From a virus (Duplodnaviria > Heunggongvirae > Uroviricota > Caudoviricetes), in the IMG/VR virus record IMGVR_UViG_651324052_000001, positions 32,603 through 96,602 of that record: a DNA stretch of 64,000 bases, one strand, 5' to 3'. This document shows, in pieces, positions 1 through 64,000 of this stretch (position 1 is its first letter; every line of letters starts with the position of its first letter). The notes below the pieces were generated by a model, which was not told where the DNA came from, did not search any database, and was given only the letters and a program-made list of their open reading frames with translations. The translations under genes and the position numbers were made by a program.

Positions 1-17
1 ACCCTGTGTTTTATAGG

Positions 18-1961
18 TTAATCTAAGTTTTTAAAAAATGCAAAAGCTCCTCCCCCAATTGAAAGCACTCCAAGTGGTGATACTGCTTTTACCAATCCGT
101 CAAATCCTTTAACTAACTGATTAATTAGTTGAACTGCGGATGTAATTTGTCCTGCATCTGCAAAGTTTGAAATAAATTGTTGCCAAGAGTTAGAAAGTTG
201 ATTTAAGCTTCCTTTCCAGTTATTTGCCGACTTTTCTGCTTCAATAGCTGCACTACCTGATCCTTCAGAATAATCTTTTAGCATTTTGTCATAATCTTGC
301 TGACCTGAAAGAATGGATGCGAGAACATTGGCATGATGTTTTTGACCGATATTATTTAAAATATCTGCTTTTTCGGTCGATCCATCTGGTAAAGCATTAT
401 ATACATCAGACAATTCTTTTAGTAATTCGATAGGTGTTTTTAAATATTCTGAGTCACCCACCATTTTTGTCATTGAAATCCCAACATTATCTAAAGTGCT
501 TACAACTTTATCGTTGGAAGTATTTGTTAAGTTGACAAATAAGGCTTTTAATGCGGTTCCAATTTCGTTCCCCGATTTTTTTGTTCTCGATACAGCTGTG
601 CCGACCAAAGCGGATAATTCGTTTACAGAAACACCTGTTTGCGCCGCCATAGAACCTGCCTGAGTCGTAGCTTCTGCAAGATCTGTCATTGAAACACTGT
701 TCCTGTTACTTATCATATTTTGCCCGTCAAGTACATCGTTCAATTTTTGAGCAGAGCCTGCATATTCGTAAGCAGCATTAGTAGCCAGCAGATAACTATT
801 AGCTGTATCAGCATTCATATCACCGGCAGCTTGTGCCAACACTGAGACATTTGCCATATCAACGCCCTGCTGTCCATAAAATCCGCTTCGACTCATTTCT
901 GTAACACCTTGTAAATAATCGGTTACAGTTTTACCATAATTACTTGCATATCCATAAGCATCTTGCCCTAACTGTTTTAGAGAAGAAGATGATAAATCAG
1001 ATGTTTTAGAAATTTCAGTAAGAATATCATCAACTTGTTTAAGTTGTTCAATTGATTGTGATATTGAGTCAATACCTCTTTCAATAACGCCGTATGTAGT
1101 TGCAAACTGCGCGATTTGCTTAAAACCTCTACCCAACTCATTGAGTACAGATCGACCAGTGACTCCTTCGGCTTCTGCACGAGCTTTGACGAGAGCGACT
1201 TGTTTATTTAAATCATTTAATTGCCATTTACTAGTCGCCTCTTGTTGTAATTTTGCTAGTTGTTGCAATTCCTGACGGTACGCTTTTGTAAGCTTTGTAT
1301 TTTTTTCTACAAATGAAATAGTTTTTTGACTTGCAATCAGACCTTCATTATGTTTTAATAATCCACTTTGTGAATTCGCTGCAATCTTAGTTTCGTTATT
1401 ACATTTTTCAATTGCTTTCTGAAGCCTATTGTAATCTTCAATAACGTCACTAATATTGCTATTACTTTTTAAATTAAAACTATCATCAAAATTACTTTTA
1501 AGTTTTTTTGATAAATCATTTACATTTTTTAATGATGATTCTAAATTTTTAAATTCACTACCATCTAAGCTATATTCAAGATTTTTGATTTGCTTATCTA
1601 AATTAGAAACGTCCAAATCGAATTTGCTTGTTGATAATTTTCTTTGAATGCCTTGTATAGTCTGTTCTGTTTGCTTGGCAGCATTTGCCTGTGCTTTACT
1701 TAAATCAAAGTCAAAACTAATTTTGTTTTTCTTATTGCTAATAGACGATTGAAAACCACTTGAAAATCTTCTTCCGGCTGACGATCCGGATCTTTCAATA
1801 TCTTTTATTAAATTCGGAATGCTAGAAGCATTAAATTTCGCATCATCTATTCCAAGTTTAATCGTATGTTCTTTTGCCGTTAATTTGTCCAGCTTCGCCT
1901 GCGCAGCATCTAGCGCAGAATCCTGAACTTTTGCAACGACATCAACTTCGTATTGACTCAT
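18..1961 (-). CDS. Phage tail tape measure protein, N-terminal part (likely exon 1 / split gene)
   Basis: 647 aa, helical, with a TP901-type TMP core (YGKTVTDYLQGVTEMSRSGF...IGTALKALF); follows tail genes; ends ...FAFFKNLD* 17 nt from the window edge. Confidence 0.85.
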   Translation of the reverse strand: MSQYEVDVVAKVQDSALDAAQAKLDKLTAKEHTIKLGIDDAKFNASSIPNLIKDIERSGSSAGRRFSSGFQSSISNKKNKISFDFDLSKAQANAAKQTEQTIQGIQRKLSTSKFDLDVSNLDKQIKNLEYSLDGSEFKNLESSLKNVNDLSKKLKSNFDDSFNLKSNSNISDVIEDYNRLQKAIEKCNNETKIAANSQSGLLKHNEGLIASQKTISFVEKNTKLTKAYRQELQQLAKLQQEATSKWQLNDLNKQVALVKARAEAEGVTGRSVLNELGRGFKQIAQFATTYGVIERGIDSISQSIEQLKQVDDILTEISKTSDLSSSSLKQLGQDAYGYASNYGKTVTDYLQGVTEMSRSGFYGQQGVDMANVSVLAQAAGDMNADTANSYLLATNAAYEYAGSAQKLNDVLDGQNMISNRNSVSMTDLAEATTQAGSMAAQTGVSVNELSALVGTAVSRTKKSGNEIGTALKALFVNLTNTSNDKVVSTLDNVGISMTKMVGDSEYLKTPIELLKELSDVYNALPDGSTEKADILNNIGQKHHANVLASILSGQQDYDKMLKDYSEGSGSAAIEAEKSANNWKGSLNQLSNSWQQFISNFADAGQITSAVQLINQLVKGFDGLVKAVSPLGVLSIGGGAFAFFKNLD

Positions 1962-2054
1962 GTTTTATAAATCACTCCTTTCATTTTTGAGCAAAATAAA
2001 AGCCCTCATGAAAGAGAGCATTAGTAGAAAACTATATTTATTTTTTGAAATGTT

Positions 2055-2171
2055 TGCTATAATGTAAATGGATATATGTCGATTGGATCCACCACAACCA
2101 ATCCGTCGCCACGGACATATATTTGGCGGTCTGTCTTAATAGACTCCTGTGGGAGCATACGATATGTATGC
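2055..2171 (+). promoter_or_regulatory. Extended -10 promoter plus multi-hairpin 5' leader of an antisense small-peptide gene
   Basis: TGCTATAAT at 2055-2063; stems GGATATATGTC/GACATATATTT, GATTGG/CCAATC, CTCC-TGTG-GGAG, GCATAC/GTATGC. Confidence 0.55.
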
Positions 2172-2275
2172 AAAAGCGTATAAATAGTACAGAACAGAAA
2201 GGAAAACTATAATTGAAACATTATTTAAAAAACATTTGCATCCCTTTCGTATTATTGTGCAGAAAGGGGTGTGGA

Positions 2276-2416
2276 ATGACGACGATTATAATTTTAAGTC
2301 TAATTGCCATAATATTAGTTCTTATAATTATTCTTGTTTTTGTTTCTAATGCATTTCGTAAGAATGTAAAAGAAATGAGATATAAGATTCAGTTTGCAAA
2401 AAAATGTGAAATTTGA
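2276..2416 (+). CDS. Small single-TM peptide antisense to the late operon (type I toxin-like or moron)
   Basis: SD AAAGGGGTG, ATG at 2276; MTTIIILSLIAIILVLIIILVFVSNAFRK...; removing one T at 2412-2414 extends it to ...CEIEIFASFRNCIND. Confidence 0.6.
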   Translation: MTTIIILSLIAIILVLIIILVFVSNAFRKNVKEMRYKIQFAKKCEI

Positions 2417-2510
2417 AATCTTTGCGTCATTTAGAAATTGCATCAACGATTGATTATAGTTTTTCAATTTGAGAGATTTGTGCTAAATTTTATCATTAGT
2501 TCCTTAAAAT

Positions 2511-2535
2511 CCTAGGATGCTATCCGCGTCCTAGG
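2511..2535. terminator. Bidirectional terminator-like hairpin
   Basis: CCTAGGATGC-TATCC-GCGTCCTAGG between convergent genes. Confidence 0.55.
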
Positions 2536-2552
2536 TAATTGTGTTTCCTATA

Positions 2553-2954
2553 TCACTTTAAGAATTTCGCCATGTTTCTGTCCACAATTTCAGGTATAGC
2601 ATTTCTTGTTGCCTCAAAATATCTGTGATTTCCCAATGTATTTCCAAATGAACCGGTTTCTGTTGCCTCAATGACATCTGCTCCAGAAAAATTACCAGTA
2701 TGATAAGCAATACTTTCTTCCATTTCTGCTTTAAATTTAAACAAATTTCCACCGCCAGACACAGGAGTGGTATTAGGTGATTCTAATAAAGTACCTGTTC
2801 TATCGTATTTTACAGGATTCCCAATGTCATAATATCCAATTACATTATCTTCAAATTTAACTTTGACTTCATCTCTTGCAGCATTCATTCCTGAACGCAC
2901 ATCTTTTTCAATTAACTTTTTCACTTCTAAAAAACTTGATACTTTTTTAGCCAT
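2553..2954 (-). CDS. Putative tail completion/neck protein
   Basis: 133 aa with SD, immediately upstream of TMP; YDRTGTLLES motif typical of gp10-like proteins. Confidence 0.5.
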   Translation of the reverse strand: MAKKVSSFLEVKKLIEKDVRSGMNAARDEVKVKFEDNVIGYYDIGNPVKYDRTGTLLESPNTTPVSGGGNLFKFKAEMEESIAYHTGNFSGADVIEATETGSFGNTLGNHRYFEATRNAIPEIVDRNMAKFLK

Positions 2955-2965
2955 AAAACACCTAT

Positions 2966-3625
2966 TTAATTAGGAAGATTTTCACCAGTAGAATGAATAG
3001 CCAATGCTCTTTCAAGCACCTGTCTAGCTTTATCATCTCCGACAATCTTAGAAAATTCTCGAATCTGTTCATTCTTTACATCCAAAACTTCCTTGTCTTT
3101 TTCTTTTTTTAAATCACTATGTAAAAATGAGTTTACGATATTATCAGCTGTAAGCCCGGACTCATTAAACTTCTTCATAAACTCATTAATCTCGTTTGGT
3201 TTTAATTGATCAAGAAAAGAAGTAATGCCAGTGGCTAATACATCTAATAGATTTGAAAGTGAATCCTTTTTGTTAGATAAATCATTCAAATATTTCTGTT
3301 TCACAAAATTAACTTTATCAATAACATTCTCTTCGACGAATGTAATAATTGAATGATTTTCTTTTCTGAAATTTTTGATCAAATCCATTACTTCATCATC
3401 TTCTGAAATAGAAGAGTAGATGTATTCACCTTCATCGAATTCTAATCCTTCGAAGAAATATTTTACATAAGCTTCCATAGTTGCGATTCTATAAAAGTAT
3501 GGAGTATAATCATCAATATATCCGTCATCGTCAAATGAAAAGTGGCTACTTACAATATACTCAATGGCGTTTACTTTATCTGCAAAAGAAATATTTTCTT
3601 TAATTTTCATATTTGTTTTTCTCAT
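2966..3625 (-). CDS. Phage hypothetical protein (tail region, possible assembly chaperone)
   Basis: 219 aa acidic ORF with AGGAG SD in the late operon. Confidence 0.55.
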   Translation of the reverse strand: MRKTNMKIKENISFADKVNAIEYIVSSHFSFDDDGYIDDYTPYFYRIATMEAYVKYFFEGLEFDEGEYIYSSISEDDEVMDLIKNFRKENHSIITFVEENVIDKVNFVKQKYLNDLSNKKDSLSNLLDVLATGITSFLDQLKPNEINEFMKKFNESGLTADNIVNSFLHSDLKKEKDKEVLDVKNEQIREFSKIVGDDKARQVLERALAIHSTGENLPN

Positions 3626-3698
3626 GTTTTTAAATCTCCTTTAAAATAAAATTATAAACTTTGAACAAATGTTCCGACTTCCAAAATCTTCCTGAAAG

Positions 3699-3898
3699 TG
3701 CTACACTACAATTATGTAAGGAGTCACGAGCGCACCGTGGCTGTTGCGCCCTTACAAAAAATAATCACCTCGATCAGGTTATAATAGGTCAGAAAGTAAG
3801 GTGTATTACAATCAGAAGTTATTACAATTCTGAGCGATCTGCTCATTCTGATTTCCCCATGACAATAGATGATTCTTTCATCAGAGGGGAGGTGAAGG
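3699..3898 (+). promoter_or_regulatory. Promoter plus pseudoknotted leader that sequesters the SD of the 3899 peptide
   Basis: TGCTACACT at 3699; GTAAGG/CCTTAC stem enclosing GTCACG/CGTGGC, whose loop GCGCA pairs with TGCGC; TCACCTC (3765-3771) is complementary to SD GAGGTGA (3889-3895). Confidence 0.55.
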
Positions 3899-4093
3899 GT
3901 GCATTCAGATCGAAAAAACAAATTCCGATTTTCAAAACTTGCAATTGTTTCTACATTTATATCAGTGACAAGTATTGCAATTGTCTATCTGATATTATGC
4001 AATCATCCGAAATCACTTAATGCATTAATTGATTTCAAAAATGGCTGTATTGAAGTAAGCTGTGACTTTGAAAGTCAGAAAAATACGAAGTGA
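3899..4093 (+). CDS. Small single-TM peptide antisense to the late operon (type I toxin-like)
   Basis: GGGGAGGTGA SD, GTG start; hydrophobic LAIVSTFISVTSIAIVYLIL; terminator GGCAGTG/CACTGCC at 4115-4135. Confidence 0.6.
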   Translation: MHSDRKNKFRFSKLAIVSTFISVTSIAIVYLILCNHPKSLNALIDFKNGCIEVSCDFESQKNTK

Positions 4094-4285
4094 TAAGATT
4101 CGTATAGTTTATATGGCAGTGCTTATCACACTGCCAAAATTTATATTATAATGTTACTGTTTTAATAAACATATCTTTTAATTCTCTTTATACTCACAAA
4201 CAAAAACGAAAAATTATTTTATTTTTTGACATCAAAAAAGAGCCGACTTTAATCGACTCTTTGATACATTTTATTTAGTTTATTC

Positions 4286-4597
4286 CTATTCAGAATCAAC
4301 AGAAGATGATGCTTTATTTGAACTATCTCCGATAAGTAGTTCTTTGATTTCATCTAAACTATATTCTGATTCGGAAATTAATTCAGCAATTTCTCTTGTG
4401 CGAATAGCCTTTTCTTGTTCTTTCTTCCATTCATCATAAGAAATTTTATCACGTTCTATTTTTTTCAATTCTGCTTTTTTATCTTTTATTTGTATTTTAA
4501 TAACATTTGCTTTTTGAGAAAGAACTTCGAGTTCCTGTTGCACTTTTGTAATCGCTTCATCATAATTAATTTCGACAATTTTTTTAGGTCTAGCCAT
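4286..4597 (-). CDS. Coiled-coil hypothetical protein
   Basis: 103 aa, GGAGGG SD. Confidence 0.6.
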   Translation of the reverse strand: MARPKKIVEINYDEAITKVQQELEVLSQKANVIKIQIKDKKAELKKIERDKISYDEWKKEQEKAIRTREIAELISESEYSLDEIKELLIGDSSNKASSSVDSE

Positions 4598-4676
4598 AAT
4601 TTATCCCTCCTATTTAATTTGATAATTTTACATTATCACAAAATAGAAGAATAGTAAATAGAATATATTAGTTTAA

Positions 4677-5120
4677 TTAATTCTTTTGATTACGTTTTTC
4701 TTCTCGTTTAAGTCGTTTATATTCTTCATATTCAATCCAGCCTCCAAATTTTTTTACCCAAGTAACCCATTTATAATCAACTTCCGGAAACTTGTACCAA
4801 AACAGTTTTCTTTTCAATAGGGCTACCGAATCGGGACATCCTTTAGTATCAATGACTTCTTCATGTCCGTCTTTATAAACAATAAAAAAGTCAGCCACAT
4901 ACTTAATTGGCTGAACAGATTTTCCGCCATGACGAAACTTTGGTTGCAATTCATATGGCTTTTGCAATTCATATTTAACCACATCACCGCTCTCCACTTT
5001 CGGGCAAAGAACGTCACGATAATATTTCATCTCTAATATAGAATCAAATACGATCCCATCGCATGTACGTTTACTTTTATCTTTATCTACATTAAATTTT
5101 GATTTTGTAATTTTTATCAC
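4677..5120 (-). CDS. DUF1064-family PD-(D/E)XK nuclease (resolvase-like)
   Basis: FDSILE...YELQ...YVADF...VIDTKG motif; likely start is ATT at 5111. Confidence 0.75.
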   Translation of the reverse strand: MIKITKSKFNVDKDKSKRTCDGIVFDSILEMKYYRDVLCPKVESGDVVKYELQKPYELQPKFRHGGKSVQPIKYVADFFIVYKDGHEEVIDTKGCPDSVALLKRKLFWYKFPEVDYKWVTWVKKFGGWIEYEEYKRLKREEKRNQKN

Positions 5121-5167
5121 CTCTTTACATAAGAAGAGAAGCTACCATAAAGTAACCTCTCAACTTA

Positions 5168-5853
5168 TTATTTTCCAGATTTTCCTTCTTCATAAATTGG
5201 ATTAATTTTAATAGGCAAAACAGGCAGGTGCTCTTTTACATATTTGTATTTTTCTGTTCTGCCGTGATTCCCTTTTAATTCGTTGTGATAAGCATTCCAC
5301 AGACCGTCAAATTCTGCAACTTCATTTTCAGGAATACCTTTCATCGCAATGTATTTACTGAATCTCTGATCAATCTTATCACCAAGAAGTTCCATTGTTC
5401 CACACATAAGTGCCTTGATTTGTTCTTTTCTTTCAACAGCACCTTCGGCTAATTTGTCAATGGAACAATTTAATTCTTTCCTGATCTCTTTAGATTTTTC
5501 TCGATCATCTATTCTATTTTGAGCATATGTGTTTAGTTGTTTTTTTGTTCTACAAGTGCATTCTTTAATTCATTAGCAAATTCTTCAATTTCTTGTCTGA
5601 TTTCTTCATCATGTTTATCAGAACGGATACGATCTTCTTCTTGCTTTTCTTGCAATTTACTAAGATTCTCAGATGTTTTTACTAATAACTCATGTTCTTC
5701 ACGTCTCTGTCTAATATGAGTAAACTCAATTCCAAATGTATTTCCAATTTTAACAGCTAATTCATACATGAAAACAAGTGCTAAACCAGCAATTATCAAG
5801 CCTAAAGTAAAGGCAACTAAATCCATTTCAAAGAATCTTTCAACATATTCCAT
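5168..5853 (-). CDS. Membrane-anchored coiled-coil protein (lysis-region accessory), split by a -1 frameshift at A7 (5540-5546)
   Basis: 5533..5853 has an N-terminal TM; adding one A joins it through an open frame (QLNTYAQNRIDD...) to ORF 5168..5407. Confidence 0.6.
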
Positions 5854-5867
5854 GATTTAGTTCCTTT

Positions 5868-6164
5868 CTACTTTTTAATATCAATCTCTTTACGTTTTGG
5901 GACATTGTAAGTCATTGCCGTTTTACTATCAGAAAAACCTTTAGTTGTTGGATCAGTAATAGCGTTAAAAAAAGATACGGCAGCAATTAATACCACATAA
6001 GGATTGCTGATTGCATCAAGAAGTGTTTTCCATACCATGCCCCATGTTGTTAAATCAGAAGCCTGTAAGCCAAAATATCCAAGTACAGGAGCAACAACAG
6101 ACAAAACAACTTGAGCAATAAATAAAATATTTTCTTTGTTAAATCTAACTTTCCAGTTAATCAT
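5868..6164 (-). CDS. Phage holin (phiLC3-like)
   Basis: MINWKVRF...two TM helices...NPY...DPTTKGFSDS signature. Confidence 0.85.
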   Translation of the reverse strand: MINWKVRFNKENILFIAQVVLSVVAPVLGYFGLQASDLTTWGMVWKTLLDAISNPYVVLIAAVSFFNAITDPTTKGFSDSKTAMTYNVPKRKEIDIKK

Positions 6165-6286
6165 AATTAATTCCTTTCTAAAATAGGAGAGTGGTAGTCC
6201 TTTAATACTATTGTCGATTTGCTGCGTGAAACCAACTCAAAAATATGACATCCACTTTTATATTCATCATCTTGAATAACCTATAT

Positions 6287-6475
6287 TTAATTTGTATAAT
6301 TGTTCCAGAACTTAGATAAAGCAATTCCAAGTTCTTTTGTTTTCTTATATTTCCATACAGTCACACTGTTTTCTGTTTTTACGAATGTGTATCTAATACC
6401 GCATTCCGATAAAAAACATACTTCCTGTGGAGAATCAGTACGATATTCTCTATCAAATTTCTTTATTTTCATCAC
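6287..6475 (-). CDS. Small DUF5659-like protein (copy 1)
   Basis: FLSECGIRYTF...VWKYKKTKEL pattern shared with ORFs at 11074 and 14108; likely ATA start at 6466. Confidence 0.55.
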   Translation of the reverse strand: MMKIKKFDREYRTDSPQEVCFLSECGIRYTFVKTENSVTVWKYKKTKELGIALSKFWNNYTN

Positions 6476-6497
6476 TCCTAGCTTTAGCGATGAGAGT

Positions 6498-6560
6498 AAA
6501 AAAATGGGGTAAACACCAATGATAGATATTTACCCCATACACACACTAAATATCTATCAC
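6498..6560 (-). terminator. Terminator/antiterminator pair upstream of the holin module
   Basis: Minus strand: TGATAGATATTTA/TAAATATCTATCA hairpin overlaps ATGGGGTAAA/TTTACCCCAT + T7. Confidence 0.6.
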
Positions 6561-6567
6561 TCTTATT

Positions 6568-6918
6568 TTACGAATTTGCCATAATCCCTTGCTTTTTAAG
6601 TTCAGCAAGAATTGCATTAATCTTATTTTTTAAATCAGTCGTTGTTTCCGTAGATAAGTCTTGAATTAGAGCCATTTGTTTTACTCCACCAAGAGTTGTT
6701 TTGTTTGCTGCCGGAAGAACATACTTATTTGCCTGCAATGCAATACCATCAAGCTTCGATTTATCCTCTTTAGATATAAAACCATCTTTAGAACCTGCAA
6801 CAGCATTTACTGCCTTAGCATCTAATGCGGCGATACCATTTTCGATATTATTCATAGCATCCTGAGTAATAATTTCATCATTACTCCATGTTTTTTTCGA
6901 ATAAGCCATTTTACTCAC
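6568..6918 (-). CDS. Head-fibre-like structural protein
   Basis: YSKKTW...MNNIENGI and YVLPAANKTTLGGVK motifs. Confidence 0.6.
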   Translation of the reverse strand: MSKMAYSKKTWSNDEIITQDAMNNIENGIAALDAKAVNAVAGSKDGFISKEDKSKLDGIALQANKYVLPAANKTTLGGVKQMALIQDLSTETTTDLKNKINAILAELKKQGIMANS

Positions 6919-6991
6919 ATCCTTTATTCTGATTTGCCAACTTTTGCCTTACCGATTTTACCCCTACCTATTAAGGCATTATCAGCAGGGG

Positions 6992-7762
6992 TTACGGTTC
7001 CCCCACTGATTCATCCGGAAGGAGTGTTAAGTCAAGCATGTTTCCATCATCATCAACCATCATGTCGCAAGTTAATGTTACCGTACCCGGATCTCCTGAA
7101 CTTGCAAAAGAAAGGGACATATTTGCCTGTGGAATTAATTTATATGCTTTAAACAAATAAGGCATAATATCTTCATCTGTTGTTCTCATCTGTGTATCTC
7201 CATAAACAGTAAATGCCTTCGGGAAGCTTGTGGATTTAATATTGATGTTATATACGTCTGATCTTTCTGTAAGGTAGAACACAACAACTTCATTTCCAAC
7301 TTCACCGGATTCTAATGTAATTTCCTGTGCAGATACAGAAGTCACTTTTAATTCTGTTTCTAAATTTGCGTCATCGGCAGCATATACCCAAACTGTATCC
7401 TTCTTGAGAGTTGCTTTCTTATTTGAAACATTCACCTTATTAGATGCTTCAATTTTACATTTTTCTCTTTGCATAATATTTGCAGTCTTAGAAACCTTAC
7501 CACCAGTCATCAATTCCCAGAGTTTAGGAGTTTGAATTTGTGTTTCAATAGTGAGTGTACCAGCTCTTTCTCCAGAGAATGTAATTTTCTTCGGATGTCC
7601 CTTACCTCCATAAGCAAACACGTTTTCACCAGTTAATTCCTGGCTTGATGTATTAGCATAATCACAGAAAAGGAAAGGTTTCTTTGTTTTGTAATCTACA
7701 AAGACTAAATCGCATACCTCGCGGTTAGCCATCTGTTTTCCAAAAATATTAGCCATTGTCAA
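6992..7762 (-). CDS. Major tail (tube) protein; possible -1 extension to 6924
   Basis: 256 aa in the position after the tail terminator; beta-rich, ends ...SGDPGTVTLTCDMM; the -1 frame at GGGGG (7000-7004) adds TVTPADNALIGRGKIGKAKVGKSE. Confidence 0.75.
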   Translation of the reverse strand: MTMANIFGKQMANREVCDLVFVDYKTKKPFLFCDYANTSSQELTGENVFAYGGKGHPKKITFSGERAGTLTIETQIQTPKLWELMTGGKVSKTANIMQREKCKIEASNKVNVSNKKATLKKDTVWVYAADDANLETELKVTSVSAQEITLESGEVGNEVVVFYLTERSDVYNINIKSTSFPKAFTVYGDTQMRTTDEDIMPYLFKAYKLIPQANMSLSFASSGDPGTVTLTCDMMVDDDGNMLDLTLLPDESVGEP

Positions 7763-7809
7763 TGACCTCCTTTTTCTTTGTAATAAAAAAACACTGATTA
7801 TTCAGTGCT

Positions 7810-8595
7810 TTAATCTTTTTCATATATATTTGAACTCCAAGTTCCAAACTTGAATTTCTTTTCTTTGTCTCCCCACACAGCCACTTGTGTAGAAAATACG
7901 TCATATTGATCTATAATTTGCAGTCGTTCAAAGGCATCAAATAGTTGAAAGACTGTAATATCCCATATTGTATTCCAGTTTAAGTTATTACTTTTTGCAG
8001 CAACAGACGAAATAATATTAGGAAGACTCAATGAGGAATTTCCGCCAGTCTTCTTATTGAATTTTTTTCGACCTTTATGAATTTTTAAATAAATCTTCAA
8101 ACCACGTTTATTTTTGACCTTGCTTAAATCATCAACTTCATTTTCGTCCTTTGTAATATGAACGCGCTGCAATATAATATCGGTAATATCCGAATAATTC
8201 TCTTTGTTAATCATTCCTGTTACAAAATATTCAGGCTCGATTCCGGGTTCCACTTGTAAAGTAGACATAGAGATAAATGATTCGTATTCGTCATACCATT
8301 TAAAAGTTTCTTCAAAAAAGAAATTTAAAGCAGCACAAATTATGTTACGAAAACTTTGATCCAAAAGTAATAAATCATATTTTGTAGTAGCAATCATTTC
8401 TTGGATTTGGTCTGTATTGTTTTCGTTCAAATTATCATAGTAATCAATGGGTTTCATTTTGAGAAATGTCACATATTGAGCATATGTGAAATATGAAATT
8501 TCTGCGATTTCTTTCAATTTTGGTGATTTGATATGACCTACTTTATATATTTCAAGTGGGAGAGGAGATATTAAATCGAAATAATCTAGTTTCAT
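7810..8595 (-). CDS. Phage hypothetical protein (tail assembly region)
   Basis: 261 aa in the late operon. Confidence 0.55.
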   Translation of the reverse strand: MKLDYFDLISPLPLEIYKVGHIKSPKLKEIAEISYFTYAQYVTFLKMKPIDYYDNLNENNTDQIQEMIATTKYDLLLLDQSFRNIICAALNFFFEETFKWYDEYESFISMSTLQVEPGIEPEYFVTGMINKENYSDITDIILQRVHITKDENEVDDLSKVKNKRGLKIYLKIHKGRKKFNKKTGGNSSLSLPNIISSVAAKSNNLNWNTIWDITVFQLFDAFERLQIIDQYDVFSTQVAVWGDKEKKFKFGTWSSNIYEKD

Positions 8596-8597
8596 AA

Positions 8598-9077
8598 TTA
8601 AACTTTCTTAAATTTGAAATCCGATGTTTCAAATGTTAATTGTCTCCCGTAATATTTATTGTTGGGAAAGTAATATCCCACAGACTTTAGAGTTAATTCT
8701 CCTATTCCATATTTATTTGTGTTTTGCAATTGTCGTTCAACCATATCCGATAATATATCGACTCTTGTACCCAAATATCCATCTTTATGATATTCCATAC
8801 AATCCTTGTGGCAATATGCATAAATAGTCACATACATGGTTTTCATAGTACGAGACTGTTGTCCGTAACTAACCTCAACACAAAGGTATGGTTGTGCCTC
8901 TATTTGTGTTTCGTCAATATATAAATATGGGAATATTTGAGAGTAAATCAAATTATCTACTTCGTCTTGAGTATAATTTTCGCCTAGTAAAAGTTCGCAA
9001 ATATCTGGAGAATCTAAGAAAGACAACAGGAGATTGGTCTTAAAAATACCTATATCTTTTAAAACAGTTTTACTCAT
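8598..9077 (-). CDS. Putative tail terminator
   Basis: 159 aa, position between neck and tail tube genes. Confidence 0.5.
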   Translation of the reverse strand: MSKTVLKDIGIFKTNLLLSFLDSPDICELLLGENYTQDEVDNLIYSQIFPYLYIDETQIEAQPYLCVEVSYGQQSRTMKTMYVTIYAYCHKDCMEYHKDGYLGTRVDILSDMVERQLQNTNKYGIGELTLKSVGYYFPNNKYYGRQLTFETSDFKFKKV

Positions 9078-9088
9078 TTTAAGTCCTC

Positions 9089-10129
9089 CTAGAATAAATT
9101 ACAGATTTCAATTTTCTTCTCAGTAATAATTACACTATTAATTACAATCTGTAATTTAAAAAATTTTCCAATATACTTATCATTTGTAGCCTTTAAGCTG
9201 ATCGAGTTTTCTTTAATTGTATTTTCTAATTCCACATCAGAATCAATCTTCCAATTAAAATCGGAATAACTTATCGGAATAGTTTGGTTTTTATCGCTGA
9301 AAAATTTTACATAAAAAGTTTTCGCCCTATTTATCTTTATAGAGTCGTTTCCAATTATATCTGCAAAAATATGTAGTTCTGGTTTATGACCATCATCAGG
9401 TACGACAGGATTATTTATGTCTATATAATCGCAAATTCGTAATTCTTGATTATCAGTTTCTAAATTCAATTCTGTTTTATCAGCAATGAAACTTAAAATA
9501 CTTCCGTGATATTCATCTCCATAATCAAAAAGAATATCATCTGTTCTTGTTAGTTTAAAAACTTTATCAGGATTTGTTTTCCTTTTGTCAATAAACACGC
9601 GCTTACGATCAAGAAGTAAACATTCATCATCTCCTGGAAGTTTTATAGTGTATGTATTTGAAGAAAGTGCGATTGTAAAATTGCCATTTTCTCCAACATC
9701 GTATTTTGAAGCAGAAACTCCGTTGCACCAACGTTCTATAATTTTACCATCAGCATTTTGCCATCTAAGTAAATACTGGCATAAAACCATTGTTGCTTTT
9801 TCATAAATTCCGTTATTACCAGGATATCCGTCAATAAGCCAGTATCTATTTTCAAAAAAGATATACATGCCAGCCTTTACAGTCCCTATTTCAAATAAAA
9901 CCGTTCTTTCAAGTGATTTCAATTGTGTATTTGCGGTGTTGCCCTGTATGATACATCTAATTTGTTTTGGAATGCTTAAATCACTGTTATAAAGGATTAC
10001 AGAAGTAGCGATGTCTGTTTCTAATGCTTCGGCAAATGCATCATCTTTATTTTCCATGAATGCATCATTTTCATAACCGCCTGTCACATTAGGTCGTGTT
10101 TTTGGGTCTAATAAATACCATTCCTGCAT
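9089..10129 (-). CDS. Putative head-closure/neck protein
   Basis: 346 aa, position; GMYIFFENRYWLI motif. Confidence 0.55.
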   Translation of the reverse strand: MQEWYLLDPKTRPNVTGGYENDAFMENKDDAFAEALETDIATSVILYNSDLSIPKQIRCIIQGNTANTQLKSLERTVLFEIGTVKAGMYIFFENRYWLIDGYPGNNGIYEKATMVLCQYLLRWQNADGKIIERWCNGVSASKYDVGENGNFTIALSSNTYTIKLPGDDECLLLDRKRVFIDKRKTNPDKVFKLTRTDDILFDYGDEYHGSILSFIADKTELNLETDNQELRICDYIDINNPVVPDDGHKPELHIFADIIGNDSIKINRAKTFYVKFFSDKNQTIPISYSDFNWKIDSDVELENTIKENSISLKATNDKYIGKFFKLQIVINSVIITEKKIEICNLF

Positions 10130-10138
10130 AAAAATCTC

Positions 10139-10531
10139 CTATACGAAAGCGGTTACTTTCTGATTATTAACCATAGAATTAGCCTTCTCTGCGATATAGT
10201 CAAGTTCTGCTTTTGTTGCAGTTTTAGAACCATTTGAACCGTCAATTCCTAAATCTTTACCAGTAATGCTAATTCGTTTATTTACTTTTGAATATTGTCT
10301 TTCCTGATATGATTGCTTCATAAATTCTGCAAGTGTATCAATCACATATCGGTCAAGCCTTGTATCAAATTGATTAAGTTCTGGATCAAAATTAAGATCA
10401 TTTAATTCTATGGAATATCTTCCAATAGCTTTCTTCAACCATTCCATTTCAAGCGATTCTGGTAACACACTTTTATCAGCGAAGGAGGATTCAAATGATT
10501 GTATCACTTCATTAGCGGTTGTATTACTCAT
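10139..10531 (-). CDS. Putative head-tail adaptor
   Basis: 130 aa helical, downstream of capsid genes. Confidence 0.5.
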   Translation of the reverse strand: MSNTTANEVIQSFESSFADKSVLPESLEMEWLKKAIGRYSIELNDLNFDPELNQFDTRLDRYVIDTLAEFMKQSYQERQYSKVNKRISITGKDLGIDGSNGSKTATKAELDYIAEKANSMVNNQKVTAFV

Positions 10532-10542
10532 TCAAATCACCT

Positions 10543-11028
10543 CTAAATTTTACGTCCAACATAATTTTCAACAACCCTGATTTTTTCAAAATCATTGAAT
10601 TTCTCTTTTTTAATAATTTCAAGAATTGCAATTTCCTCAGCTCTTGTAGCTACTAATTCATGCAATTTGCTTTCAAAAGTCTTCATGGTTTTATATTCAA
10701 ATAACTTTTTAACCGCATCTGTAGTAAGTACAGCCTGCGTCATAGTACCATCTTCACTATCAAAATCAACCTCAACTCTTGTAGGCCTATCATCAACATA
10801 AAGGGTTGCATGCGAACCTCTATCGTCAATGCCTGTCAGTAAACGGTTTCCGTTTTGAATCTGTGCGATAATTTCGCTCCTCTGAAGACGTACGGTTCCA
10901 TTCGGAGGAATTGTTACATCTCCATTAGTCTCAATTCTTTTGAATCCTGTTGTCCAGTTTGCAATACTTTTAATAGTTACTTTTTGTTCAAGATTTAATT
11001 CTTCTACAGCATTTTTTTCTTCAGCCAT
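10543..11028 (-). CDS. Phage structural-region hypothetical protein
   Basis: 161 aa with GGAGG SD. Confidence 0.6.
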   Translation of the reverse strand: MAEEKNAVEELNLEQKVTIKSIANWTTGFKRIETNGDVTIPPNGTVRLQRSEIIAQIQNGNRLLTGIDDRGSHATLYVDDRPTRVEVDFDSEDGTMTQAVLTTDAVKKLFEYKTMKTFESKLHELVATRAEEIAILEIIKKEKFNDFEKIRVVENYVGRKI

Positions 11029-11073
11029 TTTATTTCCTCCATAACAATTATTGTATTTTTATCGACTAATTAT

Positions 11074-11253
11074 TTAAACGGCATGGATAACAGTTTTATA
11101 TAATGCAATTACTTTATCTAGCCGTTCTGACTTTTTAAATGTGTGATATGGCATACCATTTTTCTTGTTTACAGATTTTGAGACATAAGGAATGTCATAT
11201 GCCATAATAAAGTGTGATAACTTTTTCGAATAACAATAGAAATATTCATTCAT
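11074..11253 (-). CDS. Small DUF5659-like protein (copy 2; below ORF-track cutoff)
   Basis: MNEYFYCYSKKLSHFIMAYDIPY...YHTFKKSERLDKVI, 59 aa, SD AGGGAG. Confidence 0.6.
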   Translation of the reverse strand: MNEYFYCYSKKLSHFIMAYDIPYVSKSVNKKNGMPYHTFKKSERLDKVIALYKTVIHAV

Positions 11254-11336
11254 ATTATTGTTTTCTCCCTTAAACTAAAATAAGATAGTTTCCACATTTG
11301 TAATAATGTAGAAACCATCTTATAATTTACTCAGAA

Positions 11337-12437
11337 TTATTTTCCAAGAGAATCAAGATTTTGATCGTGCAACATTCCTACCTGATATTCTCTTCCAGGA
11401 GCTACAATGGCTCCAACTTCAAGATCAAATCTGGAGAGTTGCACACCAGTTGTAACATCATTTCCAGAAAATGAAGTCAGCCCTCCTCTTGTTACTGTGT
11501 AAATAGGAGACTGTCCTCCCTGTGGCATTACAAATCCAAGCCCTGCCGGTAACAGTGTATCAAAGTTTGTACCATCTTTGTTCAGTGTTGTTAAGTCATA
11601 TGGATTTGGAATTTCTGCAAGAGTAGCACCGTTGTATACACCCATCAGTCCTGTGTTATGAATTTCATCCATAATTGTACGAGAGATTCCATTTACAGTC
11701 GGTGTAGTTCCCTCATATCCAGCAAATCCATTGAACTGTGCAATCAGAGCATAATCTCCAGATACAGTTGGCTTACCAAAACGTCTAACATTTGCAATAA
11801 CACCATCTACACCTGTCTTTGTAAGACCAGCTCCCTCAAAGAAGTATTTTACGCCTTTTGCATTTTTAATTGCATTGTAAACAGTATCTACTACATATTT
11901 AGCAGCTTTATTTCTAATCTCAGTACGAACCTGTTCCTGAAGCTCGTTCTCGTCACTCATATCCCCAAGTGCCGCTTTTCTGTAATCAACTGCATAACCA
12001 CCAGAAATAGTAGTTGTTGCAATTGGAACACGTCTCTTTCTGATTGTTGGGAATTTTACATCCTGTCCAGCAGCCTGAATTTCAGCACCAGTATTTACAT
12101 ACTCTGTGATCTCTACTTCACAAGACTCATTGTATCCAATCGGTTTGTAGTTTCCATAAATTCCAAGCAGCTTAATTTCCTGCATAAGAACTGGCTGCAT
12201 TTTAAAACGTCTCAGTTCGTTGATTTCAGAAATAGCAACTGGATCATTTGTTGCAGCCCTACTATTTAATTCTTTAATATATTTTGCAGCAGCGTCGCCT
12301 CTTTTGCCAAATTTAGACAACTCTTTCCCATCTGTCATAGCAGAGAATACTTCTACAACTGGAGAACTAGCATTAATTTTCCCACTTACAAAAGAAGCAT
12401 CTCTACGTTCGTTGTTTAACTCAAATGTATAACTCAT
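11337..12437 (-). CDS. Major capsid protein
   Basis: 366 aa from MSYTFELNN; follows scaffold/decoration genes; HK97-like size. Confidence 0.8.
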   Translation of the reverse strand: MSYTFELNNERRDASFVSGKINASSPVVEVFSAMTDGKELSKFGKRGDAAAKYIKELNSRAATNDPVAISEINELRRFKMQPVLMQEIKLLGIYGNYKPIGYNESCEVEITEYVNTGAEIQAAGQDVKFPTIRKRRVPIATTTISGGYAVDYRKAALGDMSDENELQEQVRTEIRNKAAKYVVDTVYNAIKNAKGVKYFFEGAGLTKTGVDGVIANVRRFGKPTVSGDYALIAQFNGFAGYEGTTPTVNGISRTIMDEIHNTGLMGVYNGATLAEIPNPYDLTTLNKDGTNFDTLLPAGLGFVMPQGGQSPIYTVTRGGLTSFSGNDVTTGVQLSRFDLEVGAIVAPGREYQVGMLHDQNLDSLGK

Positions 12438-12458
12438 ATGTATTTTATCTCCCTTCAA

Positions 12459-12878
12459 TTAACCTTGTTTTGTAACAACTTTGGCAACAAGACCAATTTT
12501 GTTTCCAATAATCTCAGTTACTTCAAAATAAGGAGCCTGACTAGCACCTGTAATTAATTTTCCTGTTGCATCAGATTTCAGTTTATTTCCCTTCGCAAAA
12601 GTTGCTGGTAACTGAGCGCCATATACTTCGATTTCCTGTCCTTCAAGTTTTTCAAAATCTACAACTCTTACATGAGATCCGGCAGGGATTTTATATTCTG
12701 GCATTCCCATATCATCCCCAACTTCAACCTGCATAATTGCCTGTTTTGCATCTGCCTTTGGTGCAAATTTTCCTGTTGTAACTGAACCAAAATCGCCATT
12801 TAGAGCATCTTTATCAATGGTTGCATCTACAAAAGGGTATAATTTCTCGATCTGTGAGATTCTTCTAAATTTAATCAT
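12459..12878 (-). CDS. Capsid decoration/hypothetical protein
   Basis: 139 aa between scaffold and MCP. Confidence 0.5.
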   Translation of the reverse strand: MIKFRRISQIEKLYPFVDATIDKDALNGDFGSVTTGKFAPKADAKQAIMQVEVGDDMGMPEYKIPAGSHVRVVDFEKLEGQEIEVYGAQLPATFAKGNKLKSDATGKLITGASQAPYFEVTEIIGNKIGLVAKVVTKQG

Positions 12879-12892
12879 TTAGTTTGTCCTCC

Positions 12893-14104
12893 TTAAAAAA
12901 TATTTACTTCTTCATCGTCGTCGACATATTTCTCGCTACATACTTCTGAGAAAATATCTTCGATTTTTACTTCTTCTGAATTCTGCTCAGAAATACGAGC
13001 TTCAGATTCTGCCTGTTTCTGTTTTGCAACAATTTCCATGCAGATTTTAGATTTAATAGAATTGATTTCAGATGTGACATTATTTAATTCTTCTTTTTTC
13101 TGACATGCGTTGATATTCTTTTTCAGTTCTTCAATATCTTCTTTTGCAATTTCTTTTTCTTCAGCATTAAATTCTGAAAGAGAATTATCTAATTCAGCAA
13201 GCTTTTCAGCTACTTTAGCCTTTGCAATTTCTCTTTCTAAAAGCTCTCTTTCAGCCCAATATGTATCTCTATCGGATTCCATTTGTTTTAATGTTGCCTG
13301 AAGCTGTTCGACAGACACATTAAGTTCTGAAATTGTATTGTCTTTTGTTTCAATCTGTGAACTCAGATCTGCAATCTTATTATTCAATTCAGAAACTTCT
13401 TCATCATGTGATTTTTTTTCACTATTAATCTCTGTAAGAGTAGATTTGAGAATTTCCTCAAATTCTTTCTTATTGAATTCCATGTTTTTATTTTCCTCCT
13501 TATTAAAGTTGTTTAGCTCGCATAATTTTGACGATGTATCAGCTGCAAACATAACCATATCCCAGCCGGAGTGTATATAATTTACGGGTATACGCCCTTT
13601 TTCTAACCATCCTTTTTTATAAACAATTCCATCACTGTCTTTTGGTTTATAAATTTCAATACTTCCATCGATAGAAACACCGTTATTTAAATCTTCTTCT
13701 AATGATGAAACAAATTCCGGATAACACATTTCATCTAAATAGCCTTCTCCAAATACACAGCGTTTCTTTTCTCCATCAATTTCAATGTCGTCAATCCAAC
13801 CTTTTGTAAAATGCCCAACAGTTGTTGCATTTTCAAATACAGGCATATCATTTATAATTCCGGTTTCTCCATGATCTGAAATTATCGTTCTGTCATCATC
13901 GACAAAAGCAACCCTAACAGACATATCTTTAATGCTGTCGAGTTGCTTTTCTGCATATTCCTCTAAAAACGTTATTCCATTTTTGTTATATTTAGTTCCT
14001 ACATCATCAATTACACATTCAGGAGGTTGTAATTCATATAAAGTAGCAATAAATTTTCTTCGTCCTGTTTTATATTTTTTCGACGAAATTTCAAAAGTAG
14101 CCAT
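12893..14104 (-). CDS. Prohead protease/scaffold protein
   Basis: Globular N-terminus plus long acidic coiled-coil C-terminus, between portal and MCP. Confidence 0.65.
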   Translation of the reverse strand: MATFEISSKKYKTGRRKFIATLYELQPPECVIDDVGTKYNKNGITFLEEYAEKQLDSIKDMSVRVAFVDDDRTIISDHGETGIINDMPVFENATTVGHFTKGWIDDIEIDGEKKRCVFGEGYLDEMCYPEFVSSLEEDLNNGVSIDGSIEIYKPKDSDGIVYKKGWLEKGRIPVNYIHSGWDMVMFAADTSSKLCELNNFNKEENKNMEFNKKEFEEILKSTLTEINSEKKSHDEEVSELNNKIADLSSQIETKDNTISELNVSVEQLQATLKQMESDRDTYWAERELLEREIAKAKVAEKLAELDNSLSEFNAEEKEIAKEDIEELKKNINACQKKEELNNVTSEINSIKSKICMEIVAKQKQAESEARISEQNSEEVKIEDIFSEVCSEKYVDDDEEVNIF

Positions 14105-14107
14105 AAA

Positions 14108-14311
14108 TTACCTCCTAAGTTTTATATAAAAAAGTGATCTGTTTTTAGCAGACCACTCATTTAACAACATATTTAACTTTTCATTTTTTAGATAAACCCA
14201 AAATAATTTTTTGCTATTTGGATTTAATACTGCTAATTTATATCTCAATCCATTTTCATAGAGAAAATTACGAAGGGAAAGAGAGTAGCAACAATATAAT
14301 TCTGTACCCAT
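14108..14311 (-). CDS. Small DUF5659-like protein (copy 3)
   Basis: MGTELYCCYSLSLRNFLYENGLRY...FWVYLKNEKL. Confidence 0.6.
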   Translation of the reverse strand: MGTELYCCYSLSLRNFLYENGLRYKLAVLNPNSKKLFWVYLKNEKLNMLLNEWSAKNRSLFYIKLRR

Positions 14312-14315
14312 ATAA

Positions 14316-15923
14316 CTATTTATTATCGCTTGGACTAGGAATATTATTTCCATCATTATTCCTACTTTTTATTGTATTCTCTGTTGGGTTATCTGTTTTA
14401 GGTCTTCCAGCAACCTCATCATCTTTTGAAATAGTGTTACTATTAAGATGCGGCAAATACTTCTCGTATATTTTATTTTCTATTTCTTCATCTAAAACCG
14501 AGAAATATGCATCGGGATCTACACCTGTACTAGCGACAAGAAAACTTAACGATCCTCCAACATCGTATAGCCCCTTCATCATATCAAAGAAATTCTTTCT
14601 ATTTACAAATGAAGTAGGAAAGTAGTAGACCTCGATTCTATTTTTATCATTTTGAATTATATTCTTATTAATTACATAATTCAATTCATTCTGCCACTCG
14701 TTCACCCATGTATATAATTGAGCAGTAATCATCTCTAAATTACTTTGTGATGCCCCATAGTTACCAGTAGTCATTGCACCAATAAGAGCTGAAGAAATAC
14801 CTAGGTCAAGAGAAATCTGATTGTTCAAATCAGACTCATTTTTACTATCAAAAATATCTGTAGGTACATCAATAGAATCAAGTTTTGTTCCGGCGGCAAC
14901 ACTGAAGAATGAAAGACCACCACGAGAATTTTTGTTCATAACTGCTTGACGCACAGTTGCATGCTGTTGTTCTTGTTGCTTTACAGTGAGAGCACAAGAA
15001 CCTTTATCTTTTCCTTCGGGAAATGTCTGATAAATAATTTTGTTATTAATCTCATCCAATACATTCCTCTTTGTATCGGTGAAATAATCCTTATATAATA
15101 CATCAGCTAAAGCAGCGATAATTAAACTTCTTCCCCAAGGTTCAGAATCTTTACATTTAATTTTCCTACACATTGTATGATCGTTATCGAGTACAACCCA
15201 ATCTCCACCGGTAATTCTAGTATTACGGCTGTTATATGCTTTTACAATTTCTTCTGGATACTTTCTTAGTTTTCGATCAAGTTTTTCTCCAGTATAATCA
15301 TCAAAATATCTAAGATTAAACGCAAGTACATATCGACCATTTTTCTTACCAACTATTTTTGTGTATTTCCATGGTAGCGAAATAATTGAAGCATTAATTC
15401 CAGCTTCGTTTATTTCTACAATATTTTCAACATCGTAGTCTGTCATAAATTTAGTCTTATCAAAAGTTCTCTTTTTTGTCTCAAAATAGAAAAATCCGAT
15501 TCCATCCAGCATATCTGTAAATAATGCATTTCTGATAAATTGTTTGTCGTCTATTTTTTCTAATACTGATTTCATCAATGCTTTATTTGCTTGAGCTGTC
15601 TTTTTATTTCGTTTATTCTTACTTATTAAAATACGGTCAAGACACGGGAGAGCAGTCATGTAATCTATTGAATTAGATACGATACCGTTCTTCGTGTAAA
15701 CAAAGTTCGATAATCGAATCGCTGTTTCATGATTGCCGATTGGATCACGAAAGATTGATTCGATTTCTTCTTTTGTAAAATAATCATAAACGCCACAAGA
15801 GAATAAACTATCAATTAATTCTACGGGCGACACATAACTATTATACTCATATATATTATTAGTAGGAGAGGACTCATTTTGACTCTCTACCGATTGTTCT
15901 TTATTAATATCTGACATGTCCAT
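14316..15923 (-). CDS. Portal protein
   Basis: 535 aa directly after terminase; AGGAG SD. Confidence 0.8.
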   Translation of the reverse strand: MDMSDINKEQSVESQNESSPTNNIYEYNSYVSPVELIDSLFSCGVYDYFTKEEIESIFRDPIGNHETAIRLSNFVYTKNGIVSNSIDYMTALPCLDRILISKNKRNKKTAQANKALMKSVLEKIDDKQFIRNALFTDMLDGIGFFYFETKKRTFDKTKFMTDYDVENIVEINEAGINASIISLPWKYTKIVGKKNGRYVLAFNLRYFDDYTGEKLDRKLRKYPEEIVKAYNSRNTRITGGDWVVLDNDHTMCRKIKCKDSEPWGRSLIIAALADVLYKDYFTDTKRNVLDEINNKIIYQTFPEGKDKGSCALTVKQQEQQHATVRQAVMNKNSRGGLSFFSVAAGTKLDSIDVPTDIFDSKNESDLNNQISLDLGISSALIGAMTTGNYGASQSNLEMITAQLYTWVNEWQNELNYVINKNIIQNDKNRIEVYYFPTSFVNRKNFFDMMKGLYDVGGSLSFLVASTGVDPDAYFSVLDEEIENKIYEKYLPHLNSNTISKDDEVAGRPKTDNPTENTIKSRNNDGNNIPSPSDNK

Positions 15924-15933
15924 CTCCTTTCTA

Positions 15934-16458
15934 TTAATTTATTAGACACATAAATTCGTAATCTGAATCTGTTGCAAGTAAATCAAGTTCTAATTGGTCA
16001 AAGAAATATGATCCGTAGCTACAAGAGGTATATCTGTCTTTGCAATTAGAGCCTTGCTCATATATTTTAACAATTCCTGTCTGTGGCGATTTTTCGTATA
16101 GTAATTCAGCACATTCACTGATCATTGCTTGAGTTTCAAGAAATGGTCGCTCAAATTCAAACTGAACATTTAAATCAGTTTCATTTTTATAGTCATCATT
16201 TTCAGATAGTATTTCTTCCATTGCTGTATTGAGATTTACAAGCAATTCTGTTCTATGTTCCATTAAAGAGCGCCTAAAACTATATGCGATATCGCTGTTT
16301 AGCTTTTGCGTAGCATTAATCGCATATATAACTGCCGGCGCGTTTGGATTTTTAACAACATCAGCATATGTATCGTTGTTCATGCATTTTAATGGAGAAT
16401 ATTCCTTTCCACGATTTTCATCATATAATGTTTTACCAAGCGAATATAAAACTTGTGT
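15934..16458 (-). CDS. terL: Terminase large subunit, exon 2
   Basis: TQVLYSLGK...KDRYTSCSYG nuclease end; in frame with exon 1 after splicing. Confidence 0.85.
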   Translation of the reverse strand, partial: TQVLYSLGKTLYDENRGKEYSPLKCMNNDTYADVVKNPNAPAVIYAINATQKLNSDIAYSFRRSLMEHRTELLVNLNTAMEEILSENDDYKNETDLNVQFEFERPFLETQAMISECAELLYEKSPQTGIVKIYEQGSNCKDRYTSCSYGSYFFDQLELDLLATDSDYEFMCLIN

Positions 16459-17688
16459 CAATTTTTGTTATCTTATAAGCTTTTTATCTTATAATTCTAA
16501 TAATTTTTATTCTTATTAGTTCAGCATACCTTTTTACCATGATTTAAAATAAAAGCATCTAATTGTTCTTTGGTAGTGTTTCTATATCCATATAAACTAT
16601 GAAACTTCCGGTGGCATTCATCGCATAAACAAATCCCATTATCTACTTCATAGCGTAAATCTTCATTATCAGCGAAATTAAAAATATGGTGGACATTAAA
16701 TTTTATTCGTTTCCCTAATCCGTTTTTAATGCCACAACATTGACAAACATAATTATCTCTTTTCAAAACTGAATCATGCCAATCCTTATATTGATAAGTT
16801 GATCTAAACAAACCATTTCGTAAAGCCCCACCTTTCCAACATGGACTTAGTTCTCCTTTTTGATGGGCGATATTTAAACTCGGACTATATTGTTGTCCAT
16901 ATTTATTCATCCATAACGTTCTAAAATATTTTTTCATTTCATCCGTTTGCATAATCGATTTACAGCCATATTTTCTATTATGTGCTTGCTTAATTTTCTC
17001 CTTAACTGATTCAGATTTTGCAGGATTATCGCAACCATATTTTTTTAGATTGGTTTCTTTCATTTTATTTTTAACTTCATCTAATTGAAAAACATTTTCG
17101 CAACCATACACAATTTTGTTTGATTCTATTGCCTTTTTCGTTTTGCATTTGTCACAAGCGTCTTTGTGTATTGTTCCTTTTATATTTTCGGTATAATATC
17201 TTCGCCATGGTTTAAAAAATACAGTGTCGTTGCAGTAATCACACTTTATTTTAACCATAGCAGTACTACTATTGGTTAAATCATTTACATTAACAATAAA
17301 TTCATCACCCATTTTTGTATATTTATATCCCAAATCTACATAATGTTTTTTGATTTTAGAATTCCATTTTAATGTAACATCTTTGCTTAATAACATCTTA
17401 AGTTCCCTCCTATTAAATATTGTTAATAAAAATGGAGGCGTTGTAGCATAACGTCTCCTTAATATAAGAGGGGTTGATAATTATTCAACAATTCTCTTTC
17501 ATTTTAAATTTTAGGTAGAGCGAACTCGTGGAAAGATTATATTCTTTAATATTAAAGGTTCACTTCCTATGCGTTGCATGTGACTGTGCTTTTAAACACA
17601 GCCTTCCATTCGGATTGTCATTTCAGATTCCCCGATTTCTTTCGCTCTTTATTACTTCTATATTTCTATAGAAGAGGGCAACAAGTTT
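16459..17688 (-). ncRNA. Group I intron (1230 nt) in terL
   Basis: P1: exon GGGGGU pairs with IGS GCCCUC (U.G); P10: AAACUUGU with exon ACAAGUUU; P/Q-like AAAUCGGGGAA and AAUCCGAAUGGAAG; P7 GCAUA/UAUGC; terminal G at 16459. Confidence 0.9.
16521..17396 (-). CDS. Intron-encoded HNH homing endonuclease
   Basis: CQCCG...VHHI...DNGICLCDECHRKFH; N-terminal Zn-finger/DNA-binding repeats; stop codon overlaps the intron P7' strand. Confidence 0.9.
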   Translation of the reverse strand: MLLSKDVTLKWNSKIKKHYVDLGYKYTKMGDEFIVNVNDLTNSSTAMVKIKCDYCNDTVFFKPWRRYYTENIKGTIHKDACDKCKTKKAIESNKIVYGCENVFQLDEVKNKMKETNLKKYGCDNPAKSESVKEKIKQAHNRKYGCKSIMQTDEMKKYFRTLWMNKYGQQYSPSLNIAHQKGELSPCWKGGALRNGLFRSTYQYKDWHDSVLKRDNYVCQCCGIKNGLGKRIKFNVHHIFNFADNEDLRYEVDNGICLCDECHRKFHSLYGYRNTTKEQLDAFILNHGKKVC

Positions 17689-18972
17689 ACCCCCGTTTCG
17701 ACAGTCAAGTACAATATAATCTGCATCATAATCTTCATATAATTGTCTGATTCGTATTGCCTGTTTTGTCGTGTCTCCAATTTGATTTGATTCAATATAT
17801 GAGTATTGCCGTTTATATCCTTGCTTTACTTCCACTTCTGAATCATCTGTTTCATATCTCAATGTTTCAGGAATTCCGCGAATGCAAGAATATATCGAGT
17901 TATCATTTTTCTTGCCTTCTACGAAAGCAATATCACAAGAAATAACACGTATTTCCCCTTCCTGTTTTGAAGCAAAATGTTTTGTTTTCTTATTAAATTT
18001 TACGTCTCTATGGTTTCTTGGGTAGAATACTTGATGTAATGTCTGAGCATCACTAAGCATTGAATAAGTAAAGAAAGCAGAAGCATTATTTCTGACTCTA
18101 AGATTTAAGAACTCGATTTGCCATGTGATAGGATCTTGTTTCTTCTTTTCTTGCTGCATTTGTCTTTGGGTACGAATATTATGTTTTAGTGTAATACTTT
18201 CATCAAATGCAAGCATTACGGAAGGTCTATCATTTAACATATCTGTATATGCCTGATCTACTAAGTTCCACATCCAATGACCATCATCCAGCCATGAACT
18301 TGAGATGTAAATATCTTTTGGATCTTCTTTTAAACACTCAATTCCTTCATAAAACGGATCAATCATAAATGGAGCTTGTCTTATTGTCTGGAATGGAGAG
18401 ATGACACTATCGTCAATATTTTTATCAATTTGACGAAACTCTTCTCGTACAGCATCTGTACTACGAAGTCCACGAGCAAATTCATTTGCTGTAAACACCT
18501 TAATTGTAGAACCATTTCTAAAATACACTATAGATTCATTCGCACTATCTTTTATATCCTTTATCTCTCTTCTTAATGCAGGAGACATATTCATAAGCTC
18601 ATTTTTTATCTTTTCGGATATAATAAGTTTACTCTGTCCGCGCGTTGCAGAGCCAAGTACGATTTTTGAACCAGGCTTGATTATTGCTTTACAACAAGCA
18701 TAAAGTGCAATGATAAAAGATTTTGATGCGGCACGACACGCAACAATACATACAAGTTGCGAGATTCCCATTAAATACAAAATAAGTTGCTGATATAAAT
18801 GTAGACGAATACCAAGATAATCAATAGCTAGTCTATGTAAATTTCTAGCGAAAAAAGTAGACCAAAGAAACGTATTATGAACGTTTTGAGGATTGCTTAA
18901 GAAATGACTTGCAGGGAATTTTTTATAAAGATTTAGTTGCCGTTCGTCTGCATATTGCTTATTCATCAACAT
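17689..18972 (-). CDS. terL: Terminase large subunit, exon 1
   Basis: CRAASKS Walker A variant, VREEFRQI Walker B, SCDIA and IVLDCRNGG nuclease motifs; 428 codons, spliced product 602 aa. Confidence 0.88.
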
Positions 18973-19975
18973 CGTCCTCGTCTTTTACAAAATATTCCGG
19001 ATCCCTATCTGTTGTTCCCGACATGAGATTTCTAAGAGGTCTTTTAACAAATCTATCAAAATAATCTCCAATTTTATCAAAGTCCTTATACAATTCCTTG
19101 TCTTTATAATATTCTTCCGGAGTATATTGAGAGATGGTGGCGAGAGTTACTCCGAGAGGTTCATTTGCACTATTATCTGTTTCTTGAATTGCAGATAGTC
19201 CGGCTTTTGTAAAAGTCTTGCTATATTGATCTGTTAATTTGATATATTTATCAGAATCTCCATTGCGTAATGCTCTTAAAGCCAACATATTAATGTTACA
19301 CAAAGACTTGATGAAAATTTCCTGATTATTATCACAGTTAGGATTATTTTTCTTCAACATTCGATAATGTTCATCTAAATTTTTATAATCTACTTCAGAT
19401 CCTAATCCGGCTCCCCATCTATCAACGGAAGCAGCGCTAAGCGAAAGTTCCTGCTCTTTTATTTGCTCTTTAGATGTAATGACCTTATTTTGATCATTTG
19501 TATACTCGTGCTTTAATGAATCAAGATAGGTTTTTCTTCCGTCACAATTTATATTTTTCTTTGCTGCATAATGGCTAATCCTACTACGATTTCTGTGACC
19601 ACTGTATGTCTCCATAGAAGCAACCAATGCATTTTCGTCATAATTCCAACCTGCTCTTTGACAAAAATCTCTCATTGCAAGTTCTTCGTTATAAGAAAAA
19701 ACGGCGGTCATTTGAGCAACATAATTATCTGTACAGTTTTTGCACCACGGTAAATATCCATTGTTTGCCTGAAATAACACATCATTGCTTTTTTGAAAGT
19801 TTCTGTCTTGTGATGTAAATCCGCCTCCGCAGCAAGAACATTTATACTTATGTTTTTTTGGATCAAAAGGTTCGATTGATCTTGGAATATTAACATCTAC
19901 GTTTATGTCTAGTAATGGTTTGGAATCCATATTTTCGATGATTTTATCTCTTTTCGATTTTCCCACAGTAATCAC
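18959..19975 (-). CDS. Zn-finger protein upstream of terL (terminase small subunit candidate)
   Basis: CSCC...WCKNC; overlaps the terL start. Confidence 0.5.
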   Translation of the reverse strand: MITVGKSKRDKIIENMDSKPLLDINVDVNIPRSIEPFDPKKHKYKCSCCGGGFTSQDRNFQKSNDVLFQANNGYLPWCKNCTDNYVAQMTAVFSYNEELAMRDFCQRAGWNYDENALVASMETYSGHRNRSRISHYAAKKNINCDGRKTYLDSLKHEYTNDQNKVITSKEQIKEQELSLSAASVDRWGAGLGSEVDYKNLDEHYRMLKKNNPNCDNNQEIFIKSLCNINMLALRALRNGDSDKYIKLTDQYSKTFTKAGLSAIQETDNSANEPLGVTLATISQYTPEEYYKDKELYKDFDKIGDYFDRFVKRPLRNLMSGTTDRDPEYFVKDEDDVDE

Positions 19976-19999
19976 CTCTTCTCAACTATTATTCTTCAA

Positions 20000-20070
20000 A
20001 GCTCAGACCCAGATTTGAACTGGGAACAACTGATTACAAGTCAGACGTTTTACCATTGAACTATCTGAGC
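20000..20070 (-). tRNA. tRNA-Thr(UGU)
   Basis: GCTCAGA/TCTGAGC acceptor stem, CT-TGT-AA anticodon loop, GTTCAAAT T-loop; no encoded CCA. Confidence 0.85.
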
Positions 20071-20103
20071 AATAAAAGAGGAGAGCAGTATTGCCCTCCG
20101 TCT

Positions 20104-20454
20104 CTAATCTCTTAAATCGATTTCTGTCAATTCCACATAATCGTCTTCATGTGTGATTCTTAGATAATCACTTCCCTGTATTAATTTACCATCATGTTTC
20201 TTTACGATGTCCCTCATGTAGTCAAATGGATGAATATGCGGAATTACTTTCTTATAATCTAAAAAAGTAATATCGTAGTTATCATCCATATGTATATATA
20301 CACATCTTGTTGTAGATGTCGCAGAATATTTTTGCTGGAATTTTTCTATATCACAGAGAAAATTAGTATTCCTTTCATCTACAATTTTTGATTCCAAATC
20401 GCTAACATCGATTGCAATCATTTTTACATATCCTGTTTTAACTAGTCTTTCCAT
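20104..20454 (-). CDS. Hypothetical protein
   Basis: 116 aa with GGAGG SD. Confidence 0.55.
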   Translation of the reverse strand: MERLVKTGYVKMIAIDVSDLESKIVDERNTNFLCDIEKFQQKYSATSTTRCVYIHMDDNYDITFLDYKKVIPHIHPFDYMRDIVKKHDGKLIQGSDYLRITHEDDYVELTEIDLRD

Positions 20455-20551
20455 AGCTATGTATACCTCCGGTGTTGTGATTTTCAGAAACAGTATAACA
20501 TAGAATGAAAGAGTAGTATGCTGGTAAATAATGGGAAATATAATGGATTAA

Positions 20552-21598
20552 TTAAGCGTCAGATAAAGAACCCTGTGTTACCTCTTTAATTCCATCTTTA
20601 TCAAAATACTTGCTAAATTCGTCTTCAGCAGTAAGATCATTGTAGATTTTTAACATCTCTGCGCTTTGCCAACCAAAAAATTCTTGGATAACGTGTGAAG
20701 GCAAATTTAAGCGATGTAGTTTGGTGCATGTGAAATGCCTCAGGCTGTGAAAATAGAAATCTTCGTTTAAAATTTCACTAAATTCACATGTCCATTCACT
20801 CAAATTTTTTCTTTGCCTATAACATTTATTATTGTTTTCATCTCTATAAGATGATACAAACATCCATTCAGATTCAATTCCATTTTGTTTTCTATACTCT
20901 AACCATGAATCTATATAAGGTTTTGCTCCATATAATACGAATTTATTTAACTGATGTCCTAATTTACCGAACCCTTTTGCTCTGACCTTATCAGTTTTCC
21001 ACATAGAATCATATACAAAATGGTCATCATTAAAGAATTCTACTTTCATCTGTAACAACTCACCTTTTCGCATTCCAGAGTAAGCAGCTATTGCAACGGC
21101 ACAAGCTTTTTCGAATTCTTTTCTGTTCACTAATTCCTGTAACAAGAAATCCACTTGTTCATCGGATAAAATAGTTTTTTCTCTAACAACTTCTTTTGCT
21201 GGGTTTTCAATTTTTCTTATGATCCCTCTGTAATTTTCAAACTCTTCTTCGTCATCTAAAACATTTTCAATGTAATTAGATAAAGAAGATAGACATGATT
21301 TAACTCTACGGATTCTGTTAGGACTCCAACCCCATGTATTTAATGCATGATTCTGGAATTTTGCAACTTCACGCTTTGTTAAATCAGCAAAGAATTTATT
21401 TTTGTTGTACTGTAAATTCCATACCCAAAATATATTTAGATCACTTCTATACGCAACAATGCTTTGAGGAGAGCGATCAATAGATTCCAAATACTCTAAC
21501 CAATCTTCTCCTAATTCTTTATTTTCAGGGTTTACTTGTTCTAATTTTTCAGAAGAAGTAATCTGATTATAAACTGTACTTCGTGCTATTTTAATCAC
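20552..21598 (-). CDS. Tyrosine recombinase (XerC-like) 1
   Basis: SGMRKGEL, RAKG, HSLRH, GW...IY; likely ATA start at 21589. Confidence 0.85.
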   Translation of the reverse strand: MIKIARSTVYNQITSSEKLEQVNPENKELGEDWLEYLESIDRSPQSIVAYRSDLNIFWVWNLQYNKNKFFADLTKREVAKFQNHALNTWGWSPNRIRRVKSCLSSLSNYIENVLDDEEEFENYRGIIRKIENPAKEVVREKTILSDEQVDFLLQELVNRKEFEKACAVAIAAYSGMRKGELLQMKVEFFNDDHFVYDSMWKTDKVRAKGFGKLGHQLNKFVLYGAKPYIDSWLEYRKQNGIESEWMFVSSYRDENNNKCYRQRKNLSEWTCEFSEILNEDFYFHSLRHFTCTKLHRLNLPSHVIQEFFGWQSAEMLKIYNDLTAEDEFSKYFDKDGIKEVTQGSLSDA

Positions 21599-21610
21599 TT
21601 CCTTTAATAT

Positions 21611-23293
21611 TTATGCCGCTTTTGACATTTCATATTCAATAATATTTTTGTAATTTTCTACATTCATTTCATCTGGTAATAATATGTAATAATTCAAATT
21701 ATTTTTCTCGAAAATTTCACGTTTTCTATTTAAGCTTTGTCTATATAATTCTTTTGATTTGGAGTTAATTGGGGTTTTATTTCGATATGCATTTTGATAT
21801 TTTTTATTTCCTAATATACCTGCCAATTCTATGTAAACTAAATTGCCACTGAAATCAATACAATAATCACAATTCATATTCCCTGCGTACTCGTTATCAA
21901 GATTTTTGTAATAAATGTTTCTATAATACGTTTTATTATATTCAAAACCATTTTCTCTTAAAAATATACTAAAATCATATTCATATTTTGAAACGGTCTT
22001 TTCTCCATCGCCAAATATGTAATTCATACCATTTCCTGAAGACTGAAGTTTACATCCATATAATTTGACAACGTCATTTAAAGTTGTATATTCCAAAGCA
22101 CAATGTCTTCTTATTTTTGTAATATCTAATCCGGTATTGTCTTCAAAATCAGAATACATTATTATATCTCTTCCAGTACATTTAATTTTTTCACAAACAT
22201 CTTTTATCATCAACATAATATCTTCATGCGGTACATAATTTTTATCGTTTGGTTTATAAAAATAATCATGTTTAATAAGACCTAGTTCGTCTATCATATT
22301 ATTAAAGGTTCCCCATAATCTCCATATAACCCGTATACCAATTGAAGTATTTGTTGTTTGAACTCCTTCAAAATCCGATTGCAACAATGGTCTTCCTACT
22401 TCTTTTTCTTTTCTCTTAATAATTGGAATCGCTTGTTCTTTTGACATATAAAGCCTATTTTTTATGTTAATTACTTCGTCTTGTGTTTTGCATTTTATTT
22501 TATATTTAGAAATATGATTCCAAGAAGTTTTTATAATATTACCTTTACTGTCAACAAAATCAAGTAATTCTCTAGCACAATCTGCTGTAGGTAAATTAGT
22601 TCCATCTATAAACAGATCAATGTTATTTTGCTTACAATATAAGTTTATATTTTCATATGTATAAGGGTTTCTTTTAAAGAATCTACATGGATTAGAAGAA
22701 TAACCTTGTATACTAGAAAATGTTTTTGTATCAAACTGATATTTATATCCATATTGATCTATGCAGCTGATTAAAATGAGATCGTCCTTGACATGATAAT
22801 TTAGAAAATTTAATATGTAGCCATTTTTTAATTCAACTGGGAATTTATCTTTTGCATGTTTGATTTTATCTTTTAGTCTATGTTCTTTAATACACTCTCC
22901 ACAAATTAAATTATTTTTATACATAATTCCTTTGGAGGAACGTGTATATGTTGTTTTGTGTATCTCACACAAAAAAGTAACATCATATTTTTCATTTGAA
23001 ACATATTTTACATCAATAACCTTAACGTTTTTGTGTTTGCTTTCAACAATATTTTTTATTTCTTGTTCACGTTTCTTTATTCTACAATTAGGACATTTTT
23101 CTTCAATGTTGTTTTTTTCTAAAGCAGAACAACTTATAGTAAATTCATAATTACAATGATTACATTTTAATTTTACAGAACTTTTAGCATTGATATAATC
23201 CCCTAAAAGTGTAAACTGATTATCATATAATTCATTTATTTTTTGTTGATAAGTTTTATTGTTGTGTTTATAAACAAATTTTTCTTTTCCCAT
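21611..23293 (-). CDS. Free-standing putative homing endonuclease
   Basis: Zn-ribbon CNHC/CPNC, repeated DNA-binding modules, C-terminal D-x(9)-IEL PD-(D/E)XK-like motif. Confidence 0.55.
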   Translation of the reverse strand: MGKEKFVYKHNNKTYQQKINELYDNQFTLLGDYINAKSSVKLKCNHCNYEFTISCSALEKNNIEEKCPNCRIKKREQEIKNIVESKHKNVKVIDVKYVSNEKYDVTFLCEIHKTTYTRSSKGIMYKNNLICGECIKEHRLKDKIKHAKDKFPVELKNGYILNFLNYHVKDDLILISCIDQYGYKYQFDTKTFSSIQGYSSNPCRFFKRNPYTYENINLYCKQNNIDLFIDGTNLPTADCARELLDFVDSKGNIIKTSWNHISKYKIKCKTQDEVINIKNRLYMSKEQAIPIIKRKEKEVGRPLLQSDFEGVQTTNTSIGIRVIWRLWGTFNNMIDELGLIKHDYFYKPNDKNYVPHEDIMLMIKDVCEKIKCTGRDIIMYSDFEDNTGLDITKIRRHCALEYTTLNDVVKLYGCKLQSSGNGMNYIFGDGEKTVSKYEYDFSIFLRENGFEYNKTYYRNIYYKNLDNEYAGNMNCDYCIDFSGNLVYIELAGILGNKKYQNAYRNKTPINSKSKELYRQSLNRKREIFEKNNLNYYILLPDEMNVENYKNIIEYEMSKAA

Positions 23294-23332
23294 ATTTCAC
23301 ACTCCCTCATTTCTCCTCACTCCATAGAAATA

Positions 23333-23394
23333 GGAGAGAAGCGCGAATGAGGTTACGCTTATCCGGTGGCTCATGACTTCCGCCGTATCTCTCC
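23333..23394 (-). ncRNA. Three-way-junction RNA with kissing loops in the leader of the endonuclease gene
   Basis: GGAGAGA/TCTCTCC closing stem; CGGCGG/CCACCG and AGCGT/GCGCT hairpins; loops ATGAG/CTCAT complementary. Confidence 0.5.
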
Positions 23395-23521
23395 TTAATA
23401 TCCAATGTATCATTGAAGAATACAGCTAAACTGCATTGGATTTTTATTTGTCTTTGGTAGAGATAAACAATCTGTTCACAATTCTCTTTACTTGTCAGAC
23501 TGACAAACCATATGTATTTAA

Positions 23522-24349
23522 CTAAATTTTTGAGTTACAGATCCATTTCCCGTAATTTTCAATAATCCATTTTCTTCCTTTTTCTGTCCACTTTAAACAT
23601 GGATTAGAATTTTCAACATTATAGCTTTTATAATCTGCATAATTTTCAGTGATAAGCCATTCATAGTCAGCATAAGGACACCATGTTCCGGAACTATTTT
23701 TATAGATAATGTTATTTGAATGCATTATGTTGTTTAATTTTGCCGCACTGCGTAATCCCAAATCTTTTGCGATAACAGTAGTATTGATAAGATCGTCTTT
23801 ATTCAATACTTCGTCATGGTAATCCGCTTTTGGTTTCATTACTGTGTTCTCTGCAATGAGTGGTGCTGTAGCTCTATCTACCTCAATAGCAACTAATTTT
23901 TGATGAGATTGAACAACAACAAGTGGATCTTTGTCAAATAATCCTAATCGTAGCTGATCTTCATTACTGATATAATTACCTGTTTTCCTAATAGAAGGTA
24001 ATACTTCTGAAGTAACCCAGTGCTTAAATCTTTTCGCTGATTCCAGCTTACTCCCAAAGATGAGAGCATAAAGACCAGATTCATTAATTACCGTTACTGT
24101 TCTTCTCTGACCTGCGTACTCGATTTGGGTACTCAGCTTATCTTCGTCTAATACATGTTTAGGGACTGCGTTTTTAGGATTTGCATACCCCAATGCTTCG
24201 GCTACATCTTTTCCAACAAACCACGGCTCGTTATTAATTACAATTGTTCTTACTTGTCCAAACTCTTCGTTTTCAAAAATTTTTAATTCTTCTATATAAA
24301 TCTTATCTAATATTTTTATTGAAGGTAGAGATAGGAGAGTGTCAACCAT
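23522..24349 (-). CDS. Bro-N / ANT-type phage antirepressor
   Basis: ELKIFENEEFGQVR...PWFVGKDVA...INESGLYALI...FKHWVT; C-terminal KPKADYHD...KWTEKG; likely ATA start at 24295. Confidence 0.85.
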   Translation of the reverse strand: MVDTLLSLPSIKILDKIYIEELKIFENEEFGQVRTIVINNEPWFVGKDVAEALGYANPKNAVPKHVLDEDKLSTQIEYAGQRRTVTVINESGLYALIFGSKLESAKRFKHWVTSEVLPSIRKTGNYISNEDQLRLGLFDKDPLVVVQSHQKLVAIEVDRATAPLIAENTVMKPKADYHDEVLNKDDLINTTVIAKDLGLRSAAKLNNIMHSNNIIYKNSSGTWCPYADYEWLITENYADYKSYNVENSNPCLKWTEKGRKWIIENYGKWICNSKI

Positions 24350-24528
24350 CCTACTTTAACTCTTTACCAGATTATCCATCTGACCAGTTTTATAATCAGC
24401 GCAGCCGGAGCTTACCTGGCATATTTCTTTCACTGATGTTTCTTAATTTCTTATTCACTCTATTAAGAACAACAAAATAGATCCGTAAGCTGTGACACCT
24501 ACGGATCCAAAAAATATACAATATGAAA

Positions 24529-25125
24529 TTATAATCCGAAAATTTCTAATAAATCTCTCATTTCATTAGAATCAAGTTTTTCTGTTGAATAGAATGATAA
24601 GGTAGTAAATCCGTTATCATCGTTACGCGAAGCCGTAAAACCATGCATATCATTGTCTTCTTCGCATTCTTTACAGAAGATACATTCATCATTACAAAAA
24701 TCATCGAATTCTTCATCGTTAATGTGAACTTCGAAAATATAATCTGCTTTACATTTTTCTAATACTTTAGAGTTGCAATTATCTAAAATGTATGAAAAAT
24801 GTGATTCACAATAAATATATTCGTCTTCTCGTTTTAATGGTTCACACCAAATTTCCCCATCATAAATAGTAATAATATATTCGTCAATATATCCATCATA
24901 TTCTGGATCCGCGAATTGACAAAAAACAATGTCATATTCTAATTTACAAAGATATGAAATAATTTCTTTTGCCTCATCATACTTTGCGATAAAACTAATA
25001 TCCGACGTATCTTCATCAGATGGGAATCTATTTAAGGATTCGTATGTATCAACAGCATCTTCACATAATTCCAAAATGGAATCAAATGTTTTATTTCTAA
25101 TTTTATTTGTATTCAATAGAATCAC
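24529..25125 (-). CDS. Acidic hypothetical protein
   Basis: 198 aa with SD. Confidence 0.55.
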   Translation of the reverse strand: MILLNTNKIRNKTFDSILELCEDAVDTYESLNRFPSDEDTSDISFIAKYDEAKEIISYLCKLEYDIVFCQFADPEYDGYIDEYIITIYDGEIWCEPLKREDEYIYCESHFSYILDNCNSKVLEKCKADYIFEVHINDEEFDDFCNDECIFCKECEEDNDMHGFTASRNDDNGFTTLSFYSTEKLDSNEMRDLLEIFGL

Positions 25126-25133
25126 CGCCTATC

Positions 25134-25409
25134 TTATACATTTACTTTATCTTTTAATGCTTTACCTGCCTTGAATTTTACATTTTTAGAAGCTGCAATC
25201 AGCATCTCTTCTCCAGACTGTGGGTTTCTACCCATTCTTTCAGCTCTTTCTCTCACTTCAAAAGTTCCGAAACCTGCAATCGCTACCTTTTCTCCTTTAA
25301 TTAATTGGTTTGTGATTACATCTAAAACAGCCTCAACGACATCTTTTGTTGCGACCTGTGTAAGTCCTGTTCTTCCTGAAACTTCTTTAATTAATTCTAA
25401 TTTATTCAT
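25134..25409 (-). CDS. hup: HU-family DNA-binding protein
   Basis: MNKLELIKEV...GFGTFEVRERAERMGRNPQSGE...KFKAGKALKD. Confidence 0.92.
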   Translation of the reverse strand: MNKLELIKEVSGRTGLTQVATKDVVEAVLDVITNQLIKGEKVAIAGFGTFEVRERAERMGRNPQSGEEMLIAASKNVKFKAGKALKDKVNV

Positions 25410-25448
25410 AAATAAATACCTCATTTTCTTTCTAATTATTTTTAATAT

Positions 25449-26675
25449 TTAATCTAATGGAATATGGTAAGTAGATTCTCTTCCATATGTATCGTTGAAT
25501 ATAATAAGAGTCTGACCAGATTCGGAATATAAACGTCCATTATTGGCATAATCATCAGTTCCGCACAAACTTGGAACTAGCACACTCTTAATTCCAAGCT
25601 GTTCAAACTCTTCAATATGATGTTTGTCTGCACTAATTGTATAATCGATTGTTTCTCCAAACTTTTTAGAAAAGATTGTATTAATGGTAGTCCCAATTTT
25701 TTTGAAATCTTTTTCTAAATCGCCATGTACCGCACAAATATGTGTGCCTAAAATATTTATCCTTGTAAATTCCTTATATTCACTCTCGATTATGTTCACT
25801 TTAGGATTATTCTGTAATCTTTGTCTTAGCCACCAAGGAATTATTTTTTCCATATTATCTGAGTGAATAGAATCGTTTTTGCTTTGAATGCTTCTCATGT
25901 GATTTCCATAACACGAATAAACATTAATATGATTTACAACAGAAGACAAATTATTAATTGCCTCTGCCATAAGTTCTGAAACATGCATTAATTGATCACA
26001 GGTATCTTCTTCCGCCTGAACTCTACAACTTGTATGAATGGATCCATGTGCTGCGTCTCCAAGAGTTATAATTGTCAGTGTATCAATTTTGTTAAGTGTT
26101 AAAAAATCTTTTGTTATTTCTACCAAATTTTTAACACGCTTTCTGCATATATCAGTGTTGTATTTATTCCAAATATTATCCGTAACCATTCCATAATGCC
26201 AATCAGCCCAGCAAAGAACAGCCTGTTTATGAGTATTTGATTTAAACCATCTTTCTCTAAAGTCCAATGGTTTTTCTTTATTTAAGTTATTTGCCGACAT
26301 AATAAGCTCATCGCATAAATGCTCGGCTCTAGCATCAGAGATTAACAATTTGTTATATTCTCTACGCTGATCATATAATTTTCTCTTTTCTTTATAAACT
26401 GCATCTTTTTGAAACTGCAACTCTTTAAAATACGAATCTTCATTCGCATATGTTTTAAAAACATTTGCTTCAAAATATCTTTTTGCTTGTTGATAAGGCT
26501 TTCGGTAAGCTGCTTCGGTGCGATATTCAGATTCATCATCTCCACGGAATTCTTTATTAATTACATTTGCCAAAGAATCCCATGACATATCCAATTGTCC
26601 AGAATCTTTCATTTGCCCCAATCTCCAAATGAACTGTTCTTCATTTTCATTTTCTAATCTTGTAAAATTAGTTAT
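25449..26675 (-). CDS. Calcineurin-like metallophosphoesterase
   Basis: DWH, GDAAHG, GNH, HGD and DKHH motifs; open frame extends 18 codons above the ORF-track TTG to ATA 26675, behind SD AGGCGGTG. Confidence 0.8.
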   Translation of the reverse strand: MTNFTRLENENEEQFIWRLGQMKDSGQLDMSWDSLANVINKEFRGDDESEYRTEAAYRKPYQQAKRYFEANVFKTYANEDSYFKELQFQKDAVYKEKRKLYDQRREYNKLLISDARAEHLCDELIMSANNLNKEKPLDFRERWFKSNTHKQAVLCWADWHYGMVTDNIWNKYNTDICRKRVKNLVEITKDFLTLNKIDTLTIITLGDAAHGSIHTSCRVQAEEDTCDQLMHVSELMAEAINNLSSVVNHINVYSCYGNHMRSIQSKNDSIHSDNMEKIIPWWLRQRLQNNPKVNIIESEYKEFTRINILGTHICAVHGDLEKDFKKIGTTINTIFSKKFGETIDYTISADKHHIEEFEQLGIKSVLVPSLCGTDDYANNGRLYSESGQTLIIFNDTYGRESTYHIPLD

Positions 26676-26689
26676 AACAACACACCGCC

Positions 26690-26899
26690 TTACATTTCTT
26701 CAGATTCCAGTGGTAATTCCACAGTGATTTTAAACCCAACCTGTTCTGTTCCTTCTGGAAGCGCATCAAGAACCTGCTGTGTAATATCGCCCGTTTCATC
26801 TACAAATTTTAAATCTTTTACAAAGATTCCATCTAATTTAATATTCTGTTTTGCTGGTGTTAATTTTTCTTCTGTTTTTGTAATTTTAATCATATTCAA
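26690..26899 (-). CDS. Small conserved phage protein
   Basis: 69 aa, AAGGAG SD. Confidence 0.6.
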   Translation of the reverse strand: MNMIKITKTEEKLTPAKQNIKLDGIFVKDLKFVDETGDITQQVLDALPEGTEQVGFKITVELPLESEEM

Positions 26900-26958
26900 A
26901 TTCTCCTTTAAACTAAAAATAGAAGAGTAGTAGTGTACTCTCCGATGACATTTTACAA

Positions 26959-27171
26959 TTATTTTACTGTGATGTTTTTTAGATGCCTGCGATAGAACGA
27001 TAATGCACCTTCTTTGATCACAACTCGTTTATGCAGTTTCTTATCATACCGACATACATCATGTTCCTCTACGAGATAATAAGTCGGATGTTTGGACTTT
27101 GATTTTTTGACAAATTCTTCAAATCCATTTTTTCGCATATAGAATGCTTCTTTTTTTGAAATTTTAATTAT
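26959..27171 (-). CDS. Small basic hypothetical protein (ATA/ATT start)
   Basis: IIKISKKEAFYMRKNGF...HPTYYLVE, 70 codons, SD GGAAGAAGG. Confidence 0.45.
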   Translation of the reverse strand: MIKISKKEAFYMRKNGFEEFVKKSKSKHPTYYLVEEHDVCRYDKKLHKRVVIKEGALSFYRRHLKNITVK

Positions 27172-27217
27172 AATAAAAACCTTCTTCCATATTTATTTCC
27201 CTCGCAAGGGATAGTAA

Positions 27218-27288
27218 CAGGTCAGGCAGGAATTGAACCCACATCGTTAGTTTTGGAGACTATCATGCTACCATTACACCACTGACCT
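27218..27288 (-). tRNA. tRNA-Trp(CCA)
   Basis: AGGTCAG/CTGACCT acceptor stem, CT-CCA-AA loop, GGTTCAATTCC T-arm. Confidence 0.9.
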
Positions 27289-27291
27289 AAA

Positions 27292-27364
27292 ATGGGCGAT
27301 ATATGATTTGAACATATACTATAAGAATCAAAATCTTATGTGCTGCCATTACACCAATCGCCTA
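27292..27364 (-). tRNA. tRNA-Gln(UUG)
   Basis: TAAGA-TT-TTG-AT-TCTTA anticodon arm, ATATG-TTCAAAT-CATAT T-arm; one acceptor-stem mismatch. Confidence 0.8.
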
Positions 27365-27454
27365 GAGAGACTGGCAGCAATACCATAAGATTTACGGTAT
27401 CACTACCAGTTAAGAAAGGAGTGTATGAAGAACTCATATAAAATGAAAAATAAG

Positions 27455-28062
27455 TATTTGCCTATGAATATAGATGGATCTTCATCCTACATTAACATTT
27501 CGTCATAATATTCTGTCACTATTTGCAAAAGGCTGGGCACAAAGGAGCTACCTTTATACCTCTTTTGCATCTGATAAACAGCAATTATAGATGTGAATGG
27601 TTACACATAACTTTCACCCAGGTCATTCAGCATAATATGAGAGCAGTATTTGACCATTGTTCTGTTAATATCTAAAATCAATTTTATCCTTTTTAATTCG
27701 TCAATTTGGGCTACTCGTACCTCCAACAAATCTTATACGAAAATTTCTTTTCTTCAACGACGCAACTGACTTGTTTGGATTTTCCTTACTTATTTCCTAT
27801 AAGATTCCACCCTTATAGGCATCAGGATTATTACTCCACCGGAGTCGTCTATTATGTCAGCGATCTGACGAGTACATTTTACGGCAATATATTTTTGCAA
27901 ATATGTTTGACTTTGACGGTTTCCGTCTTTCCGTTTATACTTCTCAGTATTCCAGAAGATACAATATGAAACTATCGCATCGTATCATATCTCATCATAC
28001 ACATATTCTCAGCATGGTGACTAACCAATCTGCACTGAGTTATCTATATTCATAGGTAAATA
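27455..28062 (-). ncRNA. Large ornate structured RNA, ROOL-like (~610 nt)
   Basis: Ends pair over 21 nt (TATTTACCTATGAATATAGAT / ATCTATATTCATAGGCAAATA); many internal hairpins; no credible ORF; next to phage tRNAs, where ROOL/GOLLD RNAs typically lie. Confidence 0.65.
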
Positions 28063-28289
28063 TTCATTCGGGCAAAAGCCCAAGCCCCATATTAGGGGCT
28101 ATGAATTTTATAGATATATCTCCGTATTTATTAAACGCTTCGGCAATAGCGTTAAAGAGAAAATTGCAAAAATCATGTTTTCTCTCCATATTACGGACGA
28201 AGTTTAATGTGAAAAAATGTTGAATCTACGCGGTTTTTTGTCATTTTAAATAAATTAATTCGGCATTTTTTGTGAATGATATACAAAAA

Positions 28290-31051
28290 TTATTGCTCTG
28301 AAAAATTCTTTAGGAAAATATCTTTGTTCATTTTGTATAAATAATTGAGTATTTTTCTTGAATACTTAGAACTGATTCCTTTGGTTTTATGACTATTTCC
28401 TACACCATTGTCTAATCCAAATGCTGTTTCAATTAGTCGATTTATAGTCACGATATTTCTAATTTTGATTTTTCTTAATTCAGACAGAAGATTATTAGAT
28501 TCATAAACTAGTTGCTCATTTATAGTCTCTTGATCGTCGTTTGTAATATGAAGATTTTTTACAAATTTATCATAATCTTCAATCAAACTTCGTATTTTTG
28601 ACATCTGACGATTATTAGCCTTACCATTCATTTTAATAAAGAAATCTGAAATTGGAACAGATTTTGATGTACTTGCCGGTTTTATTTCATCAAGACATTC
28701 TTCAAGCCAATTCATTGGACATATTAGAGATGGATTGATTCTGTTTTTTAATTTATTTTTATTTTCAATGATTTCTTTTTGTGGCAATTCCTTTCCATTT
28801 TTTGTTATTGCAACTGTACGTGTATATTTCATGAACTCAGGAAAATCATATTTCTTTTTTACTATTTTTCCTCTATTATCCACACCAAGTCTAGTTAATT
28901 TCATACACGGCATTTTACTTATTCGATCAATCTCTTTCATTGCATCAATTTCATATTCCCTTTTGCAGCCATCAATAACAACTTGAGCTAAAACAGACAA
29001 TATTACAAAGTTATCATATAAATCTTTTAGCTTATTCATATCTGGATTTTCATTTTGTAATTCTGTCCAATAATATGTTAAAGCTAATTGAGCCAGGTTG
29101 CTAGAATATCCAATTCCGATTCTTGATTTCGAAAATTTATTATCCATCCGAGCATATTCCAACATAGTATTCTTATATGTAATACCGCTTTCTTTTAATG
29201 CATTTACAATTGTTGGAAAATCTCTATAACAAATTTCTGCATATTTTACCATAACAGGATTGTTTGTAACGAGGTTAAAATCAGAATCAAAATCCTCCCC
29301 GTTCATTCGATCTTGCACATCGGTTCCTATACAGTTTACCGCCATAATATTCTTACTAAAATCAAAATATCGTGACATTTCTGAACTGTATACATTATGA
29401 AAATGACAGCAATTATTAGGTGAATTATGTGGGTTTCTGAAACCACATAGATATTCACCGTCCTTAAACCTTCTTGTATAACATTGAATACTGTTTGTCT
29501 CTGGTGAAAATGTTGGATCCTGTTTCCAATCTTCTCCAACAGAGTAGAGTAAAAGAGCATATGGATTTCCACACACAGTTAGGTTATCACCGTTTACAAG
29601 AATTTTGCCTTTTCTCATTCTGTGAACATAATCAAATATAATTTTTTCTTCTCATTTCTGAACCATGATGAATTAGCAATACTATTATTATGCCTGTATA
29701 AATCAGCCAACATTTCATAATGATTTATTTCATTAGAATATTTTCGTAGGAATTTTTCAAATTCATGATTATCGGTTTTTAGCGACTCAATATATTTTAC
29801 TGTTTCAGATGCAATTTTATAAACATCTTCTTTTTGACATGGAAGAGTGTTGATCATCTGATAACTTAATTGCTGTGATTCATCAAATTTGCTCTTATGA
29901 TCTGTTTTTACGATTCCCCATATATCTCCATCTTTGTGTATTCTTTCACACCAATATTTATATGCAGCTTGTGGTGTTCCGCCCATTATATCAATAAATT
30001 TCTTCCATTTGATAGCATTATCTGTCGTGATTACTTTTATGTCTTTTGCATAGTGAAAATTTCCAAACATATCTTTTACTTGGTATGTTTCATAATCCAA
30101 GTTATTCCTCAAACACCAGTCTCTAAAAAATAATTGAATATGTCCTTTAAATCCACACATTTTAAAAAGATGATTTCTTAATAACGCCATACCATTTATC
30201 CATCTTGGAAGATATGATGATTCAATAATCCCCATACCATCCCAAAGGGTATTTTTTACCTCACGTTCTTCTGATGTAACTATACATTTTTTCTTTTCAA
30301 TACCATTTACATCTTTATATTTTTGTGCTTTTACTACTTTTACAAATGTTTTAAAGAATGAATCTTGATCTTTTAAAATTAAAATGTCTTCAACAGGTAT
30401 ATTCATTGTACCAATTATTGTTGATGTGGTAAGAGGGGCATATGCTGACATTTCAACAATCTTTGCGTTATCATGTGCCATTTTCTTTCCTAACCCTATA
30501 GTCAACCAATCATATGCATTCTCATATAATTTTTCATTGATAAAAATTACTTGTCCAATTTTTGCTTTCGCACTTGTCCTAAATAGCATCACATAATGAA
30601 TTGTTTCGATGACTTCTTTTCCTTCTTTATCGATGCGTTTATAAGATATATCAACACCATTTTGGTAGAATTCTTCTCTTAATTCATCTCGATTTTTTTC
30701 ATTATATAATTTTTGATTTCCTTTTATTTTTTTCAGTAGATAATTAATTTTTTCTTTACTTTCAATCGAATCAGCATTATCTTTTAATGCTTCCAATCTT
30801 TTCTTTTCCTGTTCATAAGAACGACTTCCAAAATCAAAATCCAGACATATTATATCGCGAGTGGATTCTTTATTATTATTTTTATTCTTATGGATCTTAA
30901 TTCCATTTTCTTTAAGATGATAACTAAATAAACTGTTGTTTAGCATAGCCTCGGTGTAAGTAAAATAGTCTCTTACGCCAATATTTGTATCATAAACCAT
31001 TCCGGCTTTTATATTTTTAATCGTAATTCCAAATTCACTTATGTCTTTCAT
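28290..31051 (-). CDS. YonO-like single-subunit phage RNA polymerase, split by a 1-nt frameshift at 29642-29647
   Basis: GFRNPHNS and RMNGEDFDSD catalytic motif; adding one A joins EKKK to IIFDYVHRMRKGK; likely ATA start at 31042. Confidence 0.8.
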
Positions 31052-31093
31052 CCTCCATCCTATATGTATATTTACATGTCTATATTCGCTGTA

Positions 31094-31294
31094 TTAATTT
31101 CTAAAGTTCTTCTCGGAATTTTCAGACCATGTAATTGATCTAGCAATCTTCTGAATTTTCTTACCATCTTCTTGACAACCATTTGTAAAAAAGTCACCAA
31201 CATTCAATGTTTCCATAGCATATTTATGAAAATCTGATCTTGTTGGAATTCTAAGGTTCATATTTGCTGTTTCTGTATAACTTGTATTGTTCAT
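31094..31294 (-). CDS. Small hypothetical protein
   Basis: 66 aa with SD AGAGGAG. Confidence 0.5.
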   Translation of the reverse strand: MNNTSYTETANMNLRIPTRSDFHKYAMETLNVGDFFTNGCQEDGKKIQKIARSITWSENSEKNFRN

Positions 31295-31533
31295 TTTTTA
31301 TCTCCTCTGTTTTAAAATATTTTTATTCATATAATTCGCTCCTTTTGATGAAGTGATTAATAATTACATTTATATATAATTCTCTCTACAAAATTCTTCT
31401 TAACAAACCTTCATGTATTTGATATAATACAATTGATGCATCACTGTAACCAGCAAACCTATATCACAACTGATTATTTAGATATAAAGATTAACAACAT
31501 TATTTGCTTTATATCTAAATTTTCTGAATTAAT

Positions 31534-31797
31534 ATGTATTATAAGAAAGGCGATATAAGGAAAGAATTACTATTTTATAGTTCTCCTGTTGTCATAGCAA
31601 TAATTTTTTCTTTTGCTAAATATGTACTTAATCTAGTTGGCTCATTAGTCACATTTATGATTAAGAAACGATATGAATTAAAAGAATTAAAATTATTACT
31701 CGACTCAGGAGTAGACAATGCCGTAGTCACAAATGACTACATTGCTTTTGGATTAAAGCAAGAATTAGGTATGATAAATTCTAATTCTCCGCAGTAA
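31534..31797 (+). CDS. Small membrane protein (antisense moron)
   Basis: 87 aa with a TM segment; upstream TGATATAAT promoter-like site. Confidence 0.4.
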   Translation: MYYKKGDIRKELLFYSSPVVIAIIFSFAKYVLNLVGSLVTFMIKKRYELKELKLLLDSGVDNAVVTNDYIAFGLKQELGMINSNSPQ

Positions 31798-32034
31798 TTC
31801 AAAATGTGTGGACAAATTTTGTTCACAAAATATCTTGTGCAGCGTAAGGTATTTTCTAGGGATACCTTTGCTGCATGTAATGTGATTGAAAAAATTATGT
31901 CTTCATTCACATCACCTCCATTTCTTTTTATTGAAACCTAGTTTTCATGTTGCTAATAATTGGTAGTGTGTTGTGTATATAAATTTTATTCACTGTTGTG
32001 CAATAGATTTTTTTAAACATCCCAATTAGATAAA

Positions 32035-32829
32035 TCAGATATTCTCTAAAAATTTAATTTGCGCTTCCATTTCATTTTTCCAACTGTATGCTTGATCAAT
32101 AACATGATTGCCATAATCATCTTTTGTGTAAACTTTATAATCTGCGAATACCTTTGGAGTTGTTGAAAAGCAAATATTTTTTTCGCCATCTAAATATCTG
32201 TTACGTTTCATTTCTTTATATTTGACAATATTTAATTTATCCAATATAGTAATAATTCTCTTAATATATCTTTCTGATATTTCTATATCATCTGATATTG
32301 TTTTTAATAATCGATAGCAACAGCGTGGTTTGTTTGGAATACGATTCATATTCAGACGTATATATGAAAGAACCAACAAAATTTGTGATGAGGAAATCCT
32401 GTTTGTCTCTATTTCGTTATTCTCTAGTTCTTTTTTGAAATTTAAAATTTTTTGTAGTTCATCAAAGTAGATAATCCCATAACGCTCAGTCATATCAAAT
32501 TTTTCGTTGTTGATTAAAACATTCAGATATTCGTTAGAATTTTTTTGTTCTGATGTCAGTCGTTTGAAGTTAAGTTTTGTTTTTATGTAATTCAGTTCAG
32601 TAAACCGTTCTAATACTGACCAATATTTTTGGTTTATTTTTCCTGTTCTATAATTTGGCTTTAATTTACTCCATTCCACAAGTTCTGTAATACTGAAAGC
32701 AACAGTATCGTCTAATGATCTGCGACAACATAAATATGAAAATATAATCACTCTTTTTTCACTAATAGAAACATCTTGAATTATTTCTTCTGGAATACGC
32801 ACATAATTCAAAATTTCACCTCCGATCAT
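32035..32829 (-). CDS. Putative DNA-binding/replication protein (wHTH-like)
   Basis: 264 aa, SITELVEWS and LLKTISDDIEISERYI HTH-like segments; iteron-like repeats upstream. Confidence 0.45.
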   Translation of the reverse strand: MIGGEILNYVRIPEEIIQDVSISEKRVIIFSYLCCRRSLDDTVAFSITELVEWSKLKPNYRTGKINQKYWSVLERFTELNYIKTKLNFKRLTSEQKNSNEYLNVLINNEKFDMTERYGIIYFDELQKILNFKKELENNEIETNRISSSQILLVLSYIRLNMNRIPNKPRCCYRLLKTISDDIEISERYIKRIITILDKLNIVKYKEMKRNRYLDGEKNICFSTTPKVFADYKVYTKDDYGNHVIDQAYSWKNEMEAQIKFLENI

Positions 32830-32844
32830 TTTTGTTAATTTTTA

Positions 32845-32911
32845 TTTAGGTACCGTCAGTTCGTACCCAAATGAAAATTTTTTTTGCATTTAGGTACCTC
32901 CTGACGTACCA
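32845..32911. repeat. Iteron-like direct repeats
   Basis: TTTAGGTACC-N-CGTACC at 32845 and 32889, 44 bp apart. Confidence 0.5.
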
Positions 32912-33034
32912 TTTGTGACAGTCAATATCAAGATAGACTCATATTATCAAGAGAAGAGTATATCTCGCGCAAAACGCTCGATTGTTTTATCACTCTAAAA
33001 CGATTTTCCTTATCTTGATTAAATTTTTTTAATA

Positions 33035-33457
33035 TTATTCTTTTTCTCTTATTCGGTTTCCTAAATATTCAGTATTTTTATCAATTGTAATTTCGCACAG
33101 ATTTTGAAAGCATAGTGTATAGTCATCTTTTTCAGAATAAGTAATGTATTTATTCGGATGTTTATCAAATCTTTTTCCCGCATTTTCGATTAGCATATTA
33201 GTGAACTCTTTATTGAATTCACCTATTAAATTATCTGTCTGAAATTTTCCAAATTGATCTAATACAAAATTGCATTTGTCCAAGTTGACATAGTAAGCCT
33301 CATAAGTTTTGAATACGCATTTAATTTTTTTCTTATAAAGTTCTCTCTTTAATACTTCTCCAAAGAATCTTGCTTTTTTGCTATAATAACGTTCACTTGC
33401 ATTTTCGATTTTTGCTGCTTTATCAGCAATTGAAACACAATGAGAGTAGTAGTTCAT
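33035..33457 (-). CDS. Hypothetical protein (probably extends to ATG 33581 through a frameshift)
   Basis: Open frame continues upstream to about 33570 without a start; SD and ATG at 33581 are in another frame. Confidence 0.45.
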   Translation of the reverse strand: MNYYSHCVSIADKAAKIENASERYYSKKARFFGEVLKRELYKKKIKCVFKTYEAYYVNLDKCNFVLDQFGKFQTDNLIGEFNKEFTNMLIENAGKRFDKHPNKYITYSEKDDYTLCFQNLCEITIDKNTEYLGNRIREKE

Positions 33458-33713
33458 TTCATCTTCAGAAGCTTGATGACTTTCAATAGAAATATCAACA
33501 TGAATATTACCGCATTCATCAATGATGGTTTCTCCACTGGATATTTCTTCACTTACTCTATAAACTTCTCTCCAAATCCATGATCTCTATTCCCTTTACA
33601 TATCTAAGTAGGAGAGTAGTAGCACTTCAGAAAATCCGTAAACGTCTTTTCCGTGTGCTTCCGTCTTTATTTTTCTATCGAAAAACTAAATCCGGAACTT
33701 TTACTTATATTGA

Positions 33714-34556
33714 TTACTTCTCTTTCTTTTCTACCGGTGTATCAAAAATGGTTTTATATTCTTTACATGGTAGAACTTGGTTATCTTCCATAATTCCAAA
33801 TTTCAATAAATTCTTGTCTATAATTTCTTCAATCATTTTTCTATAAGTAGGTACAAATTCATATGGTTCTAAAGGATAGCATGTGTCCAGATTATTTTCA
33901 TAACAGTAATCTACCTGAATTTGATTTGGATCCAATCCATATGTTTTCTTTAATTCCATTAGTATTTCTTTATATAATTCACCTCTTGTAATATTAAAAT
34001 GTTCTTCTAATAATTTATATTTGGGACTCATTTTAGAAAACCATGGATTATATGGTTTCTTATGCGTAGTCAGTCTATTTAACTGTTTTTGCTGCACAGC
34101 TAATTGTTTTTCGATTTTACAAATCTGGTTTTCATATTTTTGAAATACATTCATAAGTTGATTTAATGTGTGAGTCACACATGTAAAATCCAGAATTTCT
34201 TTACTACGATATTTTTCGACAATATCCCAAACCCAATCCATGAACTTGTTTGCTAATGGCTGTCGTGACCATCTGCAAATCTCCATAATTCCTCGTTGAG
34301 TATAATAGACAGTTTCTACATTCACACCGATACCTCCATTCTGGGGGTATCGGACTTCTGACATTCTGAAACATAAATTTTCAAGTCTATCTTTATGTTT
34401 TAAGTGAATTTTCTGAATTGCTTTTGCCGGATTTGCATATTCCAAAGCCTGTCCAATTTGCTCTCTTGTAAGAAGAATGTCATCGTTCATATTTCTATAG
34501 AAATTACATTCTAAATTTCCAAAGTTCTCAGTTGTTACTAATTTCAAATTGCTCAT
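33714..34556 (-). CDS. Bro-N-domain antirepressor-like protein
   Basis: LTREQIGQALEY...YTQRGIMEICRWS...FMDWVWDIV. Confidence 0.75.
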   Translation of the reverse strand: MSNLKLVTTENFGNLECNFYRNMNDDILLTREQIGQALEYANPAKAIQKIHLKHKDRLENLCFRMSEVRYPQNGGIGVNVETVYYTQRGIMEICRWSRQPLANKFMDWVWDIVEKYRSKEILDFTCVTHTLNQLMNVFQKYENQICKIEKQLAVQQKQLNRLTTHKKPYNPWFSKMSPKYKLLEEHFNITRGELYKEILMELKKTYGLDPNQIQVDYCYENNLDTCYPLEPYEFVPTYRKMIEEIIDKNLLKFGIMEDNQVLPCKEYKTIFDTPVEKKEK

Positions 34557-35028
34557 ATAAATTTCTTCCTTCCTTAAATTGTCGAATTAATAATTGTTAT
34601 AATCTGTGATTCGCTCTTGATTTGGAAATATGTGTAAAATTTTCTTTTGTTGTGATATTATGTAGATAAATATAAATAGGAGGTTTATGTATGAATTTTC
34701 GAGATGAGTTAAATGAAATATGCAGAACGCCTGAAGAGGTTGCCGCAGAGAAAAGTAGCAAGGAATATAAAGAAGGGGCGGAATGTGCTACCTATGTACA
34801 TAGCTGCATCAAAGATGAAATTCGTAAAAGGGTTAAAAATGGTGAGTATAAAATTGTAGATGGGAAGAAATATGTAAAATTTTATACAGATAAAGATACT
34901 TTTCCTTTTGGATTATATGGACATCCTGTAATACGTGATTTCCGTGTAAATAAAAGCTTTTTTAAGTGATATAATCAGAAATCCAATTAGCTTTAGCCGA
35001 TGGGATGAATGATGGAGAATAACTATAT

Positions 35029-35431
35029 ATGAGCAATAATTGAAAATCAAAAAATAGACACAAATACTTATTACAATATCATCTCATATTTGTCTGTAAA
35101 TACAGAAAGAAATTATTCACAAAGAAATATCAGATGATGTAAAACAGTTTTCCTATGAGATATGTCAAAGACATAATGTGATAATTCATAAGATGGAAAC
35201 AGATAAAGACCATATTCATTATATGATAGAAACAGAACCAACTATTTCTATATCTGACTTAGTAAGAATTATGAAATCATATATTACATATCACATATGG
35301 AAATTACATAAAAATTATCTATCAAAACATTTTTGAAAAAAATTACATTCTTCACCGACGGATATTTTGTGTGCAGTATTGGTAATGTTTCAGAAAAACA
35401 ATTGCGAAAATATATAGAAAATCAAGGATAA
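35029..35431 (+). pseudogene. tnpA: IS200 Y1 transposase pseudogene
   Basis: KSKNRHKYLLQYHLIFVCKYRKK, HUH motif DHIH, GYFVCSIG...YIENQG; two TGG>TGA stops and two frameshifts. Confidence 0.85.
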
Positions 35432-35467
35432 AAAGAGAATAATCTATTAGAAAGGAAGTGATTATAG

Positions 35468-36583
35468 ATGCTAAAAGCGTACAAATACAGATTGTATCCT
35501 AATAAAGAACAACAAGAATATTTTGCAAAATGTTTTGGATGTGTACGATTCATTTATAATCGTATGCTTTCAGATAAGATTAATTACTACAAAGAAACAA
35601 AGAAGAAACTGAATAATACACCTGCTCAATATAAGAAAGAGTTTGAATGGTTGAAAGAAGTTGATTCACTTGCACTTGCTAATGCTCAAATGAATTTACA
35701 AACTGCATATAACAATTTCTTCAAAAGACCAGAAGTGGGTTTTCCTAAATTTAAGAGTAAGAAGAATCATTATTATTCTTATACTACTAATAATCAAGGT
35801 GGAAATATTTATGTATCTGATAGATATATCAAACTTCCTAAAATTGGATTAGTAAGAGTAAAGAGACACAGAAACTTTGAAGGGTTAATAAAGTCAGTTA
35901 CAGTTTCGCAAACCCCATCAGGCAACTATTATGTTTCAGTTTTAGTAAATCAAGAAGAAAAAGAAAAACTTTCTAAAACAGATAACCAAATAGGAATTGA
36001 TTTAGGATTAAAAGAATTTGCGATTACTTCTAATGGTGAAATGATTCCAAATCCAAAATATCTTAGAAAGTCTGAAAAAAGATTAAGAAAATTGCAAAAG
36101 GATTTATCACGTTGTAAATCGGGAAGTAAAAATAGAGAAAAGTGCAGAATTAAGGTTGCAAAACAACATGAAAAAATTGCTAATCAAAGAAAAGATTTTC
36201 TGAATAAAGTTTCAAAACGTATCATTGACGAAAATCAAGTGGTGGTACTCGAAAGTCTTAAAGTCAAAAATATGATGAGCAATCATAAATTAGCAAAATC
36301 AATTGCTGATGTATCTTGGTCAGAGTTTGTAAGACAGTTGGAATATAAATCTGATTGGTATGGAAGAGAAATAATCAAGATTGATACTTGGTATCCATCA
36401 AGCCAGATATGTTCTAATTGTGGTCACAAAGACGGTAAGAAAGCATTATCAGTCAGAGAATGGACTTGTCCTGTTTGTGGAATACATCATGAAAGAGATA
36501 TAAATGCAGCAATAAATATTCTAAATGAAGGATTAAGATTATATAACGAAAATAAAATCGTAGGAACTACGAGGATAGCCTAG
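35468..36583 (+). CDS. tnpB: RNA-guided endonuclease TnpB
   Basis: [10 protein letters not shown]; RuvC D (GIDLG), E (VLESL), D (RDINAA); CSNCG/CPVCG Zn finger. Confidence 0.95.
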
Positions 36584-36669
36584 GTAAACTTGTCTCGTTA
36601 GAGATATTGACTAGGAAGCCCATCGAGCTTTAGCTCGTGGGTAGTTCACCAAACTTGGAGATTATCGTG
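36540..36669 (+). ncRNA. TnpB omegaRNA scaffold plus guide (flank CAAACTTGGAGATTATCGTG)
   Basis: Overlaps the tnpB 3' end and IS right end; 5' boundary approximate. Confidence 0.65.
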
Positions 36670-37171
36670 TAAAAGTATATTACAAAATTTTTGATATTGA
36701 TTTTTATCATGGATTTATGGATGCATTTACTAAATTGATAGAAGAGGATCATATTCATGCTGAAATAATAGGGTTTTATGATAGACCTAATTCAATCCAC
36801 AATGTAGAGTTTGTTCCGACAGAGGGAGTGGTTTTCGATTCCGCTGTATCGAAATATAATTTTTCTATCTTAGGAAAATGTGAAATTACATTTTAAGTTT
36901 ATTCGTTGGCGTGGTTAGTAAAGTTCTTTAGGTACGATTTAAGGAGTATTTTTATCGTATGCAACCCAAAATCAATTTTATATGCCTGTATGGATAACTT
37001 CTTAGAGTGTAGATATAAAATCAAAATTTGACTCTATATGATGAATTTAAGTAAAAGAACAAAATTAATCTTTTCCCCTATTACAATAAGGATAACTATT
37101 ACTTGACTTTTAAACTGTATAACGTATAATTTAATTGTTGTACAGAAAATAAAGAGGAGTGAGAGGAAATT

Positions 37172-38284
37172 ATGGCATTAATAAAATGTCCTGAGTGCGG
37201 AAAAGAAGTGAGTGATAAGGCTGGGAAATGTCCTAACTGTGGATACCCGATATCAGAATTAAACGGTGAAGAGGTTCACAAAGTGGTTACTGAACCACAA
37301 AAGAAAGTAAAAGAAAATAAAAACAATATGGGAGAAAAACGAAAACCTAATAGGAAAATTATAATTTCAGTTTTGTGTATAGTTTTTGTAATAATTTTAG
37401 GAACTATATTATATATGGTTAAAACGGCAGATTCTCGTAAATATTCTTCAGCTCAAAAATTGTATAAAGAAGAAAAATTCAAAGAAGCTTTGCAGAAATA
37501 TAAAGAGTTGGATTCGTATAACGATTCTAAAGATATGGTAGAGAAATGCGAATATGAATTGTCTGTTGACGGACAGTTTATGAGAACACTTTCTAAAAGT
37601 TTAATGGCTCGTTGGGCAAAAAGTGATGAATATGAAAATGATGGAATTGTTGGTGAAAATCCTGATATTTATAACGAATATTGCGATATAGAGTTAAAGA
37701 AATTAAGTGGATTTTACAATAAAACATTTGATAATTCAAAACTTCAAGAAGATGCAAAGTTGTATATTGATTATTTGAAATCAGCAAAAGAAGCTACTTC
37801 GCATTATACGGTGGATTATACGACTTATGCAATGCAATGGAATGATACATATGCCAAGAGAACAGTCTTACTTAAAAAGTTTGTAGACAATTATGGATTG
37901 ACTGTTGATGATCAATATAATGAAACGTTAAATGATTTGTTAAAAGATGCTGTATCTGCTCAAAAGAAAATGGATGTAAGTAATTCTGTTCAAGAAATGA
38001 CAAAAACATTTTCTCTTGAAACTATACCAAATGAATTTGGTCAGAATACATATAAGTTAAATATGGTTAATTCTACAAATTTAACTTTTGACTACTTCTA
38101 TGTTGATGTTAATATTCTCGATAAAAATGGTAATATTTTGGGTAATGGTAATTCTAACCAGGTGGAATCATGGAAACCTGGTACATCCGCTTCAGTGCAG
38201 GTATTTTTCCAACCGGAGATATCGCTTGACGGTTGTACATTAGAATACATTGTTCATTATAATTCAGGATCATATTTTGAATAA
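37172..38284 (+). CDS. Zinc-ribbon, single-TM protein (moron; superinfection-exclusion-like)
   Basis: CPECG/CPNCG, TM segment, TPR-like part, C-terminal FxLYD-like beta domain. Confidence 0.6.
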   Translation: MALIKCPECGKEVSDKAGKCPNCGYPISELNGEEVHKVVTEPQKKVKENKNNMGEKRKPNRKIIISVLCIVFVIILGTILYMVKTADSRKYSSAQKLYKEEKFKEALQKYKELDSYNDSKDMVEKCEYELSVDGQFMRTLSKSLMARWAKSDEYENDGIVGENPDIYNEYCDIELKKLSGFYNKTFDNSKLQEDAKLYIDYLKSAKEATSHYTVDYTTYAMQWNDTYAKRTVLLKKFVDNYGLTVDDQYNETLNDLLKDAVSAQKKMDVSNSVQEMTKTFSLETIPNEFGQNTYKLNMVNSTNLTFDYFYVDVNILDKNGNILGNGNSNQVESWKPGTSASVQVFFQPEISLDGCTLEYIVHYNSGSYFE

Positions 38285-38423
38285 AGAATAAAACAGGTGG
38301 AATAATTCTGCCTGTTTTTCTTTTATACAGAAATGCAAACGTACTTTCGATTTTTGTATGGATATTTTTAGATAGTTTTGTTATGATATAAGTAAGAAGA
38401 TATGAGAGGAAGGAAGAGTTCAT

Positions 38424-39938
38424 TTGAGTAACAAGTCATATATAGCGATAGATTTAAAAAGTTTCTATGCATCAGTAGAGTGTATAGAACGAGGATTAGA
38501 TCCATTGACAACCAATTTAGTTGTTGCGGACAATAGTCGTACAGAAAAGACTATCTGCCTGGCAGTAACTCCTTCCTTAAAATCATATGGTGTTTCAGGC
38601 AGACCAAGATTATTTGAGGTTGTTCAACAAGTAGATAAGATAAATGCAAGTAGATTGTATCAATTAAAAAATAAGGAGTTTACTGGAAATTCTTATGATA
38701 AAAAAGATTTAGATAAAAATTTGAATCTAAAAGTTGATTATATAGTTGCTCCTCCACGAATGGCTTTTTATATGAAATACAGTGCAGAAATTTACAATAT
38801 TTATCTGAAATATGTTTCGTCAGATGATATTCATGTGTATTCTATTGATGAGGTATTTATAGATGCAACTTCTTATTTAAATGTATACGGATTGTCTGCA
38901 AAAGAATTAACACAGAAGATGATTTTAGATGTACTGAACACCACTGGCATTACAGCAACAGCCGGAATCGGAACAAATTTGTATTTAGCAAAAGTTGCTA
39001 TGGATATTGTTGCAAAGCATATACCACCGGATGAATACGGAGTCAGAATTGCTGAATTGGATGAGATGTCTTACCGTAAACAACTTTGGAATCATAAACC
39101 TCTCATAGATTTTTGGCGAGTGGGAAAAGGATATGTAAAACAATTAGAGTCCGTTGGCTTATACACGATGGGAGATGTTGCAAGATGTTCTTTGGGCGGT
39201 GAAACTGATTTCTACAATGAATACTTGCTGCATAAGATGTTTGGTAAAAATGCGGAATTATTGATTGACCATGCATGGGGATATGAACCATGTACCATTG
39301 CAGATATTAAGAAATATAAGCCTGAGAACAATAGTATTGGGAGTGGACAGGTACTTCAAAATGGAACAGATTATAAAACTACAAAATTAATTATCCGCGA
39401 AATGACAGAGAACTTAGTTTTAGATCTAGTAAGTAAAAATCTTGTTACAGATCAGATTGTTCTAACGCTAGGATATGATAAAGACAATTTATCGGATCAT
39501 GCGAGGATGAGTGCATATCAAGGCGAGTTTTCTGTCGATCAATATGGTAGAAAAATACCTAAACATGCACATGGAACGATTAATTTACATGAATATACCT
39601 CTTCTACGAGCGTGATTGTAAAAGACGTTTTAGATCTGTTTGAAAGAATTATAAACAAGAACTTATTAGTAAGAAGGCTTAGTATGTCGGCTAATCATGT
39701 AATAAATAAAGATTCTGTCATGAAGAATACTTATGAGCAGTTAAATTTATTTGATTTGATGAACAAGCAAGAGTGTAAAGAAGAGAAGGAATTTCAAGAA
39801 AAAGAGGAAAATATTCAAAAAGCTGTTTTAGATATTAAAAATAAATTTGGAAAGAATGCGATTCTCAAAGGGATGAGTTTACAAGAGGGTGCGACTATGA
39901 GAGATAGAAATAATCAGATAGGTGGACATAAGGCATAG
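38424..39938 (+). CDS. Y-family (UmuC/ImpB/UvrX-like) DNA polymerase
   Basis: YIAIDLKSFYASVE, YSIDEVFID, GIGTNLYLAK, KFGKNAI. Confidence 0.93.
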   Translation: MSNKSYIAIDLKSFYASVECIERGLDPLTTNLVVADNSRTEKTICLAVTPSLKSYGVSGRPRLFEVVQQVDKINASRLYQLKNKEFTGNSYDKKDLDKNLNLKVDYIVAPPRMAFYMKYSAEIYNIYLKYVSSDDIHVYSIDEVFIDATSYLNVYGLSAKELTQKMILDVLNTTGITATAGIGTNLYLAKVAMDIVAKHIPPDEYGVRIAELDEMSYRKQLWNHKPLIDFWRVGKGYVKQLESVGLYTMGDVARCSLGGETDFYNEYLLHKMFGKNAELLIDHAWGYEPCTIADIKKYKPENNSIGSGQVLQNGTDYKTTKLIIREMTENLVLDLVSKNLVTDQIVLTLGYDKDNLSDHARMSAYQGEFSVDQYGRKIPKHAHGTINLHEYTSSTSVIVKDVLDLFERIINKNLLVRRLSMSANHVINKDSVMKNTYEQLNLFDLMNKQECKEEKEFQEKEENIQKAVLDIKNKFGKNAILKGMSLQEGATMRDRNNQIGGHKA

Positions 39939-39951
39939 AGGAGGGATAGTT

Positions 39952-40377
39952 TTGAGTGGAAAATATGATGATATTATAAAACTTCCACATTTTGTTTCTA
40001 AGAGGTATCCGCAAATGAGCATGCATGATAGAGCTGCACAGTTTTCGCCATTTGCTGCATTAACAGGATATGATGATTTAGTTAAAGAAACTGCCCGAAT
40101 TACTGATCAGAAAGTTGACTTAGACGAGTATATTTTAGATAATCTAAATGAAAGATTATGCATTCTGAAGAAGAATTTAAGTGAGAGGACAGAAGTAGAT
40201 ATAACTTATTTTCAGGAAGATTTAAAAAAATCTGGAGGGAGATATATAAACAAACACGGTATTATTAAGAAGATAGATGAGTTCACTGGCAGTATTCTAT
40301 TTGAAGACGGTGTAATTATTCCGATAGGTAATATTTGTGAAATTGAATGCAGATTATTCCGTGATAAAAATATTTAG
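39952..40377 (+). CDS. YolD-like protein
   Basis: KYDDIIKLPH...MSMHDRAAQFSPFAALTGY; coupled to the Y-family polymerase. Confidence 0.85.
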   Translation: MSGKYDDIIKLPHFVSKRYPQMSMHDRAAQFSPFAALTGYDDLVKETARITDQKVDLDEYILDNLNERLCILKKNLSERTEVDITYFQEDLKKSGGRYINKHGIIKKIDEFTGSILFEDGVIIPIGNICEIECRLFRDKNI

Positions 40378-40429
40378 TTGATGTAAATAAAAAAATATAA
40401 AAATAAGATGAAAATTTTAAAGATCAGTC

Positions 40430-41600
40430 TCCGGATTGGTCTTTTTTGCTGCAAAAATTTACACCAGAATTATTATCTGTGGACATCAAATTTAGTTATG
40501 CGTACGGAGATTTATGGTAATTTTCTCGAAAAATTTTTAGCTTGAAAATATGGACTTCGATAGATGGTGATTTTGTGAGCCTGGAATATGCGATATATAT
40601 GGGTTGTTTTGAGATATGGTGAGAGACGAAATTCTAAGTAGAAGAGTGGGAAGATTATGTAATTTATAATGTTTTCGATAAAAGGTTGTATTTATGGGTT
40701 ATTTAGAAGAAAAAAGGGGCAAAAATGCTATTTTGGGTAAAAGTGTGGTGTAAAAAATGCGATGGATAAAGGCGTTAGCGAAGTCATCAGCGAGCGTAAA
40801 AATGGTAGTTTTCGATAAAATTTTGTGGCGTGTGGATGGGATACATTCTGATCTATTTGTAATATAACAAGCAAATGCAGATGTTTTTATGCCCCCTATT
40901 ATATAATAGTATAATAGTGTAGTATTATGCTATTTTATAGGACTTATGATAGGGTGAAAAGTGGCATTTTTTGATCAAATAGGAGCTTTAGGACTGGAGC
41001 GGGGGTGTGTTGATCTCTTAATTGTATTCCCTCGAATTATATTGATTTTATGCAGATTTCCCCTGATTCGTTCGGGCATGGACAACAAAAAAGTTATCGA
41101 CATAGTGTGGATAACTATACAATGCAGTGTGGATAACTGCTCAATATAATCGTAACATCACAATACATATATATCATTAATATATAATAATGTATCACAC
41201 ACTACTATATGTAGTATTAAAAACTACATGTAAAATTTGTAATTCAGATTAAATTTTATACCTATATATTTTATTAAAATTCTTTCTGCCATTTACCAGA
41301 TCAATTGTTGCCTGAAACCAGATCATAAAATCATAAGCCTGTCAAATCCCATACTTTCCATAATCGACCCTATCAATATACATATACTATCTATAATTAT
41401 ACAATAGTAATACATACAACACTATCACATCTATACAATACATATATCATACAATATACTACTACAATATATATACACATGTAATACTGATACACCTATA
41501 TAAATACATACTGATATATTCACTACTATACCATGTCTACATATACATATAATTAATCATAGTTATATATAGCTAACTTGCACATAAATAAAATAGCGGT
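40430..41600. other. Non-coding region with G/C-skew inversion (packaging/terminus/origin candidate)
   Basis: Only 8 C in 40561-40740 and only 8 G in 41401-41580 on the + strand; no credible ORF. Confidence 0.5.
41094..41136. promoter_or_regulatory. DnaA-box cluster
   Basis: TGTGGATAA at 41106 and 41128 (22 bp apart); TTATCGACA at 41094. Confidence 0.55.
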
Positions 41601-41627
41601 GTGACAAGTCACCGCTATAACAATAAT

Positions 41628-41780
41628 CTAATCTTTAGTTGTTGCTATTTTGTCCAGTAATTCCAGTATTTCTTCTCTGGTATATTCATTCTTTTCGCCT
41701 TGCGTGAAAATCAAACGCAATTCATAAAGTGTAGACATTTTAACAGTATTCATTTCTTTTTCAGTCATTATTTCATTCAT
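41628..41780 (-). CDS. Small 50-aa protein controlled by the adjacent HTH
   Basis: MNEIMTEKEMNTVKMSTLYELRLIF...; SD GAAAGG. Confidence 0.6.
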   Translation of the reverse strand: MNEIMTEKEMNTVKMSTLYELRLIFTQGEKNEYTREEILELLDKIATTKD

Positions 41781-41829
41781 CCTTTCATCAATCCTTTCTG
41801 TTAGCACTTGTCAATTACTAACTATAATC

Positions 41830-41886
41830 ATATTACATTATTTATAATGTAAAGTCAATACAAATTACATTATTTCTAAAGTAATT
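41830..41886 (-). promoter_or_regulatory. Sigma-A promoter with palindromic operator
   Basis: TTGACT-17-TAATAT; TTACATTA-N4-TAATGTAA at 41833-41852; second near-copy at 41865-41884. Confidence 0.7.
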
Positions 41887-42090
41887 CTATTCTTTTCTAT
41901 ATTCAATCAAATCACCTGGCTGACAGTCTAATAAACCGCATATCTTTTCAAGCGCATTCATCCCGACTATTTTATTATTCCGTATTGATTGTATTGCATT
42001 TTCACCCAGTAGCTTCTCTTTTCTCAAGCGATTTGTATTATATCCTTTTTCTTTGAGTGTGTCTAATATATCTATTTTATATATAAACAT
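41887..42090 (-). CDS. Cro/C1-type (Xre) HTH regulator
   Basis: LKEKGYNTNRLRK...LEKICGLLDCQPGDLIEY. Confidence 0.85.
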   Translation of the reverse strand: MFIYKIDILDTLKEKGYNTNRLRKEKLLGENAIQSIRNNKIVGMNALEKICGLLDCQPGDLIEYRKE

Positions 42091-42246
42091 TGTTATACTA
42101 TTCCTTTACTATCATTATATAAGTAATTATATCATAAATTACATTACAATAAAAGCATATAAACACTATCTATATAATAGTAGTAATGCGTTGCCGTCTA
42201 AAGAGTCATGATGCGAAAGTATGTTTACTTATTTTCTAATAAAATT

Positions 42247-42453
42247 CTAATAATGCTCTCTATATTTTGGGCAGTCCGATGAGCCTGAACAAATACAATT
42301 TAATCTGCAACTTTTTAATTTATTATTATAATATATACAACGTCTTTTATCTCGTCTATTAGTTTTGCGTTGGCCTGTTTCTATAATATGCCAGCCTTCT
42401 CTATTAAGCAATGCATGTACTCTATTTACATCCTTATGTCTTCTACTCATCAC
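42247..42453 (-). CDS. Small Cys-rich protein
   Basis: RRDKRRCIYY...CSGSSDCPKY; paralogous to the C-terminal repeat of 42443..42913. Confidence 0.55.
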   Translation of the reverse strand: MMSRRHKDVNRVHALLNREGWHIIETGQRKTNRRDKRRCIYYNNKLKSCRLNCICSGSSDCPKYREHY

Positions 42454-42913
42454 TTATATCCTTTTCTTTGTATTTCTCACATTTTGATGATCCGATACAC
42501 TTATATAAATAATGTCTGCATTTTTTACTTTCTTTGTCATAATAAATACATCGTGCTTTGTGTCTGCGAGGCTCATTACTTTTCATATATCCAACGTGGC
42601 AAGGTGTGCCAATATTTTTACTTACTGCTATATATTCATTCGTGCGCTCATGGGTTCCGACTTGTATAGGCAATGGTACAAATACAGTATTTCCGTGTGG
42701 TTTCTTCTTAACTTTCTTTTCTTTATAATATTTACAATTATCTGATTTACAAAATGCATTATAAGTTAGACTCGATTTATTATTACAGGTTTGTTTTTCT
42801 TTGTTGTAATATATACAATCTTTTCCGAGTCTTCCTTGCTTTTTATGTTTATATGATTTTGATTTGCTATTCTTAATATGCAAAACATTAGCCATTTTAA
42901 GCACCTTTTTCAT
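42443..42913 (-). CDS. Cys-rich basic protein
   Basis: Two CIYY...C..C repeats. Confidence 0.55.
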   Translation of the reverse strand: MKKVLKMANVLHIKNSKSKSYKHKKQGRLGKDCIYYNKEKQTCNNKSSLTYNAFCKSDNCKYYKEKKVKKKPHGNTVFVPLPIQVGTHERTNEYIAVSKNIGTPCHVGYMKSNEPRRHKARCIYYDKESKKCRHYLYKCIGSSKCEKYKEKDISDE

Positions 42914-43109
42914 TAAGATCTTTTTTTATAATTTCTTTTATATATCCCTGTAAAGATAGATTATTATTTTTGCAATGTTTTACAATATTTTCATAAAAAT
43001 CTAATTCATTTAAGGTAAACTTAAGACCGATTGTCTTACATTTTTTTCTATAATTTTCATCCGCTTTTGCATTGTACGACATAATATCCCACTTTCTTTT
43101 TAAATACAT
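42897..43109 (-). CDS. Small ribbon-helix-helix-like DNA-binding protein
   Basis: TIGLKF...SLQGYIKEIIKKDL. Confidence 0.6.
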   Translation of the reverse strand: MYLKRKWDIMSYNAKADENYRKKCKTIGLKFTLNELDFYENIVKHCKNNNLSLQGYIKEIIKKDLNEKGA

Positions 43110-43154
43110 AACAATAGTTGATAAAATAGTATTATGTTAAATTAAATTAAATAA

Positions 43155-43197
43155 ATAGGTTCTACCTATTGACTATAGGTTAAACCTATGTTATTAT
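43155..43197 (+). promoter_or_regulatory. Promoter with tandem palindromic operators
   Basis: TTGACT-17-TATTAT; ATAGGT-N3-ACCTAT at 43155 and 43175. Confidence 0.7.
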
Positions 43198-43200
43198 AAA

Positions 43201-43270
43201 TACAAGTTAAACGACAGACATACAGATAACAAATGAAATTGCAAACAAGGTGTCAGTCGTAAAACTTGTA
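43201..43270 (+). ncRNA. Candidate sRNA hairpin at the transcription start
   Basis: TACAAGTT/AACTTGTA, ACGAC/GTCGT and GACA/TGTC nested stems; no ORF. Confidence 0.45.
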
Positions 43271-43472
43271 TAGGGTGTACAGATATACTGCACAATACAT
43301 AATCTAAACAATTAAAGTGTAGCATATCTGAAAAACAAAGTCAAATCCGACTGAGTAAATCCCATTTAAAATTTTTGTACTTTGACAACTGAAGAGGTGG
43401 CTATAATAGAGTATGGCAATACCTGAGCTTTTTTTGGTATAATTACTTTATTATTATAGAGGAGGTTGAAAC

Positions 43473-43688
43473 GTGATAGCATATTATAAATTAATTGATA
43501 TGCTCAATCGTAAGGGCATGAAAAAAATTGATCTGCAAAATGCGATTGGGTGCAGTCCTGTCACTATGGCAAGTATTTCAAAAAATAGACCAGTAAACCT
43601 TACAACGATTGATTCAATATGTAAAGTTTTAAATTGTCAACCCGGAGATATATTAGAGTATATTCCGGACGACAAAACTACAAAATAA
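43473..43688 (+). CDS. Cro/C1-type (Xre) HTH regulator
   Basis: YYKLIDMLNRKGMKK...IDSICKVLNCQPGDILEY. Confidence 0.85.
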   Translation: MIAYYKLIDMLNRKGMKKIDLQNAIGCSPVTMASISKNRPVNLTTIDSICKVLNCQPGDILEYIPDDKTTK

Positions 43689-43710
43689 AATAAAAACTTT
43701 AAAAAATATA

Positions 43711-43739
43711 TTGACAACTACACAAAAGTGTAGTAAGAT
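43711..43739 (+). promoter_or_regulatory. Strong early promoter with perfect operator
   Basis: TTGACA-17-TAAGAT; spacer is the palindrome ACTACAC-AAAA-GTGTAGT. Confidence 0.8.
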
Positions 43740-43744
43740 ATAAT

Positions 43745-45013
43745 CAAGTTAAGGGAAATGAGTTAAACAAAAAAGAGGTTGCTAACCGCTACCAACGAAA
43801 AAACAGCCTCTTTAATGCACAAATAACTCTATGTGTTATTGACATATTCTATTATAGTCATTTCTTTAGTAAAAGTCAATTACAAAATCCAAAACTTAAA
43901 TTATAACGAAATCAGGAGGACAAAAGAAAACAGATCATTTCAATTTTATAACAAGGCTGACTGGCATAGTCAAACAACCGATAGAATTAAGGCTTGAATG
44001 GCGGTGTACTTGAAAGACGACCGAGTCCGTAAATAGCATAGTATATTATACGGTAGACTGGTTATAACTGGACAACAACGGTTATAATCTCTGGGCAGTG
44101 CATTTCCTTGTTGATTTATTAAAATCATCCGTGAATAGGAACACGTTACAAATTTCCGTACATAAAACAGTTTTAAAATCTTTTCTGAAAAGATTCACTT
44201 GATAATAAGCAGTATTGTGAGTTATCGAGGGATATAGAAAACTTATTTGTTTTTTATATTTTTATAATTGGCATTGCATAGGATTTTCTAAAAAGGCACT
44301 ATGGCTTTATTTCGCATTTGAAATTGACAAATTTTAGAAAAAACCGCTAGGTGAGAAAGCACAGGGCTTTCAGCTGATAAAAATGCCGACCGCTAACGAA
44401 AGCAACAAGGACTTGTAAAAAAGCGGGATAATAAATACATATAAATTCTTCAGATGATTGAAGTGAATCATAAGACAGAATAACAAAAAATAAAATCTTG
44501 TATAGGCACGACAAGAATAAGTCCTATCAAGTGTAACACTTCCATATTAAGATTTTCCTGGAAGAAAAATAATGCGAAAGACATGTGACGGTTGCAAGGA
44601 GTACACATAAAAATAACTAGGAATTGCAATAGCAACGGAACGGCTCATACTTCCGAAAGGCTCAAGATCAGCAATGCCTTATAATTGTGCTGGCATGTGG
44701 AGCTTGTATATCTCCATTTTAAAACAGATTATACACGGTATGAGAACAGCCGAAAAAGTTAAAAGCCGTCAGCCTACATAGAACGGGGTAGAAAATGCAG
44801 GCAGGGAGCGAACATAATGAATGAAACTGGTTCACTTTAAAGAGTGTTAAAAAGCCAGTAACTTCCTAAAGTATTATAAAGAATACTGAAAACAAATAAG
44901 CCGGAACGAGAGAGCCGGAGCGGTGGGAGCGCCAATAAACCCGATGAAAGCGCAACTCTCATTTTTTATTTTGACTATGCAAGGCATAACATTTTCGAAC
45001 ATGGCTTGCATAG
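43745..45013 (+). ncRNA. Candidate large structured RNA (or sRNA cluster), ~1.2 kb
   Basis: No ORF of 60 aa or more on +; over 12 hairpins; ends in GAGAG/CTCTC + U-tract and a CTATGCAAG/CTTGCATAG hairpin. Confidence 0.45.
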
Positions 45014-45061
45014 ATGAAAATAAAACAGCGAATAATCAAATAAGCAAAGGAGATTAAGACA

Positions 45062-45427
45062 ATGTATACTTTTAAAACATCAAATGAAAAAATCATATTT
45101 TCAGCGGTTTTCTGTGAGTGTTGTAAGCACAAATGGACGGCTACAAAATATATCAATAAAGATGGCAAATGGATCGAAACCGATTTTTATAAAAGGTTTG
45201 ATACTTTAGAAGACTTAAAGGAATTTGTTAGAAATTATAAGGAAGTTGAAAAAGAATATTACTTTTCTGAAGATAATAGGGAATCGCTTCCAGAAGTAAT
45301 GGATAGATCATTCACAGAGGATCAGCTCAAAGAAGTTTATCGTGATATTGTGGATAAAACAGAATACCATGATTTTCAGGAATGGTTTTTTGACATGTTG
45401 AGAAGTGGATTGATCTTACATAGGTAG
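45062..45427 (+). CDS. Early hypothetical protein
   Basis: 121 aa, AAGGAG SD. Confidence 0.6.
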   Translation: MYTFKTSNEKIIFSAVFCECCKHKWTATKYINKDGKWIETDFYKRFDTLEDLKEFVRNYKEVEKEYYFSEDNRESLPEVMDRSFTEDQLKEVYRDIVDKTEYHDFQEWFFDMLRSGLILHR

Positions 45428-45446
45428 TTAGGAGGAGATAAAACAT

Positions 45447-45656
45447 ATGAAAAAGAAGATTGGATATATAATCACTTTAGCAGCCGTTGCGATCGGTTGC
45501 TTTTTTGTTGGAAAGAATACGGCTGATCATGCAAATCCAGAATCACACATTGAGCAAATGGAGTATGCATTGGAAAATATTTCACGATGGGAACTTGCTA
45601 ACGATGGAGAAACAGTGATTTTGTATGACTTTGAAGGAAATATTTATAAATGGTAG
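45447..45656 (+). CDS. Small exported/membrane protein
   Basis: Signal-like N-terminus, AGGAGG SD. Confidence 0.55.
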   Translation: MKKKIGYIITLAAVAIGCFFVGKNTADHANPESHIEQMEYALENISRWELANDGETVILYDFEGNIYKW

Positions 45657-45668
45657 GGAGGAAAAATT

Positions 45669-46094
45669 ATGACAAAACAATATAAACTCTTTAAAACAGT
45701 AAAGAAGACAGCGAATGAAAATAACTTATTAATAGCGGAAAATAATCTTGCAACAACTAAAACACTGTTTGACTTCTCAGGACTGGATAATATAAATCTT
45801 GAGGAGTGGGAAAAAGATGTTATTAAGAATGATGCGCTAAAGAATGTGTGTTCTTTTAATAAAGAATCATTCTACGGAGCCGAATATGATTTATTTAAAA
45901 GCTGTATTGGAAGAGCATTCTATATTCCTCATAAAGTATATTCGAGAGAGGGAAAACATTTATACAACGTTATGCAGTTTGCAAGTATTATACACACCCA
46001 TTCAGAGCGTAACAGTATATATGATTCATGGAAAAGTGTGCAAAATGAATATAAAACGGTTTATAGTGAGCCATTGGATGATTTGGAAATATAA
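45669..46094 (+). CDS. Early hypothetical protein
   Basis: 141 aa, GGAGG SD. Confidence 0.6.
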   Translation: MTKQYKLFKTVKKTANENNLLIAENNLATTKTLFDFSGLDNINLEEWEKDVIKNDALKNVCSFNKESFYGAEYDLFKSCIGRAFYIPHKVYSREGKHLYNVMQFASIIHTHSERNSIYDSWKSVQNEYKTVYSEPLDDLEI

Positions 46095-46157
46095 AATTTA
46101 AGATAATTTAGTGATGTACAGAGAATAACAAAACAGATATATAAAGAAAGGTTAAAG

Positions 46158-46835
46158 GTGGAAATTATGAGTAAGAAAGTATTGTATTTTGAAGGCGCAG
46201 GTTGTGTACCATGTAATGACGTGGAAAATTGTAGAATCAGAACAGCATTTACTAATAAGGAAGGAAAAAAGATTTATATTGAATTTATAAGTGGTTACAA
46301 ACACACACTTGTTGAATATGACAAGAATGGGATGAAATTAAAAAACCCGAAGACAATTTCAGAAGATGGGTTTATTTATTGCGATTCTTGTCATTATATT
46401 ACAGATGATCCAAAAATTGATGATTGTAATACATCAAGATTAGAATGTGAAAGAAATTCCGACATCGAAAAAATGAAATATACAAAGAAAAATATTTTAT
46501 TATTTGTCGACAAATACTGCAACGCTGATTTTGATGAAATAGTTGTACTTGATAACTTGGCAGGGTTCAAAGTCTTTTCAGATGGGAAACGAGGAACATT
46601 TGCAGGATATAATTATGGCGATGAATTTAACTATAACAAGGAATTGACGAAAAAAAGAATTGAAAAAGTAGAGGAAATGAAGAAATATTTTTCTAAATTG
46701 TTCAATCAAAAATATGATAATACAAGTTATTATATCAATAATAATGGTGAATTAGAAGTAAGAATATCAGTATCTGATCAAGCTTTACAAAAAGTGAATT
46801 GGGATAAGGGTAGGATTTTTACAGTAGAAGCATAA
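46158..46835 (+). CDS. Early hypothetical protein
   Basis: 225 aa; LYFEGAGC...IRTAF. Confidence 0.6.
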   Translation: MEIMSKKVLYFEGAGCVPCNDVENCRIRTAFTNKEGKKIYIEFISGYKHTLVEYDKNGMKLKNPKTISEDGFIYCDSCHYITDDPKIDDCNTSRLECERNSDIEKMKYTKKNILLFVDKYCNADFDEIVVLDNLAGFKVFSDGKRGTFAGYNYGDEFNYNKELTKKRIEKVEEMKKYFSKLFNQKYDNTSYYINNNGELEVRISVSDQALQKVNWDKGRIFTVEA

Positions 46836-46884
46836 ATTTTTCTACTTTTTAAATAGAATTATTACATATTAGGAGGAAAAAATA

Positions 46885-47121
46885 ATGACAATTAAACAGA
46901 CAAAATGGATTAAGGATGGAAAGATCACTAATGTGTGGATTAAAAGCACAAACATAGAAGAATGGATAGAGATAGGCGGTTATAATCCATTCCCGTTTTT
47001 TGGAACAACAAAATTTAAAACGTCCAAAAACGTTTTTGAAACCTGGATGAAAGAAAATGGTTTTAGAAAAATCATAAATATATCTGATTACCATTCAGTA
47101 AGATTGATAGATCTAATATAA
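46885..47121 (+). CDS. Early hypothetical protein
   Basis: 78 aa, AGGAGG SD. Confidence 0.55.
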   Translation: MTIKQTKWIKDGKITNVWIKSTNIEEWIEIGGYNPFPFFGTTKFKTSKNVFETWMKENGFRKIINISDYHSVRLIDLI

Positions 47122-47254
47122 CAATAAGCGGAGATTTTCCGCTTATAAAAGTGGGCAATATGGATCATTTAGAGTATAGTTTTAATTCTAACTTGAACAT
47201 TGTCTTTTTTTATAAGCGGAAAAGTATACACAAGTAAAAAAGGAGGAAAATAGA

Positions 47255-47872
47255 ATGTTAGCAAGAACAATCAGACATGAAGAATTAAAAGGTGGTTACA
47301 CGATGGGAAAGAAAATCATCATTGATGTCTGTGAGATTTTCGGAGAATTTGAAATCATGGCAATGTATGAAGATGGAGAAGAATTAGAAAGCAGGACTGT
47401 ATCAACGGAAATAGAGGCAATCAAAGTATTTGACAACCTGCTTTTAAAATATGCGGAGCCGTTACAATGTGCGCTTTATAATAAATTACAGTCGGGAAAG
47501 AAGTATACACTTGTATATCTGAACGAATTCGGTTTTCCAGTAGCTCAGAAAATCACTTTTCATAGTATGAGAACAACAACATATGCTCAGTATAGCGATG
47601 TCATGGAAATGATCTTTACACCATACCGGAAAAGATCGCAATATAGAAAACTGTTTCACAACTGTTCTATGATGATTTTTGAAGGCTGGCAGGATTTAAA
47701 AGAAGAAAAAATAAAAGAAACTCTTGAAGATAATAAAAGTGTAAAAATTACAAGATCAAAGTATGAAAGCTTTGACAGTAGATATATTGATGATTTGGAA
47801 AACTGTTTCAAGAATCCAGTTGTTATCTACAAGAATTATAGGAAAGGTGTAAACGGGAAAATTTACGCATAG
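47255..47872 (+). CDS. Early hypothetical protein
   Basis: 205 aa, AGGAGG SD. Confidence 0.6.
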   Translation: MLARTIRHEELKGGYTMGKKIIIDVCEIFGEFEIMAMYEDGEELESRTVSTEIEAIKVFDNLLLKYAEPLQCALYNKLQSGKKYTLVYLNEFGFPVAQKITFHSMRTTTYAQYSDVMEMIFTPYRKRSQYRKLFHNCSMMIFEGWQDLKEEKIKETLEDNKSVKITRSKYESFDSRYIDDLENCFKNPVVIYKNYRKGVNGKIYA

Positions 47873-47888
47873 AGAGGCGAAATAAACT

Positions 47889-48113
47889 ATGAAGCGGAAA
47901 TTTTTGTATACTGCACTATTAGTAACAGTTTCTATATTGTCCATTATAATAGGAAGAAACACAATTCAAACATCGGAAGTAACGATACCTGACACATATA
48001 TCAATGCGGAAGAGATTAAAAGTATCACAATAGGAAATGAAGGATTTTCGCTAAACTTTGATGATGGTGCAGGTTATTACATAGAAGCGGAAATTTATCA
48101 GAATACATATTAA
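47889..48113 (+). CDS. Small exported/membrane protein
   Basis: Signal-like N-terminus; similar layout to 45447. Confidence 0.55.
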   Translation: MKRKFLYTALLVTVSILSIIIGRNTIQTSEVTIPDTYINAEEIKSITIGNEGFSLNFDDGAGYYIEAEIYQNTY

Positions 48114-48127
48114 AGGAGATTAAAAGA

Positions 48128-48421
48128 ATGGAAGTAACAACAATGTACAACGGGAAGATTTTGTATAAAGAGGAATATTATAGCACAGAACAGACTAGAG
48201 AAATTATCTCTCAGCAGCTCAAGAAAAGAGAAGAGCGGAAACGACAGAAAGCAAAACAGAAAATCAAAGAAATGATAGTTAGATTATGCGGAATCATTGT
48301 AATCTTTAGCATGTTTTTTGTTGGAAATTTATTTTCTAATGATCCGGTGGACGTGGGAGGTCATATTGTTTTGGGTGTGACTGGAATTTTACTTGCAAGA
48401 TTTCCACAATTATTTATTTGA
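48128..48421 (+). CDS. Small two-TM membrane protein
   Basis: Basic N-terminus plus two hydrophobic segments. Confidence 0.55.
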   Translation: MEVTTMYNGKILYKEEYYSTEQTREIISQQLKKREERKRQKAKQKIKEMIVRLCGIIVIFSMFFVGNLFSNDPVDVGGHIVLGVTGILLARFPQLFI

Positions 48422-48519
48422 ATATTTGTAAACAGTTAGAAGGCATTAGTTATTATACTGATGTCTTTTATAGTGCTTACAAATAGGCATAAAAAAACGA
48501 AGTAAAGGAGAATAAAAAG

Positions 48520-49451
48520 ATGAAAAGAGCATATTTGACAGCGAAGGAAGTAGAAGAAAAATTGACAGCACTTAGAACATTAAGAGGCTATGAAACTGTT
48601 ACGGAAATTAAGATCAACGAGGATAAAGTTGAAGAAGCAAAAGCAAAGCGCGGGAACGGAGATAAGACAATCATTTCAGTCAATCCTATTCTAGTACATG
48701 TTCCGGAATGGCAAAGAATGTTGAATGTAAGAAGAGCTGAAGACATCGGAAAGAATTATGATCCATACAAGTGGGAATTGCCGAAGGTGGTATATAAAGA
48801 TGGCTTATTCATCGTGATTGACGGAATGCATAGATTATATGGCGCTGCTATGGCAGATATGAGAATGATTCAAGTAGAAGTTTTGATCGGAATTACAGAA
48901 GAAAGAGCGATCAACCTATTTCTTGACCAGGGAAAAGACAGAGGAAGAATGACTTTACAAGATTCCTACGGTGCAGCTATCGAAGCCGGTAGACCAGAAT
49001 ATATCAGATTAAAAGAAATTTGCGATAAGAATCATGTCGCTATTAAGGGAAATCAAAAATCAATTAAGAATCCAGTAGGACTTTTAACTTCTATTTCAGA
49101 CGGTTTAAGACTTGCAAGAAGCAATCCAGAATTATTAGATAGAATCCTTCAAATTTTAGGGAAATTACAATGGAATGCAGGAAAATCTATTCATGAAGGA
49201 AAAGCATACAGTGCGAAAGTAATTAGAGTTTTCAACAAGCTGTATGCCTATTATGCAGGAAAAGAAGATAGACTGGAAGAGATCCTGCTTAATTTAATAA
49301 TTGCAAAGGAAGTACATATTTCAACACTAATATTTCTGATAAATGGCAAGATACATTGTTTGATTTTCTTTCTGGTGTGATTGAAAAGAATATTAATATC
49401 CCAACTATTGGAAAGAAGCGCACCGTTAGAAGAACGTCAAGAACCGCATAA
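48520..49451 (+). CDS. ParB/Srx-like N-terminal domain protein (frameshift near 49293)
   Basis: WQR...LPKV...VIDGMHRL; one added A restores NNCKGSTYF...RTA* at 49451. Confidence 0.65.
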
Positions 49452-49708
49452 CCTATATTACATTTTTTTACGGCTGATACTTGTCAAAGGGTATCGGCTG
49501 ATTTTAGAAACAACTTGAAAACATAGAATAGGAGAAAGAATAGATGTTTAAATTTATTAGCAAATTTGAATCAGACGGAAAAGATTTTTATATCGTGAGA
49601 ACAAAAGGCGGAGTTTCCATACTTACAGAATGGGAATACAGGAAAGTATGGGGAAACTACCACAGAAACAAGTGGATCAAATAATGATTTTATTAGGAGG
49701 AAACTGAA

Positions 49709-49924
49709 ATGACATTAGAAGAAATTTTAAATTTATTAGGATGTGAAAACCCGTTTCTTGAACAGATGGAAGGAGATATGGATAGACATAAACAACCTTT
49801 TTCAGATAATGGCATTATTGCATATGGAAAACTGATTGATATTTTATATGCGGTTGGAAATTTAACAAATAATGATGTAAATGACATTGTTGAAGCATTA
49901 GATAGTATCGCAAATAAAGAATAA
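49709..49924 (+). CDS. Early hypothetical protein
   Basis: 71 aa; stop abuts an 18-bp repeat. Confidence 0.55.
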   Translation: MTLEEILNLLGCENPFLEQMEGDMDRHKQPFSDNGIIAYGKLIDILYAVGNLTNNDVNDIVEALDSIANKE

Positions 49925-50173
49925 TGAAAAGATAATTTTATATGGAGGATAAAAGATGATGACAAGAGAACAGTTTGAAAACAACACAAGTTGGAAAATG
50001 AGCTATGAAGAGTTTCAAAAATGCGATTGTACACGGTGCAAAAAAGAAAATTGCCCACATAGAAAAGCATTTAGAAGAGTACCTGCCGTAGATGGAGGCT
50101 TAGGATTATGTCCTAATTTAAAATAAAACGTAGATTTTATAGGCACTATCGGGAAATGTTAGTGCCTTAATTA

Positions 50174-50509
50174 TTGGAAAATAAGGAGGGCTTAAACATG
50201 GAGAAGATGACCAAAGAATATGTTCTTCGTACATTAAGAGAAGAACACTTATGGAAACCAGGCGAGGCAGACACATTTGAAGCAACGGTGTATCAGAAGT
50301 GGGAATTTACACTAAAAAGAGAAGAAAAACATTATCTTCCATATAAATACTCTTTAACTGGAAAGAAAATTGGAACTCTTGAAACGTGGGCGAGAAGATA
50401 TAGAAGTATGGAAGAAGCTTTTTTACATATTGTAAATAGATTAAACGAAAATGCTGTGGTAAAAAATAAATACACTTATATAGAAGATTGGCTATTAGAA
50501 AATAAATGA
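50174..50509 (+). CDS. Early hypothetical protein
   Basis: About 103-111 aa; TGA lies inside the repeat. Confidence 0.55.
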   Translation: MENKEGLNMEKMTKEYVLRTLREEHLWKPGEADTFEATVYQKWEFTLKREEKHYLPYKYSLTGKKIGTLETWARRYRSMEEAFLHIVNRLNENAVVKNKYTYIEDWLLENK

Positions 50510-50713
50510 AAGCACGATTTTGTATGGAGGAAATAAATATGAAGAAACATAAAACAGACAAAATCTTATTAAGAAACAATGAGCGTAAGATGTGTGGTTT
50601 CCCATTACATAGAAAGAAAAGTAAAGGTCGAAGGTATTTGACAAGGTGCGAAGTAAAGGAAACAATAGACGCATTTTTAGACTATTGTAACAGAGATTAG
50701 GGAGGGAATAAAT

Positions 50714-51010
50714 ATGGAAATTAAAAATTTAGCACAGTTAAAACGAGTAATCAAAGAGGGACATAAATTTATTATTAGAAAACACTATATCAGATCAGAA
50801 TATGAGGGGCAGATTAGAAAGCCGAATGTAGTACAGACAAACGGGTTTTACAGTATTGAAGATGGAAAACCAGATAGCAAAATTACATTAGCCAATAATG
50901 GAAAAGGAAGTTGGATTGAATATGGAAAAGCTTCAGATTGGAAGTTTGAAAATGGTATTTGCAAACAGTCTTTTCGTGGTAGAGAGGTGTGGGAAATCGA
51001 ATTTATTTAA
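50714..51010 (+). CDS. Early hypothetical protein
   Basis: 98 aa, GGAGG SD. Confidence 0.6.
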   Translation: MEIKNLAQLKRVIKEGHKFIIRKHYIRSEYEGQIRKPNVVQTNGFYSIEDGKPDSKITLANNGKGSWIEYGKASDWKFENGICKQSFRGREVWEIEFI

Positions 51011-51040
51011 TGAAATATATTTCAAACGAAGGAAAGTATT

Positions 51041-51229
51041 ATGCCGGATATGAGAGAAAAAGTAAAAGAATATATTATGGAATTAGAAGAACAGATTGAC
51101 ATTCACGAAAAATGGTTGATTAAACACCAAAATGCTGATACTAAAGAAGAATTTATAGTAAAAGGAAGTCTTGCAACATTGGTAGAGGTAAAATGTGATT
51201 TACAAAACAGATTAGATGAGCTTATTTGA
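51041..51229 (+). CDS. Early hypothetical protein
   Basis: 62 aa coiled coil. Confidence 0.5.
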   Translation: MPDMREKVKEYIMELEEQIDIHEKWLIKHQNADTKEEFIVKGSLATLVEVKCDLQNRLDELI

Positions 51230-51444
51230 TGAAAGAACGCTTTTATCGGGAGAAAAATACTATGAAACAAGATTTATTACTATCGGAAAAAATTGTTGAT
51301 TGCTTATCTGATGGATATGATGATGAAGATAGAGAAGAAACAATTAGAATATTATTTAGAGAACTAACAGATATTTCAGGCGACAGTTTTCTAAAAACAG
51401 CTTTAATCAGATTGTGTGAAAGAATAGAAGAGTTGGAAGCGTAG
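51226..51444 (+). CDS. Early hypothetical protein (likely start 51261)
   Basis: SD GGGAG after the repeat. Confidence 0.5.
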   Translation: MMKERFYREKNTMKQDLLLSEKIVDCLSDGYDDEDREETIRILFRELTDISGDSFLKTALIRLCERIEELEA

Positions 51445-51456
51445 GAGGAAACAGTT

Positions 51457-52020
51457 ATGAAAGAATTAGAACAAAGATACATAGACATTTTAAAAGAAAA
51501 TGATTGGAATGTCTCTTATTATACAGATAATGGAATGGTAGAATTGGAAAAATATTCTCCTGCTGGGGAAGATTTTTTAATTATTGTAGAAGTAGAAAAT
51601 TTTCCGGAAGCAGTTAGAGAATACGCAAATGATTTTGATGCAAATGAACACGCAGCAATGTGGGTTGAAGCAAGAGGTAAGATAAGCGGAGTACCCGAAA
51701 GTATTAGGGAACTTATTGACGATGCAGAAGCAATACAAGATATGCTTGATGAATTAGCGTATGCATTAGAAAAAGATGAAAATAATAAAGAAAATCTGGA
51801 AGAACTAAAGCAGTACAAGGAAAACTATTATTACAGTGTTGAAGATATTGCAGAACAGTTGATTGATTTATCTAATTTAGGCATATCTGAGGATCTAAAG
51901 AAAGAATTAAGGGCAGGATTAGAGCATTTAAATGAAATGGCAGCGAAAGAATATAATAAGGATTGCTTCAGAGTGCTGTATAATGTGTTACTTGTAATTA
52001 CAGGAATGGAGGTATTGTAA
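51457..52020 (+). CDS. Early acidic hypothetical protein
   Basis: 187 aa; ELEKYSPAGEDF. Confidence 0.6.
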   Translation: MKELEQRYIDILKENDWNVSYYTDNGMVELEKYSPAGEDFLIIVEVENFPEAVREYANDFDANEHAAMWVEARGKISGVPESIRELIDDAEAIQDMLDELAYALEKDENNKENLEELKQYKENYYYSVEDIAEQLIDLSNLGISEDLKKELRAGLEHLNEMAAKEYNKDCFRVLYNVLLVITGMEVL

Positions 52021-52022
52021 CT

Positions 52023-52253
52023 ATGATGCTAAATGTTAGAACGTATAAAGTAAAAAGATCAGACGGAAATCCCGTATATAAAACATATCGTTATTCTTGT
52101 TTTGATAGTGCTTCCTCGATGGATGGAAAAACTTTTGAAGAAAAATTTAATGCTGCTATGAATATCTTGAAAGAGGAAGTTGATGAAGATAGAAGGAATA
52201 ATGAGGTAGACAAGTACGAACCTATTGTGATTGCAGATGTGTTTTTAAGTTGA
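52023..52253 (+). CDS. Early hypothetical protein
   Basis: 76 aa. Confidence 0.5.
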   Translation: MMLNVRTYKVKRSDGNPVYKTYRYSCFDSASSMDGKTFEEKFNAAMNILKEEVDEDRRNNEVDKYEPIVIADVFLS

Positions 52254-52760
52254 TGGAGGAAAATAATATGAGAGATTTACAAGTATATACAGACATATGT
52301 TTGAAAGAAGTTGAAGGAGCTGGGATTGAATATGGGAAAATTGAAGAATTTATTGTAAATACTAGGGCAATTAATAGATATGGAAGATGCACAAGAAAAC
52401 CAGGAGGAACATTTGTTATTCAGATTTCAAAATATCTTTTGGACGAGCGTGTTCCTGTAAATGAATTAAAAGACACGATCATCCATGAAATTTTACATAC
52501 TTGTAAAGATTGTTTTAATCATGGAAATGCATGGAAAAACGAAGCTGATATTATGAACAAAAAAATATGGATATAATATTCGTAGAACTGGCTCATGTAG
52601 CGATTTTGCAATGGTAGTAGAAGAAGAACATCCATATAAATATTTTATCGAGTGCAAAGGATGTGGAAAAATATATAAGAAGAGAAGAAAATGTAATCTC
52701 ACAGAACATCCTGGATGGTATAGATGTGGACGTTGTGGTGGAAAGTTGGAAGCGGTTTAA
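52250..52760 (+). CDS. SprT-like Zn metalloprotease with C-terminal Zn ribbon (extra A at 52559-52565)
   Basis: HEILH...HGNAWK; restored tail CKGCG...CGRCGG. Confidence 0.75.
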
Positions 52761-52778
52761 AGATAGTGGAAATAATTT

Positions 52779-53000
52779 ATGGAGAAGGTTATGAATAGAT
52801 TTGATGGGATATTAGGTAATGGAATAGATTTCGATATGAGTAAAATCTGTTCTTGTTGCAAGAAAATAAGCGAATGTGAGAAAAAATGTGCGAGATATTA
52901 TAGTTGCGACAATGTGGCTATGGCAAATGATGTTTTGAAAGAATACGAAGAAAGGGAACATTATGACATTAAGAGAATATCTAAAAGAACTAAAAATTGA
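52779..53000 (+). CDS. Small Cys-rich protein
   Basis: CSCC...C...C...C. Confidence 0.5.
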   Translation: MEKVMNRFDGILGNGIDFDMSKICSCCKKISECEKKCARYYSCDNVAMANDVLKEYEEREHYDIKRISKRTKN

Positions 53001-53322
53001 TCAGATTGAAGATGACACAGAATTTTGTGACAAGGAATACAATGCGATAATGGACTATTGCACAGAACGGAAATTCTTAATCACAGATGATGATTTAGCA
53101 TCTATTGTTAGTCGTGGTCTGAATGATAGCTTTGAATATAGACGTGCAGAATATATCAAGAATTTGTGGTTGGAATTTGGGAATGTTTCCATGAACCCTG
53201 AAACAAAATGCATTGAGGAAGAGTGGAACGGATTCGCCGCAGGATGGCATAGAACGTCAATCTGTGATTGGTTTGAGGAAAATTATGGTGTTAGTGTTGC
53301 GAAAGATTTGATGGGATTATAG
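52963..53322 (+). CDS. Early hypothetical protein
   Basis: 119 aa; WLEFGNVSMNPETKCIEEEW. Confidence 0.6.
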   Translation: MTLREYLKELKIDQIEDDTEFCDKEYNAIMDYCTERKFLITDDDLASIVSRGLNDSFEYRRAEYIKNLWLEFGNVSMNPETKCIEEEWNGFAAGWHRTSICDWFEENYGVSVAKDLMGL

Positions 53323-53332
53323 GAGAAAAAAT

Positions 53333-53722
53333 ATGGTGAATTTAGAGTTAATTTTTAAAGAACAAGAAAAGTATGTAGAAAAGATAATTGAAGATATTAG
53401 AAAAAACAATTTCTCTTGGGAAGTATTACAGTATATCAATAATAATTATGCTGAAATCGAGATAGAACATGGTGCTATGTCAGAATGGAACCAAGATAAA
53501 TACGAGGAATATCTTAAAACGTGCAACGAGCAAAAAGATTATTGTGAAATTCGAATTAACAGAGATTTTGTTTATAGATATATTAATGTACATAATATAT
53601 TGGAATTTGATAGATCATTGGATGATGATGAAGAAGAATGGGAAGAATACCGGGATTGCTATGAAGAATATTCTAGAAAAGAAAATGAATATCGTCTTGA
53701 TTATGTAGAATTTAAAAAATAA
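53333..53722 (+). CDS. Early acidic hypothetical protein
   Basis: 129 aa; stop inside the repeat. Confidence 0.55.
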   Translation: MVNLELIFKEQEKYVEKIIEDIRKNNFSWEVLQYINNNYAEIEIEHGAMSEWNQDKYEEYLKTCNEQKDYCEIRINRDFVYRYINVHNILEFDRSLDDDEEEWEEYRDCYEEYSRKENEYRLDYVEFKK

Positions 53723-53760
53723 AATCAGGATTTTGATTAGGAGAGAAAAGAGGTAAGGTA

Positions 53761-54252
53761 ATGAACTATAAAAAGATGGTAGTATGGAGTTGTGGGAATG
53801 AAACTGCAAAGACAGAAAAGATAAATATGATAGGATATATCTTCTGTTTTATTCTGCTTTGTATTTTACACACGATAACGTTTGTATGTAATCCCAATGA
53901 TGATAAGTCTATACATGTTACTATAAGAGAACATTTATTATATGGAATTATGTTTTTATGTTTAGTTGGTTGGCTTACAGCTTTGATGTTATTTATGATC
54001 AAAGATTCGTTTGACAATATTAAAGAAAACAAATTGATTTCTTTATATCTATATAAAATAGAGGATTTTGTAAAAATAGGAGAAATACCAGAAGATAAGA
54101 TAATATTGTTCTCGGATAAAAGAGGAGTTGTTTTAGCAGATAAAATATATGAAAACGAAAGTAAGCATTTCTCTTTTGGAGTGAAATCTTTTGGTGAGTT
54201 TGAGAAATATTATAATAAACATGCAGTAGATAGGCTGGAAATTGCCCAATAA
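53761..54252 (+). CDS. Two-TM membrane protein
   Basis: 163 aa; stop inside the repeat. Confidence 0.55.
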   Translation: MNYKKMVVWSCGNETAKTEKINMIGYIFCFILLCILHTITFVCNPNDDKSIHVTIREHLLYGIMFLCLVGWLTALMLFMIKDSFDNIKENKLISLYLYKIEDFVKIGEIPEDKIILFSDKRGVVLADKIYENESKHFSFGVKSFGEFEKYYNKHAVDRLEIAQ

Positions 54253-54319
54253 AGTCGGAATTTGATTAGGATGATTAATTATAAATAATAAAAAAATAAG
54301 ACCAACTTCATATATTGTT

Positions 54320-54529
54320 ATGTTTTGGAATAAAGACGGAACAAAGAAAATAAAAGAAGAGATATACCCTATGTATAAGTTTACGCTTGATGATGTTATC
54401 GTATTATTAAAAGGAAAAGAAGAAACATGCGATATTTATGAGTGTAGATTCTGGAAAAATAGAGGACGATATATTACAACTGGAAATACTTATATTTGGG
54501 ATGGATATGGTTGGAAATTACAAATGTAA
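54320..54529 (+). CDS. Early hypothetical protein
   Basis: 69 aa or fewer. Confidence 0.45.
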   Translation: MFWNKDGTKKIKEEIYPMYKFTLDDVIVLLKGKEETCDIYECRFWKNRGRYITTGNTYIWDGYGWKLQM

Positions 54530-54566
54530 TCAAAAATCTCGCATTTTATACTGGAGGGCAGATATT

Positions 54567-54794
54567 ATGAGCAAATGGAGCGAAATTAGATGTGACTTTT
54601 TTGATGAAAATGATAGAAGATATTGTGTAGATGGTTGGCAAACTTCCAATGATTGCGAAGAAGGGAAAACTATTGCTAAGATTAATCTAAAAAATAAATC
54701 TGTTGAGTATCTTGACCAAGATGCCAAAACAGATGAATATACTCAAGAGGTCATTAATGAGTTTTTAAAAAACGGATATGTGTTGACAGAATAA
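54567..54794 (+). CDS. Early hypothetical protein
   Basis: MSKWSEIRCDF..., GGAGG SD after the repeat. Confidence 0.55.
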   Translation: MSKWSEIRCDFFDENDRRYCVDGWQTSNDCEEGKTIAKINLKNKSVEYLDQDAKTDEYTQEVINEFLKNGYVLTE

Positions 54795-54845
54795 CAACAA
54801 TTTAGGATTTTATACATACGAACAGAAAGGTTAGAAGATAAAATT

Positions 54846-55172
54846 ATGAAATTAGTACAGGAAATTAGAAAGAATGATTTATTATCAAGTAACTGGGGGA
54901 TTTATGAACTATCTAAAGCTGAAGCGAATAAATATGGCAATAAATTTGCGTTATCGCAAGGTATATTTTCAGACTTTGGAATAAAAGAATTTGGGGCTGA
55001 CAAGTTATTGTCAAGATTAAGAAATGATCTCTATGAAGGTTTTTTTGAAACACAAAAAGAAGCTTATATGCAAGTTAAACTTGTAGAAATGAAGTGTAAA
55101 ATCGACAAGTTAGAGTACGCAGCAAAAGATTTAATAGAAGCAACGAAAATTAAAACACCAAAATGGTTTTAA
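54846..55172 (+). CDS. Early hypothetical protein
   Basis: 108 aa. Confidence 0.55.
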   Translation: MKLVQEIRKNDLLSSNWGIYELSKAEANKYGNKFALSQGIFSDFGIKEFGADKLLSRLRNDLYEGFFETQKEAYMQVKLVEMKCKIDKLEYAAKDLIEATKIKTPKWF

Positions 55173-55341
55173 AAGCAAATAAAGTTGAAATTTGATTGAA
55201 TAAAGGTGTAAATATGAGAGAAGTAATTTATAAAATGATTTATTTTGATGGAGCATGGTTTTATCAAAGAATTTCAGACGGAAAACTTATTAAGAGAATT
55301 TATTTCTTATAGAAAAATTTTACAAAATAGAGGAGGTTAAT

Positions 55342-55575
55342 ATGAATAAAAAAGAATTTTTAAATTACATAACTGATTTTGCTGCAAATACATTATGGAG
55401 CGATTTTAATGAAAAAGAGCGGTTGAGGGCATTATTTACATCATATTGTCTCGTTTATGGAGTAGATGCTGATACAAAGGAATGTGATGATATTTTATTC
55501 ATAATCAGAGAAGCGCTAGAATTTCAAGAAGATGTCGAGGAGTTTGAAAACTATATGATTGAGTTAATTGTGTAG
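55342..55575 (+). CDS. Early hypothetical protein
   Basis: 77 aa, GAGGAGG SD. Confidence 0.6.
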   Translation: MNKKEFLNYITDFAANTLWSDFNEKERLRALFTSYCLVYGVDADTKECDDILFIIREALEFQEDVEEFENYMIELIV

Positions 55576-55590
55576 AGGAGAATAGTAATT

Positions 55591-55791
55591 ATGAAAAGAC
55601 TTGGAAGGTATTCAGGAAGAATTTATGAGGAAAACGAAATCTGTATAATGGAAGAATGCGGAGTTTGTATTACAGATGAACAAGCAAAAGATGAAGAATG
55701 GATTTCAAAACATCATGTAGATGATTTAATGGAATGTATTACATGTGTAGGATGTCCACTTGCCCAAAGTGGAGTAATAGGAAAAAGATAA
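55591..55791 (+). CDS. Small Cys-containing protein
   Basis: 66 aa; stop inside a perfect repeat copy. Confidence 0.55.
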   Translation: MKRLGRYSGRIYEENEICIMEECGVCITDEQAKDEEWISKHHVDDLMECITCVGCPLAQSGVIGKR

Positions 55792-55814
55792 AACTCGTAT
55801 TTTATTTATGAAGG

Positions 55815-56117
55815 ATGATTGATATGTGTAGATATGTAGCCGATTTTTATATTGATTCTAAAACACTTGATTGGGTGACAAGAGAAGGCTGTCCTCAAAT
55901 TTTTAATGAATATGTATCTGATATTTTAGTCGATGCATTAGGTATTAATGGAAGTTCAAATTTATTTTGCAAGTGTAAGTATGGAGGATATAATCTATCA
56001 TGGATTTTAGATAACGGAAAGGAGTATGTTAAAACATTTTCGGAAGAAGAATTACTAGGTGCTTTGCGACATAAATTTGTTGATTGTAAACTAAATGTAA
56101 GTAAATTTAAACAATAG
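55815..56117 (+). CDS. Early hypothetical protein
   Basis: 100 aa. Confidence 0.5.
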   Translation: MIDMCRYVADFYIDSKTLDWVTREGCPQIFNEYVSDILVDALGINGSSNLFCKCKYGGYNLSWILDNGKEYVKTFSEEELLGALRHKFVDCKLNVSKFKQ

Positions 56118-56147
56118 ATGAAAATCTTTCAAAAGGAGTGGTAAAGT

Positions 56148-56384
56148 ATGAAAATAGAAAAAATAATTTGTGATTGTTGCGGAGAAGAAATTCCAAAAGT
56201 AAAAAAGAAAGATGTATTTGGAATTGAAAGAGAATATTATCGCATGGGAAAATTAAATTATGGAGAACATTTTACGGATGTTAACTGTTGTAATTTAGGT
56301 CTTGATTTATGTGAAAGATGTGCCGGAAAGATCAGTTTAGAGATGTATAAGACTAGAATGGAAATGTTAAGTGGTTTGAAATAA
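56148..56384 (+). CDS. Small Zn-ribbon protein
   Basis: CDCCG...DLCERC. Confidence 0.6.
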   Translation: MKIEKIICDCCGEEIPKVKKKDVFGIEREYYRMGKLNYGEHFTDVNCCNLGLDLCERCAGKISLEMYKTRMEMLSGLK

Positions 56385-56403
56385 GACGAGAGGGTGTAAG
56401 TAT

Positions 56404-56542
56404 AATGAAATTCTTACAGATTTTGCAAATGCTTTTAGCAACTATATTTATTATATTAACGCTTGGATTTGTTTCCATAGAACTTGAGTGGACAGATGGA
56501 ACGAGTTTTAGATATACAGGATGGAAAAGAAGAAGGAGATGA
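56404..56542 (+). CDS. Small membrane peptide
   Basis: MKFLQILQMLLATIFIILTLGF...RRRR*, TGA inside the repeat. Confidence 0.5.
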
Positions 56543-56576
56543 AAGTCGCATTTCAAATAATAACAATATAAAATAA

Positions 56577-56933
56577 TTGATGCATTCAGAGAATATACCT
56601 TTGAGTGCTTTTTTAATACAGGAGAAGAGGTGTGACAATATGTATGACGAATTGAAAGACATATCGTATATTTTTTACATAAATAGTAAGAGTGGTAAAT
56701 TACATACATGTAATATTTGCGATAAAGAAGAAGTAGACGATAAAGGCTATCCAAGATACAGAGCGCAATATGGAAACTGTCTGATTGCCTTACGAAATCA
56801 GAAGATAACAGATAGGTTATATCTAATGAAGGAAGAAACATTTAACAGCGTAAAGAGGAAATTTTGGCAGCTCGATAGATATCTTATGAAAGACTTCTTT
56901 GATCGTTATGCTGATAGAGTTGTGGAAAGATAG
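56577..56933 (+). CDS. Early hypothetical protein (likely start 56640)
   Basis: SD GAGGTG. Confidence 0.5.
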   Translation: MMHSENIPLSAFLIQEKRCDNMYDELKDISYIFYINSKSGKLHTCNICDKEEVDDKGYPRYRAQYGNCLIALRNQKITDRLYLMKEETFNSVKRKFWQLDRYLMKDFFDRYADRVVER

Positions 56934-57175
56934 CAGAAAGCCAATAAAAATAATAGAAAAAAAATCAAAGAGTTATTTCATTAATCTTTGGAATGGCTTA
57001 AAGTCTTTGTATGTCTGCGCTTTATACAAAGATTTGAACCCGATGTATTTTGATGAAGCAATAGAATACATTAAACATTGGGAATATAAAGAACAATAAA
57101 ATATTACATATAAATAAGAAGATTCTGGAGAATAAAAATCCAGGATCTTTTTTCAAAAGGAAGGAGTTATGTATT

Positions 57176-57484
57176 ATGATTTGGACATTATTTGTATTAG
57201 ACTATGATGGAACGTACAGTTGTAAACATGAAGAATACTACGGTGTAAGACCTTCAGTATATCAGATTCCATTGGATAAACAGCAAGAGGTTGAAATGTT
57301 TGCGAAGAAAGCTTCCAAAGAATTTAATGAAGGCGAAGACGTCTGCGAATCTATTGGAGATATTTTTGAAGGTTTTCTTGAAGAAAATAATATTAAATTT
57401 CATTGCATTGGAGATTTGAAACTTCGTTTTGGCGATAGACAGAAGGATTATCTTGCGGATTATATCCCTAGAGAGATTGTGTAA
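57176..57484 (+). CDS. Early hypothetical protein
   Basis: 102 aa, AAGGAG SD. Confidence 0.6.
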   Translation: MIWTLFVLDYDGTYSCKHEEYYGVRPSVYQIPLDKQQEVEMFAKKASKEFNEGEDVCESIGDIFEGFLEENNIKFHCIGDLKLRFGDRQKDYLADYIPREIV

Positions 57485-57496
57485 GGTGGTGAAATT

Positions 57497-58219
57497 TTGA
57501 GAAGAGAATGGACAGAAAAGGAAGTTAAGTATTTAAAAGAACATTATGGACAATATCCTGTAAAAGATATTGCAGAAAAACTCAAAAGAAGTTATGAATC
57601 TGTTCAAACAAAAGCAGGCAGGATTGGCATAAATTCCAATAGAAGTATCACTGCAAATAGAAGAAAGTGGACAGAACGAGAAGAAAAATACATGGAATCA
57701 AGATACTTATATCAACCGGTGGAAATTACAGCAAAACGACTAAAGAGATCAGTGTGTTCTGTAAAGAAAAAGGCGGCGAAATTAGGACTTAACAAATTCT
57801 ATGACATATTTTCAGCAAAACAGTTAGCGAAATGCTTTAATACTGATATATCTGTGGTTTTAAGATGGATTGAGAAATTTGATATGCCACATGATAGTAT
57901 AGATCTGAACGGAGTTATTCATTATGATATTGACTTGAAGAAGTTTTGGAAATGGACGGAAAATCATAAAGATATAATAAACTGGTCTAAATATGAATGT
58001 GGAACCTTGGCATTAGAACCTGAATGGGTACGACAAGAAAAAATGTCTTATGAATATAGTAACACAAGAGAAAAGTGGACAGATGAAGATTTGAGAAAAG
58101 TTAAATTACTTTTAAAAGCGGATAAAACCTATAAAGAAGTCGCAAAAGAGTTGGGAAGGACATATTACGGCATTCTTCATTTAATGAGGAGTGGTGTAGT
58201 ATATGGAAAAGTTAATTGA
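57497..58219 (+). CDS. Tandem Myb-like/HTH repeat DNA-binding protein
   Basis: Three WT-x-x-E repeats, each followed by IAEKLKRS-like HTH segments. Confidence 0.7.
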   Translation: MRREWTEKEVKYLKEHYGQYPVKDIAEKLKRSYESVQTKAGRIGINSNRSITANRRKWTEREEKYMESRYLYQPVEITAKRLKRSVCSVKKKAAKLGLNKFYDIFSAKQLAKCFNTDISVVLRWIEKFDMPHDSIDLNGVIHYDIDLKKFWKWTENHKDIINWSKYECGTLALEPEWVRQEKMSYEYSNTREKWTDEDLRKVKLLLKADKTYKEVAKELGRTYYGILHLMRSGVVYGKVN

Positions 58220-58271
58220 GAAAATTGTAGAAGTATGATAATATGAAAAGAAAAAGAGGAGGTATTATATC

Positions 58272-58463
58272 ATGGGAGCAGCTTTATTTATTGCAGCAAT
58301 TTTTTTACTTTGTAAAGGACTTAATTGGGTAGCTAATTTACCGGAGGAACATTACAAGAACACACTTACACCGGAGCAAAGATCAGATTATGTTTTTAGA
58401 AAAAATCTGAATAAATACAAAAATAATTTTATAATGAATGTGTTTTTGGAGACTAAGTATTAA
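58272..58463 (+). CDS. Small membrane protein
   Basis: 63 aa, hydrophobic N-terminus. Confidence 0.45.
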   Translation: MGAALFIAAIFLLCKGLNWVANLPEEHYKNTLTPEQRSDYVFRKNLNKYKNNFIMNVFLETKY

Positions 58464-58718
58464 TTTGCTTAGTCTCTTTTATATTACAAGAGAGAATATA
58501 TAGGTGAAAATATATCAGAAAGAAGGAATTTATATGAAGAATTTTATTATTGGGAACATGTATTTTGTTCAGGTGACAAGTCACATGAAGGACTATGTTA
58601 GTTATGTGGGAAGAAAAGGAAATTTCTATGTGTTTCAGAAAGGTGTCGTACAGTATTATCTGAAAGAATGTCATTTGTTTAATGCTGTCCCGGTGATGAA
58701 TCGAATTGCCATGATTTC

Positions 58719-59144
58719 TTGATGTGTGATATACTCATGATAAGAGGTGATGGTCGTATGGAGAAGTTTCATCGTATGAATTTAGAAGAAATTCAAAAAT
58801 GCAACGACAAGCAAATTGAAGATATAATCTTATATACAGACAATATTAGAAAGTATGATTTTCGAGCGGAATGTCTGTATTGGATGTGTATGTTGGAGGT
58901 GAACATACGAACAGATCAGGATGTAGAGCATACATGGATTAAGTGTATTGCTAATATAAGGAATAAAGATGGAGATATAATATTCCAGTATGGAAAAGAT
59001 TATATGGTGTTTGTACTTGGCTTGGTTCCAATTGTTTTTACTGGAGATTTATTTCCATATATATATTCCATAAAAGAAGAAGACCATCGTTGCATATGGA
59101 AGTATTTTACAGAGAGTGAATTAAAAAGTATATATTTAATGTAA
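58719..59144 (+). CDS. Early hypothetical protein
   Basis: About 130-141 aa. Confidence 0.5.
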   Translation: MMCDILMIRGDGRMEKFHRMNLEEIQKCNDKQIEDIILYTDNIRKYDFRAECLYWMCMLEVNIRTDQDVEHTWIKCIANIRNKDGDIIFQYGKDYMVFVLGLVPIVFTGDLFPYIYSIKEEDHRCIWKYFTESELKSIYLM

Positions 59145-59276
59145 ATAGTTAGAAGTCGTTATCGTTTTGATAGCGACTTTTGTAGTGTTTATAGTTGAGA
59201 GACCAGAGAATAATATCCTGGTCATTTTTTATGCAGAAATGGGGGTAATAGTTATGAAAAAATAAAAAGAGAAGAT

Positions 59277-59501
59277 TTGACCATTGGAGAACATGAAAGA
59301 CTGATTTATCCAAGTGTTTTTACTTACTTGACGAGGAACAATAAACCGACAAGACAAGAATATTACAGAACTGATAATGGGGAGGTATGGGAAATCAGTC
59401 ATTTTGAAAATGAAAAATCAGAAGAATTTGGCAAAAGAATGGATGCATTAGAGTATTTGAGTAACAAATTGGATCTGGCAGAAGCATTTGGTGTATTATA
59501 G
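59277..59501 (+). CDS. Early hypothetical protein
   Basis: 74 aa. Confidence 0.45.
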   Translation: MTIGEHERLIYPSVFTYLTRNNKPTRQEYYRTDNGEVWEISHFENEKSEEFGKRMDALEYLSNKLDLAEAFGVL

Positions 59502-59515
59502 AGGAGATAATAGGT

Positions 59516-60511
59516 ATGTGTTACAAAGTTGAAAAGCAAAGAAAGATTGAACAAAAATTAGCTGAGGAATTAAAAAATGTTCCGGGTTTTATCGCAGATT
59601 TTTTTGATAGATACAAGTCATCAGCAACAAAAAAGATTAACTGGATCTATATCAGAGACATGCTTAATTGGATGTTATCAAATGGATGTATCAAGAAGGA
59701 CAGTATTTCAAATATAGTAGAAGAGGATATGAATGGAATCACGAGCAATAATGTGATCAAATATCTTAATGAGCTGAAAAACGGCATATCAGGCAGAGCT
59801 AATTCGTTGGACTCAATCAATACTAAGAAAAATGTATTTAGTGCATTTTGGAATTATTTAAGACAGAACAAATGTGTAGAGGAGAATATTATTGCTCATA
59901 TACCAAGTAACTTGTATAAGTCAGAGAAAAAATTCAAAGAAGTAGAAATTCCAACAGATGAAGAAGTGGAAAAGTTTCTAATAAGCATCACAACTGGCAA
60001 TAAGAATGAGTTTAATATTATTAGAAATATTGCTATCGTGCAGCTTATAAAAGGAAGCGGGATTCGATCAGAAGAATTAATTAATATGGATGTTTCAGAT
60101 TTACGTTTATATGAAGAAGATAGACCATATATGATGGTTTTAGGAAAGGGAAATATCCAGGAGTATGATAAGGTTTATATGTCAGAACAAGCAAGAATAA
60201 ATATGGAAGAATACTTAAAAATCAGAAGTCTATTTGTAAATGAAAGAGAAATCAAAAATGAAGCGCTGTTTCTATCAAATGAGAATAATAGATTAAGTAA
60301 AGGTGCTATCACAGGTTTTTTTCGAAAGTATTCTGATGAAACAATTTATCCTCATATGCTTAGACATTGGGTTGGAAGTAAGTTGTATCAGGAAACAAAG
60401 GATATTGTACTTGTTCAAAGGCAACTAAGGCATAAAAACCTTGAAACCGCAGCCAGATATTATGTACACATGGATGAGTCTGCAATTGCAAATGCTGTAC
60501 TTGCGCTATGA
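59516..60511 (+). CDS. Tyrosine recombinase (XerC-like) 2, intact catalytic set
   Basis: GSGIRSEEL (R), LGKGN (K), PHMLRH (H-x-x-R), LRHK (H), ARYY (Y). Confidence 0.9.
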   Translation: MCYKVEKQRKIEQKLAEELKNVPGFIADFFDRYKSSATKKINWIYIRDMLNWMLSNGCIKKDSISNIVEEDMNGITSNNVIKYLNELKNGISGRANSLDSINTKKNVFSAFWNYLRQNKCVEENIIAHIPSNLYKSEKKFKEVEIPTDEEVEKFLISITTGNKNEFNIIRNIAIVQLIKGSGIRSEELINMDVSDLRLYEEDRPYMMVLGKGNIQEYDKVYMSEQARINMEEYLKIRSLFVNEREIKNEALFLSNENNRLSKGAITGFFRKYSDETIYPHMLRHWVGSKLYQETKDIVLVQRQLRHKNLETAARYYVHMDESAIANAVLAL

Positions 60512-60551
60512 TTTATGTTAAAATAACAATTGTTGGAGGAGTTAAATCGAT

Positions 60552-60713
60552 ATGAAAAATTACATGAATGAACCAGTAGAGTACAACTGGACAGACAAAG
60601 ATATATTAGATGAATTTCAAAAAGTCAAAGATAAAAAGAAAGTTGCAAAAGTGTATGACATTACAGTGCAGCAGGTCACTGAAATTTTGAAAGGAGATAA
60701 ATGCTATGAATAA
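60552..60713 (+). CDS. Small HTH-like protein
   Basis: 53 aa, GGAGG SD; KKVAKVYDITVQQVTEIL. Confidence 0.5.
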   Translation: MKNYMNEPVEYNWTDKDILDEFQKVKDKKKVAKVYDITVQQVTEILKGDKCYE

Positions 60714-60980
60714 AAAAGTTATTGTTTATAAATTGCAAAATGAAAAATCAGCAAAAGAATATGATGAAATATTATTGAAGTTGGAAAAGAATATGAATTT
60801 CCTGTAAATGGGAAGTGCGTTATGCGCTCAAACTGCTATCAGCTTGTAGGAGATGATGGTAAAATTCTTTACGGAACCGGTTTTCCTATTGGATATGCTC
60901 GTGACGTGGATGATAATGAATATAGTGTATTCCTTGAAAGAAGAGGCATTGTTTTGTATTTGCGGTTTCAGGATCGATAA
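60706..60980 (+). pseudogene. Small ORF with 1-nt frameshift near 60767
   Basis: One added A restores YDENIIEVGKEYEFPV...FQDR*. Confidence 0.45.
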
Positions 60981-61010
60981 GAGTATCAAAGAGGCAAATA
61001 GGGCTTAATT

Positions 61011-61346
61011 ATGGATAAAAATGAATTATATACAGCGTCAGAAAAGAAGATTATAGACGCATACGAAGCATTTGGATCAATTAAGAAAACGTCTTCAGAA
61101 ACAGGATATTCTTGGAATAAAGTTGTTAAAACTCTTTCTTCACATGGTTACATTCTATCAGAAACGCATGCGGAAATATTAAACAAATATCATAATGGAA
61201 TGAGTGTTGAAAAAATTGCTACACAATTAGAATTAAATAGAAAAACTGTACAAGCATATATACCGAGAAAGAGACCTTTGTATAATGAAGAACAATCTCC
61301 AAATGCTTTAAGAATTAAAAAGTGTCGTGAAAAGCATACAATTTAG
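61011..61346 (+). CDS. HTH DNA-binding protein
   Basis: GMSVEKIATQLELNRKTVQAY. Confidence 0.7.
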   Translation: MDKNELYTASEKKIIDAYEAFGSIKKTSSETGYSWNKVVKTLSSHGYILSETHAEILNKYHNGMSVEKIATQLELNRKTVQAYIPRKRPLYNEEQSPNALRIKKCREKHTI

Positions 61347-61383
61347 GTAGAAAATAAAATTGAACAAATAGAGAGGTATAGTT

Positions 61384-61905
61384 ATGTATAAATATGAAGT
61401 AGGACAATGTATAGAAAACTTTAAAAATCATGAAGAAGGTGTGCAATTTGACATTTCTGATGATGGGGCAACAATGCTTGTATTTTTTGAAACTCCAACA
61501 CAGAATGAAATTGAACAATTTAAATCAGGGGAAAAATTTGAAATTCGTTTCATAGTATTGAATGATGTTATTATGATTACAACTAAAATTGGAAATCTGA
61601 ATTGGATGGATGCACCATACACACCTCATTTAAGTAAGGATCTTACAAAATATCAGATTCCAAACGAAGGAGAAGGTTTGGGATTAACACTATATTTAGT
61701 GGATACGGCGACAGGAGAAATCAAAAGTATAAGATTCATGAGCTTGTCAGAAAGATTTACGAGAAAGTTATTTGGCTGCACTATGGAAATAAAGATGAAA
61801 GAATTCGATAAAAAACAATACTTGATGAAATTATCTGATATTTTTTGTAAATATGATACAAAACAAATTGTAAAAATGAGTTCAGAGTATTGTAAAATAA
61901 ATTAA
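61384..61905 (+). CDS. Conserved phage hypothetical protein
   Basis: 173 aa. Confidence 0.6.
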   Translation: MYKYEVGQCIENFKNHEEGVQFDISDDGATMLVFFETPTQNEIEQFKSGEKFEIRFIVLNDVIMITTKIGNLNWMDAPYTPHLSKDLTKYQIPNEGEGLGLTLYLVDTATGEIKSIRFMSLSERFTRKLFGCTMEIKMKEFDKKQYLMKLSDIFCKYDTKQIVKMSSEYCKIN

Positions 61906-61921
61906 AAAAGGATGTGTTTAA

Positions 61922-62677
61922 ATGAAATATACAATAACAATGAGTTGTGGTCATGAAGAACGAATAGAGTTATTTGGATCCACAAAAGAAAGAGATAGAA
62001 AAATAGATTATTTTATGTCTCAAGGGCTGTGTTCGGAATGTTACAAAAAGAAAATGCAAGAAGAGGCTGAAAAAGAAGGATTTAATTTTAACTCTTGTGT
62101 GCTCCCTTATATCAGTAATGAAGATGGGAGCATTTTGCTTTCTGTATGGTTTAGTGGAAACACAAAACCGTTTAAAGATGATATTAAGTCATTAGGAGGC
62201 TATAGTTGGAGCGAAAGAGAGACGGGAAATGATAGCTATTTGTTGTCTAAACCTATGATGTGTTGGAACAAAGTTATTAAACTTGATGAGTTGGAAGATG
62301 AAATTATAAAAGCTGAATCTATTGGTGCAAATAATATTGTCACTGAGAAAAATTTATTTGAGATATGTCATTATCAAATAGCATTGAAAAAACAAAAGAA
62401 ATGGAATGAAAAGAAAGCTATAATAGAATCCATAGAGAAACCCACAGTGCCAGAGGTTTTAAAAGGATGTACATGGAATCAAAAAATATACGGTAGATCA
62501 GGTGGTTACACAATTTACCCAAATGGCAATAAGATTTCCATTACAGACGATCAGAAGAAAGAAATTGAAAATTATTTGAAATTAAAAAAGAATATCAAAA
62601 TAAAATTGAAATTATTAACAAGATGCCGTAATGAAAGACATGAAAAATACATCGTTGATAAATGTGTGAAATATTGA
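61922..62677 (+). CDS. Hypothetical protein with N-terminal Zn finger
   Basis: SCGH...LCSEC; probable true end 62631 if one A is added at 62584-62589. Confidence 0.55.
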   Translation: MKYTITMSCGHEERIELFGSTKERDRKIDYFMSQGLCSECYKKKMQEEAEKEGFNFNSCVLPYISNEDGSILLSVWFSGNTKPFKDDIKSLGGYSWSERETGNDSYLLSKPMMCWNKVIKLDELEDEIIKAESIGANNIVTEKNLFEICHYQIALKKQKKWNEKKAIIESIEKPTVPEVLKGCTWNQKIYGRSGGYTIYPNGNKISITDDQKKEIENYLKLKKNIKIKLKLLTRCRNERHEKYIVDKCVKY

Positions 62678-62710
62678 ATGAGTTTAGATAATTGAGGAAC
62701 GGGAAAAATA

Positions 62711-63400
62711 ATGAAAGTTGAATTTAATGAAAAGAATGCAAAGGTCGAGGGCAATAACTTAATTATTGAATTAACAGAAAGCATAAAGCACAGCTTAAGA
62801 ATTCAATCAAAACGTCTTTGCGAATTTAATGTTGGTGATGAGATTATCGATGATGCTGGCAAAGAATGGTATGTAGTAGAACAAGACTTTGAGAATAATA
62901 GGACGAAAGTATGGATGAAAGATATTTCCGGTGAACAATATGTATTTGATAGGAAAACTAATGATTTTAGTAAGTCTGAAATTAAAAGAATTTTAAATGA
63001 TGAAAAAGGAGAAGTCTTAAATGACATTTATAATGGATTTGGGGAAAAGAATGTGCTTGTTGATAAGGTGGATTTATGGTCTCTAAATGGGAATGGCACT
63101 TATGGAAAATGTAAATGCAAAGTACATTTAGGGACTTTTGATGATTATAGGAATGCCAAAAAGAATGGCATGTTTTTAATTGCAACAGGAACGGATGATT
63201 ATTCATTTTGGTTAGATACACCATCTACCGCTAATGTTAGAGATGAAAGTGAAGAATGGCATTCTAACTATGTTGCAATTGTAGACATAAAAGGAGGAAT
63301 AACAAATGATTTCAATACCGGCAAAAATGGAATTCGTCCGTTTTTAACTTTGAACTCAGAAACAGTAGTATCGTATAGGTGTGATATACAATGGTTATAA
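62711..63400 (+). CDS. DUF6273-like protein
   Basis: FSKSEIKRILN...FWLDTP...GIRPFLTL. Confidence 0.6.
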   Translation: MKVEFNEKNAKVEGNNLIIELTESIKHSLRIQSKRLCEFNVGDEIIDDAGKEWYVVEQDFENNRTKVWMKDISGEQYVFDRKTNDFSKSEIKRILNDEKGEVLNDIYNGFGEKNVLVDKVDLWSLNGNGTYGKCKCKVHLGTFDDYRNAKKNGMFLIATGTDDYSFWLDTPSTANVRDESEEWHSNYVAIVDIKGGITNDFNTGKNGIRPFLTLNSETVVSYRCDIQWL

Positions 63401-63459
63401 ATTACAATTAAAAGGTAACTTAGATATATAATCATAAATAAAATAGGTAATGAATAACG

Positions 63460-63663
63460 ATGAAACAAATTGAAAAATTTAAAATTATTGTAAATAATAT
63501 AAGTGATTCTTCAGAAATGGCGGGGTTTTTAGATGGATTTTACATTGCTGCTTCATTGTTTTGCAAAGAGAATTGTCCGAACAAAGTGATTTTTGAAAAT
63601 GGGCGAATCAAAGATATAACTACATGTGGGATGATAGAATTCCTTGAAAGTGAAGTTGAATGA
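63460..63663 (+). CDS. Early hypothetical protein
   Basis: 67 aa; TGA inside the repeat. Confidence 0.5.
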   Translation: MKQIEKFKIIVNNISDSSEMAGFLDGFYIAASLFCKENCPNKVIFENGRIKDITTCGMIEFLESEVE

Positions 63664-63690
63664 AAGATTAATCTTAAGAAAGGTGATAAG

Positions 63691-63930
63691 ATGAATTTAG
63701 ATGTTCTTATTGAACAAATTAAGTATTTGTATATAGATGCAACAGAAATAGGGTTTGACAGTATTGTGATTGCTATTGATACTGATCTGGGTAACACATA
63801 TCATATAAATGATACGGAAGAAGGATTTCAATGTGATTTATTCGATTATGTATTTGATGATTTGGACGATATAGTTTTTCAATTATATGATGAAATGCAG
63901 GGAAATGTAGTAGATATTCGAATTGAGTGA
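63691..63930 (+). CDS. Small acidic hypothetical protein
   Basis: 79 aa, AAAGGTG SD. Confidence 0.55.
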   Translation: MNLDVLIEQIKYLYIDATEIGFDSIVIAIDTDLGNTYHINDTEEGFQCDLFDYVFDDLDDIVFQLYDEMQGNVVDIRIE

Positions 63931-63959
63931 ACTACCCACCGCCTAAAGGTAGTGGCTTC
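63927..63959 (-). mobile_element. Solo IS200/IS605 right-end-like hairpin
   Basis: Minus strand GAAGCCACTACCTTTAGGCGGTGGGTAGTTCAC, same architecture as the IS end at 36615-36649. Confidence 0.65.
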
Positions 63960-64000
63960 TGTCTGAAATTTTATAAAAGATTGATTTTAAAGGAGTATGT

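Follow-up and report, generated by a model that had tools for sequence, protein, structure and literature searches.

18-bp palindromes between early genes of a Lachnospiraceae phage family are very probably joints for cassette exchange

Introduction

The attC sites of integrons, 57-141 bp in length, are recognised in a folded, single-stranded form; their partner in recombination is attI, and the order of the cassettes changes as a result. In heterospecific lox/FRT cassette exchange, which is engineered, the sites have common arms and differing centres, and only identical centres recombine. Clusters of attC sites have been reported in phages (PMC9892861). The XerH-difH system of Helicobacter and the XerS-difSL system of streptococci use inverted A/T-rich arms around a 6-bp strand-exchange centre. 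In H. pylori, difH reads ATGAAAA-CTGCAC-TTTTCAA (PMC3325230), and base-specific reading by XerH is limited to the inner 5 bp of each arm, with the centre barely touched (PMC5241119).

Many pdif sites on plasmids of Acinetobacter, built as arm/6-bp centre/arm, bound discrete accessory modules, whose combinations vary among related replicons (PMC6449649, PMC13141974). The PeSL elements of T4-type phages are short, conserved and intergenic, and flank variable early genes, marking their gain, loss and replacement (PMC2839356, PMC4122927). In SPbeta, the 15-bp motif SPBRE lies at about ten promoters, where it is bound by MrpR (YopR), a catalytically dead repressor with a recombinase fold (PMC10516654). 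Here we describe a short repeated site in a stretch of 64,000 nucleotides from a large phage of gut bacteria (the window; positions 32,603 to 96,602 of virus record IMGVR_UViG_651324052_000001), for which an earlier note, made from the sequence alone, had proposed an integron-like layout.

Results

An 18-bp palindrome in the intergenic spacers

The motif ATRAAA-N6-TTTYAT is an 18-bp palindrome with two inverted 6-bp arms and a 6-bp centre. All 13 sites listed in the earlier note were located where it had placed them; its count of about 12 copies held for the degenerate motif only, the strict pattern having four matches in the window. Both forms were more frequent than chance, with four strict matches versus 0.61 expected and, when one mismatch was permitted, 22 versus 10.3; neither number was reached in any of 100 shuffles. 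Across the whole 161-kb virus record, 15 strict matches were found versus 2 for a reversed-pattern control.

An unbiased EM search, given 80 plus-strand intergenic spacers from which the ribosome-binding site had been trimmed, arrived at the same 18-mer in about 31 of them (11.7 bits) and added two sites, at 49676 and 63973. At a score of at least 14, the PWM derived from it gave 20 plus-strand matches versus 1.75 in shuffles, nearly all within the non-coding 13% of the genome. The informative part was A-T-R-A-A-A / T-T-T-Y-A-T, with a weak y/r preference at spacer positions 7 and 12, and arms of the ATGAAA/ATAAAA type were conspicuous only at a gap of 6 nt. The motif ATRAAA-N6-TTTYAT is real and intergenic-specific.

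The motif was almost confined to the plus-strand early block and nearly missing from the minus-strand late block. The left arm was overlapped or abutted by a stop codon, and a ribosome-binding site followed the right arm. Among 149 distinct contexts in relatives, a stop codon was present in 133, and both signals in 99. A promoter scan of 46000-64000 found promoter-like hexamer pairs no more frequently than expected by chance. Apart from the hairpin that closes the cassette operon (Table 1), a hairpin scan found only two plus-strand terminator-like hairpins within 49500-56500, at 51555 and 54945, both with weak 6-bp stems.

Table 1. Positions of the junction sites and associated features in the window
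Feature	Position	Strand	Basis	Observations in relatives and contigs
Junction site, spacer TAATGA (ATCAAATAATGATTTTAT)	49676..49693	+	EM; PWM 15.1	Core present in 25/26 distant loci; metagenome contig pieces terminate at 49693
Junction site, spacer AGATAA	49924..49941	+	Pattern search, EM	Flank families: 11 left, 13 right, in 25 combinations; 6 four-gamete quartets; core present in 26/26 distant loci
Junction site, spacer CGTAGA, then hairpin	50123..50140	+	Pattern search, EM; PWM 16.9	
Junction site, spacer GCACGA	50506..50523	+	Listed site, EM	Flank families: 10 left, 11 right, in 19 combinations; metagenome contig pieces terminate at 50520 and 50532
Junction site, spacer GAACGC	51229..51246	+	Pattern search, EM	Pig-gut contig matches here only as island 51228-51246
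Junction site, spacer TCAGGA	53719..53736	+	Listed site, EM	7 left and 9 right flank families; pig-gut contig match limited to 53716-53734
Junction site, spacer TCGGAA	54249..54266	+	Listed site, EM	8 left and 10 right flank families; metagenome contig pieces begin at 54248 and 54252
Junction site, spacer CTCGCA, degenerate left arm AAAAAT	54532..54549	+	EM; PWM 12.7	
Junction site, spacer TTAGGA, degenerate left arm AACAAT	54796..54813	+	EM; PWM 12.1	
Junction site, spacer TTGAAA	55179..55196	+	Listed site, EM	BLAST segments of relatives begin at 55178, contig pieces at 55177 and 55182
Junction site, spacer CTCGTA	55788..55805	+	Pattern search, EM	8 left and 6 right flank families; contig piece terminates at 55802
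Junction site, spacer GTCGCA, final site of upstream array	56539..56556	+	Listed site, EM	Flank families: 10 left, 7 right; in 6 relatives, BLAST segments begin at 56537-56539; joint at 56536 in metagenome contigs
Terminator-like hairpin with T run, closing the cassette operon	56582..56616	+	Hairpin scan	
240-aa protein with N- and C-terminal helix-turn-helix regions, candidate alternative binder	57497..58219	+	Pfam and PHROG matches	
Xer-like tyrosine recombinase, 331 aa, candidate enzyme in this subgroup	59516..60511	+	PF00589, E = 3e-22	
Junction site, spacer GATTAA, degenerate right arm	63660..63677	+	Listed site, EM	BLAST segments of several relatives end at 63672 and begin at 63676
Junction site, spacer GATTGA, absent from the earlier list	63973..63990	+	One-mismatch search, EM	BLAST segments begin at 63973; spacer type in 27/35 loci
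Second Xer-like tyrosine recombinase, 348 aa, late block, alternative candidate enzyme	20552..21598	-	XerH alignment	
Motif match, single in minus-strand block (reads ATGAAA-ACTAGG-TTTCAA, then GGAGGTG)	31931..31948	-	PWM 14.0 on minus strand	

Fixed order of sites and exchanged flanks in related phages

The same AAA-N6-TTT cores were found in 34 related phages in strictly kept order: for 14 spacer types in 35 loci, 960 site pairs were concordant and none discordant. The DNA beside these shared sites was often unrelated on one or both sides. A single site type joined many unrelated left and right genes, with four-gamete quartets, and the slots held 7-13 alternative contents each (see Table 1 for individual sites). 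In the upstream array, gene adjacency was broken at 86% of the spacers with a motif versus 25-30% of those lacking one. As the earlier note had supposed, the sites delimit cassettes, and the breakpoints of gene gain, loss and replacement among relatives, which it had suggested comparing with the motif, map to them. Independent contigs from pig, dog and other gut metagenomes had break points at the same sites, and in one metagenome contig the matches consisted of two 19-nt sites only, as islands.

In a blind search for 12-mers common to loci with unrelated flanks, the motif cores ranked first. The single rival island returned by this search was a protein motif in a diverged gene and was rejected. 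The 12-nt site cores of the reference were intact in distant loci at a mean of 57%, versus 10.6% when 12-mers were taken from the conserved recombinase gene, and the addresses TAATGA, TTTAAC and CTCACG were common even to phages whose recombinase is only 33-37% identical.

Positions 1-3 and 6 of the site segregated with the left flank, whereas the right flank was accompanied by positions 13-18; since the outer arm bases thus follow their own flank, the crossover lies inside the central 6 bp. In most pairs homology stopped 3-7 nt from the spacer, and at many joints the shared identity was only 9-12 nt. Some breaks sat past the ribosome-binding site and not within the site. Many mosaic breaks of the phage family fell at spacers lacking the motif, and therefore ordinary recombination also reshapes the region.

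Recombinases encoded by the phage family

The earlier note had described an intact tyrosine recombinase at 59516-60511, and alignment to XerD and XerH confirmed that R, K, H-x-x-R, H and Y are all present. Its best PDB match was XerH, and the PDB sequence search gave Xer proteins only. Its best NCBIfam match was XerS, over the full length, with 129 bits, below the cut-off of 267; against the integron-integrase model it scored 30 bits, with a cut-off of 265. This recombinase was conserved in 34 close loci and also occurred in a clade at 62-66% identity, and a homologue was missing from 14 of 16 more distant relatives. Three genomes (G005, G006 and G008) had the same site system, with identical arms, addresses in order and flanks that are unrelated, but no homologue of this recombinase, which weakens the tie of the sites to this enzyme that the earlier note had drawn; they carry a short, non-orthologous tyrosine recombinase instead.

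The second recombinase (20552-21598) was the sole one detected in every family member tested. Its alignment to XerH showed R, H-x-x-R and Y, with W at the position of the second histidine.

Discussion

We conclude with high confidence that the 18-bp palindromes are joints at which cassettes are exchanged between phages. In the mechanism that we propose for this family of Lachnospiraceae phages, the sites would split one or more promoterless early operons into cassettes open to exchange. Each site combines the common arms ATRAAA/TTTYAT with a position-specific 6-bp centre, which would serve as an "address". Once two related genomes come together, sites of the same address would undergo exchange within the 6-bp centre. 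A crossover there would leave each arm with its own gene, spare both the left-hand stop codon and the right-hand ribosome-binding site and preserve the order of the slots, and genes between sites would not be deleted because the addresses within one genome all differ.

That a tyrosine recombinase of the Xer type catalyses this exchange, in a conservative and site-specific manner on double-stranded DNA, is the reading that we rank first, although at slightly less than even odds. The geometry of the sites and the exchange within the spacer fit the footprint that would be expected from tyrosine-recombinase action at Xer/dif-like sites, in agreement with the earlier note. Against this, the occurrence of the same arms with different enzymes in the subgroups argues for some other common factor, and the arms measure only 6 bp, versus 11 bp in classical Xer sites. 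Recombination through short homology of 9-18 bp, with selection acting afterwards, may also account for the exchange. Candidate enzymes are the recombinase at 59516-60511, the family-wide one at 20552-21598, the non-orthologous array-embedded recombinases of other subgroups and the host Xer; that the first of these is the enzyme seems doubtful.

It is possible, though we hold it to be the less probable reading, that a dimeric DNA-binding protein of the phage uses the sites as operators. This protein, for which the dual helix-turn-helix protein at 57497-58219 is an example, would regulate or insulate the early operon, with exchange as a by-product. The repeats would then act as short stretches of homology on which general or phage-encoded homologous recombination could operate, a role also suggested for the PeSL of T4-type phages, which are a precedent for shuffling via regulatory repeats (PMC2839356, PMC4122927). 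Independent half-sites at a fixed 6-bp gap are typical of helix-turn-helix dimers, the protein is located in the conserved core, and a homologue 50% identical to it occurs in the distant subgroup of G005, G006 and G008, which also has dense arrays and is devoid of the 59516-60511 recombinase. Junction-type sites number 14 in this genome and 13 in G006, both with the protein, versus 2-5 where it is absent, and motif-less spacers are broken as well. No homologue was found in G003, G004, G001 and G002. However, G003, G004 and the clade at 62-66% identity have junction sites with no detectable homologue. Operators would also leave unexplained why the position-specific centres stay intact about five times as well as 12-mers from the conserved recombinase gene; the identity at the joints is far under the usual requirement of homologous recombination, and the sites are found inside the operon, between stop codon and ribosome-binding site, and not at promoters.

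We give little probability to an action of the host Xer machinery (XerC/D or a single Xer) on the sites, with the phage exploiting its host as IMEX elements do. It would account for identical arms across subgroups with non-orthologous phage recombinases; the 6-bp centre is of the Xer type, and precedents are known in IMEX elements and in the pdif modules on plasmids of Acinetobacter (PMC5357621, PMC6449649). However, the motif density in the phage was about 17 times that of two host genomes, where it equalled the control level and showed no enrichment outside the prophage. The best dif-like candidates of the hosts have a canonical XerD arm, TTATGTAAACT, unlike TTTYAT (a weak search, with 2-3 mismatches and equal control counts), and host Xer normally requires 11-bp arms.

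An element acting in mRNA, either a small AU hairpin or two paired intercistronic signals, one A-rich and the other U-rich (for termination-reinitiation, ribosome loading or RNase processing), is very improbable; on this reading the sites would be handy joints simply through being conserved. It would suit the position of the sites exactly from stop codon to ribosome-binding site, on the coding strand and in one operon block only; however, A-C mismatches at positions 3/16 were as frequent as A-T pairs (Fisher p = 0.82), and since the arms do not covary the element is not an RNA hairpin. The 18-mers had a mean folding energy of -0.7 kcal/mol, an Rfam search of the element gave no match, a perfectly symmetric consensus whose halves are independent speaks for recognition as double-stranded DNA, and the conservation of addresses would be left unexplained. 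A recombinase-fold repressor like MrpR is not favoured, given the intact catalytic residues, the location of the sites outside promoters and the restriction of the PDB matches to Xer proteins.

Comparison with known systems

The array resembles an integron in its promoterless single-gene cassettes, which form one transcription unit with a site after each stop codon and a tyrosine recombinase nearby. The label "integron-like" nevertheless finds no support: the phage sites have 18 bp and are unstructured, with neither attC structure nor arm covariation, the slot order is invariant and the recombinase, by its score against the model, is not IntI. As in the SPBRE/MrpR system, a large temperate phage of Bacillota has a short repeat dispersed over its early region and also encodes an integrase-fold protein, whereas here the recombinase is catalytically complete and the sites lie off promoters and appear as recombination joints.

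PeSL are composites of promoter and terminator that are thought to offer homology for general recombination. The phage sites differ from them in having no promoter excess, no hairpin, a length of 18 bp and position-specific centres. The pdif sites have distinct 11-bp XerC and XerD arms and their modules lie between sites of opposite orientation, whereas the phage arms are short and symmetric, the centres are in fixed order, the modules are single promoterless genes of one operon and the replicon is a phage of Bacillota.

No natural multi-site equivalent of heterospecific lox/FRT exchange was found in the literature searched. The phage sites share with it the common arms and differing centres; exchange would likewise be in register without deletions, and we infer a similar dependence on matched centres. 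Among single-recombinase Xer systems, the enzyme at 59516-60511 is closest to XerH in structural-sequence comparison and to XerS by family, with complete catalytic residues, and the way in which XerH reads its arms (PMC5241119) agrees with the information profile of the PWM. The dif site, with arms of 10-11 bp, occurs once per chromosome and serves dimer resolution, whereas the phages have about 30 sites per genome, with 6-bp arms and centres of their own, placed between accessory genes.

An 18-bp palindrome separates the early genes

The palindrome ATRAAA-N6-TTTYAT, which the earlier note had reported at the ends of early genes, was present at every one of the 13 positions named there. It was commoner than chance predicts, with four strict matches in the window compared to 0.61 expected; when one mismatch was permitted, 22 matches were found against 10.3 expected, a number reached by no shuffle. 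Across the whole genome the strict pattern occurred 15 times and the reversed pattern, used as a control, twice. On the plus strand, 20 matches attained a PWM score of at least 14 compared to 1.75 in shuffles, and nearly all high-scoring matches lay within the non-coding 13% of the genome. An EM motif search, performed on 80 plus-strand intergenic spacers from called genes from which the ribosome-binding site had been trimmed off, recovered this 18-mer from about 31 of them (11.7 bits); its information was concentrated in positions 1-6 and 13-18, positions 7-12 contributing little, and only 6 bp per arm were conserved. ATGAAA and ATAAAA arms were prominent at the 6-nt gap only. Sites start at the upstream stop codon or a few bases away from it, and the ribosome-binding site of the next gene follows 0-6 nt 3' of the right arm. 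The motif was almost absent from the minus-strand late block, and in two host genomes, outside the prophage, it was found about 5 times per Mb, which is the control level, compared to 93 per Mb in the phage. A scan of viral contigs with 14-mer sites was dropped, its matches being for the most part due to chance.

The virus record comprises 161,307 bp with about 32% G+C, the window corresponding to its bases 32603-96602. Late and structural genes, including those for the portal, the tape-measure protein and a split phage RNA polymerase, are encoded on the minus strand, and a long run of small genes occupies the plus strand from about 43.5 kb. No close relative was found among deposited phage genomes by megablast and tblastn; the relatives are proviruses or contigs from uncultured Lachnospiraceae/Eubacterium genomes. 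A first recombinase search gave no match, and an alignment-based recombinase search of genome contigs led to two Lachnospiraceae/Eubacterium MAGs. None of the cassette proteins tested gave an informative family match, bar one with a SprT-like domain.

Coordinates of features in the window and in related loci (window coordinates unless stated)
Feature	Position	Strand	Remarks
Late-block tyrosine recombinase	20552-21598	minus	348 aa
IS605-family OrfB/TnpB (Cas12f-like) gene	35468-36583		between late and early blocks; similar gene in the relative locus L160
Y-family (ImpB/MucB/SamB) translesion DNA polymerase gene	38424-39938		phage gene
Listed sites of the upstream array	49676-56556	plus	
Terminator-like hairpins	51555, 54945	plus	weak, 6-bp stems
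SprT-like metalloprotease domain protein	52268-52576		cassette product; Pfam E = 6.6e-7
Terminator-like hairpin	56582		strong; after last site
Weak overlapping called ORFs	56640-56933, 56908-57099		
Motif-like 18-mers	56886, 56964		
Point of probable deletion	56948-56952		inside the stretch called as the two weak ORFs
HTH protein	57497-58219		240 aa; conserved core
Terminator-like hairpin	59150-59182		found by scan
Second hairpin	within 59145-59276		found by eye; GACCAG...CTGGTC, then T run
Small ORF	59277-59501		
Tyrosine recombinase	59516-60511		331 aa
TCTCGA site with box	71306 (genome position 103908)		past window end
Short array recombinase, genome G006	L245:9570-10400	minus	276-316 aa (both short types); catalytic domain only
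Short array recombinase, genome G009	L243:18326-19276		as above
Strict motif match in G009	L243:4469-4486		apparent tRNA anticodon arm
Perfect site in G009	~41763		L247 = G009:C1:39500-44500

The palindrome as a probable DNA element within an operon

The symmetric consensus, the independent halves and the fixed distance between them point to recognition by a dimer or two monomers on double-stranded DNA. An RNA hairpin was rejected, because A-C and G-T combinations at positions 3 and 16 were as common as A-T and G-C, with no covariation between the arms (Fisher p = 0.82), and folding of the 18-mers released next to no energy (mean, -0.7 kcal/mol); Rfam gave no match. A promoter scan of 46000-64000 produced 110 promoter-like matches compared to 98 expected, i.e., no excess, and only two terminator-like hairpins, both weak, were detected on the plus strand inside 49500-56500, whereas a strong one follows the last site. 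From this arrangement the cassettes appear to be promoterless members of a single operon. The small ORF that precedes the 331-aa recombinase gene has two further terminator-like hairpins immediately 5' of it, which may insulate the recombinase gene from read-through of the early operon.

Cassettes are reassorted at sites kept in a fixed order

With the 331-aa recombinase as probe, we retrieved 34 related 21-kb loci, whose recombinases were 82-98% identical to it. These close loci were highly mosaic, the share aligned to this genome being just 30-66% per locus, and these 18-mers, together with their 6-nt centres, were found again across them. The centres, hereafter addresses, were arranged as TAATGA, AGATAA, GCACGA, GAACGC, TCAGGA, TCGGAA, CTCGTA and GTCGCA upstream of the conserved core that bears the recombinase, and as GATTAA, GATTGA, TATAGG, TCTAAG, TTTAAC and TGTCGA downstream of it; these 14 site types kept one order in 35 loci, with 960 concordant pairs and 0 discordant. 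A single site type could join many genes unrelated to one another: AGATAA stood between 25 combinations of 11 left-hand and 13 right-hand flank families, and the corresponding left/right families numbered 10/11 at GCACGA, 7/9 at TCAGGA and 10/7 at GTCGCA. Four-gamete quartets were found in the close loci, indicating reassortment at the site, and slots between two fixed addresses, the short ones spanning 180-970 bp, held 7-13 alternative contents.

In a blind search for islands, defined as exact 12-40-mers common to two loci whose flanks are unrelated, motif cores ranked first. The sole other high-ranking island, TTCGTCCGTTTT, was discarded as a joint since it represents a peptide motif that has stayed conserved while its gene diverged. 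A mean of 57% of this genome's 12-nt site cores were intact in distant loci, compared to 10.6% of 12-mers in the recombinase gene and 4.6% in the conserved core.

When BLAST segment ends were counted on this genome alone, no enrichment at motif spacers was observed, and many mosaic breaks fell at spacers without the motif. Many cassettes of this genome are unique on both sides of the site, so that no end is recorded, and an all-against-all adjacency test was used in place of this count. In this test all loci were compared pairwise and, wherever at least one neighbour gene was present in the other locus, we asked whether both neighbours were still adjacent. At motif spacers of the upstream array, 86% of comparisons showed broken adjacency, compared to 25-30% at motif-less spacers, the values for the downstream array being 50% and 28%, respectively. 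As an independent check, assembled gut metagenome contigs (pig, dog and others) were mapped on 49500-57000, where they broke at 49693, 49923/49938, 50520/50532, 54248/54252, 55177/55182, 55802 and 56536. One pig-gut contig matched just two 19-nt sites, 51228-51246 and 53716-53734, the DNA around them being otherwise unrelated. The test proposed in the earlier note, namely whether breakpoints among relatives fall at the sites, upholds its cassette reading, and the observation itself is confirmed and stronger than that note could show.

Within one site type, variable positions 1-3 and 6 tracked the left flank family and positions 13-18 the right one. Ungapped identity stopped 3-7 nt beyond the centre in most pairs, and the centre was identical in all recombined partners. 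The joint therefore falls in the central 6 bp and each arm stays with its gene; a minority of joints lay 3' of the ribosome-binding site.

At 56948-56952, each of the six relatives with listed BLAST segments has an additional stretch of about 1 kb, and a deletion in this genome is probable. The point is flanked by motif-like 18-mers.

Proposed site-specific exchange and its main rival

We regard conservative site-specific exchange as the most likely mechanism, with Xer-like sites that are told apart by their addresses. The footprint described here, in which the arm travels with its flank, the centre is shared between partners, all centres of a genome differ and the order is kept, is that expected from tyrosine-recombinase chemistry, since these enzymes exchange strands across the centre and the centres of the partners must be identical (review PMC5357621). 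That a tyrosine recombinase performs the exchange at the sites is quite possible, if short of probable. We propose more tentatively a natural recombinase-mediated cassette exchange, in which about 30 heterospecific mini-dif sites per genome, with common arms and their own 6-bp addresses, would allow a tyrosine recombinase to exchange individual early genes between co-resident phages while keeping the register.

The main rival, which we consider somewhat less likely, is a regulatory palindrome that doubles as short homology, with the 240-aa HTH protein of the conserved core as a candidate binder. Joints that are exact, addressed by 6 bp, ordered and about 5-fold better kept than 12-mers of the recombinase gene point to a dedicated mechanism for exchanging early accessory genes. 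Among the phage proteins tested none followed the arrays through all subgroups, and this held for both the 331-aa recombinase and the HTH protein.

Distribution of junction-type sites and candidate proteins among phage groups
Group	Junction-type sites	Homologue of 59516-60511	HTH 57497-58219	Other array recombinase
This genome and 34 close loci	14 (this genome)	yes	present (this genome)	none (this genome)
Loci with recombinase 62-66% identical	present	yes	not found in ±10 kb or two host MAGs	
Distant genomes G003, G004	5 each	distant, 33-37% identity	not found	
Distant genomes G005, G006, G008	13 (G006)	none	50% identity	short, 276 aa
G009 group	2 (G009)	none	not found	316-aa relative of short type, 28% identity (G009)

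Candidate recombinases

The 331-aa recombinase matched PF00589 and, aligned to XerD and XerH, displayed all six catalytic residues (R, K, H-x-x-R, H, Y). Its best family match was XerS, full length and below cut-off, with XerA, XerC and XerD among the other top matches. The genome encodes three tyrosine recombinases and no serine recombinase, and between 2 and 5 tyrosine recombinases were found in every genome tested.

In the clade whose recombinase is 62-66% identical, motif and layout were as in this genome. A wider survey of 16 more distant large relatives, found via the portal protein, showed enrichment of the strict motif in 16/16 (7-19 matches compared to 0-2 for the control). Three addresses of this genome, TAATGA, TTTAAC and CTCACG, recur in G003 and G004. 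G005, G006 and G008 have the same arms, with different addresses in an order common to all three, and site flanks unrelated on one or both sides, which is the full phenomenon. As these three carry the same site system without a homologue of the 331-aa recombinase, the link that the earlier note had drawn between the arrays and that protein is weakened. A short tyrosine recombinase without significant similarity to the 331-aa protein sits inside their arrays. The short types of G006 and G009 are 28% identical to each other and show no significant similarity to the 331-aa recombinase; arrays thus retain an embedded recombinase even though one non-orthologous protein has replaced another.

The late-block enzyme 20552-21598, with residues R, H-x-x-R, W and Y, was the sole recombinase with a match in 16/16 distant relatives (61-72% identity in 12, 22-28% in four). 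Six G009-group genomes have a perfect site, ATAAAACCAAGATTTTAT, a short way 5' of the late-block recombinase gene, and this site is followed by the box AACCACAATATATGGT; in this genome a TCTCGA site is followed by a similar box, AAACACAACATATAGT. Site and box may represent a promoter type with the palindrome as upstream element. One strict match in G009 was recognized by eye as an apparent tRNA anticodon arm, with a T-loop-like GGTTCAATTCC just downstream, so that part of the motif excess in this group does not represent junction sites. Prediction of host dif sites was weak, with 2-3 mismatches and equal control counts.

Implications and comparison with known systems

The usual explanation for phage mosaicism is that exchanges, illegitimate or driven by homology, are rare and that selection then acts on them; host-takeover and anti-defence functions are generally found among early accessory genes. 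Cassette exchange as proposed here would amount to a dedicated site-specific 'sex' for accessory genes, unlike integrons or homology-driven mosaicism. If a recombinase is responsible, the arrays would constitute a new natural organisation of phage gene flow, and would provide ready orthogonal short recombination sites for genome engineering as well as a simple rule predicting cassette boundaries in uncultivated gut phages. In the literature searched, short heterospecific sites in a fixed order had not been described for any phage.

Among known systems, the nearest are Xer/dif sites, pdif modules of Acinetobacter plasmids, PeSL elements of T4-type phages and integron cassette arrays. The label 'integron-like' used in the earlier note is not supported. 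Integron attC sites are imperfect palindromes of 57-141 bp with paired R''/L'' and L'/R' boxes, used as a folded strand, whereas the phage sites are 18 bp long and unfolded. Integrons encode IntI, with its specific insertion, and the phage recombinase reached only 30.3 bits against the integron integrase model TIGR02249, far below the cut-off of 265. Integron cassettes enter at attI and their order varies between arrays, whereas the phage order was invariant over 35 loci. PeSL elements combine an early promoter with a stem-loop terminator, and the phage sites showed neither a promoter excess nor a hairpin. In the SPBRE/MrpR system, the repeat lies at promoters and the recombinase fold lacks catalytic residues, whereas the phage sites are intra-operon and the residues intact.

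The phage sites resemble Xer/dif, in which two inverted arms surround a centre of 6-8 bp, as the phage arms do at a 6-nt gap; exchange takes place inside the centre, the arm keeping its own flank and the partners sharing the centre, as seen at the phage sites; and a cognate recombinase with catalytic R-K-H-R-H/W-Y is encoded by the element or its host, residues that the candidate 59516-60511 has in full. Xer/dif arms differ in measuring about 10-11 bp with demonstrated binding, compared to the 6 bp per arm conserved in the phage. Base-specific reading by XerH is confined to the inner 5 bp of either arm, and the enzyme makes almost no contact with the 6-bp centre (PMC5241119); difH of H. pylori, ATGAAAA-CTGCAC-TTTTCAA (PMC3325230), has the same layout as the phage motif and almost equal inner arms.
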